This document shows, piece after piece, positions 1-42,168 of a DNA stretch of 42,168 nucleotides. The stretch lies in contig CAZXVR010000001.1 in the NCBI GenBank assembly GCA_964644485.1, positions 1-42,168 of the forward strand, given 5' to 3'. Under the pieces are notes generated by a model that saw only the letters and a program-made list of their open reading frames with translations, searched no databases and was not told the origin of the DNA. The stretch comes from an uncultured Candidatus Poseidoniales archaeon (GTDB lineage Archaea; Thermoplasmatota; Poseidoniia; Poseidoniales; Thalassarchaeaceae). The translations under genes were made by a program, and so were the position numbers. The stretch's first letter is position 1. Each line of letters starts with the position of its first letter.

Positions 1-2
1 AC

Positions 3-440
3 CACCCAGACCGCATCGTCGTTTGGCCTGGTTACTTCGATTCAAAGGTCAGCCGAAGGTCTGGTCGCCGGGTTTCCAAGAACCGTTCAGTAGTCAACCC
101 CACACTCGATGGGTTGGCTTATGCCGCCCGTAGTGCTGGTATTCGTAAGATGAAACGCGAGGAGGATACCTGCCATCCATCTCGGCCCCATGTACAAGAA
201 GGGCGATTGTGGATTTCAACCGTAGATGCTCTCTCAGCCACTGGAGCCGATTCCAAAGAAGGAATCCTTCAGGCGATTGGAACCGCATGGAATGACCAAC
301 AATCTGAAGCAAAGGAAGCCGAGAAGGCAGCCAAAAAGAGCGGTCCAAAGGTTGGTGATCGCCGTGGACAAAGTCAGCGTAAGTCGTTCAAGGCAGGGAA
401 AGGTCGCAAACCCAGTGAGCGTCGCAAGCGCCGCAAGTGA
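3..440 (+). CDS. srp19: Signal recognition particle protein SRP19 (5'-truncated by window edge)
   Basis: Frame 3 is open from the window edge. The translation HPDRIVVWPGYFDSKVSRRSGRRVSKNRSVVNPTLDGLAYAAR... matches the conserved SRP19 core (WPxYxDxxxSRxxGRRV). A Lys/Arg-rich tail follows; stop at 438-440. Confidence 0.8.
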   Translation, partial: HPDRIVVWPGYFDSKVSRRSGRRVSKNRSVVNPTLDGLAYAARSAGIRKMKREEDTCHPSRPHVQEGRLWISTVDALSATGADSKEGILQAIGTAWNDQQSEAKEAEKAAKKSGPKVGDRRGQSQRKSFKAGKGRKPSERRKRRK

Positions 441-442
441 AT

Positions 443-1480
443 TCACTCAACTTCGATATTGGGCATGGGTACCGCACGAATCCAACCGAAGGCATCCGCT
501 TCCGCTTGGGTTTGAATTCCAGTAAGTGAATCATACAGTTCTCGTGTAACCGCGCCGACTTCGTTGTTGCAATACATTGTGCAGATATCACCGTGGCAAA
601 TCGATCCAATCGGGCTAATCACCGCAGCTGTGCCCGCACAGAAACACTCGTCTGCTTGTAATACAAATTCGATATCGACCTTCTCTTCCCTGACTTCGTA
701 ACCCTTGCTTCGAGCCAAATCAATAATTGATGCTCGAGTGATTCCGGGTAGAATGGTTCCAGTCAACTCAGGTGTGTGGATGATCCCATCTTTGACACAG
801 AAGAAATTCGCAGCACCGACTTCTTCGATGTATCTGTGTTCCACCGCATCTAGGTAGATGATTTCAGCAAACCCTTCGCCCTTTGCACCCTTTGAGGGCA
901 TCATTCCTGGTGCATAGTTTCCAATCGCCTTGACACCACCAGAACCACCGGGACAAGCGCGATGATATTCATCACTGACCTTCAGAGAAATCGGGTGCAT
1001 TCCGCCCTTGAAGTAAGGTCCGACCGGACAGACATAGATCATGAACGTGTATTCTGGTGCTGGAGACACTCCGAGAATGGCGCCGGTACCCCACAACACG
1101 GGGCGAATGTAGAGGGCGCCTTTTCCGGTGGGTGGTACCCAACGCGCATTGGCAGCGACCACGCTTTCGATGGCATTGATGAACATCTCTTCTGGAACCG
1201 GTGGCATCCCCAATCGCTTCGCACCATTTTGGAGTCGAGCCGCATTGCGTTCAGGTCGGAATAGAACAATTCCACCGTTTACACTTCGCTGCGCCTTCAT
1301 CCCTTCAAACAGGCCCTGGCCATAGTTGAGAACGCCTGCGGCTGGAGAAATGGTGATGTCTCCAAAGGGCATCATCTCCCCTTCTTCCCATTCTTCTCCG
1401 AGTTTACAGGTGGCGACATACATCGTGTCCGTTGGAGTAAACGAAAAGGTGAGTGCGTCCCAGTCAATTTGCTCTTCCAT
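443..1480 (-). CDS. ilvE: Branched-chain amino acid aminotransferase (fold-type IV PLP enzyme)
   Basis: The ORF 443..1612 translation contains NYGQGLFEGMKA, LFRPERNAARL, GALYIRPVLWGTG and PVGPYFKGG, typical of type-II BCATs. I place the start at the internal ATG 1480 (MEEQIDWDALTF...). The 44 upstream residues look non-coding and would crowd the divergent polB promoter. Confidence 0.85.
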   Translation of the reverse strand: MEEQIDWDALTFSFTPTDTMYVATCKLGEEWEEGEMMPFGDITISPAAGVLNYGQGLFEGMKAQRSVNGGIVLFRPERNAARLQNGAKRLGMPPVPEEMFINAIESVVAANARWVPPTGKGALYIRPVLWGTGAILGVSPAPEYTFMIYVCPVGPYFKGGMHPISLKVSDEYHRACPGGSGGVKAIGNYAPGMMPSKGAKGEGFAEIIYLDAVEHRYIEEVGAANFFCVKDGIIHTPELTGTILPGITRASIIDLARSKGYEVREEKVDIEFVLQADECFCAGTAAVISPIGSICHGDICTMYCNNEVGAVTRELYDSLTGIQTQAEADAFGWIRAVPMPNIEVE

Positions 1481-1621
1481 CGAAATCACCCCCGCATCTG
1501 CGTATCTGACTGCCCCGCCAACGCAAGGGGTGGTTCTCAACCATTCCGCCTGCCTTTTCTCTAACTTATTGCAGCCACGCACCCCCATAGAATTCAAAGA
1601 CACCCGCCGCAATCAAGGCAC

Positions 1622-4129
1622 ATGTCCGCCGAAGAGGAGGCCTGTATTGTCGCGGCTTCCTACCAAGGCACTGGTTCGCAAACGGTCGTCGAACTGTGGT
1701 TACGCGCACGCGAGGGCCATTCTACGCTACTGTTGGTTCATGGATTACGGCCATTCCTTGAAATTGCAGTTATTGGAAAAGCAGCGGATTTGCCAACTGA
1801 CATCGAAGAGCGATTGGAAAAGGTTCGCAAGATTAAGGATGTCACACTGATTCATTCACCAGTCGATAAGTGGACTGATTTAGGCACCAAACCACATTGG
1901 AAGGTCGAGGTCAAGCAACCCTACAATGTACCAAAAATTCGAGACGCTCTGAAATCCGATGGCTGGGTAGTGACCAGTGCTGACATCATTTTCCCCCAGC
2001 GTCTACTGCTCGACCTCGATTTGGGTCCTCATATCTCTTGGAAAGGCGAATTGCTCCCAAAGGATGGCGACGCCATTCGCGATGCTGGTGGAAGGGGATT
2101 GTATCCGACCGATCAGGTGGCGCGCTGCCATATCGATGATTTACGCGCAATCGAAGCATTCGCTGCACCGTTTGTGACCTTTTCATTCGATTTGGAAACC
2201 AGCATCGAAACCGGCCGAATTCTATGTGCCGCGGCAGTGGTTGAACAGAATGGGAAAAGTGAGACACATACTTTCAGAGGCGATGAGCGCGAGATGCTCG
2301 AAGGCTTGACACGCCTAGTGCGTGACAGTGACCCCGATATCATTACTGGATACAATATCGACAATTTTGATTTGCCGAAAATCAAGGAACGAATGGAGGA
2401 ATTGGAAGATTCCAAGGATCGATTGACCAGAGCGATGCTCGCCGGTTGGGGACGAGTTCCCATTACTGAAGAAGCGTGTAAAGGAGGCAGGCGCGGTGCC
2501 CCCATATTGGCGAATCGTCAACAGAATCGCAAGTGGACGCTGAGCGGTCGCTGTGTCATGGACGCTTGGTGGGAAGCGCGAATGACCCTTCGTCCCAAGC
2601 GCGAGACGCTCAAGTTCGTCTCAGAACTATTGTTCCCAGAACGAGAAGAACTCCGCAAGATGGATGTCGATGCCAGCCGTATGGATGAGGAATGGGCGGC
2701 TCGCCCAGATGTCGTTCTCGAATATTGTGCTCAGGACGCACTGCTACCGATTGAGATTCTGGATGCCATTTCAGCTACCGCACGAAAGGAGGCACTCGCA
2801 GCTGTTGGCATGGTGCCACTTGAAACTACGATTATTGGATCAACCAGTCAATGGTTGGATAGCCTCGTCATTCGTTTGGCGGATCGAGAAAACATTGCGG
2901 TTCCCATGACGCGACGAGGAGGCAAATCAGACGCCATCACCGGTGGCTACGTTCATGATATTGAAGGAGGACGTTACCCATGGGTTGCCGTACTCGATTT
3001 CAAATCGATGTACCCCTCAATAATGATCACAAACAACATTTGCCATACAACGCGAGTTGACAGCACAGACGAATCTTCAGAAGTCAACCAATCGCCGAGT
3101 GGCACGAAGTTCCTGAAGAAGGAGGTCCGCGAAGGATTGGTTCCACGTTTGCTACAGGATTTGATGGCACAGCGGGATGAGCACAAAGCGCTGATGAAAA
3201 GCGCCGAAGATGAATCCACACGGATGTTCCATGATCAAATGCAATCTGCGGTGAAAATCCTGATGAACACATTCTACGGTGTATTCGCCTCTGCCTTCTA
3301 TCGGTTTACACATCCCGATATTGGTTCAGCCATTACCGCTTGGGCTCGTTCCAACATCAAGAAAATCATTCACGCACTGGAAAAAGAAGGCCATCCAGTG
3401 GTCTATTCAGATACAGATTCGGTCTTTGTTTCGGCCCCCGAAGAAGGCAAAGAATCCTTGGTTACCTTCGGACATGAATTGGCGAATCGCTTCACCAAAG
3501 AGGGTGCAGAACTTGAATTTGAGAAAGGCCTCTCAGTTTTCTTCAGCCACGGCGCAAAGAAGCGCTATGTCGGTCGCGTGGTTTGGCCCGAAGAGGACTT
3601 GTTGATTCGTGGCTATGAGGTTCGAAGAACCGATTCATTTGATTTGCTCAATAAGACGATGATGGGCACATTCGAACGAATTCTTGATGGGGATGAAGAA
3701 GGGGCATACAAGCATGTCATTGGATTGATTCGCTCGGTCAAGGCAGGTGAAGTCGAGGTGGCAGATCTCATCCTTAGTCGGTCTTGCAAAGGCAAGGTCC
3801 TCAAAGATGGAACCGTTGATTTCTCTGTTTATTCCAATCCCGATGGACTGCCATACGTCCAAGCTGCAAGGAAACGGATAGCACGGGGGTTGCCCTTTAC
3901 ACCCGGGATGAAAGTCAGTTACATTGTCACTGCTGCAAAGGATGAAAATGGCCGACAAGCCGTCGAGCCTTGGCTGGTTGCTGAGACCGGAGATGCGCCT
4001 CCTATACCCGATTGGTCGTTTTATGCCGAACGTCTGGCTCGTGCAATGGGAAGAATCACTGAAGTGTATGGTTGGTCGGACAAAGAGTTGCTTGCGGGTA
4101 GCCGCCAACAGACGTTTGATTTCTTCTGA
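1622..4129 (+). CDS. polB: Family-B DNA polymerase (PolB)
   Basis: Exo I FSFDLETS, Exo II YNIDNFDLPKI, Exo III YCAQDALL. Pol motif A DFKSMYPSIM, motif B KILMNTFYGV, motif C YSDTDSVF. At 835 aa there is no intein-sized insertion. Confidence 0.95.
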   Translation: MSAEEEACIVAASYQGTGSQTVVELWLRAREGHSTLLLVHGLRPFLEIAVIGKAADLPTDIEERLEKVRKIKDVTLIHSPVDKWTDLGTKPHWKVEVKQPYNVPKIRDALKSDGWVVTSADIIFPQRLLLDLDLGPHISWKGELLPKDGDAIRDAGGRGLYPTDQVARCHIDDLRAIEAFAAPFVTFSFDLETSIETGRILCAAAVVEQNGKSETHTFRGDEREMLEGLTRLVRDSDPDIITGYNIDNFDLPKIKERMEELEDSKDRLTRAMLAGWGRVPITEEACKGGRRGAPILANRQQNRKWTLSGRCVMDAWWEARMTLRPKRETLKFVSELLFPEREELRKMDVDASRMDEEWAARPDVVLEYCAQDALLPIEILDAISATARKEALAAVGMVPLETTIIGSTSQWLDSLVIRLADRENIAVPMTRRGGKSDAITGGYVHDIEGGRYPWVAVLDFKSMYPSIMITNNICHTTRVDSTDESSEVNQSPSGTKFLKKEVREGLVPRLLQDLMAQRDEHKALMKSAEDESTRMFHDQMQSAVKILMNTFYGVFASAFYRFTHPDIGSAITAWARSNIKKIIHALEKEGHPVVYSDTDSVFVSAPEEGKESLVTFGHELANRFTKEGAELEFEKGLSVFFSHGAKKRYVGRVVWPEEDLLIRGYEVRRTDSFDLLNKTMMGTFERILDGDEEGAYKHVIGLIRSVKAGEVEVADLILSRSCKGKVLKDGTVDFSVYSNPDGLPYVQAARKRIARGLPFTPGMKVSYIVTAAKDENGRQAVEPWLVAETGDAPPIPDWSFYAERLARAMGRITEVYGWSDKELLAGSRQQTFDFF

Positions 4130-4160
4130 CGCCGTAGGCGTCCATTTTAGCGAATGGTTG

Positions 4161-5369
4161 ATGACGGGCAAACGCCCCCTTGGGTTCATGCGACGCGTCA
4201 CAGTGCTGTTCACCGCCACCCTTCTACTGGCCACTGCAATGGCTGGGTGCCTTGAAACGATGTCGAGTAATTCAGCTCCCATCGTCTCGTTTACAATCTC
4301 ACCCTCTGGAACGGTCAAAGTTGGAGACACGGTCTCTTTTGATGCTTCAGCAACACGGGATCCAAACAACGATCAAATGACCTTTGAGTGGAATTTTGGC
4401 GATGATAATACACAGGAAGGCATCGGATTGTCCACGGTGACTCACACTTACAATTCTGAAGGACCCAAGACGATCACGCTTACCGTAACCGATAGCGGAG
4501 ATATGGCTGGCATAGAAACGAAGAACATCGTCGTGGCATCTGCAGATGCAGTTCTACCAACAGCTTCAATCAACCACTACAAAGACGATGACTGCACGGG
4601 TGAAAATCCACCTGCAGGCACATTCATCCTCGCCTGGATTTGTGAAGAAGAGATGGAGACCAGCGACGATACAGTGGACACTATGACCACGATTCAATTA
4701 GATGGTTCAGACTCAGCAGCGGGCGATTCCAGTTCGTATCTAACAGATTACGAATGGGATTTGGATATCAACGTTGACAGTGATGGAGATGGCGACACGG
4801 CCAACGATGTTGACAAGACGGGTGAGAACGCGGAGTGGACCAATGTTTGGCCAGGAGAATACGAAATCCGTCTCACAGTCACGGATAATCAAGGATTCAT
4901 TGATACCATGGACATGGATGTTTTCGTCAATTATCGAGGTGCTTGGGCTGAATTCACGATTGATGGAAATGGAACATCTGGCTCCGGTACGGTGACGTTC
5001 GCCTATCCGGTAACCTACAATCAGGATACAGGCAATACAATTCGGTATGTCAAGATTCAATTCACCTACCCAAAGCAAGATGATGACTGGGCGATTGGTG
5101 GCGAACAAAGCAGCAATTCACTGGATGCATATGTGTACAATGGTAGCCAATCCGACTCAGATACTGAAGAGGTTGCCAATACAACGTACCTTGACGATGA
5201 ACAACGGACTGCAGGCGATTGTTCTGACGATGATCGCTGTGTTGATCTTCGATTAAGCACACAGCATTTCCGAAACTACCTAGATGGCCAATGGACTGTA
5301 GATTTGATAAACGAACAATGGCACGATACTACTGTGAAATCATTCGTCATCATTTTGGAGTACAAGTAA
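4161..5369 (+). CDS. Secreted/lipid-anchored PKD-domain protein
   Basis: The ORF 3924..5369 overlaps the polB 3' end, so the start is more plausibly ATG 4161 or 4188 (MRRVTVLFTATLLLATAMAGC...). That N-terminus is a signal peptide with a lipobox-like AGC. The stretch VSFTISPSGTVKVGDTVSFDASATRDPNNDQMTFEWNFGDD is PKD-like, and DSDGDGD is an acidic Ca-binding-like stretch. Confidence 0.7.
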   Translation: MTGKRPLGFMRRVTVLFTATLLLATAMAGCLETMSSNSAPIVSFTISPSGTVKVGDTVSFDASATRDPNNDQMTFEWNFGDDNTQEGIGLSTVTHTYNSEGPKTITLTVTDSGDMAGIETKNIVVASADAVLPTASINHYKDDDCTGENPPAGTFILAWICEEEMETSDDTVDTMTTIQLDGSDSAAGDSSSYLTDYEWDLDINVDSDGDGDTANDVDKTGENAEWTNVWPGEYEIRLTVTDNQGFIDTMDMDVFVNYRGAWAEFTIDGNGTSGSGTVTFAYPVTYNQDTGNTIRYVKIQFTYPKQDDDWAIGGEQSSNSLDAYVYNGSQSDSDTEEVANTTYLDDEQRTAGDCSDDDRCVDLRLSTQHFRNYLDGQWTVDLINEQWHDTTVKSFVIILEYK

Positions 5370-5483
5370 ACCCATTTTGGCGTTACAGTATTGCATTTGA
5401 GCGCGCTTCATAGTATCCTTTTGTGAAGGATGCCTTCATATATGGGAGTTGGGTCGGCGGGACGCTCAAAGGAAGGACTCAAC

Positions 5484-6773
5484 ATGGGATCTCAGTGGGA
5501 AGATAAGAAAAAGCCGCACCTAAACATTGTATTCGTAGGTCACGTCGACCACGGTAAATCGACCACAGTCGGTCGTTTGCTACTCGACACTGGCCACATC
5601 GAAGACCACGTTATTGAAAAGAACGAGAAGCTAGCACAGGAGATGGGCAAGGCCGGATTCGGTCTCGCATACGTTATGGATGGACTGAAGGAAGAGCGCG
5701 AGCGTGGAATCACGATCGACGTTGCTCACAAGGAACTATTCACACCGAACTACTACTTCACAATCATCGACGCACCAGGTCACCGTGACTTCGTGAAGAA
5801 CATGATTACTGGAACCAGTCAGGCTGACGCCGCAGTTCTCTGCGTTGCAGCAAACGACGGTGTCAATGCGCAGACCAAGGAACACGCTTTCCTCGCGCGC
5901 GTATTGGGTGTTAAGCAACTCATCGTCAACATCAACAAGATGGATATCTCTGGTGTAGACTACAGTGAGGACAAGTTCAACAGTGTCAAGGAAGAAGTCA
6001 GCACTCTGCTAAAGATGGCTGGATTCAATCCTGCTGATGTTCCAATGGTACCATGCTCGTCTTTCAATGGTGAAAACCTGTACAACAAGAGTGACAACAT
6101 GGGCTGGTATAGCGGTCCAACACTCTTCGAGTGCATCGACGGCATCCAGATGCCACCCAAGCCAACCGACCGCCCTCTACGACTTCCTATTCAGGATGTT
6201 TACAAGATCAGCGGTATCGGAACAGTGCCTGTTGGTAAAATCGAAACCGGTATTCTCAACGCTGGTAAGACAGTTGTCTTCAACCCTAGCCAGAAGTCGG
6301 CTGAGGTCAAGAGCATCGAGATGCACCACACAATGGTCGACAAGGCAGAGCCTGGCGACAACGTTGGATTCAACGTTCGTGGACTATCCGCACAAGACAT
6401 CCGCCGTGGTGACATTGCAGGATACGCAGACAGCGAGCCAATGTTCGTTCGTCACGACGAGACCTTCGTTGGTCAAATCCAGTTGATGGACATCCCCAAG
6501 GCAGTTGCTGCTGGATACACTCCTGTGTTCCACGCACACACCGCTCAGGTTGCAGTTCGCTTCGTCGAACTCTTGGAGAAGACCTCCAAGGCAGGCAAGG
6601 AAGCCAATCCGGCTTTCCTTGTGACAGGTGATGCTTGCCTGATTCGGTTCCAGCCTACAAAACCGATGGCAATCGAGCAGATGGATGCTTTCCCCGAACT
6701 TTCCCGCTTCGCAATTCGCGACATGGGTAAGACGGTTGCAGCAGGCGTTTGCATGAAGATTGATAAGAAGTGA
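5484..6773 (+). CDS. tuf: Translation elongation factor aEF-1 alpha
   Basis: [18 protein letters not shown] (G1), DAPGHRDF (G3), NKMD (G4). Start placed at ATG 5484, preceded by the purine-rich aaggaagga. The longer ORF from 5430 adds 18 non-conserved residues. Confidence 0.95.
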
Positions 6774-6815
6774 AATTCTTACTGATTCAACAAACCATCG
6801 GAAAAGGGATGCATC

Positions 6816-7145
6816 ATGCCAACGGTTACCACCATCAAATTGACTGGTGAGAACCACGTTGACATCGACGAAGTATGTGCATCCATTCGCAACATCAGCG
6901 AGCAAACAGGCGTTCAGTTGCGCGGACCAATTCCGCTACCTACACGACGTTTGGTTGTCCCTTGCCGAAAGGCACCTGATGGCGAAGGGAGTGAGACATG
7001 GGATCGCTGGGAGATGCGAATCCACAAGCGTCTCCTTGAATTGGTCATTGGTAGTGCCAAGGAAGAAGGTGCACTCCGTCAGGTAATGCGAATTCCCATC
7101 CCTGACACGGTCACCATTGAACTCAGCCTGCGTTCAGTCTCTTGA
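6816..7145 (+). CDS. rps10: 30S ribosomal protein S10 (uS10)
   Basis: RGPIPLPTRRLVVPCRKAPDGEGSETWDRWEMRIHKRL is typical uS10. The position directly after tuf is conserved in archaea. Confidence 0.93.
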   Translation: MPTVTTIKLTGENHVDIDEVCASIRNISEQTGVQLRGPIPLPTRRLVVPCRKAPDGEGSETWDRWEMRIHKRLLELVIGSAKEEGALRQVMRIPIPDTVTIELSLRSVS

Positions 7146-7157
7146 ACACAGTTTTCT

Positions 7158-8051
7158 CTACTCGAGAGTTACTGCTTCGGCCCAACCTGCGGCAATGAGA
7201 GTTTGAGCCACCAATGAACTACAATTGAATGAATCTCCTTCAAGGAGTTCGATTTCTTCTCCAGATTCATCTAGGATTGGCTCAGGCATATCCCTGAGAA
7301 TTCGAAGTCGCATCATTCCACTAACTTCCCCCTCGTTTGAGTCGGGACTTGCACTAGAATCCTCTTCGGACACCATGGGTTCAGAAATTTCAGGATATTC
7401 TTCCATCATTGAGACACGATCCTCTTCATCAAAATCTGGATCTTCCCATACCTCCGCGACATCTTGTTCGATTTCCGGTGGCTTTTGTCCTGTCAACCCA
7501 TCAGGGCTGTCGACGAATTGATCAAGTTGAGCATTCCCGGCGGGTGTGGTGGGTTGAGGCACCAATTTGGCATTGAGAATTCCTTGTTGTAATCCATTCC
7601 ACGAAACATTTCGTTTGTATTGTTCAATTAATTCTGACACCCCTACGTGGAAAGCTCGCTCAGCCCCATCTTGGCGCTGCCAATCAACGGGTGAAAGATT
7701 TGCATTTCCTTCCACTGCCACAGCGTCACCAAAGGGAGTACTTGCAAGATTGGCAAGGGCAGCATGATTGACAAAGGCGTTCAATCGGTGTCTTGTCAAA
7801 TCCGCAATCGCTCTACGCAAGTTTGCCTGTCGGCGTGTAAGTGTTTGAGTTCGTGGTGAAAATCCCTCTACGCGATTAATTTCAGCCAATTCCAATTCAA
7901 TCGATTGGAGCAACTGTGAGCACACATGCCAGAAATCTGGGCGTGGTAGATCTACTGGCAAGGCATGCTTTGCTTGCATTCTCAGTAGCGCATGGAGTTG
8001 TGCTTCAACCGCCTCTAACTGAGGTCCTTGTAGCACTTCTTGCTCGACCAT
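7158..8051 (-). CDS. Putative GINS subunit (Gins51-like) with a long acidic linker
   Basis: The C-terminal LRILRDMPEPILDESGEEIELLEGDSFNCSSLVAQTLIAAGWAEAV resembles the archaeal GINS B-domain pattern (vRiL.d.P.f.g.dG..y.L..GD...lp...a..Li..G.Ae). The helical N-terminal half (RRQANLRRAIADLTRHRLNAF) resembles the A-domain. Start moved to ATG 8051 because the longer ORF overlaps the divergent giant gene. Recognised by motif only. Confidence 0.45.
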   Translation of the reverse strand: MVEQEVLQGPQLEAVEAQLHALLRMQAKHALPVDLPRPDFWHVCSQLLQSIELELAEINRVEGFSPRTQTLTRRQANLRRAIADLTRHRLNAFVNHAALANLASTPFGDAVAVEGNANLSPVDWQRQDGAERAFHVGVSELIEQYKRNVSWNGLQQGILNAKLVPQPTTPAGNAQLDQFVDSPDGLTGQKPPEIEQDVAEVWEDPDFDEEDRVSMMEEYPEISEPMVSEEDSSASPDSNEGEVSGMMRLRILRDMPEPILDESGEEIELLEGDSFNCSSLVAQTLIAAGWAEAVTLE

Positions 8052-8185
8052 ATGCCCACCGCGAACCGTCTCTCCTCCGTGCCGGTAAATGAACCATTCA
8101 CTTGCATAGCGCCCTACGGGCGCTCTACTCAGCCATCCGTTGTGTTCAAACCCACAGCCGAAGGTGGCCTGTCCGAGGTGAAGCC

Positions 8186-11100
8186 ATGCGAACCGCCACC
8201 CTACTGGTTTTGCTGATGCTCTTTGCTCCGTTTGCACAAGCCATCGATAGCCCCTACATTGGCGATTCAGAGGTCATTGTTCAACCGAATGGAAATGGAG
8301 TTCTATCCAATCTCACAGAAGATTCATTCGAAATTCCAGTAAATTCGACGATTATCGACGGTTGGGTCAACGTATCTACAGGCGCCAACGGAGATGGGGG
8401 TACGGGTCAGCATTGGATTGCTGACAACCCCTCTCTCAATTTCAGTCACGGAGAATTTGATGGCACCTCAATTTCAGTGTTTGAAAATGAGTTGACTCTC
8501 GGCGTCAATCATACAGTGGGCCGCCTCGATGATTTGGAAACACTATCTCTACAATTTCAGCAGTACACCACTGGAGGAAGTGCCGATGTATGGCGGATGT
8601 CGGAACCCTCTCAATTCAATGGCGCCTTTGCGATGAATTACAGTGCAAGGCAGGCCGCAGGAGGCCTCATTCCCTCACTTGCTAGTGATGGATCATTGAT
8701 TGCCGCCACTCTCCCAGAAGATTCGTTGCCTGCAGGTACCTATGCTTGGCTGACCTCACCTCCCAGTTCCATACCTACTTTGGCCAATCACTGGAAATTT
8801 TCATTCAATCATTGGTATCATCTACATCACACAAATCAGAGTACAGGTTCATCAGGTGCGTGGGTAGAAGTCAGTATAGATGGTGGTGTAACTTGGAATT
8901 ATGTCGAACCAATTGGTGGATACAATTGGAACATCTCATCATCAGCCCCAGTTCCAAATGGAGCCAGTGGTTCAGGATTCGGTGTTTTTGGGGGGCCTGA
9001 TGCAAGTGGATGGATTAATTCAACATTCGACATCACACACCTGCACCACTCTACTGCAATTGGAATGCAACATCGATTCGTTGTTTGGACCGATCCTGCA
9101 GGCACGGTCGATCGACCCGGTTGGTATGTTGATGAAGTCACCATTTCCAATGATGGTGAAACGCCAGGGTCGTGGTTCCATGGCTCCTTGACTGGCGAAT
9201 ATGCCGCAGATGCTCACGCCCATCTGACCATTCCAATTCAATTGAACACCAGTTCGGGCACATCTGGAGCTTGGATGATTCGATATTGGACCGACTTTGA
9301 TTTGGAGGGCGGTTCGTGGGACAAATTTGAGGTGCGAGTTTCCAGCGACAACGTATCTTGGCATCGCATGTCTCCTGTTGGGGGGATACCCGGTCCCTAT
9401 GGGTTGACCGTTGGTGGCCAGACAATAATGGAGGACACAGGAGGTTGGATTGAAGTTTCACACCCCTTCCCTTCATCGTTTACAGTTCCAAGCAATGGCA
9501 GCTTGATGCTTCGAATCACAGTCGAAACCGATCAAATGCCATCATCAGGATATGGTGGTTCACTAGACCCTCCTGAAGGGGTATTCATCGATGATATGAG
9601 CATCACTCGTACACAGGCTGGAACGACTGATGTAATGTGGTCAGAGAACTTCACTACCAATGGAGGCTATTGGCATGGTCTATTGCCTGGTGGCATCTAT
9701 GATCAATGGCAATATCTGAGCAATTGGGGAAACAATGGTCCATGGGAGACCACATGGTCATTCGAAGGAGCCCCATTAATTGCAGATGGTTGGCATGTAC
9801 AAACACCGTATGGGCAGGCATGGGAGTTTGGTGCCGTTTCCAATGCGAGTGGCTGGGGCCCCTCATCATGGCCAAGCGGACAGATAGGTGTTGCAATGGG
9901 TCTCGATAATCGACATGCTGCTAATTCATGGTCGCACCTGATTAGTCCATCCTATCATATTCCAGCGGGGGCTAGTGCAAGGGTATCGTTCGACCATTTC
10001 ATTTGTGCTGAACCTGGGTGGGATGGGGGTGCACTCTACACCAGTGTAGACAATGGAACCTCCTGGCAAATCTATGGACAGGACATTCCCTTGTTTTACG
10101 ATGTTCAGCATTGGAATAATGCACAATCTCCACTGTACCAGAAATGGGTATGGGATGGTTCCAATCAGAAAGGTGGTGGCTGCTCATCCAACAAATCATT
10201 CACTCACGTTGAAGGGGACTTGTCCAGCTTCGGCGGTCAAGATGTCATGCTCCGCTTCTCATTTTTCTCAGATCCATTCATCGAAATGGATGGGTGGTAT
10301 ATTGACGATGTGGGGGTCATTGTAGATTGGTTTGAATCCAATGGGTCATGGACCAGTGACCTGATTTTAGACAACCCATATGGGTTTGCTCCGACGATAG
10401 ATGTTGATGCCAATGTGCCTGATAGCGCTTGGGTAAAGGCATCATTGGTCGATGCGAATGGTATACTCTTGACGGGTTTGTATGAGTCCGAGAATATCTC
10501 ATACCCAGTTCTTCCGTCAGGTGATTCGTATCGAATCCGTGTGGAATTTGGAACTACTGATCACCAACTCACCCCCCGAATTGTGGGATTACATTCTGGT
10601 GCAGTTCGAATCTTGAATACCGCTGATGGGACCAATGGTTGGAACATTCCTCCTGCCTTAGCACACGACGACATCGATGGCAATTTATCGAATCCAACCC
10701 TCAATACAATCCGAATATCGGCTTCATCAGCATATGGGGACGCCCCAATCGAGGAGGTATCGATTATCGCTGAATCTGCAGGTGCGGTGTTCCAATTATG
10801 GGACGGCCAAGGAACACTCCTTGCAAGTGGCATGTTGAACAATCAGAGTATCGTATTGCCTCATGCAGCGGTCAACATTCGCCCCACAATCGACCTTCAA
10901 CCGGGTGGATGGGTTCGCTATGCCTCGTTCACAGGGCACCTCGGAGCGCCGATGACCAACGGCACGCTCGATGTAGGAGGGGATGGAATCATCGATTGGT
11001 CTTGGGATTTTGAGCCCTATGGTGCCTTTGGATGGTATGATGGCCATCATCTACAGAACAACACATCTCAACCGCAATGGGGGTCCCCATGGGCCGTAAT

Positions 11101-14100
11101 TGACGAAGGTATGGTGCTCTATGCAGATGCTGATATCACATGGACGTGGGCAAATGGCATTCATGATTCGATGCAAGCTGGAGAATATCGAATTCTAGAA
11201 TATCCTTTGACTTCAATCCAAAACCAATCTGAACCCTCACATTTCTCGTTCATTGGTATTGCAATCTCATGGGAATCTACCGATTCAATAACAGAATTGG
11301 GTTCTACACTTCGTGATATTCAATCAGATGCCGTGAACGGAACCGGGCCCGCAACCATCCACTCTGGCAATTTGCAGATTCCAATTGTCCTTGAAGCAGA
11401 TCAGGGTGGTGTTGCCCTCACTGGTTCCATTTCACATGCTCAACGAATTGTGAATGAAATCACTTCTGTGCCGAGTGGGACCATGGTTCCAGATGAGAAT
11501 GTGACAATTGTAACGTATCATTCTCATCTCTTTGATCGAGGCCTGTTAGATGTGGCGATTTTACGCCTACAAACAAGTGAAGGCATTGACATCGAGATCC
11601 ATATTGATGATTTATCAGGGCAACCAATTGCTACGCAAGTTTTCGGTTCTGAACAAATGCTACTCCAATCGTTTATTCTACAACCAGTGAGTGATGCTTC
11701 ATATCAAATTCAGTGGAATTTACAGGCCCAATGGACTTTTGATGATCAAGATTGGATTCGAGTATTGGCTGAAGTGGTTGAATTCGATGGATTTACCCTT
11801 GGACCGGGTCATGCCATGATTGGTGGTTCTAACCATCAAGCGATGGAGAACGATTTGGAAGTGGTTTCTTGGGATGTTAGAGATGAACAATCACGCCTTT
11901 TGTCAAATACGTGGGATGCGAGATACCCGCTACACGCGAAAGCAGGTTCTACCATTGACGTATCAGGAGTTGTTAGGTTCGAGGGCCAAGCCAATCAGCA
12001 CCCTTCAGCAGATGCCTATCGGGTCGCTTTGGAACTTGAGACAAACAACGGAACCCTGCAATCGATTGGCCAGAGTGGAATCGGTGGTCATTTTGACGCG
12101 AGTATCGAATTGCCAATGACACCAGGCAACGTATCAATCTCACCATGGATATTGCAAATCGGTCCATCAGGCATACCGACTTTAGGTGCAGAGGATGCTT
12201 CTGGTGGGTCCCTATCGATCGAAGTTCGAGTTGATTCGGGACACCCTTCGCTTGGTCCTCTGATGATTCATACCCCTGAAGGGGGTCAACTGGCCGACGG
12301 CAACATATTGTCTCCTGAACGAACCATTCCATTCTGGATTGAAGTTCACGATGATGAACTATTGCAATCCTTCGTTAATTTGAGGTGCTGGTTCGAAACC
12401 TACGATGATGTCGATCAAGATGGTATCCCTGACGAGATTGAGTATGGTGAATCCATGCAGTTCCTTGGTGGTGCGCCACGGGGTACAATCCGTGTTGATT
12501 TCCCTGCTGTAAGTATCGCCGGGATGGAAGATGGCGATCGAATATCATGTTACATTGACGGAAGCGATTTTGCAGGATTCCCATACTCCGATGCAGGCGA
12601 ACCAGGATTTGACAACGATTTGGCAACAATGGTGATTGAAACCCAACAGCCTACCCAGGTTTCCTTGCCATCGATTACACTAGATCGGCATGAAGACATG
12701 GCTTTATTGCAAGGTATCGAGCACACGTTTTCATTCACCTTCCAAGATGGAAACGGCCTCAATTCCATTGATTTAATCGAAATAGATGTTTCAGGTGATG
12801 GACAAGGAATCATCCAATACTATCCACTACAGGATCGATTGACAACGGACGAAGAATCTTCCATCGTCCCACTGGATATCGTGACTGAATCACTAGGTGA
12901 TGATGCATATCGAGTCGCTGTATCCTTTGCGATTGATTTCCATGCACCTGACGCCTGGTTAGAAGGTGCATGGGTCCCATCACTTCGAATGATTGAGGAC
13001 GGAGAACTGGTTTCAAGTGGCGCGACAAATCTAGAACATCTAGGATGGGCGTTGGACAATCGATTGATGTGGAATGTCGATGAGATACTCGATTTAACAA
13101 TCCCATCGATGCCTGCATATGAGAACAGGCTTAACCTTCAACCCGGCGACTCCATGCATTTTCAAGCGTCAGTTTCGCATAGAGAAACCAATGTTCCCCT
13201 TGCTATTCATTTGCCAACATTTTCTGAGATTCATGTGACAATCGAAGGAGGCACCAACCCATATTCAGCTTTGCACGAATCGAACGGTGCAGGGTTTAGT
13301 GCTACGATTGATTTTGAAATAGGCCATTGGCCAGGTCCGATTCATATGGTTCAATTCGGTTTGGCAAACAAGAGTGATTTGAACTCAAGTTTACCAGACA
13401 TGGCATTTGAAGTTGCAATCGACAATGTTGCACCAAGAATCGAATTCCAATCTACAAGCCTTGTACATCTTCGATCTGATACTCTCAATAATCAGCTTGT
13501 AGCATTCACTGTTATCGATGAAGGTGGAATGGGCGACCAAGGTCTAGAAGTCCATTGGAAATTCCGTCGCGGTGGAATAGACATTATTGGCTCTGAGGGG
13601 CATATGGATATGGGCTTAGGTGTCCATTCCGATTCATCATGGGTCTACTCAAATTATGTTGATTTCACCCCTGCAACAGACGTATACCCCAATGATTTGT
13701 TATTGGTTTGGGTTGAAGGTCAAGATTTGGCTGGCAATGCGCTTGAGGGACCCGGTACCCAAGATATTCCACGAATTCCAGCCTTTGAAGTGATGCATTT
13801 CACACCTGAACTACTTTCCATATGGACTGATCCACCTGCCCCAGAAGTTGGGCAAAATATCCGTATTGATGTTCGAATTAGCAATCTTGGAAATCTAGGG
13901 GGAAACCTCACAGCAGGTATTTGGGCATGGGAATCCAGAACAAATACGGGCCTCCAAATCATCGATTTGAGCAGCCAAAACATATCGCTTGACCCTCGGC
14001 AAGCAACGCTGGTATCGTTTCAATTTGAAGCATGGAGGGAAGGGGATCTACAAGTATATCTCATTCTCGATGAAAATGAATCATCTCGCATCCCCATCGA

Positions 14101-14371
14101 CCTCCCTCCAATACGTGAAGAAGGTGCTAGTCTGAGTTGGTTTGAACGGGTATTTGGGGATGGGCCATTGGTTGTCAGTCTCCTCATCCTAGCATGCACC
14201 GCATTGGGTTTTGGAACTGCTTTACTGTGGCTTCGAGAGGAAGATGAGGAAACCGATGACGAGTGGGATGGTGAAAGTCGGGACTGGCCGGACCCACCCA
14301 CTGAGTTCCCCGACGAAACTCCACCCCCAATCCCACCGGGGCTGGGGGATGTTGATGAAGAGGAAGAATGA
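8186..14371 (+). CDS. Giant (about 2061 aa) membrane-anchored surface protein / putative adhesin
   Basis: Signal peptide MRTATLLVLLMLFAPFAQA at ATG 8186. Three beta-sandwich modules carry Asp-box-like motifs (SIDGGVTW, SSDNVSW, SVDNGTSW). Each ends in GWYVDEVTI / GVFIDDMSI / GWYIDDVGV, as in InhA/MAM-like domains. A CARDB-like module (RIDVRISNLGNLGGNL) lies near the C-terminus, and NxS/T sequons are numerous. There is a single C-terminal TM helix (LVVSLLILACTALGFGTALLWL) and a 45-aa acidic/Pro-rich tail. Confidence 0.8.
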   Translation: MRTATLLVLLMLFAPFAQAIDSPYIGDSEVIVQPNGNGVLSNLTEDSFEIPVNSTIIDGWVNVSTGANGDGGTGQHWIADNPSLNFSHGEFDGTSISVFENELTLGVNHTVGRLDDLETLSLQFQQYTTGGSADVWRMSEPSQFNGAFAMNYSARQAAGGLIPSLASDGSLIAATLPEDSLPAGTYAWLTSPPSSIPTLANHWKFSFNHWYHLHHTNQSTGSSGAWVEVSIDGGVTWNYVEPIGGYNWNISSSAPVPNGASGSGFGVFGGPDASGWINSTFDITHLHHSTAIGMQHRFVVWTDPAGTVDRPGWYVDEVTISNDGETPGSWFHGSLTGEYAADAHAHLTIPIQLNTSSGTSGAWMIRYWTDFDLEGGSWDKFEVRVSSDNVSWHRMSPVGGIPGPYGLTVGGQTIMEDTGGWIEVSHPFPSSFTVPSNGSLMLRITVETDQMPSSGYGGSLDPPEGVFIDDMSITRTQAGTTDVMWSENFTTNGGYWHGLLPGGIYDQWQYLSNWGNNGPWETTWSFEGAPLIADGWHVQTPYGQAWEFGAVSNASGWGPSSWPSGQIGVAMGLDNRHAANSWSHLISPSYHIPAGASARVSFDHFICAEPGWDGGALYTSVDNGTSWQIYGQDIPLFYDVQHWNNAQSPLYQKWVWDGSNQKGGGCSSNKSFTHVEGDLSSFGGQDVMLRFSFFSDPFIEMDGWYIDDVGVIVDWFESNGSWTSDLILDNPYGFAPTIDVDANVPDSAWVKASLVDANGILLTGLYESENISYPVLPSGDSYRIRVEFGTTDHQLTPRIVGLHSGAVRILNTADGTNGWNIPPALAHDDIDGNLSNPTLNTIRISASSAYGDAPIEEVSIIAESAGAVFQLWDGQGTLLASGMLNNQSIVLPHAAVNIRPTIDLQPGGWVRYASFTGHLGAPMTNGTLDVGGDGIIDWSWDFEPYGAFGWYDGHHLQNNTSQPQWGSPWAVIDEGMVLYADADITWTWANGIHDSMQAGEYRILEYPLTSIQNQSEPSHFSFIGIAISWESTDSITELGSTLRDIQSDAVNGTGPATIHSGNLQIPIVLEADQGGVALTGSISHAQRIVNEITSVPSGTMVPDENVTIVTYHSHLFDRGLLDVAILRLQTSEGIDIEIHIDDLSGQPIATQVFGSEQMLLQSFILQPVSDASYQIQWNLQAQWTFDDQDWIRVLAEVVEFDGFTLGPGHAMIGGSNHQAMENDLEVVSWDVRDEQSRLLSNTWDARYPLHAKAGSTIDVSGVVRFEGQANQHPSADAYRVALELETNNGTLQSIGQSGIGGHFDASIELPMTPGNVSISPWILQIGPSGIPTLGAEDASGGSLSIEVRVDSGHPSLGPLMIHTPEGGQLADGNILSPERTIPFWIEVHDDELLQSFVNLRCWFETYDDVDQDGIPDEIEYGESMQFLGGAPRGTIRVDFPAVSIAGMEDGDRISCYIDGSDFAGFPYSDAGEPGFDNDLATMVIETQQPTQVSLPSITLDRHEDMALLQGIEHTFSFTFQDGNGLNSIDLIEIDVSGDGQGIIQYYPLQDRLTTDEESSIVPLDIVTESLGDDAYRVAVSFAIDFHAPDAWLEGAWVPSLRMIEDGELVSSGATNLEHLGWALDNRLMWNVDEILDLTIPSMPAYENRLNLQPGDSMHFQASVSHRETNVPLAIHLPTFSEIHVTIEGGTNPYSALHESNGAGFSATIDFEIGHWPGPIHMVQFGLANKSDLNSSLPDMAFEVAIDNVAPRIEFQSTSLVHLRSDTLNNQLVAFTVIDEGGMGDQGLEVHWKFRRGGIDIIGSEGHMDMGLGVHSDSSWVYSNYVDFTPATDVYPNDLLLVWVEGQDLAGNALEGPGTQDIPRIPAFEVMHFTPELLSIWTDPPAPEVGQNIRIDVRISNLGNLGGNLTAGIWAWESRTNTGLQIIDLSSQNISLDPRQATLVSFQFEAWREGDLQVYLILDENESSRIPIDLPPIREEGASLSWFERVFGDGPLVVSLLILACTALGFGTALLWLREEDEETDDEWDGESRDWPDPPTEFPDETPPPIPPGLGDVDEEEE

Positions 14372-14399
14372 ACATTAAGAAATCTGTCGCCGATTCCTC

Positions 14400-14484
14400 G
14401 CAGGGGTTCCCGAGTGGTCAAAGGGGGCGGACTCAAGATCCGCTGTCAAGCGCTTCGCAGGTTCGAATCCTGCCCCCTGCACCA
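14400..14484 (+). tRNA. tRNA-Leu (anticodon CAA), class II with long variable arm, CCA encoded
   Basis: Acceptor gcagggg/cccctgc. Anticodon stem-loop gcgga-CTCAAGA-tccgc, long variable arm tgtcaagcgcttcgca, T-arm gcagg-ttcgaat-cctgc, then A-CCA. Confidence 0.9.
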
Positions 14485-14521
14485 ATTGAAAAATTGATTT
14501 CCCAATTGGAAAATTCAATTT
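14479..14521. promoter_or_regulatory. Bipartite CAATTG-core element, copy A
   Basis: CAATTG at 14483-14488 and 14503-14508, exactly 20 bp apart. The second half is tttcCCAATTGGAAAATtcaattt. The element starts inside the CCA end of tRNA-Leu. CCAATTGG ends 73 nt before the ATPase ATG. Confidence 0.55.
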
Positions 14522-14581
14522 GAACTCAATCCAATACACCACAATAGCGAGGTTCAAACCCCCCGCACCTTTCGCAGCCCC

Positions 14582-17278
14582 ATGGACGAATCCGAAGACT
14601 TCATCCTCGTAGAGGATGAGAATGACTTATCGGAGCCGGAAAACCCCCTCCCAGAGGCCATGCCAGATGCTCAGAAAGTCGCATTAAGTGAGCGTTTTTC
14701 CAGATTAACCAAAGGATTGTCTGTTCAAGTGGATGCCGTCAAGGATCGCCTAAAGCCACGCTTAGATGTCGTTGCCGAAGTTGAGGATACAGAAATTCCT
14801 GATTCAGAAGACATGTCACTGGAAATTGATGGAGTTCACACCTTTGAATGGCCGATTAAGGGAATGGATTGTCCGGATTGTGCCGCCAAAGCAAAGCGGG
14901 CCACGCAAAGATTGCCAGGAGTCCGCAAAGTCAGCATCTCAGCCACCATGGGCACCGCCTCGGTTACAATTGACCTTGGGGAGGGCCATACATCGAAGGT
15001 GTCATCTCTTCTCAGCAGTCTTGGTCATGAACCCGATATATCATGGCAGAGAATACAAGGTATAACGGCAACAGGCCTCGCGGAAAAAAATGGAGTTGGG
15101 CGTACTGAACTTCGCTTATTGCTAACTCAAGTACCGGGGGTTCTCGATGTTCGGTTTGAAGATGCTAGTGTAGAGTTACAAGTTGTTCCACATATCAGTA
15201 AGGAGATTGCGATTGAATTGGAAAATGGATTGGAACGAATCATCGGATCTCGAGCATCACTAAAGGAGGTTCAAAATCGAAGATTGGATTCCGGACAATG
15301 GCGTCTTGTTTCAAGTGTACCAGCAATTCTAATCTTGATTGCAATTGTTGTAATTCCCAGCCTAAATGAAAACGTTGTAATGTCATTGACATTGCTTGGA
15401 GTAGCTCTTTCGGGGTGGCGCATGTTCCTCGATGCTTGGGGTGGGCTCAAGAACAAAGAGTTCGGGTTTCAATTGTTGACATCCCTCGCCGTGATTGGAG
15501 CATTCTTCGGTCAACATTGGTCCGAGGCCCTCATCGTTTCAATTCTTGTTGCTATCGCAGCCCATATGGAAGAATCAGCGTTGATGAAAGCGAGACAAGC
15601 GATGCAGGGCGGTTTGGATCGACTTCCGCGCAGGGCACGCCGCGCAGCCTCACAGAAGAAGAAAATAACCAGCATTTCACTGATGCCCACCAGCCAGCAA
15701 ATGCTCACCACCAATCCCATTTCGGATTGTGTAGATGATGATGATGAAATGGTCTCAATCGAGCTTCTTGAAACAGGGGATCGAATTGAGATTCGCAGTG
15801 GAGAAATAGTTCCAGTCGATGGGATTGTAATCGAAGGAATCGGTTCGCTGAATCGTGCTCCTTTAACAGGTGAAAGTATACCCATACGCGTAGCAGAAGG
15901 TGACGAGGTTCACGCTGGTTTGGTCCTCGATCGAGGACCGATAATCGTTGAATCTACAGCCATTGGGGTTGCCACTCGTTTATCCGGTCTTATCGACGAA
16001 GTTCGCACGTTCCGAGATCGCCCTCCGCGTGTACAAGCAACCCTTGAAACATTCTCCCAGTGGTGGGTTCCTCTCGTTCTGGTTGGTGCACCTCTGATTG
16101 GATTGATGACCAGCGATATCCGTCTGACGCTCTTGTTGTGGGTTGTCGCTTGCCCTTGTGCTCTATTGCTGGCCGCCCCCGTCCCTCATGCTGCCGCCCT
16201 TTCGACAGCATCACTATCAGGGGTTGTTGCTAGAGGCGGAGATGCGTTGGAGGCGGCAGCTAGAATCGACCTAGCACTGTTGGATAAGACAGGGACACTG
16301 ACCAGTGGACACCCTCGCCTAGATGAGATTCGTATCCTCAAGGGACAGAAACGTGATTCGATTCTCAAATTGGCCGCGGGACTTGAGCAACGCTCCAACC
16401 ATCCATACGCCGCAGTCATATTGCGTGAGGCCGAATCAGTCGGTGCATATGATGTGAAATCTCTCAAAGATGGGGATGCAGGCGTCGAAGGGAAACACAG
16501 CGGGAAGAAAGTGATGTTTGGGCGTAAGGATTGGTTGATTCGAGAAGGGGTCGAGATATCGGATGACTTGTTGAAAGATCTCAATGCGGATCATGGCCTA
16601 TCGTTGTTGGCGAAAAATGGCGAAGCAGTTGCAGCATTCACTTTCATTCATGACGATTTACGACCGGGTGCTGCGGAGATGATTCATGATCTCCAATCCA
16701 TGGGAGTGGCCGTCGAACTTCTCTCTGGAGATGCTCAGGCCGCAGTAGAATCACTGGGTAAAGAAGTAGGAATATCTCCAATGTATTGTAGGGGTGAAAT
16801 TGACCCAGAAGGTAAGGCACTTTGGGTTGAACGCCGAAGCCAAGGACGCCACACATTGATGGCCGGAGACGGATTTAATGACGCTGCAGCATTGGCGATT
16901 GCTGACCTCGGTATCGCTGTAGGAAGTGGTGAGCAAGTCAATCTTGATGCTGCTGATGTTCTCATCCCTGGAGAAGATCCGCGCGCCATCACATCGTTGA
17001 TTCGAATCGCCAAACGTACGCGTGCAATCGTTCAATTTAACATCGCAATTTCTATTCTGGTCACAGTATTCCTCGTTGGAGCTGTGCTAACGGGATTGGA
17101 TAGTTTGGCCATTGCTGTGCTCGTGCATGAACTCAGCGTGTTCATCGTTATATTGAATGGTGCGTTTATCGCAACATCCGGCAATAGAATCAATTTATTC
17201 TTTTCAGTGTTCATTTCAATCTTCAATGACTATACTGAAGCATTCAGATTGCTCATGTCTAGACAAACCACACAATGA
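14582..17278 (+). CDS. Heavy-metal-translocating P1B-type ATPase
   Basis: N-terminal HMA domain with GMDCPDCAAKAKRA. Transmembrane CPC motif (VVACPCALLLAAP), phosphorylation site DKTGTLT, hinge GDGFNDAAAL, and last TM VHELSVFIVILN. Metal specificity cannot be assigned from motifs alone. Confidence 0.92.
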   Translation: MDESEDFILVEDENDLSEPENPLPEAMPDAQKVALSERFSRLTKGLSVQVDAVKDRLKPRLDVVAEVEDTEIPDSEDMSLEIDGVHTFEWPIKGMDCPDCAAKAKRATQRLPGVRKVSISATMGTASVTIDLGEGHTSKVSSLLSSLGHEPDISWQRIQGITATGLAEKNGVGRTELRLLLTQVPGVLDVRFEDASVELQVVPHISKEIAIELENGLERIIGSRASLKEVQNRRLDSGQWRLVSSVPAILILIAIVVIPSLNENVVMSLTLLGVALSGWRMFLDAWGGLKNKEFGFQLLTSLAVIGAFFGQHWSEALIVSILVAIAAHMEESALMKARQAMQGGLDRLPRRARRAASQKKKITSISLMPTSQQMLTTNPISDCVDDDDEMVSIELLETGDRIEIRSGEIVPVDGIVIEGIGSLNRAPLTGESIPIRVAEGDEVHAGLVLDRGPIIVESTAIGVATRLSGLIDEVRTFRDRPPRVQATLETFSQWWVPLVLVGAPLIGLMTSDIRLTLLLWVVACPCALLLAAPVPHAAALSTASLSGVVARGGDALEAAARIDLALLDKTGTLTSGHPRLDEIRILKGQKRDSILKLAAGLEQRSNHPYAAVILREAESVGAYDVKSLKDGDAGVEGKHSGKKVMFGRKDWLIREGVEISDDLLKDLNADHGLSLLAKNGEAVAAFTFIHDDLRPGAAEMIHDLQSMGVAVELLSGDAQAAVESLGKEVGISPMYCRGEIDPEGKALWVERRSQGRHTLMAGDGFNDAAALAIADLGIAVGSGEQVNLDAADVLIPGEDPRAITSLIRIAKRTRAIVQFNIAISILVTVFLVGAVLTGLDSLAIAVLVHELSVFIVILNGAFIATSGNRINLFFSVFISIFNDYTEAFRLLMSRQTTQ

Positions 17279-17300
17279 ATCAGAACTAACCTTCGCCGCT

Positions 17301-17810
17301 TTGATATACGCGGATGAACCGACCGGTTATGAGGGGCCACCGGTGAGCAAGATTCGAGTCGATGGCCGCACCATGGCGCTATCCCACCCAACCCGTCTTG
17401 CAATGTATGAAGAACTCCTCAATGCTGAGGAAATGTCAACGGTCATGCTGCAAAAGAGCATTGGTGTCACTCGATATCACCTATACCATCACTTACAATC
17501 CCTTGAGAAGAATGGATTGGTTGAAAATCACAGAGATGAAGGTCGAGCACGATGGTGGAGGGTTACAGAGAGGATTCCCGTGACCCCTGTAGCCGGTAAC
17601 GACTGGGTCGGCAACTTACCTACCGAGGCCCGTGCCCTGTTGGAATCCGGCGCTTCAATCCACTTCATTCCAATTCCCGAGGGCTCAAGTGATATTTCAG
17701 CTACCAAGAAAACACTCGATGGAATGGCTGAGATATTTGATGTCGAAACCACTCCTTTAACACTCATGCCAAATGGCATTCTTGTCATTGGTCCACCCAA
17801 GCGTTCCTAA
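17301..17810 (+). CDS. ArsR/SmtB-family winged-helix transcriptional regulator with an uncharacterised C-terminal half
   Basis: ALSHPTRLAMYEELLNAEEMSTVMLQKSIGVTRYHLYHHLQSLEKNGLVENHRDEGRARWWRV fits the ArsR HTH pattern. The start is uncertain (ATG 17226, TTG 17301, GTG 17343 or ATG 17373). The longest ORF overlaps the ATPase 3' end. Confidence 0.7.
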   Translation: MIYADEPTGYEGPPVSKIRVDGRTMALSHPTRLAMYEELLNAEEMSTVMLQKSIGVTRYHLYHHLQSLEKNGLVENHRDEGRARWWRVTERIPVTPVAGNDWVGNLPTEARALLESGASIHFIPIPEGSSDISATKKTLDGMAEIFDVETTPLTLMPNGILVIGPPKRS

Positions 17811-17822
17811 TGGAGGGATACC

Positions 17823-18218
17823 ATGACCGACGAAGTTCAAGAAATTGAATCGAAGGTAGCCCCTCCTACCGTACACTGTCCAAACTGTGAGAGTATGCTT
17901 CCACACGAACTTGGTGAAGTCACCTGTTCTGTTTGCTCTGCCGTCTCACGTATTGATCACAAGCCTACGCGCGATAATTGGTTGGATGAAAAGGTCAGTT
18001 GTCCTAATTGTCCGAAGATTCTGCGCGTGGGTGTTGATGAGAGGCCTTGCGCTCTCCGTTGCTCGTCCTGTCAATCAGTATTCAAGATTACAAGACACAT
18101 CGTCAAAGTTGAATTGGCTTGCCCATCCTGTGAACGTGAACTTAGAATTCGCCCCCGCCCAGGGAAGAGAAGTTTGAGTTGTCCCGCTTGTTCAGAGTCA
18201 TTTAATGTGACTTTTTGA
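17823..18218 (+). CDS. Cys-rich protein with three tandem zinc-ribbon modules
   Basis: Three repeats of about 40 aa, each with two CxxC knuckles: CPNC...CSVC, CPNC...CSSC, CPSC...CPAC. The gene starts 12 nt after the ArsR stop, and its stop overlaps the next start (TTGA). Confidence 0.7.
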   Translation: MTDEVQEIESKVAPPTVHCPNCESMLPHELGEVTCSVCSAVSRIDHKPTRDNWLDEKVSCPNCPKILRVGVDERPCALRCSSCQSVFKITRHIVKVELACPSCERELRIRPRPGKRSLSCPACSESFNVTF

Positions 18219-19123
18219 CCGATTCCGGGAAAGAGTTGAAGCCCGGAAAAGGTTTCGTCATCGGTATGAAGACGACCTTTCGTCTGATGGGTATTGCCGA
18301 TTGGGTGACATTGGGAAATGGTTTGCTCGGCACACTCTCAATTCTACTACTCATTTTGGCCTTTGATGGATTCGCCTCAACGGATGGCAGCCATATGTCT
18401 GAAGTTTACATATGGGGCGCCATGTTATTCATTTTGCTTTCAGTAATTGGTGATGCGATCGATGGTCCAATCGCTCGTCGATATTCAAAGCGTAGACATT
18501 TGGGAAGCTACCTAGATTTGATGTCGGATTCAGTCTCCTTTGGAGTCGCACCGGCATTGCTTGTGTTTGGAATGTTCAGCCGCTGGGGTGAGGCGGCTCC
18601 ATATTGGACGGTACCTTTGGCCATGGCGTGTTGTTGGATTGTAGTCTGCACCATGTTACGCCTCGCTCGATTTCAGTATGAATCCGATAACGAATATCCT
18701 TGGTTTCACGGACTCGCTAGTCCTGGAAACGCCCTCATTCTAATATCTCTATCAGGATTCGTTTGGATTCAGCCAGAGGCGCTGGGCCCCGATTTAATCG
18801 AATGGAAATATGGGGACGGTGATCATCCTGCTTTAGATTGGGTAATGCTTCCTGGATGCCTCATATCTGGGTCATTGATGATTTCTGATCGACGTTTACC
18901 CAAGTACAAGAAGGGTTGGAAGGCGATGATGATGTATGTGTTGATGCTATTATTACTGATAGCCATCACTATTCAAATCGCTGGGTATTCTGATGGATTT
19001 GGTTCTCAGGTGACTCTTTCCTTGTTTCTAATATCACTACTGGTTATCATTTTCCATGTGGTGATGGGGCCCACCATTTGCGAGAACGAATGGGGGCCAA
19101 TCCAGGGTGAAGCAGATGATTAA
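18215..19123 (+). CDS. CDP-alcohol phosphatidyltransferase (archaetidylserine-synthase-like)
   Basis: Exact signature DG-x2-AR-x8-G-x3-D-x3-D in DGPIARRYSKRRHLGSYLDLMSD, plus multiple TM helices. TTG start at 18215 overlaps the upstream stop; the alternative ATG is at 18266. Confidence 0.85.
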   Translation: MTDSGKELKPGKGFVIGMKTTFRLMGIADWVTLGNGLLGTLSILLLILAFDGFASTDGSHMSEVYIWGAMLFILLSVIGDAIDGPIARRYSKRRHLGSYLDLMSDSVSFGVAPALLVFGMFSRWGEAAPYWTVPLAMACCWIVVCTMLRLARFQYESDNEYPWFHGLASPGNALILISLSGFVWIQPEALGPDLIEWKYGDGDHPALDWVMLPGCLISGSLMISDRRLPKYKKGWKAMMMYVLMLLLLIAITIQIAGYSDGFGSQVTLSLFLISLLVIIFHVVMGPTICENEWGPIQGEADD

Positions 19124-19165
19124 TTCCGGAGCACACCATAGGGTCGGATAATCCACCTGACGAGT

Positions 19166-21748
19166 TTGTTCAAACCTATGGCGGTTAAGTATCAGAAGAA
19201 TTCGAACGCGCTAACGGGGATGGGACCCTTGAGTGTCAGCAGGGAGAACTTGGCAGAGTTAAGAGCACGTCACACAACCGGCACGTCCGGTTCGTCTGAA
19301 ATGCACACACCGTCCCTTGAAGACGTTCAATCTTTAGATGACAGACTCAATGATGAGAGGCGCATGCGCACCTCTCTAAAGAGGGAGAGACGCCTTCGAT
19401 TACAAGAGCAAGCAGAACGCCTTTCAGGGATGAAGGGAGCGCTGGCAAAAACAGCAGGAATGCAGACAGAAAGTGCCCTCGCTGAAATTGAGGCAGAACT
19501 GCGTTCAGATATGGAAGACGAACTCGAACGACTTGAACGTGATACACTTGAGCGAGAGGAAGCAGTTCTCCGTGATGAGATGAAATTGCGATTGACCCGT
19601 GAAGAAGAATCCATCCGCTCTCGTCTTGAATTAGAATCAACTCGACGTCTAGAAGCACGTAGAGACCAACTACGATCTCAATTGAAGGACGAAATGGATT
19701 CAGAATTTGACCGTAGACGTTCCTTCCTAGAGGAGCGCCTTGAGATCGAAGCAGGTCAAGAGATGCAAAGGCAAATCCGAGATATCGAGGATCAACTGAA
19801 AGGCGAGATGTCGAATCGCCTGGACGAAGAAGAAAGTGCTCAAGCTCGTCGGATTGAAGATGCTCAACAGGCGCGCTTAGCAGAACGTGAAATACAACTC
19901 AGAGATGGTATCCGCCGTCGTTTAGAACAGCAACTCCGTCAGCGCCTCCGCGAACGTGAGGCACGTCTACGAGCGGAGTATGAGAGGCGCGCTCATCGCT
20001 TAGAGGAACAAATTGCTCAAGAACTGGCAACAGAGCTTGAAACTCGTCTAACACAAGAAACGGAACGCCTTGAGGGTAGGATGCAAGAGGACTTGGAACT
20101 TGCAGTCGCGCGAAGGCGTGAAGAATTACAAGCGTCGATTCTCAAGAGTTTGGATTCCGATTATGGTGACCGCCTCGCTCTTCGAAAGCAACGACTGAAG
20201 GAGAGATTCGATGTATCATTCTCACACGCAATTGATGAAATCGACCGCGCCCTGCATCTGGAACTTGAAGATACAGTAAGTGATCGAATCGATTCTGAAT
20301 TTGAGCAGTATCAGTCCGATCGCGAGGCTGAAATTGCACAACACCTCAGTCAGTTTAGGCATGATCGTGAATTGGACCTCCGCGAACAACTTGACAAGCA
20401 GTACGCGGAAAAGAAAGACGAATGGGTGTCTCAAATCGAATCCGAGTTTTCTGCTCGTCAGCAGGCATCAGAGCGTCAGATCATGGCTGAAATCGATTCA
20501 AGAATTCGCAATGAGCGAATTGCTCAAGAAACCAATCTTGACCTCATTAAACAAGAAACAAGCCTCGATTTGGAGGTCGAGATGGAAGCCGAATTGGCAG
20601 CCTTCCGTGCTCAGAAGGAGCAAGAGGTTGCAGAACAACTCGAGAGACAAGTCGCCAAGCGCGAAGAAATCATGCGAAACAAAGCTCTCATTGAAGTTCG
20701 AAGAAAGGAAAGTGAAATTCGTGCGGAGATTGAAGCACAACTCGCAATCAAGCGAGCAGAGATTCGCGATCGCTTGAACCAACTCGAATCGAGGGCTGAA
20801 GAATTCCGTGTCGCAGCAGAAGAAAAACTCCGTGTAGAACTTGAGAAGGGCCTCATCACAGAAGATGACCTTGAAGCAGAAGCTGAACTCAAGCGCGCTG
20901 AAGAAGAAGCCGAACTTGAAGGAAAGGATGGCCGCTTAGATCGCCGTCAGGCGTGGATGGATGCACTCGCGGGTGCGAAGGGGCAGATGCCTGGAACCGC
21001 AGCAGGGGCGGCACCAGCATTGGGCCAATCCCGAGGTGGACTGGGTAGTCTTGCCCGATCAGGAGGACTCGGTTCGGCTCCAAAGTCAGTAAGTGAGGAT
21101 TCACCACGCACTCTAGCAGCCCCAGTTCGTGCACCTGTTCAACAAACGGGTGCTCTTGGAGCAGGAACACTTGGTTCAGCACCCAAGCCTGCTGGGGGAG
21201 GATTGGGGTCGTTACAACCCGTTCGCCAGCCGATTAAGGTCACAGAGCCTGAAACCAAACCCGCTCCGGAACCAGAACAGATGACCGAAGAAGAATTTGA
21301 TTCCGAGCCCGAACCCCAAGTGGAGGAAAAACCCTCTTTGACACAAACAATTCTCAGTGCTATTTCAGAAGAAGAGGAATCCACTGTAGAACCAACTCCT
21401 CCTTCAGAGGAAACTCCGGATTTCTCCGAAGTAGTCAAATCAACACGTGGCCCACCTGGAGGTGGCCGCCTCGTTCGTGAAGGAGCTCCCAAGAAACCTG
21501 CTGGAGGCCCACCATCAAAGGGCCCGCCGGTGTTGGAAACCGAAATTGCAACCGACGAAGAAGATGAGCCCAAGACACTCGCGCCGGTGCAACGCCCAGT
21601 ACTGCAACCGGTGGCTCGCAGAGTATTGGCACCAGTAGATTCGGCTGAAACTGAGGAGCCTGAGGATGAGGAACCAGTAGTACTCAAGCCAGTTGGCCGA
21701 GCCATTCTGAAGCCGATTAGTGAATCGGGTTCTGAAGAAGAAGAATGA
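19166..21748 (+). CDS. Hyper-charged E/R/K-rich long-helix (coiled-coil or single-alpha-helix) protein with a Pro/Gly/Ala-rich acidic tail
   Basis: An uninterrupted E/R/K/Q/L-rich stretch of about 540 aa (residues about 55-595, e.g. RLEQQLRQRLREREARLRAEYERRAHRLEEQIAQELATELE). A low-complexity PAG-rich region follows, and the protein ends ...SESGSEEEE. No TM helix, signal peptide or NTPase motif. Start is TTG 19166 or ATG 19178. Confidence 0.7.
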   Translation: MFKPMAVKYQKNSNALTGMGPLSVSRENLAELRARHTTGTSGSSEMHTPSLEDVQSLDDRLNDERRMRTSLKRERRLRLQEQAERLSGMKGALAKTAGMQTESALAEIEAELRSDMEDELERLERDTLEREEAVLRDEMKLRLTREEESIRSRLELESTRRLEARRDQLRSQLKDEMDSEFDRRRSFLEERLEIEAGQEMQRQIRDIEDQLKGEMSNRLDEEESAQARRIEDAQQARLAEREIQLRDGIRRRLEQQLRQRLREREARLRAEYERRAHRLEEQIAQELATELETRLTQETERLEGRMQEDLELAVARRREELQASILKSLDSDYGDRLALRKQRLKERFDVSFSHAIDEIDRALHLELEDTVSDRIDSEFEQYQSDREAEIAQHLSQFRHDRELDLREQLDKQYAEKKDEWVSQIESEFSARQQASERQIMAEIDSRIRNERIAQETNLDLIKQETSLDLEVEMEAELAAFRAQKEQEVAEQLERQVAKREEIMRNKALIEVRRKESEIRAEIEAQLAIKRAEIRDRLNQLESRAEEFRVAAEEKLRVELEKGLITEDDLEAEAELKRAEEEAELEGKDGRLDRRQAWMDALAGAKGQMPGTAAGAAPALGQSRGGLGSLARSGGLGSAPKSVSEDSPRTLAAPVRAPVQQTGALGAGTLGSAPKPAGGGLGSLQPVRQPIKVTEPETKPAPEPEQMTEEEFDSEPEPQVEEKPSLTQTILSAISEEEESTVEPTPPSEETPDFSEVVKSTRGPPGGGRLVREGAPKKPAGGPPSKGPPVLETEIATDEEDEPKTLAPVQRPVLQPVARRVLAPVDSAETEEPEDEEPVVLKPVGRAILKPISESGSEEEE

Positions 21749-21754
21749 GCCGGG

Positions 21755-21773
21755 CGCACCCCTTTGGGGTGCG
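21755..21773 (+). other. GC-rich stem-loop between the coiled-coil gene and the WD40/TSP3 gene
   Basis: cgcacccc-ttt-ggggtgcg, a perfect 8-bp stem with a 3-nt loop, 7 nt after the stop at 21746-21748. No following T-run. Confidence 0.35.
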
Positions 21774-21793
21774 GATAGTTGGCTGAACAAGCC

Positions 21794-24205
21794 ATGCGCT
21801 CGATTGAAAGGGAGAGACGTTTTCGTCCAGACATGCGCGCGCGTGCGTTTGCATTATTTGCGCTCCTTTTCGGAGCGATTGCATTGCCCCTCATACCTAC
21901 TGCCTCCGCCTCGATTGAGGATTTGGGCACAGCTGGAAAAGTAGCAGATATAGATCAGTCAGCAATCGGTTGGTGGACTCTAGAAAATGGCAATATTCTG
22001 GTGGCAAGTTTGGATGGTTACGTTACAGCATATGCGGTTCAAGACAATGGTAGTTATGCGGAAGTTTGGAGTGAATTTACGAATGAGACTCACTATTCAG
22101 CATCATACAATGAAGATGACAAATTATTGGCGGTCGGGACATCATCGGGTGCCTGCGTTATTTCGATTGAATTTATGGAAGAACTCTATCGGTTTAGTGT
22201 CGGGCAAACAGTTGACGCATTGGCGTGGGATCGTGATGGTGATCTATGGGTTACCATGCGAACATCAAAGCAAGCAGTGGAATGGGATGCTCAAGCCAAC
22301 ACACCGTCTGGAATCTCTACGAGCAGCCACTCCAATGGTATCACCAGCATCGTCACTCTTTCAGATGGACATATACTAACATCTGGCAGAGACAAGCAAA
22401 TCAGAGTTCATGATGAAAATGGTTCACTAATCGACGTGCTGGTAGATTCTTCATTCCCACTATTGAAATTGTTTACCAACAACGATGAATCGTTATTGTT
22501 CAGCCTCACTGACAATTGCAGATTGGATATTCATAACACATCCAGTTGGGTCAGAGAGCAATCAATGCCTCTCTGCTCCATCGGACAAGGCCGGTCATTG
22601 GAACAAATCGGTGATAGGTTGATGGTTGGTATGTCGAATGGAAAAGTCTTCTCAATCGACCTCAGCACACTAACCAAAGAACAGGATTTTACCGTACAAG
22701 GAGAGGTTGTTGGATTCCGTGCGGCTGATGGTGCGGGGGTTTTCATCCTGACATCGTTTAGTTCGGCATCAGAAGTCCACCTTCTCGATGCAGATCGTGA
22801 CAACGATGGTATCGTAGATGGTCTCGATGTGTTTCCAGATGATTCATCAGAATGGGCTGACTCAGATTTCGATGGAATAGGAGATAACTCCGATGCTTTC
22901 CCACAAGATGGCACTGAAACCATGGATTCAGATGGAGATGGTGTTGGTGATAATGCCGATGCCTTCCCAGAAAATCCTACACAGCAAGTAGATTCGGATG
23001 GCGATGGCTATGGTGATTATGAGTATGGATTGGATGGCGACAAATTCCCCTCTGATCCAACACAGTGGGCTGATTCAGATGGCGATGGCTATGGAGATAA
23101 CCAGGAATTAGGCGCAACAGAACCTGATGCCTGTATCAATCAATCGGGTGGCTCCACCATGGACAGACTCGGTTGTCAAGATACAGATGGTGACGGTTGG
23201 TCAGATCCTGGAAATGGAGACGCTGCTCACCCAGAAGGGAACTCGGATGCATTCTACATGGACGACAGTCAATGGCGGGATACAGATGGTGATAATTACG
23301 GTGACAATTTGAGTGGATACCGTGGAGATGCCTGTCCAACGATGGCCGGTAATAGTACAAGGGCAAATATGTATGACCCTGGTGTAAACGCGTATACCTC
23401 AATCAATCGCTATGGTTGCGTAGATGAAGACGGTGACGGTTACGATGACAATACCGAATCTTCCTTCGATGGGTGCACTATGGTTGGAATTCGAACAGAA
23501 TGGCTTGACCATGATCGCGACTGCGCAGGAAGCAACAGTGACTACAATGACACCGACCCTGAGATTCAAACCCTCGAGGACCACTGTGCCAAACATGTAG
23601 ATGATATTCAGTCATGTAGTGCCTTAGAGGAAGAAGATGACTCTGACAATAATATCACGTATTTGGAAGACGAAAAGGGCGTAGATATGATGGAGTCAAT
23701 CAAGGAATTTGCTGTGATTGCAGGATATCTCGTAGGTGTCATGGCCGTTGCGATGTTGATGATCGTCGGCACGGTAAAAGTCATTGGAAAGGTTCGGGAA
23801 AAGCGTAAGCCCGATGCACAATACACACATCAGGACGCTACGCGTGAATTAGATGCGTGGGAAAGTGGTGATGACTTTGAAACTCGAGGTGGGATTGATG
23901 AGCAGAAGGCTTGGGGTGACGATCACATCGATGAAGATCCTGCTAGTGATTCAGATATGGAGGAAGGAATCTTTGAGGATGAAGAAGAATCAACTGACCC
24001 AGCCTCTACTGAACTAGATTATACCACTGAAATGGACCAATCCACGGAAACTGAATCAGCACCTGAACAGAGTCCTGAACCCGAAACACAACAGCCACCT
24101 GCAGAAGCTCCTCCTCTACCGCCTGGTGGTTTACCAGAAGGCTGGACAACAGAACAATGGCGATGGTATGGACATCAGTGGCTAGAACGCCATGGTGGAA
24201 ATTGA
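21794..24205 (+). CDS. Type-I membrane protein: extracellular WD40-like beta-propeller plus thrombospondin type-3 (Ca-binding) repeats, one TM helix, acidic cytoplasmic tail
   Basis: Signal peptide MRARAFALFALLFGAIALPLIPTASA; start candidates TTG 21779, ATG 21794, ATG 21833. WD-like blades (HILTSGRDKQIRVHD). Repeated DSDGDGxGDNxDAFP units. TM FAVIAGYLVGVMAVAMLMIVGTV. The tail ends PPLPPGGLPEGWTTEQWRWYGHQWLERHGGN. Confidence 0.8.
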   Translation: MRSIERERRFRPDMRARAFALFALLFGAIALPLIPTASASIEDLGTAGKVADIDQSAIGWWTLENGNILVASLDGYVTAYAVQDNGSYAEVWSEFTNETHYSASYNEDDKLLAVGTSSGACVISIEFMEELYRFSVGQTVDALAWDRDGDLWVTMRTSKQAVEWDAQANTPSGISTSSHSNGITSIVTLSDGHILTSGRDKQIRVHDENGSLIDVLVDSSFPLLKLFTNNDESLLFSLTDNCRLDIHNTSSWVREQSMPLCSIGQGRSLEQIGDRLMVGMSNGKVFSIDLSTLTKEQDFTVQGEVVGFRAADGAGVFILTSFSSASEVHLLDADRDNDGIVDGLDVFPDDSSEWADSDFDGIGDNSDAFPQDGTETMDSDGDGVGDNADAFPENPTQQVDSDGDGYGDYEYGLDGDKFPSDPTQWADSDGDGYGDNQELGATEPDACINQSGGSTMDRLGCQDTDGDGWSDPGNGDAAHPEGNSDAFYMDDSQWRDTDGDNYGDNLSGYRGDACPTMAGNSTRANMYDPGVNAYTSINRYGCVDEDGDGYDDNTESSFDGCTMVGIRTEWLDHDRDCAGSNSDYNDTDPEIQTLEDHCAKHVDDIQSCSALEEEDDSDNNITYLEDEKGVDMMESIKEFAVIAGYLVGVMAVAMLMIVGTVKVIGKVREKRKPDAQYTHQDATRELDAWESGDDFETRGGIDEQKAWGDDHIDEDPASDSDMEEGIFEDEEESTDPASTELDYTTEMDQSTETESAPEQSPEPETQQPPAEAPPLPPGGLPEGWTTEQWRWYGHQWLERHGGN
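22787..23564 (+). repeat. Coding tandem repeats: thrombospondin type-3-like DxDxDGxGD Ca-binding units
   Basis: At least 8 reiterations of D-[ST]-D-G-D-G-x-G-D-N-x-D-x-F-P-like units in the translation (DSDFDGIGDNSDAFP, DSDGDGVGDNADAFP, DSDGDGYGDY, DSDGDGYGDN, DTDGDGWSD, DTDGDNYGDN, DEDGDGYDDN ...). Confidence 0.75.
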
Positions 24206-24208
24206 TCT

Positions 24209-24469
24209 TCAGTGGAATGTTACTGGAAGGTTATTCCTGAGTGATGCATACTCCTCACCTGAGTATGCTCCGCCAGTTTCTTTCAATGCAGTTGAAATCA
24301 ACCACAATAGCCCATTCCAATCCGACGCTTGAGCGTGTAGTTCGATTTTATTTGCAGCAGCCAAATCAAGAAGAATTCTTGCGTTGCTTCCTCCATCCAT
24401 CAGTCCAAGAAACAGAGTTGATGCGTCGACAGTATAAGTCGGTGCTTGCCCCTTCAATTCAACCACCAT
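24209..24469 (-). CDS. Hypothetical 86-aa protein
   Basis: An ORF whose ATG overlaps the upstream RHH gene stop by 11 nt, an operon-like arrangement. No motif recognised; a weak SCP2-like impression only. Confidence 0.4.
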   Translation of the reverse strand: MVVELKGQAPTYTVDASTLFLGLMDGGSNARILLDLAAANKIELHAQASDWNGLLWLISTALKETGGAYSGEEYASLRNNLPVTFH

Positions 24470-24701
24470 ACGGGGATTGTCCTAGCCTTTCGATAAGCGC
24501 CTCGACATCGGTTTGGCCAATATCTCGAAGTCTGCTTCGCAGCTTATCAGCCTCGGCTCGTAATTGCGCCATTCGGTATTCTTGTAGCACTTGAATCAAT
24601 AGATCATCCACACTTTTGTGGTTACCCATTGCTCGCATTGAATTCAATTGTCGTCTCACATCAAAAGAGACGCTCACAGAGGTCATGTTCGGAGAACCCA
24701 T
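24459..24701 (-). CDS. Ribbon-helix-helix (CopG/ParG/SegB-like) DNA-binding protein
   Basis: MTSVSVSFDVRRQLNSMRAMGNHKSVDDLLIQVLQEY fits beta-strand / helix / helix, followed by a charged helix. The gene lies immediately downstream of the ParA-type ATPase. Start is ATG 24701 or 24686. Confidence 0.6.
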   Translation of the reverse strand: MGSPNMTSVSVSFDVRRQLNSMRAMGNHKSVDDLLIQVLQEYRMAQLRAEADKLRSRLRDIGQTDVEALIERLGQSPYGG

Positions 24702-24760
24702 GTTGTCACCGGTGCGAAGCCCTCCTCGGAGCAACTTGAGCGTGTCGGTCTATTGTGAGA

Positions 24761-25723
24761 CTATTCACCGGTTCGCAGTTGATACTGACGTAGTCGATTG
24801 GGTTCGTTGATTCCATACTTGTGACGAATCTTTAGGACTCGGCGATGTGCTTCCTTTGCAAGTGTCCAATATGCAAGGCTACCTTTGTTAGATTTAGAGT
24901 TGGTCGGTTTCTTGAGAAGTGTAATCGGTGCGCCATCTGAAGGGGCAGCTGCGATATCGATATTCCTTGGAATGACAGTTTTGAAAACGTGGGTGGGAAA
25001 GTGTCGTCGAACTTCTGATTCAACCGTGTTGCACAGTTTGCTCTTTTGATACATAGTCAATGCAATACCGAATAACTTGAGGTTTGGATTGATTCTACGC
25101 TGAACAAGTTTGATTGAATTCATCAATTGACTCATACCTTCCAAGGCGTAGTATTCAGTTTGTACAGGAATTAATACCCAATTTGCTGCTGCCAAGGCAT
25201 TAATGGTAAGCAAACCAAGACTTGGAGGTGTGTCTATGATGATATAGTCAAATTCATCGAATGCAGGACTCAACCCCTCCTTCAATCGAGTTTCACGCCC
25301 AATTCTAGTTGCCAATTCGATTTCAGCCCCCGATAATTGGATGTTACTAGGTAATAGCCAGAGATTTCTCACTCCCATCGTACGAGGGGGCCTCTTGTCA
25401 GGATTATTTTGTCTCCATGCATCTTGCATGTAATCTGTAATGATGTCTGGTCCAATGAGATAATCCTCTAAAATTGGCAACTCTTCTCCAAGGTCATTCA
25501 TGATCAAATCATATACGGTTCGTTCCAATTTACTCTTGTCAATTCCGAATGACGTTGAGGCATTTCCTTGAGGGTCTAAATCGACCAACAGAACCCTTGC
25601 AGGTGGAAACCCATCCTGCTCATTGCCTTTCGCGAGTGCAGTAGCAATGTTCACAGCCGTCGTCGTCTTCGCACAACCTCCCTTCTGATTGGTGACTGCG
25701 ATGACCATCTTGTATGGATTCAT
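24761..25723 (-). CDS. ParA/Soj/SegA-family deviant-Walker-A ATPase
   Basis: VIAVTNQKGGCAKTTTAVNIATALA (KGGxxKT deviant Walker A), LLVDLDPQGN, YIIIDTPPSLG. It has a basic C-terminal extension of about 50 aa. Confidence 0.9.
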   Translation of the reverse strand: MNPYKMVIAVTNQKGGCAKTTTAVNIATALAKGNEQDGFPPARVLLVDLDPQGNASTSFGIDKSKLERTVYDLIMNDLGEELPILEDYLIGPDIITDYMQDAWRQNNPDKRPPRTMGVRNLWLLPSNIQLSGAEIELATRIGRETRLKEGLSPAFDEFDYIIIDTPPSLGLLTINALAAANWVLIPVQTEYYALEGMSQLMNSIKLVQRRINPNLKLFGIALTMYQKSKLCNTVESEVRRHFPTHVFKTVIPRNIDIAAAPSDGAPITLLKKPTNSKSNKGSLAYWTLAKEAHRRVLKIRHKYGINEPNRLRQYQLRTGE

Positions 25724-25815
25724 ATGAACAACCTCCGGAGGAACGCGACGTCCTCAGACAAGCCCCTCTTTGAAACACTCGCCCAATCGAGTGTTCGTCA
25801 ATCGTTTCTAAACGA

Positions 25816-26808
25816 TTACTGGATAACCGGAACGGGAACCTCAGAGAGGATTTTGCGCATGATGTGCATTCCGGTGATACCACGAATCTTCGCTTCTGGT
25901 TTGAGCACGATTCTGTGGCTGCAAACTTGTAGAGCAACTCGCTTGATATCGTCTGGAATAACATAGTCGCGTCCATCGATTGCAGCGGATGCACGCCCTG
26001 TCTTGAATAGAGACTGGCTTGCACGAGGCGATGCCCCTGTAATCACACGGTGATCTTCTCGAGATCGCTGAACAACTTCAACGATGTAAGACAAAATCGC
26101 AGGGTCGACATGAACTGTTTCGAGTGCTTTTTGCATGGCAACCACCTTCTTTGGAGAAGTAATCTGCTCCACGTCGTGGCTATCTTTTCCTCGTAACTTA
26201 CGACGAGCAATGATTGCCTTTTCTTCAGCACGATCAGGGTAACCCATTGACATCTTCATCAGGAAGCGGTCCATTTGAGCCTCAGGTAGAGGGTAGGTTC
26301 CTTCCTGTTCAATCGGATTCTGAGTTGCCATTGTTACGAAAGGTGCAGGTAATTTGTGCGTGATACCTTCAATCGTCACTTGTTTTTCTTCCATTGCTTC
26401 AAGCAGTGCTGCTTGCGTTTTGGGTGGTGCGCGGTTAATCTCGTCACCGAGAAGAAGATTTGTGAACAATGGCCCAGGTCGAAGTTTGAACTCACCAGCC
26501 TGTTGGTCATACATGTATGTCCCCATGATATCTGAGGGGAGCAAGTCAGGAGTAAATTGGACACGCTTGAACTTGCAACCGAGCGCCTTAGCGAATGTAT
26601 TTGCAAGCAAAGTTTTGGCAAGGCCAGGGAAATCTTCCAACAACATGTTTCCGTTCGAGAGGATGCCCACACTAACACGAAGCAAGTTTTCCTCTTTACC
26701 GATGATAACCTTGGCAACTTCGCCCATCAATGCATGCGAAATTTGGCTGACGGTTGAAATCAAATCTTTTGTGCGGCCTGTGCCTGCTTGTGCCATCCCT
26801 GCTGACAT
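25816..26808 (-). CDS. MoxR-family AAA+ ATPase
   Basis: LLEDFPGLAKTLLANTFAKAL (Walker A), LLLGDEINRAPPKTQAALLEAMEEKQVTIEG (Walker B / sensor), ATQNPIEQEGTYPLPEAQMDRF. Start moved to ATG 26808 (MSAGMAQ...). Confidence 0.9.
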   Translation of the reverse strand: MSAGMAQAGTGRTKDLISTVSQISHALMGEVAKVIIGKEENLLRVSVGILSNGNMLLEDFPGLAKTLLANTFAKALGCKFKRVQFTPDLLPSDIMGTYMYDQQAGEFKLRPGPLFTNLLLGDEINRAPPKTQAALLEAMEEKQVTIEGITHKLPAPFVTMATQNPIEQEGTYPLPEAQMDRFLMKMSMGYPDRAEEKAIIARRKLRGKDSHDVEQITSPKKVVAMQKALETVHVDPAILSYIVEVVQRSREDHRVITGASPRASQSLFKTGRASAAIDGRDYVIPDDIKRVALQVCSHRIVLKPEAKIRGITGMHIMRKILSEVPVPVIQ

Positions 26809-26939
26809 AGTATCGCCTCGGGTCTTAACCCAGCACAGGACCGTCCGAATTCGTACTTCAACGTTGGGGGTCGGGGGGTCATGCAATCATCACAGATTTC
26901 AACCGGTGATTCAACATCTAAATGACACACTGTGAGGCC

Positions 26940-28736
26940 TTAACGTCCCCAAAAATGGTCATCAGCACGGTGTAGAGTCGTCAGTTCGTCGAGCACCTCT
27001 TGTTCGGCTGAGGTCAACTCAAGTTTTCGGAGCCTCCTCGCATGACTTGCTGGCACATCTACGAGAAGAATATCCTCTTCATCGATTCCTCTACCAACCG
27101 TTGCCCCTTCGATTGCAATTGCGACCTCATCGCCTTGTTTCGCTTCTTTGTGTGAATTATCTCCGATTCGAATCGACTTCACTTGACCGACTTTTGTCCC
27201 CTCGGTAGTAAGCAATCTCTGTCCGACATGAATGCGCCCACCCAATATCCTAACGCCAACCACAGCCGGCCCTGAGCGGCGGAAAATATGATCTGCGAGA
27301 ATTTTGATTTTCCCTGGGTAGACAATTTTCTCTCGCTTTTCTTCTTCCAACTCATTTTTTCGCTTTTCAGTCCAACTTTCAAATTGTTCAAGGATGTGAT
27401 AGATAATCTCCGACCCAATATGGACAACTTCACAATCTTCCTTTTCCAATTCCTCAGAAGTTTCAGTTTGCGTGCCTGTGCTGAAAGCAAGGATGACTCT
27501 GTGTAAAGGATCTGTAGCATTTTCAGCACTTCGCAAATCACGTTTGTTCACTGGACCAATTCCAGCGTTTCGAATGGGGATTGGGTTCTCTAGATTTCGA
27601 AGTTCAAACGCAAGTGCTTCAAGTCCACCCAGTGTGTCCGCTTTGATGACAATTCCTTCTTCCTCTAACTCGATGCTGATTTCAGATTCCTGATCGGCAG
27701 CATCGATCGCCTCTTGTCTCTGAGAATCTTCATCTGAAAGCACACGCAGTGTCGTTCCTGCGAGTACACCATCCAAATCGGGTGCAGCCAATTTCAATCC
27801 AGCAGCAGCTTCTACGGTTTCAATTGCATCCCAACGATCACCTGCGTCCCGCATTTCGGCCATGCCACGGGGCCTAAACAATCCTCGAACTTTGGTAACC
27901 TTGGAACCTTGTTCCGTGGCGATGACGATTTCATCACCTTTTGACACCTGCCCACGATAGAGAATCACGTCCAATGTTTTCCCTAGGCCCCGTTCTTCTT
28001 TCATCTCAAGCACGGTTCCTTCGGATGCGCCTTCAACATCAGACAGTTGTTCGTCCAGAAATTTCTCTGCCAAACCAATGGTAATTGCAAGCAAATCCTG
28101 CATGCCCTCTCCTTCTTTGGCGGAACAAGGGACCATGGCGATGTTTTGTGTGTAATCAGAAATTTTGTTGTACATGTCTAGATTGAACCCCTGCTCTCCA
28201 AATTGTCCTACAAGGTGCCAAAATTTCTGTTCGAACAAGCCTTGAGCGTGCGCGTCCTGATCTTTCATCGATTCTGCTGCAGAACGCCCCTCAACACATC
28301 TCCAGCCATGGATTCTGTCTACCTTGTTGGCACACACAACGAATGGAGTTTTGGCGTTTTTCAAGATTCGAATCGATTCGAGTGTCTGTGGTTGACACCC
28401 TTCCATCAAATCGATGACAAGGATTGCAATATCAGCTAGGGACCCCCCTCGTGTCCTTAGGGTCGAAAACGAATGATGCCCTGGTGTATCGATGAAGAGC
28501 AAGCCAGGAGACAAGAATTCCTTGCCTCCCATCAGAGGACTGCACAATTCATTCAACAATTTGGCAGGAACTTCGGTTGCCCCAATGTGTTGGGTGATTC
28601 CTCCCGCTTCTCTAGCCATCACACTTGCTTGACGATTCTGACCCAAACTGCGAATATAATCCAAAACCGAAGTCTTGCCATGATCCACGTGGCCTAAGAC
28701 AGCCACAATGGGCTGTCGGCGGCTATTTTCAGCCAT
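26940..28736 (-). CDS. infB: Translation initiation factor aIF5B (IF-2 homologue)
   Basis: QPIVAVLGHVDHGKTSVLDYIR, FIDTPGHHSF, NKVD. Length of 598 aa and position in the conserved L7Ae-S28e-L24e-ndk-infB cluster fit. Confidence 0.95.
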   Translation of the reverse strand: MAENSRRQPIVAVLGHVDHGKTSVLDYIRSLGQNRQASVMAREAGGITQHIGATEVPAKLLNELCSPLMGGKEFLSPGLLFIDTPGHHSFSTLRTRGGSLADIAILVIDLMEGCQPQTLESIRILKNAKTPFVVCANKVDRIHGWRCVEGRSAAESMKDQDAHAQGLFEQKFWHLVGQFGEQGFNLDMYNKISDYTQNIAMVPCSAKEGEGMQDLLAITIGLAEKFLDEQLSDVEGASEGTVLEMKEERGLGKTLDVILYRGQVSKGDEIVIATEQGSKVTKVRGLFRPRGMAEMRDAGDRWDAIETVEAAAGLKLAAPDLDGVLAGTTLRVLSDEDSQRQEAIDAADQESEISIELEEEGIVIKADTLGGLEALAFELRNLENPIPIRNAGIGPVNKRDLRSAENATDPLHRVILAFSTGTQTETSEELEKEDCEVVHIGSEIIYHILEQFESWTEKRKNELEEEKREKIVYPGKIKILADHIFRRSGPAVVGVRILGGRIHVGQRLLTTEGTKVGQVKSIRIGDNSHKEAKQGDEVAIAIEGATVGRGIDEEDILLVDVPASHARRLRKLELTSAEQEVLDELTTLHRADDHFWGR

Positions 28737-28747
28737 TATTCCACCCC

Positions 28748-28785
28748 ATTTTCCAATTGGAAGTTTAAACTTTCAATTGAAATCC
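28748..28785. promoter_or_regulatory. Bipartite CAATTG-core element, copy B
   Basis: CAATTG at 28754-28759 and 28774-28779, exactly 20 bp apart. The minus strand reads tCAATTGaaagtttaaacttCCAATTGGAAAATggggtgg-ATG(infB). The element fills the 49-bp ndk-infB spacer. Confidence 0.55.
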
Positions 28786-29241
28786 TCACTCGTAAACCCA
28801 GGTCTCACGAATTGGATCCCAATCATTCAATCCTTCAGGGAACCAGAGTCCAAGTTCAAAGGCTGCAGTTTCTTCTCCATCACTGCCATGAATCAGATTG
28901 TATCCAACATCCATGCCGAAGTCTCCCCGAATAGTGCCCATGTCTGCTTCACGACCGTTGGTTGCTCCGATGATATTCCGGCAAACCGATATTGCATCGA
29001 TGCCCATCCAAGCCATTGCTACAACTGGACCCGATGTTACGAATTCGACAAGGCCAGAATAGAAGGGCCTGTCCTTGTGGACAGCGTAGTGTGCTTCAAC
29101 GAGTTCGAGACTCGGGACGATTGATTTCAATCCAACCAAACGGAGCCCCTTTCGCTCAAAGCGGGAGATTATTTCACCAACCAATCCGCGCTGTACACCG
29201 TCGGGTTTCACCATTACGTAGGTCGTCTGCATGTTTGACAC
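28786..29241 (-). CDS. ndk: Nucleoside diphosphate kinase
   Basis: [34 protein letters not shown], and NLIHGSD with the catalytic His. Confidence 0.95.
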
Positions 29242-29322
29242 CGAATCGGGCGACCCCCCTCCCCTATTTCAGGACGCCGCCGCCGTCATAGACGGCGATT
29301 TCAATCGAGAGGGCGTAGAAGG

Positions 29323-29514
29323 TTACTGGATTCCGCCCTTGACGTAGCGGCGAGTCCACTTGACCTTGCGTGGATTGCGACCCAGTTTCATGTTCTTACG
29401 TGCCTTTGAATCTTTGAACCAAAGAACAGTCCCATCCCGCTTGACATACATCACACCGGTACCGGGTTCAATCTCTTCACCTGAGAAGTTGCAAATTCGA
29501 CGTTCTACCATCAT
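29323..29514 (-). CDS. rpl24e: 50S ribosomal protein L24e
   Basis: RICNFSGEEIEPGTGVMYVKRDGTVLWFKDSKARKN is classic eL24. Confidence 0.92.
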   Translation of the reverse strand: MMVERRICNFSGEEIEPGTGVMYVKRDGTVLWFKDSKARKNMKLGRNPRKVKWTRRYVKGGIQ

Positions 29515-29520
29515 TTCACC

Positions 29521-29739
29521 TCAGCGAACATTGAGTTTTCGAGCTTCACGACCAGTATCACGAAGCATTAGAATGTCTCCAATCCTAATTGGACCGACAA
29601 CATTGCGTGTAATGATCCGACCGACGTCACGAGGGTTGGGTGCATCATTGACACGAACTTTCACCTGAGTCGCCTCCCCGGTCATACCGGTTCGTCCGAC
29701 GACCTCTACAACTTCGGCTGGCCATCCTTCTTGAGTCAT
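29521..29739 (-). CDS. rps28e: 30S ribosomal protein S28e
   Basis: [24 protein letters not shown]...[30 protein letters not shown] is classic eS28. Confidence 0.92.
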
Positions 29740-29767
29740 CCTTTATTCCTCCTGGAGATTTTCAGAC

Positions 29768-30151
29768 TCAGTTTAGTGCATCGGTGTGACCTTTCACACC
29801 GTTGAAGGCATCTTCAGCGCCTTTGGCAACTTCCATCAATGCGATGGCAGCAGTCTTTGCACCACTGTTCATTCCGGCCGCTTCAGCCAAGTAGGATTGG
29901 TCTTCCACGTAGATGAAAGGGATATTCTTCTCTTTGCAGATGAGAGGGACGTGCGCCAGCAACTCTGCTGGGTTCACGTTTTCTGCCATAACAACCATCT
30001 TCGCAGTGCCGCGTTCTGCTGCTTTGGTCACCTCATTACTGCCTTTCTTCAACCGACCGTTTCCGTTGCCTACAAGCTTCACGAGTTCGTAGACACTGTC
30101 TTGGACGTCTTTCGGGGTTTCAAATGCTATGTGTACACTCATTGGATTCAC
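29768..30151 (-). CDS. rpl7ae: 50S ribosomal protein L7Ae (kink-turn binding)
   Basis: LKKGSNEVTKAAERGTAKMVVMAENVNPAELLAHVPLICKEKNIPFIYV. Confidence 0.93.
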   Translation of the reverse strand: MNPMSVHIAFETPKDVQDSVYELVKLVGNGNGRLKKGSNEVTKAAERGTAKMVVMAENVNPAELLAHVPLICKEKNIPFIYVEDQSYLAEAAGMNSGAKTAAIALMEVAKGAEDAFNGVKGHTDALN

Positions 30152-30188
30152 TCCTCATGTTTGGTAAGCCGCCGCACGGCGTGTCCCG

Positions 30189-30194
30189 TATAAA
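30189..30194 (-). promoter_or_regulatory. Candidate TATA box for the rpl7ae operon
   Basis: The minus strand reads ggaTTTATAcggg about 40 nt upstream of the rpl7ae ATG (30151). A gaggag SD-like element lies 8 nt before the ATG. Confidence 0.35.
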
Positions 30195-30238
30195 TCCAAC
30201 TGAAGATTACAAGATCTCATCTGTGGGCAATATTCGCC

Positions 30239-31135
30239 TCAATGCAGTTGTTTGCCTACACTTTCAACCCATCTGATTGGTATGGTGAAATTGTTTTGCT
30301 TGTTCTCAGGCCACGGCCTTCGACCTTCCATTCTCGCCATGTAATCTGCAACATTTACCCGCCATATGGAATCGATTTCAATCGGCGAGTTGAAGTTTGC
30401 ACAAATGATTGCATCATTCCTAGTAATGCGATACATATTTTCTTCAGTGAGATGGGTGACCTGAAATTTCCCGCTTTTACTCGTTAGATATTCAAAAACC
30501 GCTCCACTCTTATCTCTTGCATCAGCATCCTTTGAACCGACAATAATTTCATGTCCCAATTTTTCTGCAATGAGAATTTCACGGATTCGTCCTTTTAGAG
30601 TGATGTCCCCAACTCCAAAATCGGTAACGGCAATTTCCTGGGCTTTTCGCAACTCAGAAATGAACACACTTTCGCCCGAATCACTACTGACTTCAATTGC
30701 TCTACCATTCTTTTCAATCCATGAAATTCGAAAGTGGATCATAATATGTCCATTCGTTTTTTTCGTTGTTTGAAATGCCTGCCTACATTGTTCAGATATC
30801 TTTGACATTTCCACTCGCCATAATCGGGAAATAGAAAAAGGCGAATCGAATTCTGCGAAAATCCAATACTCTGTATCTTGTAGAAGGTGTTCAAATCCGA
30901 TGTCCAATTGAGCGTTCATTTCACCCCATCCTCCCAATGAGAATGTTTTGTATTCAACTTGATTTCCCTTCCCGTCAATCGCATCCTTTCCTTTCTTCCC
31001 TAGGATTAGTGTGTGTCCCATGTTCTTCGAAATTTGATATTCTCGTATGAACCCAGGTTGGAAGGGATCAACCATGTTCGAGTATTCAGCAATGGCTGCA
31101 TTGTAAGCAGCATCAATGTGTTTCTGAAATGTCAT
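30239..31135 (-). CDS. Tandem-duplicated (single-chain) PvuII-like PD-(D/E)XK nuclease
   Basis: Two homologous halves of about 150 aa. Half 1: GFIREYQISKNMGHTLILGKKGKDAIDGKGNQVEYKT ... IFAEFDSPFSISRLWRV ... FRISWIEKNG. Half 2: GRIREILIAEKLGHEIIVGSKDADARDKSGAVFEYLT ... ICANFNSPIEIDSIWRV ... FTIPIRWVESVG. Half 1 reproduces the PvuII catalytic spacing (PvuII D58-x9-E68-x-K70, NDAVDNAGQEYELK; here D51-x9-E61-Y-K63). The C-terminal NNFTIPIRWVESVGKQL resembles PvuII NNPKIPVKYVMEHGTKI. The gene is visibly more AT-rich than its neighbours. Confidence 0.6.
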   Translation of the reverse strand: MTFQKHIDAAYNAAIAEYSNMVDPFQPGFIREYQISKNMGHTLILGKKGKDAIDGKGNQVEYKTFSLGGWGEMNAQLDIGFEHLLQDTEYWIFAEFDSPFSISRLWRVEMSKISEQCRQAFQTTKKTNGHIMIHFRISWIEKNGRAIEVSSDSGESVFISELRKAQEIAVTDFGVGDITLKGRIREILIAEKLGHEIIVGSKDADARDKSGAVFEYLTSKSGKFQVTHLTEENMYRITRNDAIICANFNSPIEIDSIWRVNVADYMARMEGRRPWPENKQNNFTIPIRWVESVGKQLH

Positions 31136-31185
31136 GAAGGGGGGATTCCCTCCCCTGTAGTAAATGTTTCAATTCAAATTCACAA

Positions 31186-32151
31186 TCAGAGGACACGTTC
31201 AATCAAGGAATTGACGCCTCTAGCGATGGCCGGTGCTCCACTGACTACCGAACGTGGGTTGGGCAGAGAATCAGTTGCATGCACACCATCTACATGGTTT
31301 GAAAGTCGCGTAATTGCGCCCCCTGTGAAGAGTCCGTGGGTGCATGCAGCGTGGACTGCTTTGGCACCCTGACGGCGAAGGGCATCGCTGGCCTTGCAAA
31401 TCGTGCCACCAGTCGAAATCATGTCATCGACAATGGCCACGATTGCCCCATCAACATCCAAATCCTTGGCTTTGTGCTCAATAGTGTGCGCATCAATTCT
31501 GGTTTTTTCTAGGTAGGAGAAGTTGCAACCGATGGCGCTTGCGACATGGCTCGCTCGTTCGATGGCCCCTTTGTCCGGACTTAGTACAAAATCAGGGTTG
31601 ACCGTGTTTTGGAGGTGGATGGCAATTTCAGGCATTGAGGATACGAATTCAACTGGGACATCTAGATCTTCAAGAACAGCTGGAGCATGAAGGTCCAATA
31701 CAACCATTCCATCACACCGGCGAGTCAATAGTCTTGCCAAGAGGTTGGCTGAAACAACTTCGCCACGTTGGAAACGTTTGTCTTGTCGTGAGTATCCAAA
31801 GTAAGGGACGGCGAGGAATATACCAGGTCCAACATCATCGAGCGTTTGCTCGCCCTCCCCTTTCAGATTGCGCATATCACCTCGTCGAACATCGTGAATC
31901 GATTCCAACATCAGCAAAGCCTCTACGATACCAGAATCGGGAAATGTTGTTGCCACCAATACAACAGGCTCCCTTCGGATGGCCTCAATGCTTTCCTGGG
32001 GCACGCGAACATAACCTTCCGAGTCGGGAAATCGGCGAACTTCAAGCGGGTGGTGTTCCCATCCCAATTGGTCGGCCAAGGCTGCTGCCAATTCAGCAGC
32101 ATTGCTCCCTGAGACGACTGCCATGTGTGGTTCCCAGAGACGGCTGTTCAT
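31186..32151 (-). CDS. prs: Ribose-phosphate pyrophosphokinase (PRPP synthetase)
   Basis: VVSGSNAAELAAALADQLG, PYFGYSRQDKRF, and the PRPP-binding loop AIVDDMISTGGT. Start is ATG 32151 or 32124. The 377-aa ORF from 32319 runs through the tRNA-Ile gene and is rejected. Confidence 0.9.
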   Translation of the reverse strand: MNSRLWEPHMAVVSGSNAAELAAALADQLGWEHHPLEVRRFPDSEGYVRVPQESIEAIRREPVVLVATTFPDSGIVEALLMLESIHDVRRGDMRNLKGEGEQTLDDVGPGIFLAVPYFGYSRQDKRFQRGEVVSANLLARLLTRRCDGMVVLDLHAPAVLEDLDVPVEFVSSMPEIAIHLQNTVNPDFVLSPDKGAIERASHVASAIGCNFSYLEKTRIDAHTIEHKAKDLDVDGAIVAIVDDMISTGGTICKASDALRRQGAKAVHAACTHGLFTGGAITRLSNHVDGVHATDSLPNPRSVVSGAPAIARGVNSLIERVL

Positions 32152-32192
32152 GTTGTTTCCCGTCTGACCACGTCTTGTTTGAGCAGGAAAAG

Positions 32193-32267
32193 TGGACGAG
32201 GCAGGATTTGAACCTGCGACCTCCCGGTTATCAGCCGGGTGCTCCAGCCAACCTAAGCTACCCGTCC
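32193..32267 (-). tRNA. tRNA-Ile (anticodon GAU), CCA not encoded
   Basis: The minus strand reads ggacggg-ta-gctt-aggttggctgg-agca-cccgg-CTGATAA-ccggg-aggtc-gcagg-ttcaaat-cctgc-ctcgtcc-a, a cloverleaf with one G-U pair in the acceptor stem. Confidence 0.88.
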
Positions 32268-32315
32268 AGAGCAATCCGGCGACCGATGCCCCCGAATTAA
32301 CGATGACGGTTCCAC

Positions 32316-32903
32316 TCAATCCTCAAGAATGCCTTCGTTAATCTGAATATAACTAGGCAAGGAACGTAGTTTTTCGTATGTTCTTGAGAGTACGACTTCA
32401 TCCAACCGCGCTCTTGTGCGTGCTAGCGCGGTAACGGGGATATCGATGGTTTCACCGAGGGAATAACGACGGCGAACTGCAGATCGTAGTTTCACAGTGA
32501 TGCCTCGATATGTTCGCTTGACCTTGACCAATCCGATGACGACACCAAGTTCCATCCCATCGTCATCCAAGACAGCTCTATCAAGAAGTTCGTCCGGTGC
32601 GTAGAGTTGTTCTTCAATTCGCACCGTGTTTCTCCAACGTCTTTGTAATTCACGCATCGACTTTGAGAGTTTGACCGAACCATCATCCTGGATTGAGTGG
32701 ATCAATTCCTTCGATAGTGGTGCGTGCTCAGCCGGCTTGCGCATGTATTCCTCTGCGACATTTGGTTGCACTTGTATCCTCATCGAACGAACCCGATCTT
32801 CGTTGGGGTGGTATCTTTCCCCTACTATGGTTCCAACGAGGTTTTCACCAACGTATACTTCTCTTTGTAGAAGTTCCTGTATTCTGTAATTGTCATCTGC
32901 CAT
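32316..32903 (-). CDS. PRC-barrel domain protein (two PRC-like modules)
   Basis: LLQREVYVGENLVGTIVGERY and LLDRAVLDDDGMELGVVIGLV match the PRC-barrel pattern l.g..V.d.dG..lG.V.d. Start placed at ATG 32903 (MADDNYRIQ...). Confidence 0.6.
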   Translation of the reverse strand: MADDNYRIQELLQREVYVGENLVGTIVGERYHPNEDRVRSMRIQVQPNVAEEYMRKPAEHAPLSKELIHSIQDDGSVKLSKSMRELQRRWRNTVRIEEQLYAPDELLDRAVLDDDGMELGVVIGLVKVKRTYRGITVKLRSAVRRRYSLGETIDIPVTALARTRARLDEVVLSRTYEKLRSLPSYIQINEGILED

Positions 32904-32995
32904 TTTTTCGTCTCCTATTGCAGCATCCCATCCTGCTTGTCCACGCACGGGTCGATTGGGCTATTAAACCATCCCATTGCGAAATTAAATCAGTT

Positions 32996-33180
32996 GTTCA
33001 ATTGAAAAAGGCTGATAATCCTATAATTTTCAATTGAATATTCGATAATACGCCCAGATATGCATTTGTTCATTTTCAATTGGAAATGGCGGATAATTGT
33101 GCATTATCAGCCAATTTGAAAATTGACTTCCACAGGAGCGCAATTTCATTTCACCAATTGGTAAATACAATTCAAATTAC
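32996..33180. promoter_or_regulatory. Cluster of CAATTG-core motif copies in an AT-rich divergent intergenic region
   Basis: gttCAATTGaaaa (32999), ttttCAATTGaata (33031), ttttCAATTGGAAAT (33077), CCAATTTGAAAATTG (33111), caCCAATTGGtaaa (33155), aCAATTCaaatt (33168). There are also three GATAAT boxes, one of them in the inverted repeat gataat-tgtgc-attatc (33092-33108). Confidence 0.5.
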
Positions 33181-33223
33181 CCCAATATTCTGGGCGGATT
33201 GAAGTTTGTTCCGGCGAACATTG

Positions 33224-34759
33224 ATGGATACCCTTCCTTTCGAATCGAACATGCTGGAGCATCTTTTGGGGATTCGAGACCTCACGAATGGTTCTTCAGC
33301 TCAAACCACTGGGTTATCCGATGACGTAATCAAACGCTTTCTGTTCAAGACTGACGACGGCGAACCTTCCAAATTGATGCATGCGATTGCGGAAGCAGTA
33401 ATCTCCTTCGATCGCCTGGTCGCAGAATTTGGCATTGAGTATCTGGCTCAAGACGAAGCAACACTTGTCTCTTCTGTCCAAGCTGATTTGATTAATTTTT
33501 ATTCACCAGCAACCATCAACCCCTACGTGGCCATTGCAGCCCGTGGGCCGTGGATTATCACATCAAAGGGAGCCGTACTTCACGACAATGGAGGGTATGG
33601 TATGTTAGGGAGTGGACATGGTCCAGATGCAATCATTGAATCGATGTCCGAGAATTGGGTAATGGCAAATGTCATGACTCCCTCATTCAGCCAGAAACGC
33701 CTAACCGATCGCCTCCGCTCTGAATTGGGTCATACGCGTGGAGATTGTCCATTTACTCGTTTCATTTGTATGAACAGTGGTTCTGAATCAGTGACTGTCG
33801 GTTTGCGAATTGCAGATGTAAATGCAAACAAGCAGACTGGCCCAGGCGGTAGATACGATGGTAAACCAATCAAACTTCTCGCCATTGAACAAGCATTCCA
33901 CGGCCGAACCGATCGCCCGGCCCAAATCTCTCATTCCTGCAAAGATGGTTATGACCAAAATTTAGCCACATTCCGTGATCGCGACAATTTGTTGTTGGTC
34001 CCACCGAATGATGTCCAATCTCTTGAGGCCGCTTTCGCTAAAGCCGAACAAGAGGGTTTCTTCATTGAGATGATGGCAATTGAACCCGTTCAGGGTGAAG
34101 GCAATCCTGGCCAATGTGTAACCAGGGAATTCTATGACACCGCTCGTCGTTTGACTCTTGAGCATGGCAGCCTGCTTCTCGTGGATTCTATTCAAGCTGG
34201 TTTGCGCGGCCAAGGGACCCTTTCAATCATCGATTATCCGGGATTTGAGGACTGTGATGTCCCCGACATGGAAACTTGGTCTAAGGCGCTCAACGCGGGT
34301 CAATATCCATTGTCTGTTCTGGGTATGGGTCCTCGGGCTGCCGAACTCTACGTCGTTGGCATATATGGCAATACAATGACGACGAACCCCAGAGCTCTTG
34401 AAACCGCGATTGCAGTTCTTGATCGTGTTACTCCTGAGTTGAGGAAAAACATCCGAGATCGGGGGGAGGAATTGGTCGAGAAGTTGGAGCTACTAGCAAC
34501 TGAATTACCGGATGTCATCATCAAGGTTCAGGGCACTGGTCTGCTATGCTGTGCGGAATTGAATCCAGATACGCACCCCGTTGTTGGTTTTGGTCAGGTT
34601 GAGGAAATGTGTCGAAAGAATGGGCTTGGCATCATTCATGGAGGCCAAAACGCCCTGAGGTTCACTCCTCATTTTGAGATTACATCGGAAGAGATTGATT
34701 TGGTCGTTGACCTTGTTCGAAAAACCCTCAACCAACACACTGCAAGCAGTTCTGAGTGA
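33224..34759 (+). CDS. Class-III (omega-type) PLP-dependent aminotransferase, divergent
   Basis: MNSGSESVTVGLRIA, AFHGRTDR, EPVQGEGN, LLLVDSIQAGLRGQG (in place of the DE[VI]QTGxGRTG motif), SKALNAGQYPLS (candidate PLP Lys), GNTMTTNPRA. The N-terminal extension is about 100 aa. Start is ATG 33224 or TTG 33206. Confidence 0.8.
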   Translation: MDTLPFESNMLEHLLGIRDLTNGSSAQTTGLSDDVIKRFLFKTDDGEPSKLMHAIAEAVISFDRLVAEFGIEYLAQDEATLVSSVQADLINFYSPATINPYVAIAARGPWIITSKGAVLHDNGGYGMLGSGHGPDAIIESMSENWVMANVMTPSFSQKRLTDRLRSELGHTRGDCPFTRFICMNSGSESVTVGLRIADVNANKQTGPGGRYDGKPIKLLAIEQAFHGRTDRPAQISHSCKDGYDQNLATFRDRDNLLLVPPNDVQSLEAAFAKAEQEGFFIEMMAIEPVQGEGNPGQCVTREFYDTARRLTLEHGSLLLVDSIQAGLRGQGTLSIIDYPGFEDCDVPDMETWSKALNAGQYPLSVLGMGPRAAELYVVGIYGNTMTTNPRALETAIAVLDRVTPELRKNIRDRGEELVEKLELLATELPDVIIKVQGTGLLCCAELNPDTHPVVGFGQVEEMCRKNGLGIIHGGQNALRFTPHFEITSEEIDLVVDLVRKTLNQHTASSSE

Positions 34760-35250
34760 GTGGATGTGTATCGGTGTCCGAATCATTAGAGATTGAATTC
34801 ATTGATGTATATTCACCCAGTGGAAACGGTCCAATCAACCGTTGGATTTCTGCAGTAATGATTGATGAAGAACCAGAAACTGATGATGCGATATACCATT
34901 GGGTACACATTCGCGATGCGGAGGTTGCACAAAGAATTCTCAAAGAGAACAACGTGAGTGGGACATTCCAATTGTGCGGTCGGCGTGCTTGGACTCAGAA
35001 AATGGTTGTAGATGAAATCAAGGGTCTTTGGTCTCGATTTCAAAATGCCGTAGGGCATTCACATACGATCGAATCATTGAGTGAAGTCCCATCTCCTGCT
35101 GCTGTCCGATACAGTGGTGAACGGAGGCGTCCAAATTTAGGACCATTGCACGACGCTCTAGTATCCTGTGGGGCCGATGGTTGGCGTCCGATGACGGCCA
35201 TGCGGGTTGGCTTGATGGAGTGTATTGCTCACTCAACCGAACAGGTCTGA
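34756..35250 (+). CDS. Hypothetical protein (164 aa)
   Basis: The GTG start overlaps the aminotransferase stop (GTGA), which suggests coupling. No recognisable motif. The 3' end overlaps the convergent dys gene by 18 nt. Confidence 0.4.
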   Translation: MSGCVSVSESLEIEFIDVYSPSGNGPINRWISAVMIDEEPETDDAIYHWVHIRDAEVAQRILKENNVSGTFQLCGRRAWTQKMVVDEIKGLWSRFQNAVGHSHTIESLSEVPSPAAVRYSGERRRPNLGPLHDALVSCGADGWRPMTAMRVGLMECIAHSTEQV

Positions 35251-36210
35251 ACCCAATAGCGGAAGCAAAACGCTGGCATCTCCTTCCACGGTCACCTGCG
35301 GGGCTTCGGGACGAATTTTCCCCCATGATATGGCTTCTTTCAACCGGGCCCCTGAGAGGCTCCCATCGTGTTCTGGTGCAGTTGTAATTCCAACCGCAGA
35401 GTCCAACCCCTCTCGATATTGGTTCCACCAAATGACGTGGTGCTTTGAAATTCCCCCGCCGACCATCAACGCGTGGCTCTCTTTGCATGTCCAAGTCAAA
35501 TCGGATAAGACCTGTTCATCTGCCAAGAAATCAATCATGAAATCAGGACTCCGCTGACGGTGCATGAATAACTGAGCACCAATCGAGCCATCAGATAAGC
35601 CAGGTATTACAATCGGAATACGATGCTTTGCAGCCCAATACAACAAACTGTTTTCATCATCAATACGATCACCGAAAGCCCAACACAATTCGATACTTCC
35701 AAAACCTCTCCACGGGTTTTCGGGATGGGATATTTTCCGTTCTTCTTCAATTTCTTCAAGCCAAGGCAGGACCGATTTTTCTAGGATATCACCATAGCAC
35801 TCATTGGGCACAATCACATTACCCAACCGGTTTAGGCCCTGTTCGCCGAGTTCTACATCATCTAACTCAAAGGCACCGTGGTAGTATGATTGGAATGTCC
35901 GAGCAATGTCGTGGTCAAGCGTACCACATGTTGTGATGATGACGTTGTATGCCCTGCGTTTTATCGCTTCGACAAAAAATCCGCGAGTTCCAGTTGCGCA
36001 TAGACAAGCTGGGAACGAAAGCCAATTCAGGACTCCCTCATCCTGGGATTTTGAGATCGCATCCCTGAGGACATCTCTTGCATGTGCGAGTTTCGTTGCA
36101 GTAAATCCTCCCGCGTTTCCCATCTGGTCAATCAGTGAGGGGATATCACTGATAGTTGCAAAATCGTAGTCTTCGACAGGTACGTCGAAATCTTCGCGCT
36201 TTACTGACAT
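35233..36210 (-). CDS. dys: Deoxyhypusine synthase
   Basis: VIITTCGTLDHDIAR, GGGISKHHVIWWN and AVGITTAPEHDGSLSGARLKEAISWGKI match the DHS C-terminal signature. Start moved to ATG 36210 (MSVKREDFD...); the longer ORF overlaps the uvrB 3' end. Confidence 0.88.
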   Translation of the reverse strand: MSVKREDFDVPVEDYDFATISDIPSLIDQMGNAGGFTATKLAHARDVLRDAISKSQDEGVLNWLSFPACLCATGTRGFFVEAIKRRAYNVIITTCGTLDHDIARTFQSYYHGAFELDDVELGEQGLNRLGNVIVPNECYGDILEKSVLPWLEEIEEERKISHPENPWRGFGSIELCWAFGDRIDDENSLLYWAAKHRIPIVIPGLSDGSIGAQLFMHRQRSPDFMIDFLADEQVLSDLTWTCKESHALMVGGGISKHHVIWWNQYREGLDSAVGITTAPEHDGSLSGARLKEAISWGKIRPEAPQVTVEGDASVLLPLLGSDLFG

Positions 36211-36259
36211 GGGAACACCTTGGCGACCTATGACTATCACTTGAACTGACGGGTTGAAT

Positions 36260-36297
36260 ATATCAATTAGAATTTGAGTTTTCCAATTGGAAAATTC
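36260..36297. promoter_or_regulatory. Bipartite CAATTG-core element, copy C
   Basis: CAATTA at 36264-36269 and CAATTG at 36284-36289, 20 bp apart: gttttCCAATTGGAAAATtc. It overlaps the last 10 codons and the stop of uvrB. CCAATTGG lies 73 nt from the dys ATG (36210). Confidence 0.5.
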
Positions 36298-38569
36298 TAT
36301 CTCGTAGACGTGCTGCATTTTCAAAGTCGAGTCGTTCTGCTGATTGATTCATTTCTTTCCTCAATCTCTCAATCAGTTGTGCCTTTGAGTCAAATTCTTC
36401 AGTGTTCACATCGGTATCATCGGGTTGAGATAAATTCGACAGAACGTTGTCTCCCCATGCGCCTGCACCAAGATTGAATTTCTTGATTAGATCACTTTCT
36501 TTGTCCTTTCCAGTTTGTCCAGTGAAACCTCCGACGAATCTTTTTCCACCAGTCACACCTTTCCCTGCAGTCCCTGCCAGCAATTGTTCAGCCTCAATTC
36601 CCATCACAGGCAGTGGCTTCTCAATTGTTTTTGGAGTGATTCCATTCTGTTCGTTGTATGCGATTTGTCTTTCTCTTCGTTCAATCGTTTGAGATATTGC
36701 GGACTCCATGGCTCGACCCATGGTGTCAGCATAGAGGATTACGCGGCCGTTCTGGTTTCGAGATGCTCGTCCAATCGTTTGCAGCAGGCTTCTTTCATTG
36801 CGTAGAAATCCTTCTTTGTCAGCATCAAAAATTGCCACTAGACTTACTTCAGGAATGTCCAGGCCTTCGCGTAATAGATTGATTCCCACAATAACATCAA
36901 TGTGTCCAATTCGAAGCGCTTTGATGATTTCACTTCGCTCCAACGTGTCGATTTCAGAATGGAGATAGTGCGCTTTCACACCCATTCTCTGAAGGTAATC
37001 TGCAACCTCTTCTGCGAACTTGATTGTCATCACTGTAACCAGTATCCTTTCATTTCTCTTAGCACATGTTGTAATTTCATCCAACAAATCCTGAACCTGG
37101 CCTTCCGTAGGTCTGACTTCAATTTCAGGATCGAGTAATCCCGTGGGGCGAATTTCCATTTTCGAAATCCCTTGTATTTCACCTAGGGCATCTTTCAGCA
37201 ATGGTTTCCGCTTTGCCTTTGGGTCGTTTTCTTGAATGGACTGGCCAGTCACTTCGCAAAGTTGTCGTAATTCCCGTTCACCTGGTGTGGCACTCACATA
37301 GAGCATCTGGGGGACCAATGCTTGGAATTCGTGGGCCTTCAATGGTCTATTATCTGCAGCAGAGGGTAGCCTGAACCCATGTTCAATGAGATTTTCTTTT
37401 CGTGAGCGATCACCATGATACATCCCTCCCAATTGAGGTAATGTGACGTGGCTCTCATCCATGATAACAAGGAATTTTTCTTTTGAGCCATGGAACGTTT
37501 GTGCACAGGCTGCAAAGAAATCCAGTAGGCAGTAAGGGCGTTCACCAAAATCGCGGCCATCGAAGTGCATGGAATAATTCTCGACACTGCGACAATGCCC
37601 GATTTCACGCAACATATCCAAATCGTAACGCGTCTTGGATTCGAGACGGTGTGCTTCTAAGTCCATCCCAGCTCTTTCGAAAAAGTCCAATCTCTGTTGA
37701 AGCTCGAATTCAATGTCCTCAAGGGCTCTTTCAAATCGATCTGGACCAGTCATAAAGAACTCCTTTGGGTGAATCCACACCTCTTCAATTTCATCAACAG
37801 TTTCCCATGATACCGCTTCACAAACTTGGATTCTAGTGATTCCATCTAGATCAAATTGGATCCGGATGGGGTCATCTCTACTCGGCATCCAAAGATCGAG
37901 AACTTCACCCCGCAGTCGCAATTCGCCCCGCGAAATTTCTCCCGTAACGCGCCGATATTGAAGCGCAACCAATTCCTTGACAACCTCCCGGGGGTCCACT
38001 TCTTGTCCGACATGTAGTCGGGCGTGTTGCTGCAGAAATGTTTCAGGTGGGTTGAGTCCGTAAATTGCAGATACTGTGGCTACGACAAGAACGTCAGGGC
38101 GTGAAACAAGTGATGCGACAGTAGAGAACCTCTCTTGCTCAATCCGCTCATTCAATGACAACTCTTTCTCGATGTACAGGTCTCTTTTCGGTAGGTAGGC
38201 TTCAGGTTGATAGTAGTCATAATGCGACACGAAATATTCGACCGCATTCTTTGGGAACAAACCCGACATCTCCTGCCATAGTTGCCGGGATAGTGTTTTG
38301 TTGTGCGATAGAATCAGTGTTGGAATATTCAACGTTTGGATGATGTTCGCCATCGCGAATGTTTTACCCGACCCGGTAACGCCTAACATCACACATCTTG
38401 ATTGAGTATTTCTCAATTGAGAAACAGATTTTTCAATTGCAGATTCTTGGTCACCAGCCACTCCATATTCTGAATGAAGTTCAAACCTTGAAATCGAGGG
38501 GTCGAGGTGGGCTTTTGCCGCGCCTTCAAGTGCCTTTGAGAGATCAAATGGGTCCACATCATCACTCAT
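36263..38569 (-). CDS. uvrB: Excinuclease ABC subunit B (UvrB)
   Basis: GVTGSGKTFAMANIIQ (Walker A), FVSHYDYYQPEAY, DESHVT, GINLLREGLDIPEVSLV, QTIGRASRN, and C-terminal LDFENAARLRDRI. The ATG at 38569 overlaps the ubiA-like stop (ATGA). Confidence 0.95.
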   Translation of the reverse strand: MSDDVDPFDLSKALEGAAKAHLDPSISRFELHSEYGVAGDQESAIEKSVSQLRNTQSRCVMLGVTGSGKTFAMANIIQTLNIPTLILSHNKTLSRQLWQEMSGLFPKNAVEYFVSHYDYYQPEAYLPKRDLYIEKELSLNERIEQERFSTVASLVSRPDVLVVATVSAIYGLNPPETFLQQHARLHVGQEVDPREVVKELVALQYRRVTGEISRGELRLRGEVLDLWMPSRDDPIRIQFDLDGITRIQVCEAVSWETVDEIEEVWIHPKEFFMTGPDRFERALEDIEFELQQRLDFFERAGMDLEAHRLESKTRYDLDMLREIGHCRSVENYSMHFDGRDFGERPYCLLDFFAACAQTFHGSKEKFLVIMDESHVTLPQLGGMYHGDRSRKENLIEHGFRLPSAADNRPLKAHEFQALVPQMLYVSATPGERELRQLCEVTGQSIQENDPKAKRKPLLKDALGEIQGISKMEIRPTGLLDPEIEVRPTEGQVQDLLDEITTCAKRNERILVTVMTIKFAEEVADYLQRMGVKAHYLHSEIDTLERSEIIKALRIGHIDVIVGINLLREGLDIPEVSLVAIFDADKEGFLRNERSLLQTIGRASRNQNGRVILYADTMGRAMESAISQTIERRERQIAYNEQNGITPKTIEKPLPVMGIEAEQLLAGTAGKGVTGGKRFVGGFTGQTGKDKESDLIKKFNLGAGAWGDNVLSNLSQPDDTDVNTEEFDSKAQLIERLRKEMNQSAERLDFENAARLRDRIFQLENSNSN

Positions 38570-39417
38570 GCAGCAATCAACCCTCCAAGCAAAACCCAAC
38601 CTGTGAGGACACTTGTGTAGAAGAAGGTCTTCTGAAAATCACCTAATTTGTTTTGTCCGATGATGACTCCAATGTTTATCAGAGACATGATGAGCGCAGC
38701 CCCTAGAAATGAGAATTCTTCGATGGGGTTGGCAATGGCAAAACATGCGAACCACAAGAGCGTAAATTGTACACTTGTTCGGAGGGTATGTTGTCTTCCA
38801 AATCGTGCTGGGAATGATTGGATACCATGTTCACGATCGCTTTCGACATCCATTAGGGCATAATTGAGATCAAATGCAGCAATCCAAAACATCACGCCTA
38901 GGCAAATCCAGAAAATTGTTGGATACCAATGCCATTCTGTGATGGCCGCCCAACCCAAATCAGATCCGACAATTCCGAGCCATGCTCCGGCAGGTGCTAG
39001 ACCCAAACACAATCCCAGCCAGAGATGGCAAGCCCAAGTGACTCTTTTCGTGTATGGATAGATTACGAAAGCCATGACTGGGAGCCAACTCATTGCGAGT
39101 GCCACCACATTCAACTGCCAAGCTCCGATCAGTAGCATTGCTAGGAATATTCCTCCCAGTAACCATGCAGTATTCATCTTCATGGCCCCAGTTGCCAGAT
39201 GTCGGTTGGCTGTTCTGGGATTTTTTGTATCGATGTCTCGATCAATGATCCGATTGAGCGTCATTGCCAAACCACGGGCACCAACGGCTGCAATCAAAAT
39301 CCAAACGAGTTGAATCACAGTCGGGTCGCCTGCAATCCAGGCTCCAATGAACACAAATGGTAGGGAGAACAGTGTGTGCTCTATTTTCACAAATTCGAGG
39401 ATATTCTTCACACCCAA
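38566..39417 (-). CDS. UbiA-family aromatic prenyltransferase
   Basis: ARGLAMTLNRIIDRDIDTKNPRTANRHLATG (NxxxDxxxD motif) and about 8 TM helices. It overlaps the upstream UbiD-like gene by 10 nt. Confidence 0.85.
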   Translation of the reverse strand: MGVKNILEFVKIEHTLFSLPFVFIGAWIAGDPTVIQLVWILIAAVGARGLAMTLNRIIDRDIDTKNPRTANRHLATGAMKMNTAWLLGGIFLAMLLIGAWQLNVVALAMSWLPVMAFVIYPYTKRVTWACHLWLGLCLGLAPAGAWLGIVGSDLGWAAITEWHWYPTIFWICLGVMFWIAAFDLNYALMDVESDREHGIQSFPARFGRQHTLRTSVQFTLLWFACFAIANPIEEFSFLGAALIMSLINIGVIIGQNKLGDFQKTFFYTSVLTGWVLLGGLIAA

Positions 39418-41249
39418 TTTCGAACCTCCCGTTCATACCATTCATCGACCTTTTCCTGTATCTCCGAATCATGGATGCAGACTGCTGGCCATCTTCGCAC
39501 AGGCACCCCACCTTCATTCGAAGGAATAGGGGCTGTAGCATCCCAACAAATCCTATCCCTCTCCGGAGAATAGTGTAAATCTCGACTCACTTCAAATCGA
39601 CAAAATAGCTGCCACAACAATACTCTCATTGCATCATCAGAATCCAAATCGACGCTATCATCAGTGATGAAAATCCAACGTAAATCATTCGATTTATCCA
39701 ATTGCCAAATTGAATTTCTCAATTGCTTTATTTGTTCTCTTTGTTGTTGGGCTGCCTCTTCATTGGGTTGTTCTGTGTTCACCGATTCTGAAGGCCCCTC
39801 TTCGATTCGAGTTGTTACGACCAGCATAGAAGGGCGAATCCAGCGGTATTGGGATATCCCTTCGATGCCTTCTAGAGTCATATTGGGTGCATCTTGTGCT
39901 CGCGGTGTTGACGCATCAATGAGGAGTTTGGAATGAACACCTTCGTATGGCGCTGCATGCGCCAATTGATCCGCGACCATTCCATCAAGTACTACTAAAT
40001 CATCTGGGATTGAAACGTTTTGATCTAACACGTCAAGCAGTGCACCCAAATCCTTGACGTCATGCTCGGGACCTGTGGCGACGATGGTTTTGAGGAACAT
40101 CATTTGGCCAGCCCCCCACAATCCAAGTGCAGTTTTGCGTGCTTGTGCCGGGTATCGTTGCTTAGAGGAAACGATTGCGAGATTGTGAAAACCAGTTTCC
40201 AATGGGAGGAATAGATTTCTCACATCCCGGTGCTGGAATCTTAACACGGGTAGGAAGGCGTCTCCAATGGCCTCACCTAGGTATCCATCCTCCATCGGTG
40301 GTTTACCTACAATGGTCATTGGTATCACGGCATTTTTCCGATGGGTAATTGCAGTCACATGTAGAACGGGGAATTCCCCCTCCAGAGAATAATGACCAAA
40401 GTGATCACCAAATGGCCCCTCCTCTCTTGTTTCACCGGGTATTGTATAGCCTTCAATGACCACATCAGCTTCGGCTGGTACCCACAAATCTTGTGTCAAA
40501 CATTTGGTGATTCGAAGTCGCCTTCCCCCCAATAATCCAGCAAACATGTATTCTTCTAGATTGTCGGGAAGGGGAGCGATTGCGCTGAACATCAATTCGG
40601 GCGGCCCACCTAAGCAAATCGCTACAGGCATTTTCCCGTCACTTGCTGCAGCATGTTCGGCTCCATGTTTGTGCATTTGCCAGTGTAATCCAACTTCCTT
40701 CGGTCCGAAAACTTGGGCGCGATACATCCCCAAATTGTATTCATCTGTTGACGGATCTTTAGTAACGACCAACGGGAGTGTGATAAACGGCCCACCGTCC
40801 ATTGGCCAAGTTGTAGGAATCGGTAATTTTGTCACGTCGGGTTCAGTCATCCGAACCTCTTGGCATGCTCCCCTACGGACCTTTTTGGGTGGTAGTGAGA
40901 GGGCTTTTTTGGCCAATGGCCATGCTTTCCAAGGTCGCTTTGCAAATGTTCCGATATCAGGTTTCATGAGGTCGGTTAGGCGTTCTCCAATCTCGCTTGG
41001 TTTTTCGACTCGTAGGGCTTGATTTGTTCGCCTCCTAGTCCCAAAAAGATTCATCGCCAATGGGAATTCTGAGATTGACCCATCTGCCAATATCGGTTGC
41101 TCAAAAATGACTGCCGGGCCACCATTCTTGACCAGTTTGTCGGCAATGCACCCCGCCTCAAGATAGCAATCCACGGGTTCGCTGATTCGAATAAGATCCG
41201 CCTTGTCTTCCAAAGAGCGGAGGTAGCGTGCCAGTCGGCGCCATCCCAT
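39408..41249 (-). CDS. UbiD-family (prenyl-FMN-dependent) decarboxylase with a C-terminal extension
   Basis: LRSLEDKADLIRISEPVDCYLEAGCIADKL, PAVIFE, GPFITLPLVVTKDP, NLGMYR, HWQMHKHG, GPFGDHFGHY. Start placed at ATG 41249 (MGWRRLARYL...) so that it does not overlap the divergent reductase gene. About 130 residues extend beyond the usual UbiD core. Confidence 0.88.
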   Translation of the reverse strand: MGWRRLARYLRSLEDKADLIRISEPVDCYLEAGCIADKLVKNGGPAVIFEQPILADGSISEFPLAMNLFGTRRRTNQALRVEKPSEIGERLTDLMKPDIGTFAKRPWKAWPLAKKALSLPPKKVRRGACQEVRMTEPDVTKLPIPTTWPMDGGPFITLPLVVTKDPSTDEYNLGMYRAQVFGPKEVGLHWQMHKHGAEHAAASDGKMPVAICLGGPPELMFSAIAPLPDNLEEYMFAGLLGGRRLRITKCLTQDLWVPAEADVVIEGYTIPGETREEGPFGDHFGHYSLEGEFPVLHVTAITHRKNAVIPMTIVGKPPMEDGYLGEAIGDAFLPVLRFQHRDVRNLFLPLETGFHNLAIVSSKQRYPAQARKTALGLWGAGQMMFLKTIVATGPEHDVKDLGALLDVLDQNVSIPDDLVVLDGMVADQLAHAAPYEGVHSKLLIDASTPRAQDAPNMTLEGIEGISQYRWIRPSMLVVTTRIEEGPSESVNTEQPNEEAAQQQREQIKQLRNSIWQLDKSNDLRWIFITDDSVDLDSDDAMRVLLWQLFCRFEVSRDLHYSPERDRICWDATAPIPSNEGGVPVRRWPAVCIHDSEIQEKVDEWYEREVRNWV

Positions 41250-41347
41250 GGTCGGGGGAAACGTTCCCCCTATCAAATCCAACGGGCGTGCGCCGGTGCC
41301 TACGGCACCGAGGCATTCAAGGCCCGTATCGACTGTATCCCCCTCCA

Positions 41348-42168
41348 ATGGCATCCGAGTGTGACGTCCTCGTCGTCGGGGCAGGACCCGGTGGAGGTGC
41401 TGCAGCGTTGCATGCAGCTAGGGCCGGATTAACGGTCATCCTCATCGAGGATCACGCTGAAATCGGCACACCGGTTCACTGTGGTGAATGCTTGTCCGAC
41501 ATCGCCGTCGCCAATTTGGAATTGGACCTGCCAGCATCAGTCATCAGCAAGCGGGTTGATGGGATTCGGGTCATCTTCCCAGACGGCACTGAAAAGAAAT
41601 TATCTGAACCTGGATATGTTCTTGAAAAACACCTGTTTGAACAGTGGATTGCTGATGAAGCAGTAGCTGAAGGGGCGACCTTGAATTTGGGTCATAAATT
41701 AACAGGGATGAGTCGAATTGATTCGGATGGGAAATTTTCAGGTTGGCTGTGTGAAGGCAAGGGCGATGCTTTCCCCATCAAGGCAAAAATTCTAATCGAT
41801 GCATCAGGTGTTGCAGGTGTTTGTTCAAAACTCACCAAACTCAACGAACGGCCGAAGGTGATTGCAGGTATTCAATACGAAATGCATGACGTACCCACAG
41901 ATGGGTATCTTGATTTCTACATCTGGCCCAAATATGCGAAGAAGGGTTATCTTTGGATGATTCCAAAGTGTGATGGCCGTGCGAATGTTGGACTCGTAAG
42001 CGAGGACAAGAAAGGCCTAGTGAAAGACCTAGATGCGTTTATCGATATTACACATTTTTCAGATCTTGAAATCACAAATCCCCCTTGGCGAGATGGCTCG
42101 ATGTCTGTCAGAGGATTTGGGGGAACCATCCCAATTTCTGGTCCACATGAGCGAACCTATGCAGACGG
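41348..42168 (+). CDS. Geranylgeranyl reductase family FAD-dependent oxidoreductase (3'-truncated by window edge)
   Basis: This ORF is absent from the supplied track because there is no stop in the window. Frame 2 from ATG 41348 reads MASECDVLVVGAGPGGGAAALHAARAGLTVILIEDHAEIGTPVHCGE... (GxGxxG dinucleotide fold), then ILIDASGV and RANVGLV. It stays open to position 42168. Confidence 0.85.
   Translation, partial: MASECDVLVVGAGPGGGAAALHAARAGLTVILIEDHAEIGTPVHCGECLSDIAVANLELDLPASVISKRVDGIRVIFPDGTEKKLSEPGYVLEKHLFEQWIADEAVAEGATLNLGHKLTGMSRIDSDGKFSGWLCEGKGDAFPIKAKILIDASGVAGVCSKLTKLNERPKVIAGIQYEMHDVPTDGYLDFYIWPKYAKKGYLWMIPKCDGRANVGLVSEDKKGLVKDLDAFIDITHFSDLEITNPPWRDGSMSVRGFGGTIPISGPHERTYAD

Follow-up and report, generated by a model that had tools for sequence, protein, structure and literature searches.

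A palindromic CAATTG box, often paired at 20-21 bp, holds orthologous positions in Thalassarchaeaceae and may serve as a transcriptional operator

Tandem operators bound by dimers of dimers are exemplified by NrpR, which recognises GGAA-N6-TTCC in Methanococcus, and by NikR, whose half-sites lie approximately two helical turns apart. Palindromes with A/T arms in the style ATTTTC...GAAAAT are represented in the Firmicutes by the CodY box (AATTTTCWGAAAATT). Paired GATC sites function in bacteria as SeqA or Dam-dependent switches, and the hexamer CAATTG is a classical palindromic site of type II enzymes (MunI/MfeI). The Marine Group II archaea rank with the most abundant archaea of the plankton and have never been cultured; to our knowledge, no cis-regulatory signal has been described for them and their transcription control is almost wholly uncharacterised. 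A literature search on the CAATTG motif in archaea found no description of the box reported here. A Red Sea mdRNA-seq study of Marine Group II transcription start sites reports no promoter motif (PMC5069720).

The DNA analysed here is an archaeal stretch of 42,168 nt with a GC content of 48% (the window). The best named relatives of its aIF5B belong to Candidatus Thalassarchaeum, within the Thalassarchaeaceae (Marine Group II, Poseidoniales). One gene had been called infB in a first-pass annotation made from the sequence; it is the archaeal aIF5B gene, and the organism is an archaeon. The window is organised as follows:

Plus strand: a 2061-aa surface protein, tRNA-Leu(CAA), a P1B ATPase, an HTH_20 regulator (17343-17810) and a zinc-ribbon protein (17823-18218)
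14400-14484, plus strand: the tRNA-Leu(CAA) itself, whose encoded 3' CCA contributes to the first CCAATTG
Minus strand: L7Ae, S28e, ndk, aIF5B, MoxR and a ParA-like ATPase
Divergent gene pair: a 195-aa gene (minus strand) and a class-III aminotransferase (plus strand, ATG at 33224)
Minus strand, beyond the divergent pair: UbiD, UbiA, UvrB and deoxyhypusine synthase (dys)

Two tRNAs were the sole matches in an Rfam search of the window. The 195-aa gene product was considered as a candidate binder of the box; a family search gave no significant match to it, and inspection of its sequence suggests that it may be a PRC-barrel protein. Elsewhere on the minus strand, the ParA/MinD-like ATPase (24761-25723) is followed at 24209-24760 by two small conserved ORFs (approximately 59-91 aa and 86 aa) in a layout that resembles a partition cassette; family searches with the two ORFs produced no informative match. 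A 298-aa gene (30239-31135, minus strand) sits between PRPP synthase and L7Ae. Relatives lack the gene at this place and have PRPP synthase adjoining L7Ae, and the region upstream of L7Ae in the window is unlike that of all orthologues. The 298-aa product shows a weak likeness to PvuII (Pfam PF09225, E 2.7e-4, below the cut-off; PDB 3ksk, a single-chain PvuII, E 3e-4) and is about twice the length of PvuII. It may be an inserted, tandem-fused PD-(D/E)XK nuclease.

Spacing and anatomy of the CAATTG boxes

The window contains four pairs at 20-bp spacing, three of them exact CAATTG repeats and one a CAATTA/CAATTG combination, and a fifth pair whose spacing is 21 bp. The coordinates that the first-pass annotation gave for the first four were all correct (CAATTG at 14483/14503, 28754/28774 and 38414/38434; CAATTA at 36264 with CAATTG at 36284), and the shared 13-mer CCAATTGGAAAAT lies exactly where it had been placed, at 14502-14514 (+), 28748-28760 (-) and 36283-36295 (+). 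The fifth pair (39699/39720) had been overlooked. The pairs and the four single boxes are located as follows:

14477-14514, pair A: cores 14483-14488 and 14503-14508, 20 bp apart
28748-28785, pair B: cores 28754-28759 and 28774-28779, in the ndk-aIF5B spacer
32993-33166, four single boxes: cores at 32999, 33031, 33077 and 33155, with gaps of 32, 46 and 78 bp
36258-36295, pair C: cores CAATTA 36264-36269 and CAATTG 36284-36289, in the last 9 codons of uvrB
38408-38445, pair D: cores 38414-38419 and 38434-38439, inside uvrB, approximately 130-155 nt past its start
39693-39731, pair E: cores 39699-39704 and 39720-39725, 21 bp apart, in the UbiD-family gene

It had been estimated that far fewer than one exact 20-bp pair should arise by chance in the window, and the calculation agreed: 0.023 pairs were expected against the three observed, and none of 300 second-order Markov simulations yielded three or more. 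Random placement of the 41 CAATTG sites likewise never produced three or more 20-bp pairs in 5000 trials. No other 6-bp palindrome in the window formed more than two pairs at any one spacing up to 60 bp. The hexamer itself is not unusually frequent (41 copies, against 38.5 under a trinucleotide-preserving model and 24.6 in dinucleotide shuffles). Since CAATTG is not over-represented once trinucleotide composition is kept, its abundance is compositional and the signal resides in the pairing and the flanks.

Comparison with neighbouring spacings led to the same result. Across 0.69 Mb of related loci, a spacing of 20 bp occurred 47 times and one of 21 bp 10 times (counts that include orthologous copies and hence are not independent), and all other spacings shorter than 32 bp were absent; peaks further out, at 32, 46 and 78 bp, come from the single boxes of the divergent spacer. 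Independent box positions number approximately 8-10, all within one syntenic region of about 50 kb. The notion of a non-random, recurrent element composed of two dyads about two helical turns apart was therefore borne out. Viral and metagenome contigs were scanned with CAATTG-N14/15-CAATTGNNAANT; among the matches listed, nearly all were chance occurrences from unrelated habitats and at most about four loci had a Marine Group II-like composition. A control built on these loci was set aside, being biased by the way they had been chosen.

Column counts over 65 distinct copies, together with a scoring matrix, define the repeating unit as the 18-bp palindrome ATTTTYCAATTGRAAAAT, i.e. ATTTTY-CAATTG-RAAAAT. 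A pair consists of two such units with a variable gap of 2 bp (sometimes 3 bp), and what appears as a 14-nt spacer is the right arm of box 1, the free gap and the left arm of box 2. The cores were invariant and the spacers variable across 30 aligned copies; the C and G that adjoin the core proved to be variable, constrained only to Y and R. At a threshold of 12 bits the matrix, which was trained on the pairs only and thus had the single boxes outside its training set, detected 14 boxes in the window where 1.8 were expected, namely the five pairs and the four single boxes. None of the remaining 27 CAATTG copies reached the threshold. The 18-bp unit, the single boxes and the nucleotide-level selection on the coding-embedded copies C, D and E had been absent from the earlier description.

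Conservation of the sites and selection within coding sequence

We compared 31 loci around aIF5B, taken from species-representative genomes, and 11 around the ATPase and UbiD orthologues. The five pairs and four single boxes are kept at orthologous positions in lineages with 55-96% protein identity, with invariant cores and drifting spacers. Boxes persist even at 59.5% GC (L281). One lineage (L282) retains only the boxes of the divergent spacer and is without pairs B-E. Lineages that have no box at all include L021, L022, L024, L025 and L279.

Box 1 of pair A overlaps the CCA end of tRNA-Leu(CAA), and from box 2 it is 79 nt to the downstream ATG of the P1B ATPase (14582). The pair follows tRNA-Leu in L272-L275 and L277, is shifted by 40 nt in L278, is present in L276 and is missing from the distant L279. 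An inverted HAD-hydrolase gene separates the intact pair A of L276 from the ATPase-HTH_20 operon: the pair overlaps the convergent hydrolase stop approximately 800 bp from the ATPase start, and the operon's own upstream spacer contains no box. The box-free L279 shares this gene order, and L277 and L278 have no HAD gene. The L276 arrangement weakens the link between pair A and the ATPase and ArsR-like genes, and leaves room for a boundary or architectural role. The adjacent ArsR-like (HTH_20) protein, which had been put forward as a candidate regulator, is accordingly disfavoured by this inverted gene and by the occurrence of boxes at unrelated genes.

A separate feature of L276 (9054-9158) is that the last 25 nt of tRNA-Leu (ggttcaaatcctgtcccctgcacca) are duplicated 80 nt downstream of the tRNA, beside pair A. 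The repeat looks like an attachment-site scar left by an element integrated in the tRNA gene.

The ndk stop (28786, minus strand) and the Shine-Dalgarno/ATG of aIF5B (28736, minus strand) are separated by 49 nt, most of which belong to pair B. This pair was found in 23 orthologous loci, at a spacing of 20 or 21 bp, with invariant cores and a spacer that drifts; 8 more distant loci, all of which have a short ndk-aIF5B spacer, are without it.

The four single boxes occupy the divergent spacer between the 195-aa and aminotransferase genes (32904-33223) and are conserved in approximately 25 loci, including lineages that lack pairs B-E. A second conserved dyad, GGC(G/T)GATAAT-N5-ATTATCAGCC, is present in this spacer at 33086-33110, and GATAAT recurs at a fixed 7-9 nt after the cores of boxes 1-3 (32999, 33031 and 33077). 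The pattern suggests a further site, in the style of those read by metal regulators, interleaved with the CAATTG boxes. The divergent spacer was also considered as a replication origin and discarded: neither an orc1/cdc6 gene nor a skew switch was found in the window, where GC skew merely follows gene orientation.

Pair C spans the end of uvrB, such that the TGA stop codon falls in the TAATTGA of its second core (minus strand). Its cores lie 59 and 79 nt upstream of the dys ATG (36210, minus strand), and at least 14 loci retain the pair, 12 of them at an unchanged distance from the dys ATG. A sequence shared by pairs A and C had been reported to stand exactly 73 nt from the start codon of both the ATPase and dys. 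The equality is numerically true (core to ATG is 79 nt in both), but the boxes are not equivalent, since the promoter-proximal box of pair A is there set against the distal box of pair C. In the same uvrB-dys spacer (approximately 36215-36255, minus strand), a conserved inverted repeat, GACCCGCCA-N13-TGGCGGGTC, occurs just upstream of the dys Shine-Dalgarno. This repeat is clearer in L004, L007, L023, L027 and L030 (approximately 3435-3470), the copy in the window being degenerate, and may represent a leader structure.

Pair D encodes the UvrB peptide A-I-E-K-x-L-S-Q-L. Codon choice along the gene was examined in 12 orthologues (78-95% identical to the UvrB of the window), which provided 492 degenerate columns with an invariant amino acid. 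A single codon was used throughout in 31 of the 492 columns, and all four core codons of pair D are among these 31. They constitute the sole codon-invariant column for Leu (1 of 64) and for Ala (1 of 31), one of the two for Ile (of 32 columns) and one of the three for Gln (of 23). For comparison, TTG accounts for 27% of Leu codons and CAATTG encodes 26% of Gln-Leu dipeptides. Pair E falls within the conserved region that encodes the C-terminal part of UbiD, with approximately 290 nt left to the stop codon and to the start of ubiA; L005, L009 and L011 retain it, as L280 and L281 do in part. The three copies located in coding sequence (C, D and E) are, as judged from these alignments, under selection at the nucleotide level.

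About 7 kb past the right end of the window, an extra CAATTG pair with 21-bp spacing occurs in L280 (2589-2615) and L281 (2660-2686). It overlaps the Shine-Dalgarno and first codons of an enoyl-CoA hydratase gene and is kept at 49% and 59.5% GC. The arms of this pair are poor, and it may be held by coding constraint alone.

Promoter-like geometry and a proposed mode of action

Canonical promoters without a CAATTG box precede L7Ae (...GCG-TTTATAC) and the 195-aa gene (TTTAATAG), and we therefore regard CAATTG as a gene-specific signal rather than a general BRE or promoter signal. The motif CAGTTGG-TTTATAC upstream of L7Ae was entertained as a box joined to a TATA element and rejected, as orthologues reveal CAGTTG to be specific to the window, where it lies beside the inserted gene.

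Downstream of TTTAATAG, the 195-aa gene has approximately 24 nt of variable sequence and then a conserved leader. A similar arrangement was observed at box 2 of pair A and at box 4 of the divergent spacer, where a core that is 100% conserved is followed by an A/T-rich arm, by approximately 26 nt of near-random sequence of fixed length and by a conserved block from +41/+42. The distance from the start of the TATA to the conserved block is 32 nt in the TTTAATAG promoter, which matches that at the box sites (counted on orthologous sequences). From core to ATG, 79 nt separate the two in four ATPase lineages; for box 4 the distance is 69 nt in at least nine aminotransferase lineages, with variable intervening sequence. 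We infer that box 2 of pair A and box 4 may each form part of a TATA-spacer-leader footprint in which the core occupies approximately -41 to -36, the BRE position.

The conserved leader blocks of the ATPase (14541-14581; ATAGCGAGGTTCAAAC...) and the aminotransferase (33196-33223; GATTGAAG...) both start about 41 nt after the core and both hold TTCAA or TTGAA, possibly a common leader or initiator signal. Marine metatranscriptome contigs that match the loci were sparse, short and derived from other lineages.

Taken as a whole, the data lead us to favour, at a probability of roughly 0.55, a gene-specific operator box for a putative dimeric protein, with tandem boxes bound cooperatively at or on the core promoter. 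The lineage-specific, cis-acting box ATTTTY-CAATTG-RAAAAT would be read as double-stranded DNA by a homodimer that makes contact with the invariant CAATTG at the centre and exploits the A/T tracts on either side. With boxes 20-21 bp apart, i.e. two helical turns on the same helix face, two dimers could bind cooperatively. The boxes would act in transcription initiation, the promoter-proximal box being placed directly upstream of the presumed start at the ATPase and the aminotransferase, and possibly at dys and aIF5B. With CAATTG in the BRE position and the right arm RAAAWT in the TATA position, a bound protein would either block access of TBP/TFB or bring them to a weak TATA.

An operator for a dimer-of-dimers regulator had already been proposed in the first-pass annotation. 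The conserved cores, the drifting spacer, the restriction to 20 or 21 bp and the lack of covariation all fit that proposal; binding by a protein, the dimeric state of that protein and its repressing or activating effect are what we infer from them. Several observations count against an operator. Pairs D and E are situated well inside genes, with no obvious initiation target, and pair A of L276 is intact at a tRNA remnant and convergent gene stop, approximately 800 bp from the ATPase. At aIF5B, a promoter rule counted from box 1 would give a nearly leaderless transcript, yet the gene has a strong, conserved Shine-Dalgarno (GAGGTGA).

Alternative readings and comparison with known systems

The whole pair resembles an imperfect palindrome of approximately 38 bp, and pairs A, B and C directly follow genes, as might be expected of an RNA or DNA hairpin (a terminator, processing site or translational element) in which the cores and inner arms pair. 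The apparent palindrome is, however, fully explained by two adjoining palindromic boxes. When cores and inner arms were paired in 30 copies, 83.9% of cells could pair as against 83.1% in column shuffles, so that pairing is no better than column composition predicts. The covariation score (0.131) was equalled by 133 of 500 shuffles of the 30 copies, which denotes no compensatory excess, and a separate count agreed. An RNA hairpin is consequently not supported. A U-run 3' of the stem was not found; RAAAAT follows the second core and a T run precedes the core, the opposite of an intrinsic terminator, and Rfam contained no match to the element. Single boxes and the strict 20/21-bp spacing would also be unexpected. 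We consider a hairpin very improbable and, on account of the absent covariation, the reversed order of the T and A runs and the missing Rfam match, read the element as DNA. A selfish intergenic repeat of the REP/MITE type, the other suggestion made for the element at first, appears less plausible still and is close to dismissed. The boxes are short, palindromic, recurrent and often at gene ends, and pair B makes the ndk-aIF5B spacer approximately 25-30 nt longer than in lineages where it is short. Yet only the core and arm consensus is common to the copies, which have no similarity over their whole length; nearly all Thalassarchaeaceae loci carry them at the same positions, which are fixed across genera; copies persist in coding sequence under selection; and neither terminal repeats nor target duplications were found. 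A DNA methyltransferase target, with the pairs acting through methylation state, is about as improbable as a hairpin. The type II palindrome and the placement of pairs two helical turns apart on one helix face agree with it. The kept copies, though, all have conserved A/T arms, a context missing from the other 27 CAATTG copies, so a longer recognition sequence is indicated, and the window has no methyltransferase gene.

Two further DNA readings are unlikely but deserve more weight. The box could be a core-promoter element, a palindromic BRE-like CAATTG with TATA-like arms that is read by TBP and an alternative TFB; this would define a second, potentially bidirectional promoter class and need no separate regulator. 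The core stands directly before an A/T-rich 8-mer, a fixed-length variable spacer and a conserved block, as in a BRE-TATA-TSS array, and the box-carrying spacers have no other recognisable TATA. On the other side, BRE and TATA are asymmetric, and the TATA is usually the better conserved, whereas it is a perfect central palindrome that is invariant here; the box is missing from the clear canonical promoters in these loci; and tandem copies at 20 bp, or copies deep in uvrB and ubiD, would make little sense. A more specific version, to which we give a little less credence, is a second Poseidoniales promoter class that is inherently bidirectional and recognised by an obligatory recruiter or by a paralogue of a general factor; boxes kept in coding sequence would then mark fixed internal or antisense starts in streamlined genomes. 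An alternative core-promoter element would be of wider interest for archaeal transcription. Doubtful to a similar degree is a site for an architectural, boundary or replication-type protein that is not tied to promoters, for example a nucleoid protein, an Orc1/Cdc6-like reader of ORB elements, or a factor that serves as roadblock or insulator where transcription units end. Boxes do turn up between tandem genes, between divergent genes, at a convergent junction (L276) and inside genes, and the preceding gene ends next to or within each of pairs A, B and C. Furthermore, TTCCAATTGGAA resembles the Pyrococcus ORB core TTCCAGTGGAA, and Pyrococcus ORB clusters are also found inside a gene (PMC1904270). 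Strict conservation of position over long divergence suggests gene-specific roles instead, the distance to downstream starts is fixed, and the invariant TTCC and GAA of ORB correspond to variable Y/R positions here, around a centre that is 1 nt longer.

Whichever protein may read it, a conserved and recognisable box, at which selection has fixed codons in uvrB, offers a concrete handle on transcription control in Marine Group II. Scanning MAGs for the box can delineate a regulon, a 40-bp duplex could be used as bait for the binding protein, and the interpretation of metatranscriptomes would be aided.

Among described elements, REP/BIME and MITE sequences are likewise short palindromes that recur at gene boundaries; unlike them, the CAATTG box displays no full-length likeness among copies, no signs of mobility and no stabilising covariation. 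The CAATTG core and A/T arm would be placed like an archaeal BRE and TATA, as judged from the spacer and downstream block, but the box is perfectly palindromic, occurs in tandem and is absent from canonical promoters of the same loci. With ORB and mini-ORB elements (PMC1904270) it has in common a TTCC..GGAA dyad, an A-rich flank and a capacity to be conserved inside genes; it differs from them in its AATT centre (3 nt in ORB) and in its invariant positions, and the boxes, unlike ORB, are not clustered around an AT-rich unwinding element next to orc1/cdc6. The resemblance to the CodY box is one of sequence style only, the centre and the domain of life being different. NrpR- and NikR-type operators are unrelated to it in sequence, and their cognate proteins have only a putative counterpart here; in the CAATTG box it is the central 6 bp, rather than two outer half-sites, that are most conserved, and copies are found in coding sequence as well. 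What the CAATTG pairs share with operators of the NrpR/NikR type is dyad half-sites at an integral helical-turn spacing, conserved cores with a free spacer and, at pair A and box 4, a site that may overlap or abut the core promoter.

What the first reader, a model, noticed from the sequence alone, without database searches (positions are those of the whole stretch)
30239..31135. Natural single-chain (tandem-fused) PvuII-like nuclease with one degenerate catalytic site and no methyltransferase in sight
The 298-aa product is an internal duplication, and the two halves align along their whole length. Shared blocks are G.IRE..I...(L/M)GH..I.G.K..DA.D..G...EY.T, then I.A.F(D/N)SP..I..(L/I)WRV, then F.I...W(I/V)E..G. 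Each half resembles the PvuII type II restriction endonuclease as I recall it: NDAVDNAGQEYELKS, WIFAIY..I..IYRL, NNPKIPVKYVMEHGTKI. Half 1 keeps the PvuII catalytic triad at the same spacing (D51, E61, K63 versus D58, E68, K70). Half 2 keeps the acidic residues (DARD...FEY) but has Leu where the Lys should be. PvuII works as a homodimer, so a covalently fused pseudo-dimer with one crippled site could be an asymmetric cutter, a nickase or a domesticated DNA binder. The gene is visibly more AT-rich than its neighbours. It sits alone between the rpl7ae promoter and prs/tRNA-Ile, both core genes, and no DNA methyltransferase is in the window. CAGCTG (the PvuII site) is not avoided locally; it occurs for example at 625-630.
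Basis: partly seen in the sequence, partly recalled or inferred. Interest (0 to 1): 0.75.

Follow-up and report, generated by a model that had tools for sequence, protein, structure and literature searches.

The report
Natural single-chain PvuII-like endonuclease, solitary and mobile
A marine archaeon carries a roughly 1-kb inserted gene for a restriction-enzyme-like protein in which the two halves of a PvuII-type dimer are fused into one chain, and unlike its relatives it travels between genomes without any protective methyltransferase, so it may be a natural nicking or otherwise non-lethal site-specific nuclease.

Summary
ORF 30239-31135(-) encodes 298 aa made of two homologous halves (BLASTP E=7e-13). 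The AlphaFold model (pLDDT 90) superposes on the engineered single-chain PvuII, 3KSK (TM 0.74/0.71, E=4e-17). Half 1 has E32/D51/E61/K63. Half 2 has E186/D205/E215 with Leu217 at the Lys position.

The "decayed site" argument needs revising. Leu together with an Arg-Asn motif (R239-N240) is the ancestral state of a large PvuII-like clade, and bacterial single-domain members of that clade sit beside methyltransferases. Both halves descend from this clade, and half 1 is the derived copy. Half 2 does, however, uniquely lack a Lys four residues before the Asp. All 65 single-domain members keep that Lys, so impairment of half 2 remains plausible.

The gene is a ~961-bp, AT-rich, ORF-only insertion (30225-31185) between the prs stop codon and the rpl7ae promoter. 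Three sister Thalassarchaeaceae lineages have the site empty. A homologous cassette is 99.9% identical in unrelated flanks. dN/dS is about 0.13. No methyltransferase was seen in any of about 8 contexts. Tandem relatives with Lys in both halves (123 clusters, all "hypothetical") had two adjacent methyltransferases in 3 of 3 contexts checked.

Verdict: a new variant of a known kind. Most likely it is a monomeric endonuclease for an asymmetric site with one working catalytic centre.

The parts
30225..31185 (-). Inserted cassette (~961 bp, boundaries +/-5 bp): a 50-bp leader, the 897-bp ORF and a ~14-bp tail. It replaces nothing but sits 0-4 bp after the prs stop codon. GC is 0.41.
   Evidence: Alignment with the empty prs-rpl7ae spacers of L029, L030 and L033. 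GC values.
30239..31135 (-). ORF of 298 aa plus stop codon: a tandem (single-chain) PvuII-family PD-(D/E)XK endonuclease.
30695..31135 (-). Half 1 (residues 1-147). It has the canonical site E32 (31040-31042), D51 (30983-30985), E61 (30953-30955) and K63 (30947-30949), plus K47 at D-4 (30995-30997). It has no RN motif. Recognition-element motifs are FQPG, WGxxN and NGH.
30668..30694 (-). Natural inter-domain linker (residues 148-156, EVSSDSGES), with locally lower pLDDT (~81).
   Evidence: It is analogous to the short Gly/Ser linker of the engineered scPvuII (own knowledge of Simoncsits 2001, which is cited in PMC4081073).
30242..30667 (-). Half 2 (residues 157-298). It has the variant site E186 (30578-30580), D205 (30521-30523), E215 (30491-30493), L217 (30485-30487) and R239-N240 (30416-30421). 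Ser201 (30533-30535) sits where Leu-type single-domain proteins have Lys. Recognition motifs are TLKGR, FQxTH and QNN (N281-N282, aligned to PvuII N140-N141).
31136..31185 (-). 50-nt leader between the prs stop codon and the ATG. It contains an extended Shine-Dalgarno-like GGAGGGAATCC, resembling the one in front of rpl7ae (GGAGTGAATCC). Co-transcription with prs is likely.
   Evidence: Sequence read directly. The function of this leader is inferred.
30226..30238 (-). Near-palindrome GGCGAATATTGCC immediately after the stop codon, forming the 3' end of the insert.
   Evidence: Its function is unknown.
30188..30194 (-). The rpl7ae TATA box (TTTATAC). It is host sequence, conserved in both empty and filled sites.
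31186..32151 (-). prs (ribose-phosphate pyrophosphokinase, 321 aa), the upstream host neighbour.
29768..30142 (-). rpl7ae (124 aa), the downstream host neighbour.

Best explanation
SHOWN. The ORF encodes two PvuII-fold PD-(D/E)XK domains joined by a ~9-residue linker. They are predicted to pack like the two subunits of a PvuII dimer, so the protein is a natural single-chain PvuII-type endonuclease. It is carried on a ~961-bp, AT-rich, ORF-only cassette inserted just after the prs stop codon in a Thalassarchaeaceae (Marine Group IIb) archaeon. Sister lineages have the site empty. A homologous cassette occurs at 99.9% identity in unrelated flanks. The gene is under purifying selection. No methyltransferase accompanies it.

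INFERRED. The DNA-reading motifs of the two halves differ (FQPG / WGxxN / NGH versus TLKGR / FQxTH / QNN), so the monomer should bind an asymmetric site, with each half reading a different half-site. Half 1 (E32, D51, E61, K63) is a complete canonical catalytic centre. Half 2 keeps the three acidic residues and the R239-N240 motif of the Leu-type clade, but it has a Lys neither at the canonical position (L217) nor at D-4 (S201). It is the only domain class in the superfamily with no Lys at either position.

My best reading is that half 2 binds DNA, probably with a metal ion, but cleaves poorly or not at all. The enzyme would then nick one strand of an asymmetric site. A nick is repairable, which would explain how the cassette can enter and persist in genomes with no protective methylation. 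Whether the nicking serves defence or the cassette's own spread is open.

Confidence by component: architecture, insertion and solitary status about 0.9; asymmetric site about 0.7; a single working catalytic centre (nickase) about 0.45.
For: Internal repeat: E=7e-13. AF2 model: pLDDT 90.3, pTM 0.86. Foldseek: 3KSK single-chain PvuII E=3.6e-17, TM 0.74/0.71 over 316 columns; PvuII monomers TMt 0.61-0.77. The Leu-type profile that includes half 2 hits PvuII residues 11-157 at E=5.7e-5, and scPvuII at 4e-11.

Active-site census of 190 domains: Leu at the Lys column always co-occurs with RN (67 of 67 complete domains). All 65 single-domain Leu-types have Lys at D-4, and all 14 tandem half-2 domains have S, Q or P there.

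Methyltransferase linkage: K|K tandems had two PF01555 MTases adjacent in 3 of 3 contexts checked, in three phyla. Bacterial Leu-type single-domain genes overlap an upstream PF01555 MTase gene. K|L tandems showed none in the window or in L001, L002-6, L007/26, L022, L023/24, L028 and L041.

Insertion and mobility: empty sites in L029, L030-32 and L033/34. The cassette L001:9901-11072 is 99.9% identical in other flanks, with the same breakpoints in 4-5 independent assemblies.

Selection: omega 0.136 (window vs L035, dS 0.67), 0.095 for half 1, 0.132 for half 2, and 0.131 for L001 vs L023. The ORF is intact in 10 of 10 population copies.

Precedent: dimers engineered to have one active and one inactive site, scPvuII among them, behave as nickases (PMC4081073).
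Against: E186, D205, E215, R239 and N240 of half 2 are invariant even in the distant K|L tandems P0013 and P0017. That is more conservation than a dead site would be expected to keep. The Leu+RN configuration must be active in the MTase-linked single-domain homodimers, so R239 rather than Lys(D-4) may be the functional substitute for the canonical Lys. In that case half 2 would cut.

No coordinates of the model were available, so I could not measure which residue reaches the metal site. Only three K|K contexts and two independent bacterial Leu-type single-domain contexts were inspected. Phage single-domain relatives are also solitary. An unlinked methyltransferase elsewhere in the genome cannot be excluded. 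No biochemical test was possible.
Confidence: 0.5

Rival explanations
1. Both catalytic centres work. Half 2 uses R239/N240 in place of the Lys, as the Leu-type single-domain enzymes must. The monomer then makes double-strand breaks at an asymmetric site. The host survives either because the site is long or rare, so the gene behaves like a free-standing homing endonuclease promoting its own spread, or because protective methyltransferases are encoded elsewhere in the genome.
For: All three acidic residues plus RN are invariant in half 2 across deep divergence. Leu+RN single-domain genes are coupled to MTases, so that site type is presumably active. K|K tandems are genuine R-M nucleases with two MTases. 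The ORF-only cassette has sharp ends, empty alleles exist, and it appears in multiple loci at 98-99.9% identity, all of which resembles a homing-type selfish gene.
Against: No MTase appears in about 8 contexts. The cassette moves alone between backgrounds of 42-59% GC, which an unprotected 6-8 bp double-strand cutter would not survive. PvuII-type half-sites are 3 bp each, so a long, rare site is not expected. Lys(D-4), strictly kept in 65 of 65 single-domain Leu-types, is lost in 14 of 14 half-2 domains. No sequence is shared between the insertion sites. The gene has been retained vertically under omega ~0.13 for dS ~0.7-1, which is not typical of the homing-endonuclease cycle of gain and decay.
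Confidence: 0.25
2. It is a modification-dependent (Type IIM/IV-like) endonuclease that cuts only foreign DNA carrying a base modification, and so needs no methyltransferase. This would resemble the BisI/NhoI/Eco15I family, whose closest canonical relative is PvuII.
For: NhoI and Eco15I-Ntd are the next-best structural matches after PvuII (E=6e-6 to 4e-4). The BisI family is PvuII-like, has no MTase, and senses methyl groups without base flipping (PMC11347163). The gene is solitary and mobile, like many Type IV genes.
Against: The protein is much closer to PvuII and to the MTase-linked Leu-type clade than to BisI enzymes. The BisI signature PD-QXK is absent; the motifs here are E-Y-K and E-Y-L. 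BisI enzymes are symmetric homodimers reading palindromic methylated sites. No PADLOC Type IV model matches.
Confidence: 0.15
3. It is a domesticated, non-catalytic sequence-specific DNA-binding protein, for example a regulator acting near the ribosomal-protein operon.
For: It is fixed in the population between core genes, inherited vertically and under purifying selection, and likely co-transcribed with prs.
Against: The complete canonical E/D/E/K set of half 1 is conserved family-wide. Homologous cassettes sit in unrelated loci next to unrelated genes, so there is no conserved regulatory partner. Recent horizontal movement at 99.9% identity does not fit a domesticated host regulator.
Confidence: 0.07

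Closest known systems
Engineered single-chain PvuII (scPvuII; PDB 3KSK; Simoncsits et al. 2001, cited in PMC4081073)
   Same: Two PvuII-fold domains in one polypeptide joined by a short linker. The whole-chain superposition gives TM 0.74/0.71, E=3.6e-17. Variants with one inactivated site were used as nickases.
   Different: scPvuII is man-made from two identical subunits and reads the palindrome CAGCTG. Here the halves are only 29% identical, carry different recognition motifs and different active-site variants, and are a product of natural evolution.
PvuII restriction endonuclease (Type IIP, Pfam PF09225)
   Same: Same fold and dimer-like arrangement. D51/E61/K63 align to D58/E68/K70. R239-N240 align to R95-Q96, and N281-N282 to N140-N141. 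The profile-level match is E=6e-5.
   Different: PvuII is a homodimer with an adjacent M.PvuII methyltransferase and C protein. The window protein scores below the Pfam gathering threshold (21.4 vs 25 bits), is a monomeric tandem, has Leu in one site and has no MTase.
Unannotated tandem K|K PvuII-like proteins of Patescibacteria, Nanoarchaeota and Zixibacteria (e.g. P0309, P0282, P0356)
   Same: Same tandem architecture at about 325 aa. They are also natural single-chain forms.
   Different: Both halves have complete E-D-E-K sites, and each of the three contexts checked has two adjacent N6/N4 MTases, so they are ordinary R-M systems for asymmetric sites. They arose from independent duplications. 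All are annotated 'hypothetical', and I found no paper on them.
Single-domain Leu-type PvuII-like REases (e.g. L008:9977-10474, L010:9983-10462, P0015)
   Same: Same D...E-Y-L plus R-x-x-R-N active-site variant as half 2. They are the nearest relatives of both halves.
   Different: They are ~160-aa presumed homodimers that keep Lys at D-4. In bacteria they are translationally coupled to an MTase.
BisI family (NhoI, Eco15I), modification-dependent Type IIM enzymes
   Same: PvuII-like fold, solitary, no MTase.
   Different: They have a PD-QXK motif and are symmetric homodimers that need 5mC. Structural similarity is weaker (TMt ~0.5).
Monomeric LAGLIDADG homing endonucleases (I-SceI, I-DmoI) compared with homodimeric I-CreI (own knowledge)
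   Same: Same evolutionary logic. Duplication and fusion of a homodimeric nuclease gives a pseudo-dimeric monomer free to read asymmetric sites. These are also free-standing or mobile ORFs with empty alleles.
   Different: The fold and catalytic chemistry are unrelated. Homing has not been shown here.

Membership tests
PvuII endonuclease family (Pfam PF09225) | Scores above the Pfam gathering threshold (25 bits) | tested here: not met
   21.4 bits, E=2.7e-4, with only residues 18-67 aligned. Half 2 alone gave no hit. Some relatives do pass: P0016, P0098, P0020 and P0054.
PvuII endonuclease family (Pfam PF09225) | Homology to PvuII over the whole domain | tested here: met
   The Leu-type profile A3, with half 2 as its first sequence, hits PvuII residues 11-157 at E=5.7e-5 and scPvuII at 4e-11. 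phmmer of the whole protein hits 3KSK at E=3.3e-4.
PvuII endonuclease family (Pfam PF09225) | PvuII fold and PvuII-type subunit arrangement | tested here: met
   Foldseek gives TM 0.74/0.71 to scPvuII over 316 columns and TMt 0.61-0.77 to PvuII monomers. This rests on a predicted model with pLDDT 90.
PvuII endonuclease family (Pfam PF09225) | Catalytic D...E-x-K in each subunit | tested here: inconclusive
   Met in half 1 (D51, E61, K63). Half 2 has D205, E215 and L217. Leu plus RN is a conserved alternative in MTase-linked relatives.
Type IIP restriction-modification system | Homodimer acting on a palindromic site | tested here: not met
   It is a single chain with two diverged halves (29% identity) that carry different recognition-element motifs. 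The target site itself is not testable with these tools.
Type II restriction-modification system (any subtype) | Cognate DNA methyltransferase gene adjacent | tested here: not met
   No MTase domain in the 25 large ORFs of the 42-kb window that were scanned. None next to homologs in L001, L002-6, L007/26, L022, L023/24, L028 or L041. An unlinked MTase elsewhere in the genome could not be tested.
BisI family (modification-dependent Type IIM) | PD-QXK catalytic motif and homodimer | tested here: not met
   The motifs are E-Y-K and E-Y-L, whereas the BisI family has QVK/QIK (PMC11347163).
BisI family (modification-dependent Type IIM) | Cleavage requires modified cytosines | not testable with these tools
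   This needs biochemistry.
Free-standing homing endonuclease genes | Mobile ORF with filled and empty alleles at a conserved locus | tested here: met
   prs-rpl7ae is filled in the window and L035 lineages and empty in L029, L030-32 and L033/34. The P0002 cassette is 99.9% identical in at least 2 loci.
Free-standing homing endonuclease genes | Enzyme cleaves the empty allele at or near the insertion point, with spread by repair | not testable with these tools
   No motif is shared between the insertion sites. Long vertical retention under omega ~0.13 argues somewhat against this.
Natural nicking endonucleases | Only one functional catalytic centre per DNA-bound unit | tested here: inconclusive
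   Half 2 has Lys at neither the canonical position nor D-4, but its acidic residues and RN are invariant. Settling this needs an assay.

The most novel reading that the evidence does not exclude
The K|L tandem family is a previously unrecognised class of selfish or defensive element. It would be an ORF-only, ~1-kb cassette encoding a monomeric pseudo-dimeric nuclease with a restriction-enzyme fold. It would nick (or cut) an asymmetric site with one canonical and one disabled or non-canonical catalytic centre, and it would spread between Marine Group II archaeal genomes without any methyltransferase, integrase or transposase. In effect this is a free-standing homing or nicking endonuclease that evolved from a Type II restriction enzyme by duplication and fusion.
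Probability: 0.3. Interest if true: 0.8.

Novelty: new variant of a known kind. Interest (0 to 1): 0.6.

Why it matters
Single-chain PvuII was built in the laboratory in 2001, both to break the symmetry of a restriction enzyme and to make nickases and programmable nucleases. This result shows that nature has made the same construct at least three or four times.

The forms with two canonical (Lys-type) sites come with two methyltransferases, as expected for asymmetric targets. That makes them a ready source of new asymmetric specificities. The archaeal K|L form pairs two different active-site variants and travels alone. If it is a natural strand-specific nickase, it would be a compact new reagent. 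It would also show how a restriction enzyme can escape its dependence on a methyltransferase.

The work also exposes a Leu-type PvuII clade in which the textbook catalytic Lys is replaced. The candidate substitutes are Lys at D-4 or Arg of the RN motif, which gives a testable case of active-site residue migration in PD-(D/E)XK enzymes. Finally, it documents recent gene-cassette exchange among uncultured Marine Group II archaea.

Tried and rejected
1. The full-length family profile A1 against PDB gave no hit. A domain-level Leu-type profile was needed.
2. NCBIfam has no model for any class. PADLOC gave only a weak generic REase_II hit. PHROGs gave two families of unknown function.
3. tblastn against plasmids (P0020) and phages (window protein) found nothing. 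A viral-contig scan for the window family found nothing. The BFVD fold search gave only weak uncharacterised single-domain hits.
4. The genome and metagenome scans with A1 found few loci. The family is small, with 11 clusters.
5. Within-population dN/dS was uninformative, with only 2-4 substitutions. I used L035 and L023 instead.
6. I looked for terminal inverted repeats, target-site duplications or a shared insertion motif at the cassette ends. None was convincing. The TCAGAGG/CCTCTGA palindrome around the L001 insert is not seen in the other contexts.
7. The G-rich element in the leader, which I first read as a hairpin, is better explained as an extended Shine-Dalgarno sequence like the one in front of rpl7ae.
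8. CAGCTG avoidance is neither significant nor informative, because the recognition motifs differ from those of PvuII.
9. An early regex-based domain census was noisy and was replaced by an HMM-based one.
10. I rejected assembly chimerism as the explanation for the multiple contexts, because the same breakpoints recur in 4-5 independent assemblies and L006 spans both junctions.
Full report
**1. Observation**

The ORF at 30239-31135 (minus strand, ATG start, 298 aa) is real. Its two halves align with each other at 29% identity over 129 residues, BLASTP E=7e-13. Eleven homolog clusters exist. Ten are full-length proteins of about 300-346 aa with the same two-half layout, and the eleventh (P0003) is a 189-aa fragment.

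In that family D51, E61 and K63 of half 1 are conserved in every sequence that covers them. D205, E215 and L217 of half 2 are invariant.

The gene is AT-rich. The insert is 0.41 GC, prs is 0.52 and the rpl7ae-ndk block is 0.51. None of the 25 large ORFs of the window that were scanned has a DNA methyltransferase domain. The neighbours are archaeal housekeeping genes: PolB, EF-1alpha, aIF5B, ndk, L24e, S28e, L7Ae, prs, deoxyhypusine synthase, UvrB, UbiA and UbiD. CAGCTG is not significantly depleted, with 5 occurrences against 9.7 +/- 2.9 expected.

**2. Is it PvuII-like?**

Direct sequence evidence is marginal. Pfam PF09225 scores 21.4 bits against a gathering score of 25, and only for residues 18-67 of half 1. 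Half 2 alone gives nothing. phmmer against PDB finds 3KSK at E=3.3e-4.

The stronger evidence comes from structure and profiles.
- An AlphaFold2 model built on the family alignment is confident, with pLDDT 90.3 and pTM 0.86. Both halves show the same order of helices and strands.
- Foldseek against PDB puts the engineered single-chain PvuII (3KSK) first, at E=3.6e-17 and TM 0.74/0.71 over 316 columns. So both the two domains and their mutual arrangement match a PvuII dimer.
- PvuII monomers follow (TMt 0.61-0.77), then the PvuII-like BisI-family enzymes NhoI and Eco15I, then RecU and Hjc.
- A profile of half 2 plus 40 single-domain relatives hits PvuII over residues 11-157 at E=5.7e-5, and scPvuII at 4e-11.

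HMMER aligns D51/E61/K63 with PvuII D58/E68/K70. My multiple alignment also puts R239-N240 on PvuII R95-Q96, next to Tyr94. Tyr94 lies at the active site; that is my own knowledge, and PDB 1NI0, the Y94F mutant, is among the hits. The same alignment puts N281-N282 on N140-N141.

The natural linker is residues 148-156, EVSSDSGES.

**3. The Leu is not simple decay**

A profile search of 1.84 billion representative proteins found 155 relatives. An HMM-based census of 190 domains shows two coherent active-site classes.
- K-type domains have D...E-x-K and never have the R-N motif. PvuII itself has R-Q at that position.
- L-type domains have D...E-Y-L and always have R-x-x-R-N (67 of 67 complete domains).
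- L-type single-domain proteins also always have a Lys four residues before the Asp (65 of 65).

In bacterial genomes the L-type single-domain genes overlap the stop codon of an upstream PF01555 N6/N4 methyltransferase gene. This is seen in L008 (Flavobacteriaceae) and L009/L010 (Elusimicrobia), and L010 has a second MTase downstream. They are therefore the nuclease of classical R-M systems, and that site type is presumably active.

Both halves of the window protein are most similar to L-type single-domain proteins: 22 of the top 30 hits for half 1 and 30 of 30 for half 2. So half 2 retains the ancestral configuration. Half 1 is the derived copy, having gained K63 and lost RN while keeping K47 at D-4.

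What is unique to half 2 is Ser201 where the single-domain proteins have Lys. The same loss (S, Q or P) is seen in all 14 half-2 domains of K|L tandems, including the distant P0013 and P0017. Half 2 of K|L tandems is thus the only domain class with Lys at neither position. It still keeps E186, D205, E215, R239 and N240 invariant.

**4. Tandem forms are common and correlate with methyltransferases**

A profile of the other tandem proteins retrieved 424 clusters at E<=1e-10. They come mostly from Patescibacteria, with some from Nanoarchaeota, Zixibacteria and Oligoflexia. Every one that carries a source name is called "hypothetical".

Of the 127 tandems classified, 123 are K|K, with E-D-E-K in both halves. 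Four are K|L: two members of the window family, P0013 and P0017.

All three K|K contexts inspected, in three phyla, have exactly two adjacent PF01555 methyltransferases. This is the arrangement expected when an asymmetric site needs one methylase per strand (own knowledge of Type IIS/IIA systems). It is independent support for the idea that fused PvuII-like halves read asymmetric sites.

Comparison of halves shows at least 3-4 independent duplications: P0023, P0054/P0106, the CPR group and the window family. I found no paper describing natural tandem PvuII-like enzymes.

**5. The window gene is a solitary mobile cassette**

The host is a Thalassarchaeaceae archaeon (Marine Group IIb), judged from prs homologs.

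All 9 contigs, from several samples, that share the identical L7Ae and reach far enough upstream carry the gene at prs-X-rpl7ae. A lineage with 84% identity in the protein (L035) has the same gene-then-rpl7ae arrangement. Sister lineages with 90%, 86% and 78% prs identity (L029, L030-32, L033/34) have prs followed by rpl7ae after about 85 bp.

Alignment of filled and empty sites shows that the native spacer is preserved downstream of the gene. The insert is therefore about 30225-31185 (~961 bp): a 50-nt leader with a host-like extended Shine-Dalgarno sequence, the ORF, and a 14-nt tail with the near-palindrome GGCGAATATTGCC. It landed 0-4 bp after the prs stop codon.

Homologs sit in unrelated neighbourhoods: M28 peptidase and RCC1-like, a double-zinc-ribbon protein, purL/purQ-like, RtcB-like, archaeosine-TGT-like and formyltransferase. 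None has a methyltransferase motif or domain nearby.

The P0002 cassette (L001:9901-11072, 1172 bp, GC 0.43) is 99.9% identical in contigs whose flanks are unrelated (GC 0.42-0.59). The breakpoints are identical in 4-5 independent assemblies, and one contig (L006) spans both junctions. A third context is 98% identical. This argues for recent horizontal movement of the gene alone, not for assembly chimeras.

**6. Selection and history**

dN/dS is 0.136 for the window versus L035 (dS 0.67). It is 0.095 for the half-1 part covered by L035 and 0.132 for half 2. For L001 versus L023 it is 0.131. The ORF is intact in 10 of 10 population copies.

rpl7ae dS is 1.07 between the two filled lineages, and 1.4-2.4 to the empty ones. 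This is consistent with one old insertion followed by vertical retention. The protein is therefore functional and maintained.

**7. Mechanism**

Shown: the single-chain PvuII-type fold; one canonical catalytic set; one Leu-type set lacking both candidate lysines; different recognition motifs in the two halves; and a solitary, mobile gene under selection.

Inferred: monomeric binding to an asymmetric site. My preferred reading (about 0.45) is that only half 1 cuts, giving a strand-specific nickase. The reasons are as follows.
- (i) Half 2 is the only domain class without a Lys at either position.
- (ii) K|L tandems are the only class never seen with a methyltransferase, and a nick is tolerable without protection.
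- (iii) Dimers engineered to have one dead site, including scPvuII, do nick (PMC4081073).

The main counter-argument is the invariance of the half-2 acidic residues and RN. If Arg239 is the true Lys substitute, both sites would be active. In that case the enzyme would be a double-strand cutter that survives through a rare site (homing-like), through unlinked methylases, or through dependence on DNA modification. The BisI family shows that a PvuII-like fold can be modification-dependent and lack an MTase. These rivals are listed with their tests.

**8. Comparison and novelty**

It works like scPvuII and like monomeric LAGLIDADG enzymes: duplication and fusion of a homodimeric nuclease.

It belongs to the PvuII superfamily by fold and by profile. 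It fails the Pfam threshold, it is not a homodimer, it lacks the Lys in one site and it has no MTase. I therefore file it as a new variant of a known kind rather than as a PvuII-family R-M enzyme.

The "degenerate site" argument has to be re-based on the loss of the D-4 Lys, and it remains untested. The architecture itself turns out to be widespread but unannotated.

Noticed in passing
L036:4162-7309 (Candidatus Sungbacteria, GCA_000998135.1): One of the two MTases flanking the K|K tandem nuclease is a 444-aa fusion of a LexA-type DNA-binding domain, a Peptidase_S24 domain and N6_N4_Mtase. This may be a self-regulating or SOS-cleavable methyltransferase.
   Followed up: no
L039:4071-8051 (Candidatus Kuenenbacteria): The MTase / tandem-nuclease / MTase unit lies next to a large serine recombinase and a terminase-like gene. 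This R-M system therefore appears to ride on a prophage or integrative element.
   Followed up: no
L001:9866-9900 and 11073-11079: Removing the P0002 cassette from L001 would join ...AACTCAGAGG to CCTCTGAAATGG, forming the 14-bp palindrome TCAGAGG/CCTCTGA. Further CCTCTGA copies lie just upstream. It may be a hairpin or terminator, or a target; it is not seen in the other contexts.
   Followed up: partly
L042:3986-5022 (IMG/VR UViG, 135-kb phage contig): A solitary Leu-type single-domain PvuII-like gene (161 aa) has no MTase nearby. It lies beside a dUTPase/dCTP-deaminase-like gene and downstream of epimerase and glycosyltransferase genes. This hints at a phage with modified DNA that uses such a nuclease against host DNA.
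   Followed up: no
window 31186-32319 and 32192-32267: The mechanical 377-aa ORF for prs runs through tRNA-Ile(GAT). The real prs is 321 aa (31186-32151), as called in related contigs. The 56-residue N-terminal extension is an artefact.
   Followed up: yes
window 8102-14371: A giant 2089-aa ORF whose only Pfam hit is an InhA-like MAM domain. It is probably a secreted or surface protein typical of Marine Group II.
   Followed up: no
window 19166-24205: Two adjacent large ORFs of 860 and 808 aa. The first has no Pfam hit. The second has only sub-threshold WD40/beta-propeller matches.
   Followed up: no
window 32800-33400: A second AT-rich stretch (GC 0.39-0.41) at the divergent intergenic region between the 210-aa ORF (32316-32948, minus strand) and the class-III aminotransferase gene (33206-34759). 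It is probably promoter DNA rather than another insertion.
   Followed up: no
window 30143-30165 and 31138-31155: The inserted gene and rpl7ae are both preceded by an unusually long Shine-Dalgarno-like element, GGAG(G/T)GAATCC, close to the full anti-16S complement. The foreign cassette's translation signal matches the host style.
   Followed up: partly
P0056 (364 aa): A Leu-type PvuII-like domain (residues ~201-360) is fused to an unrelated ~200-residue N-terminal region. This is another architecture in the superfamily.
   Followed up: no
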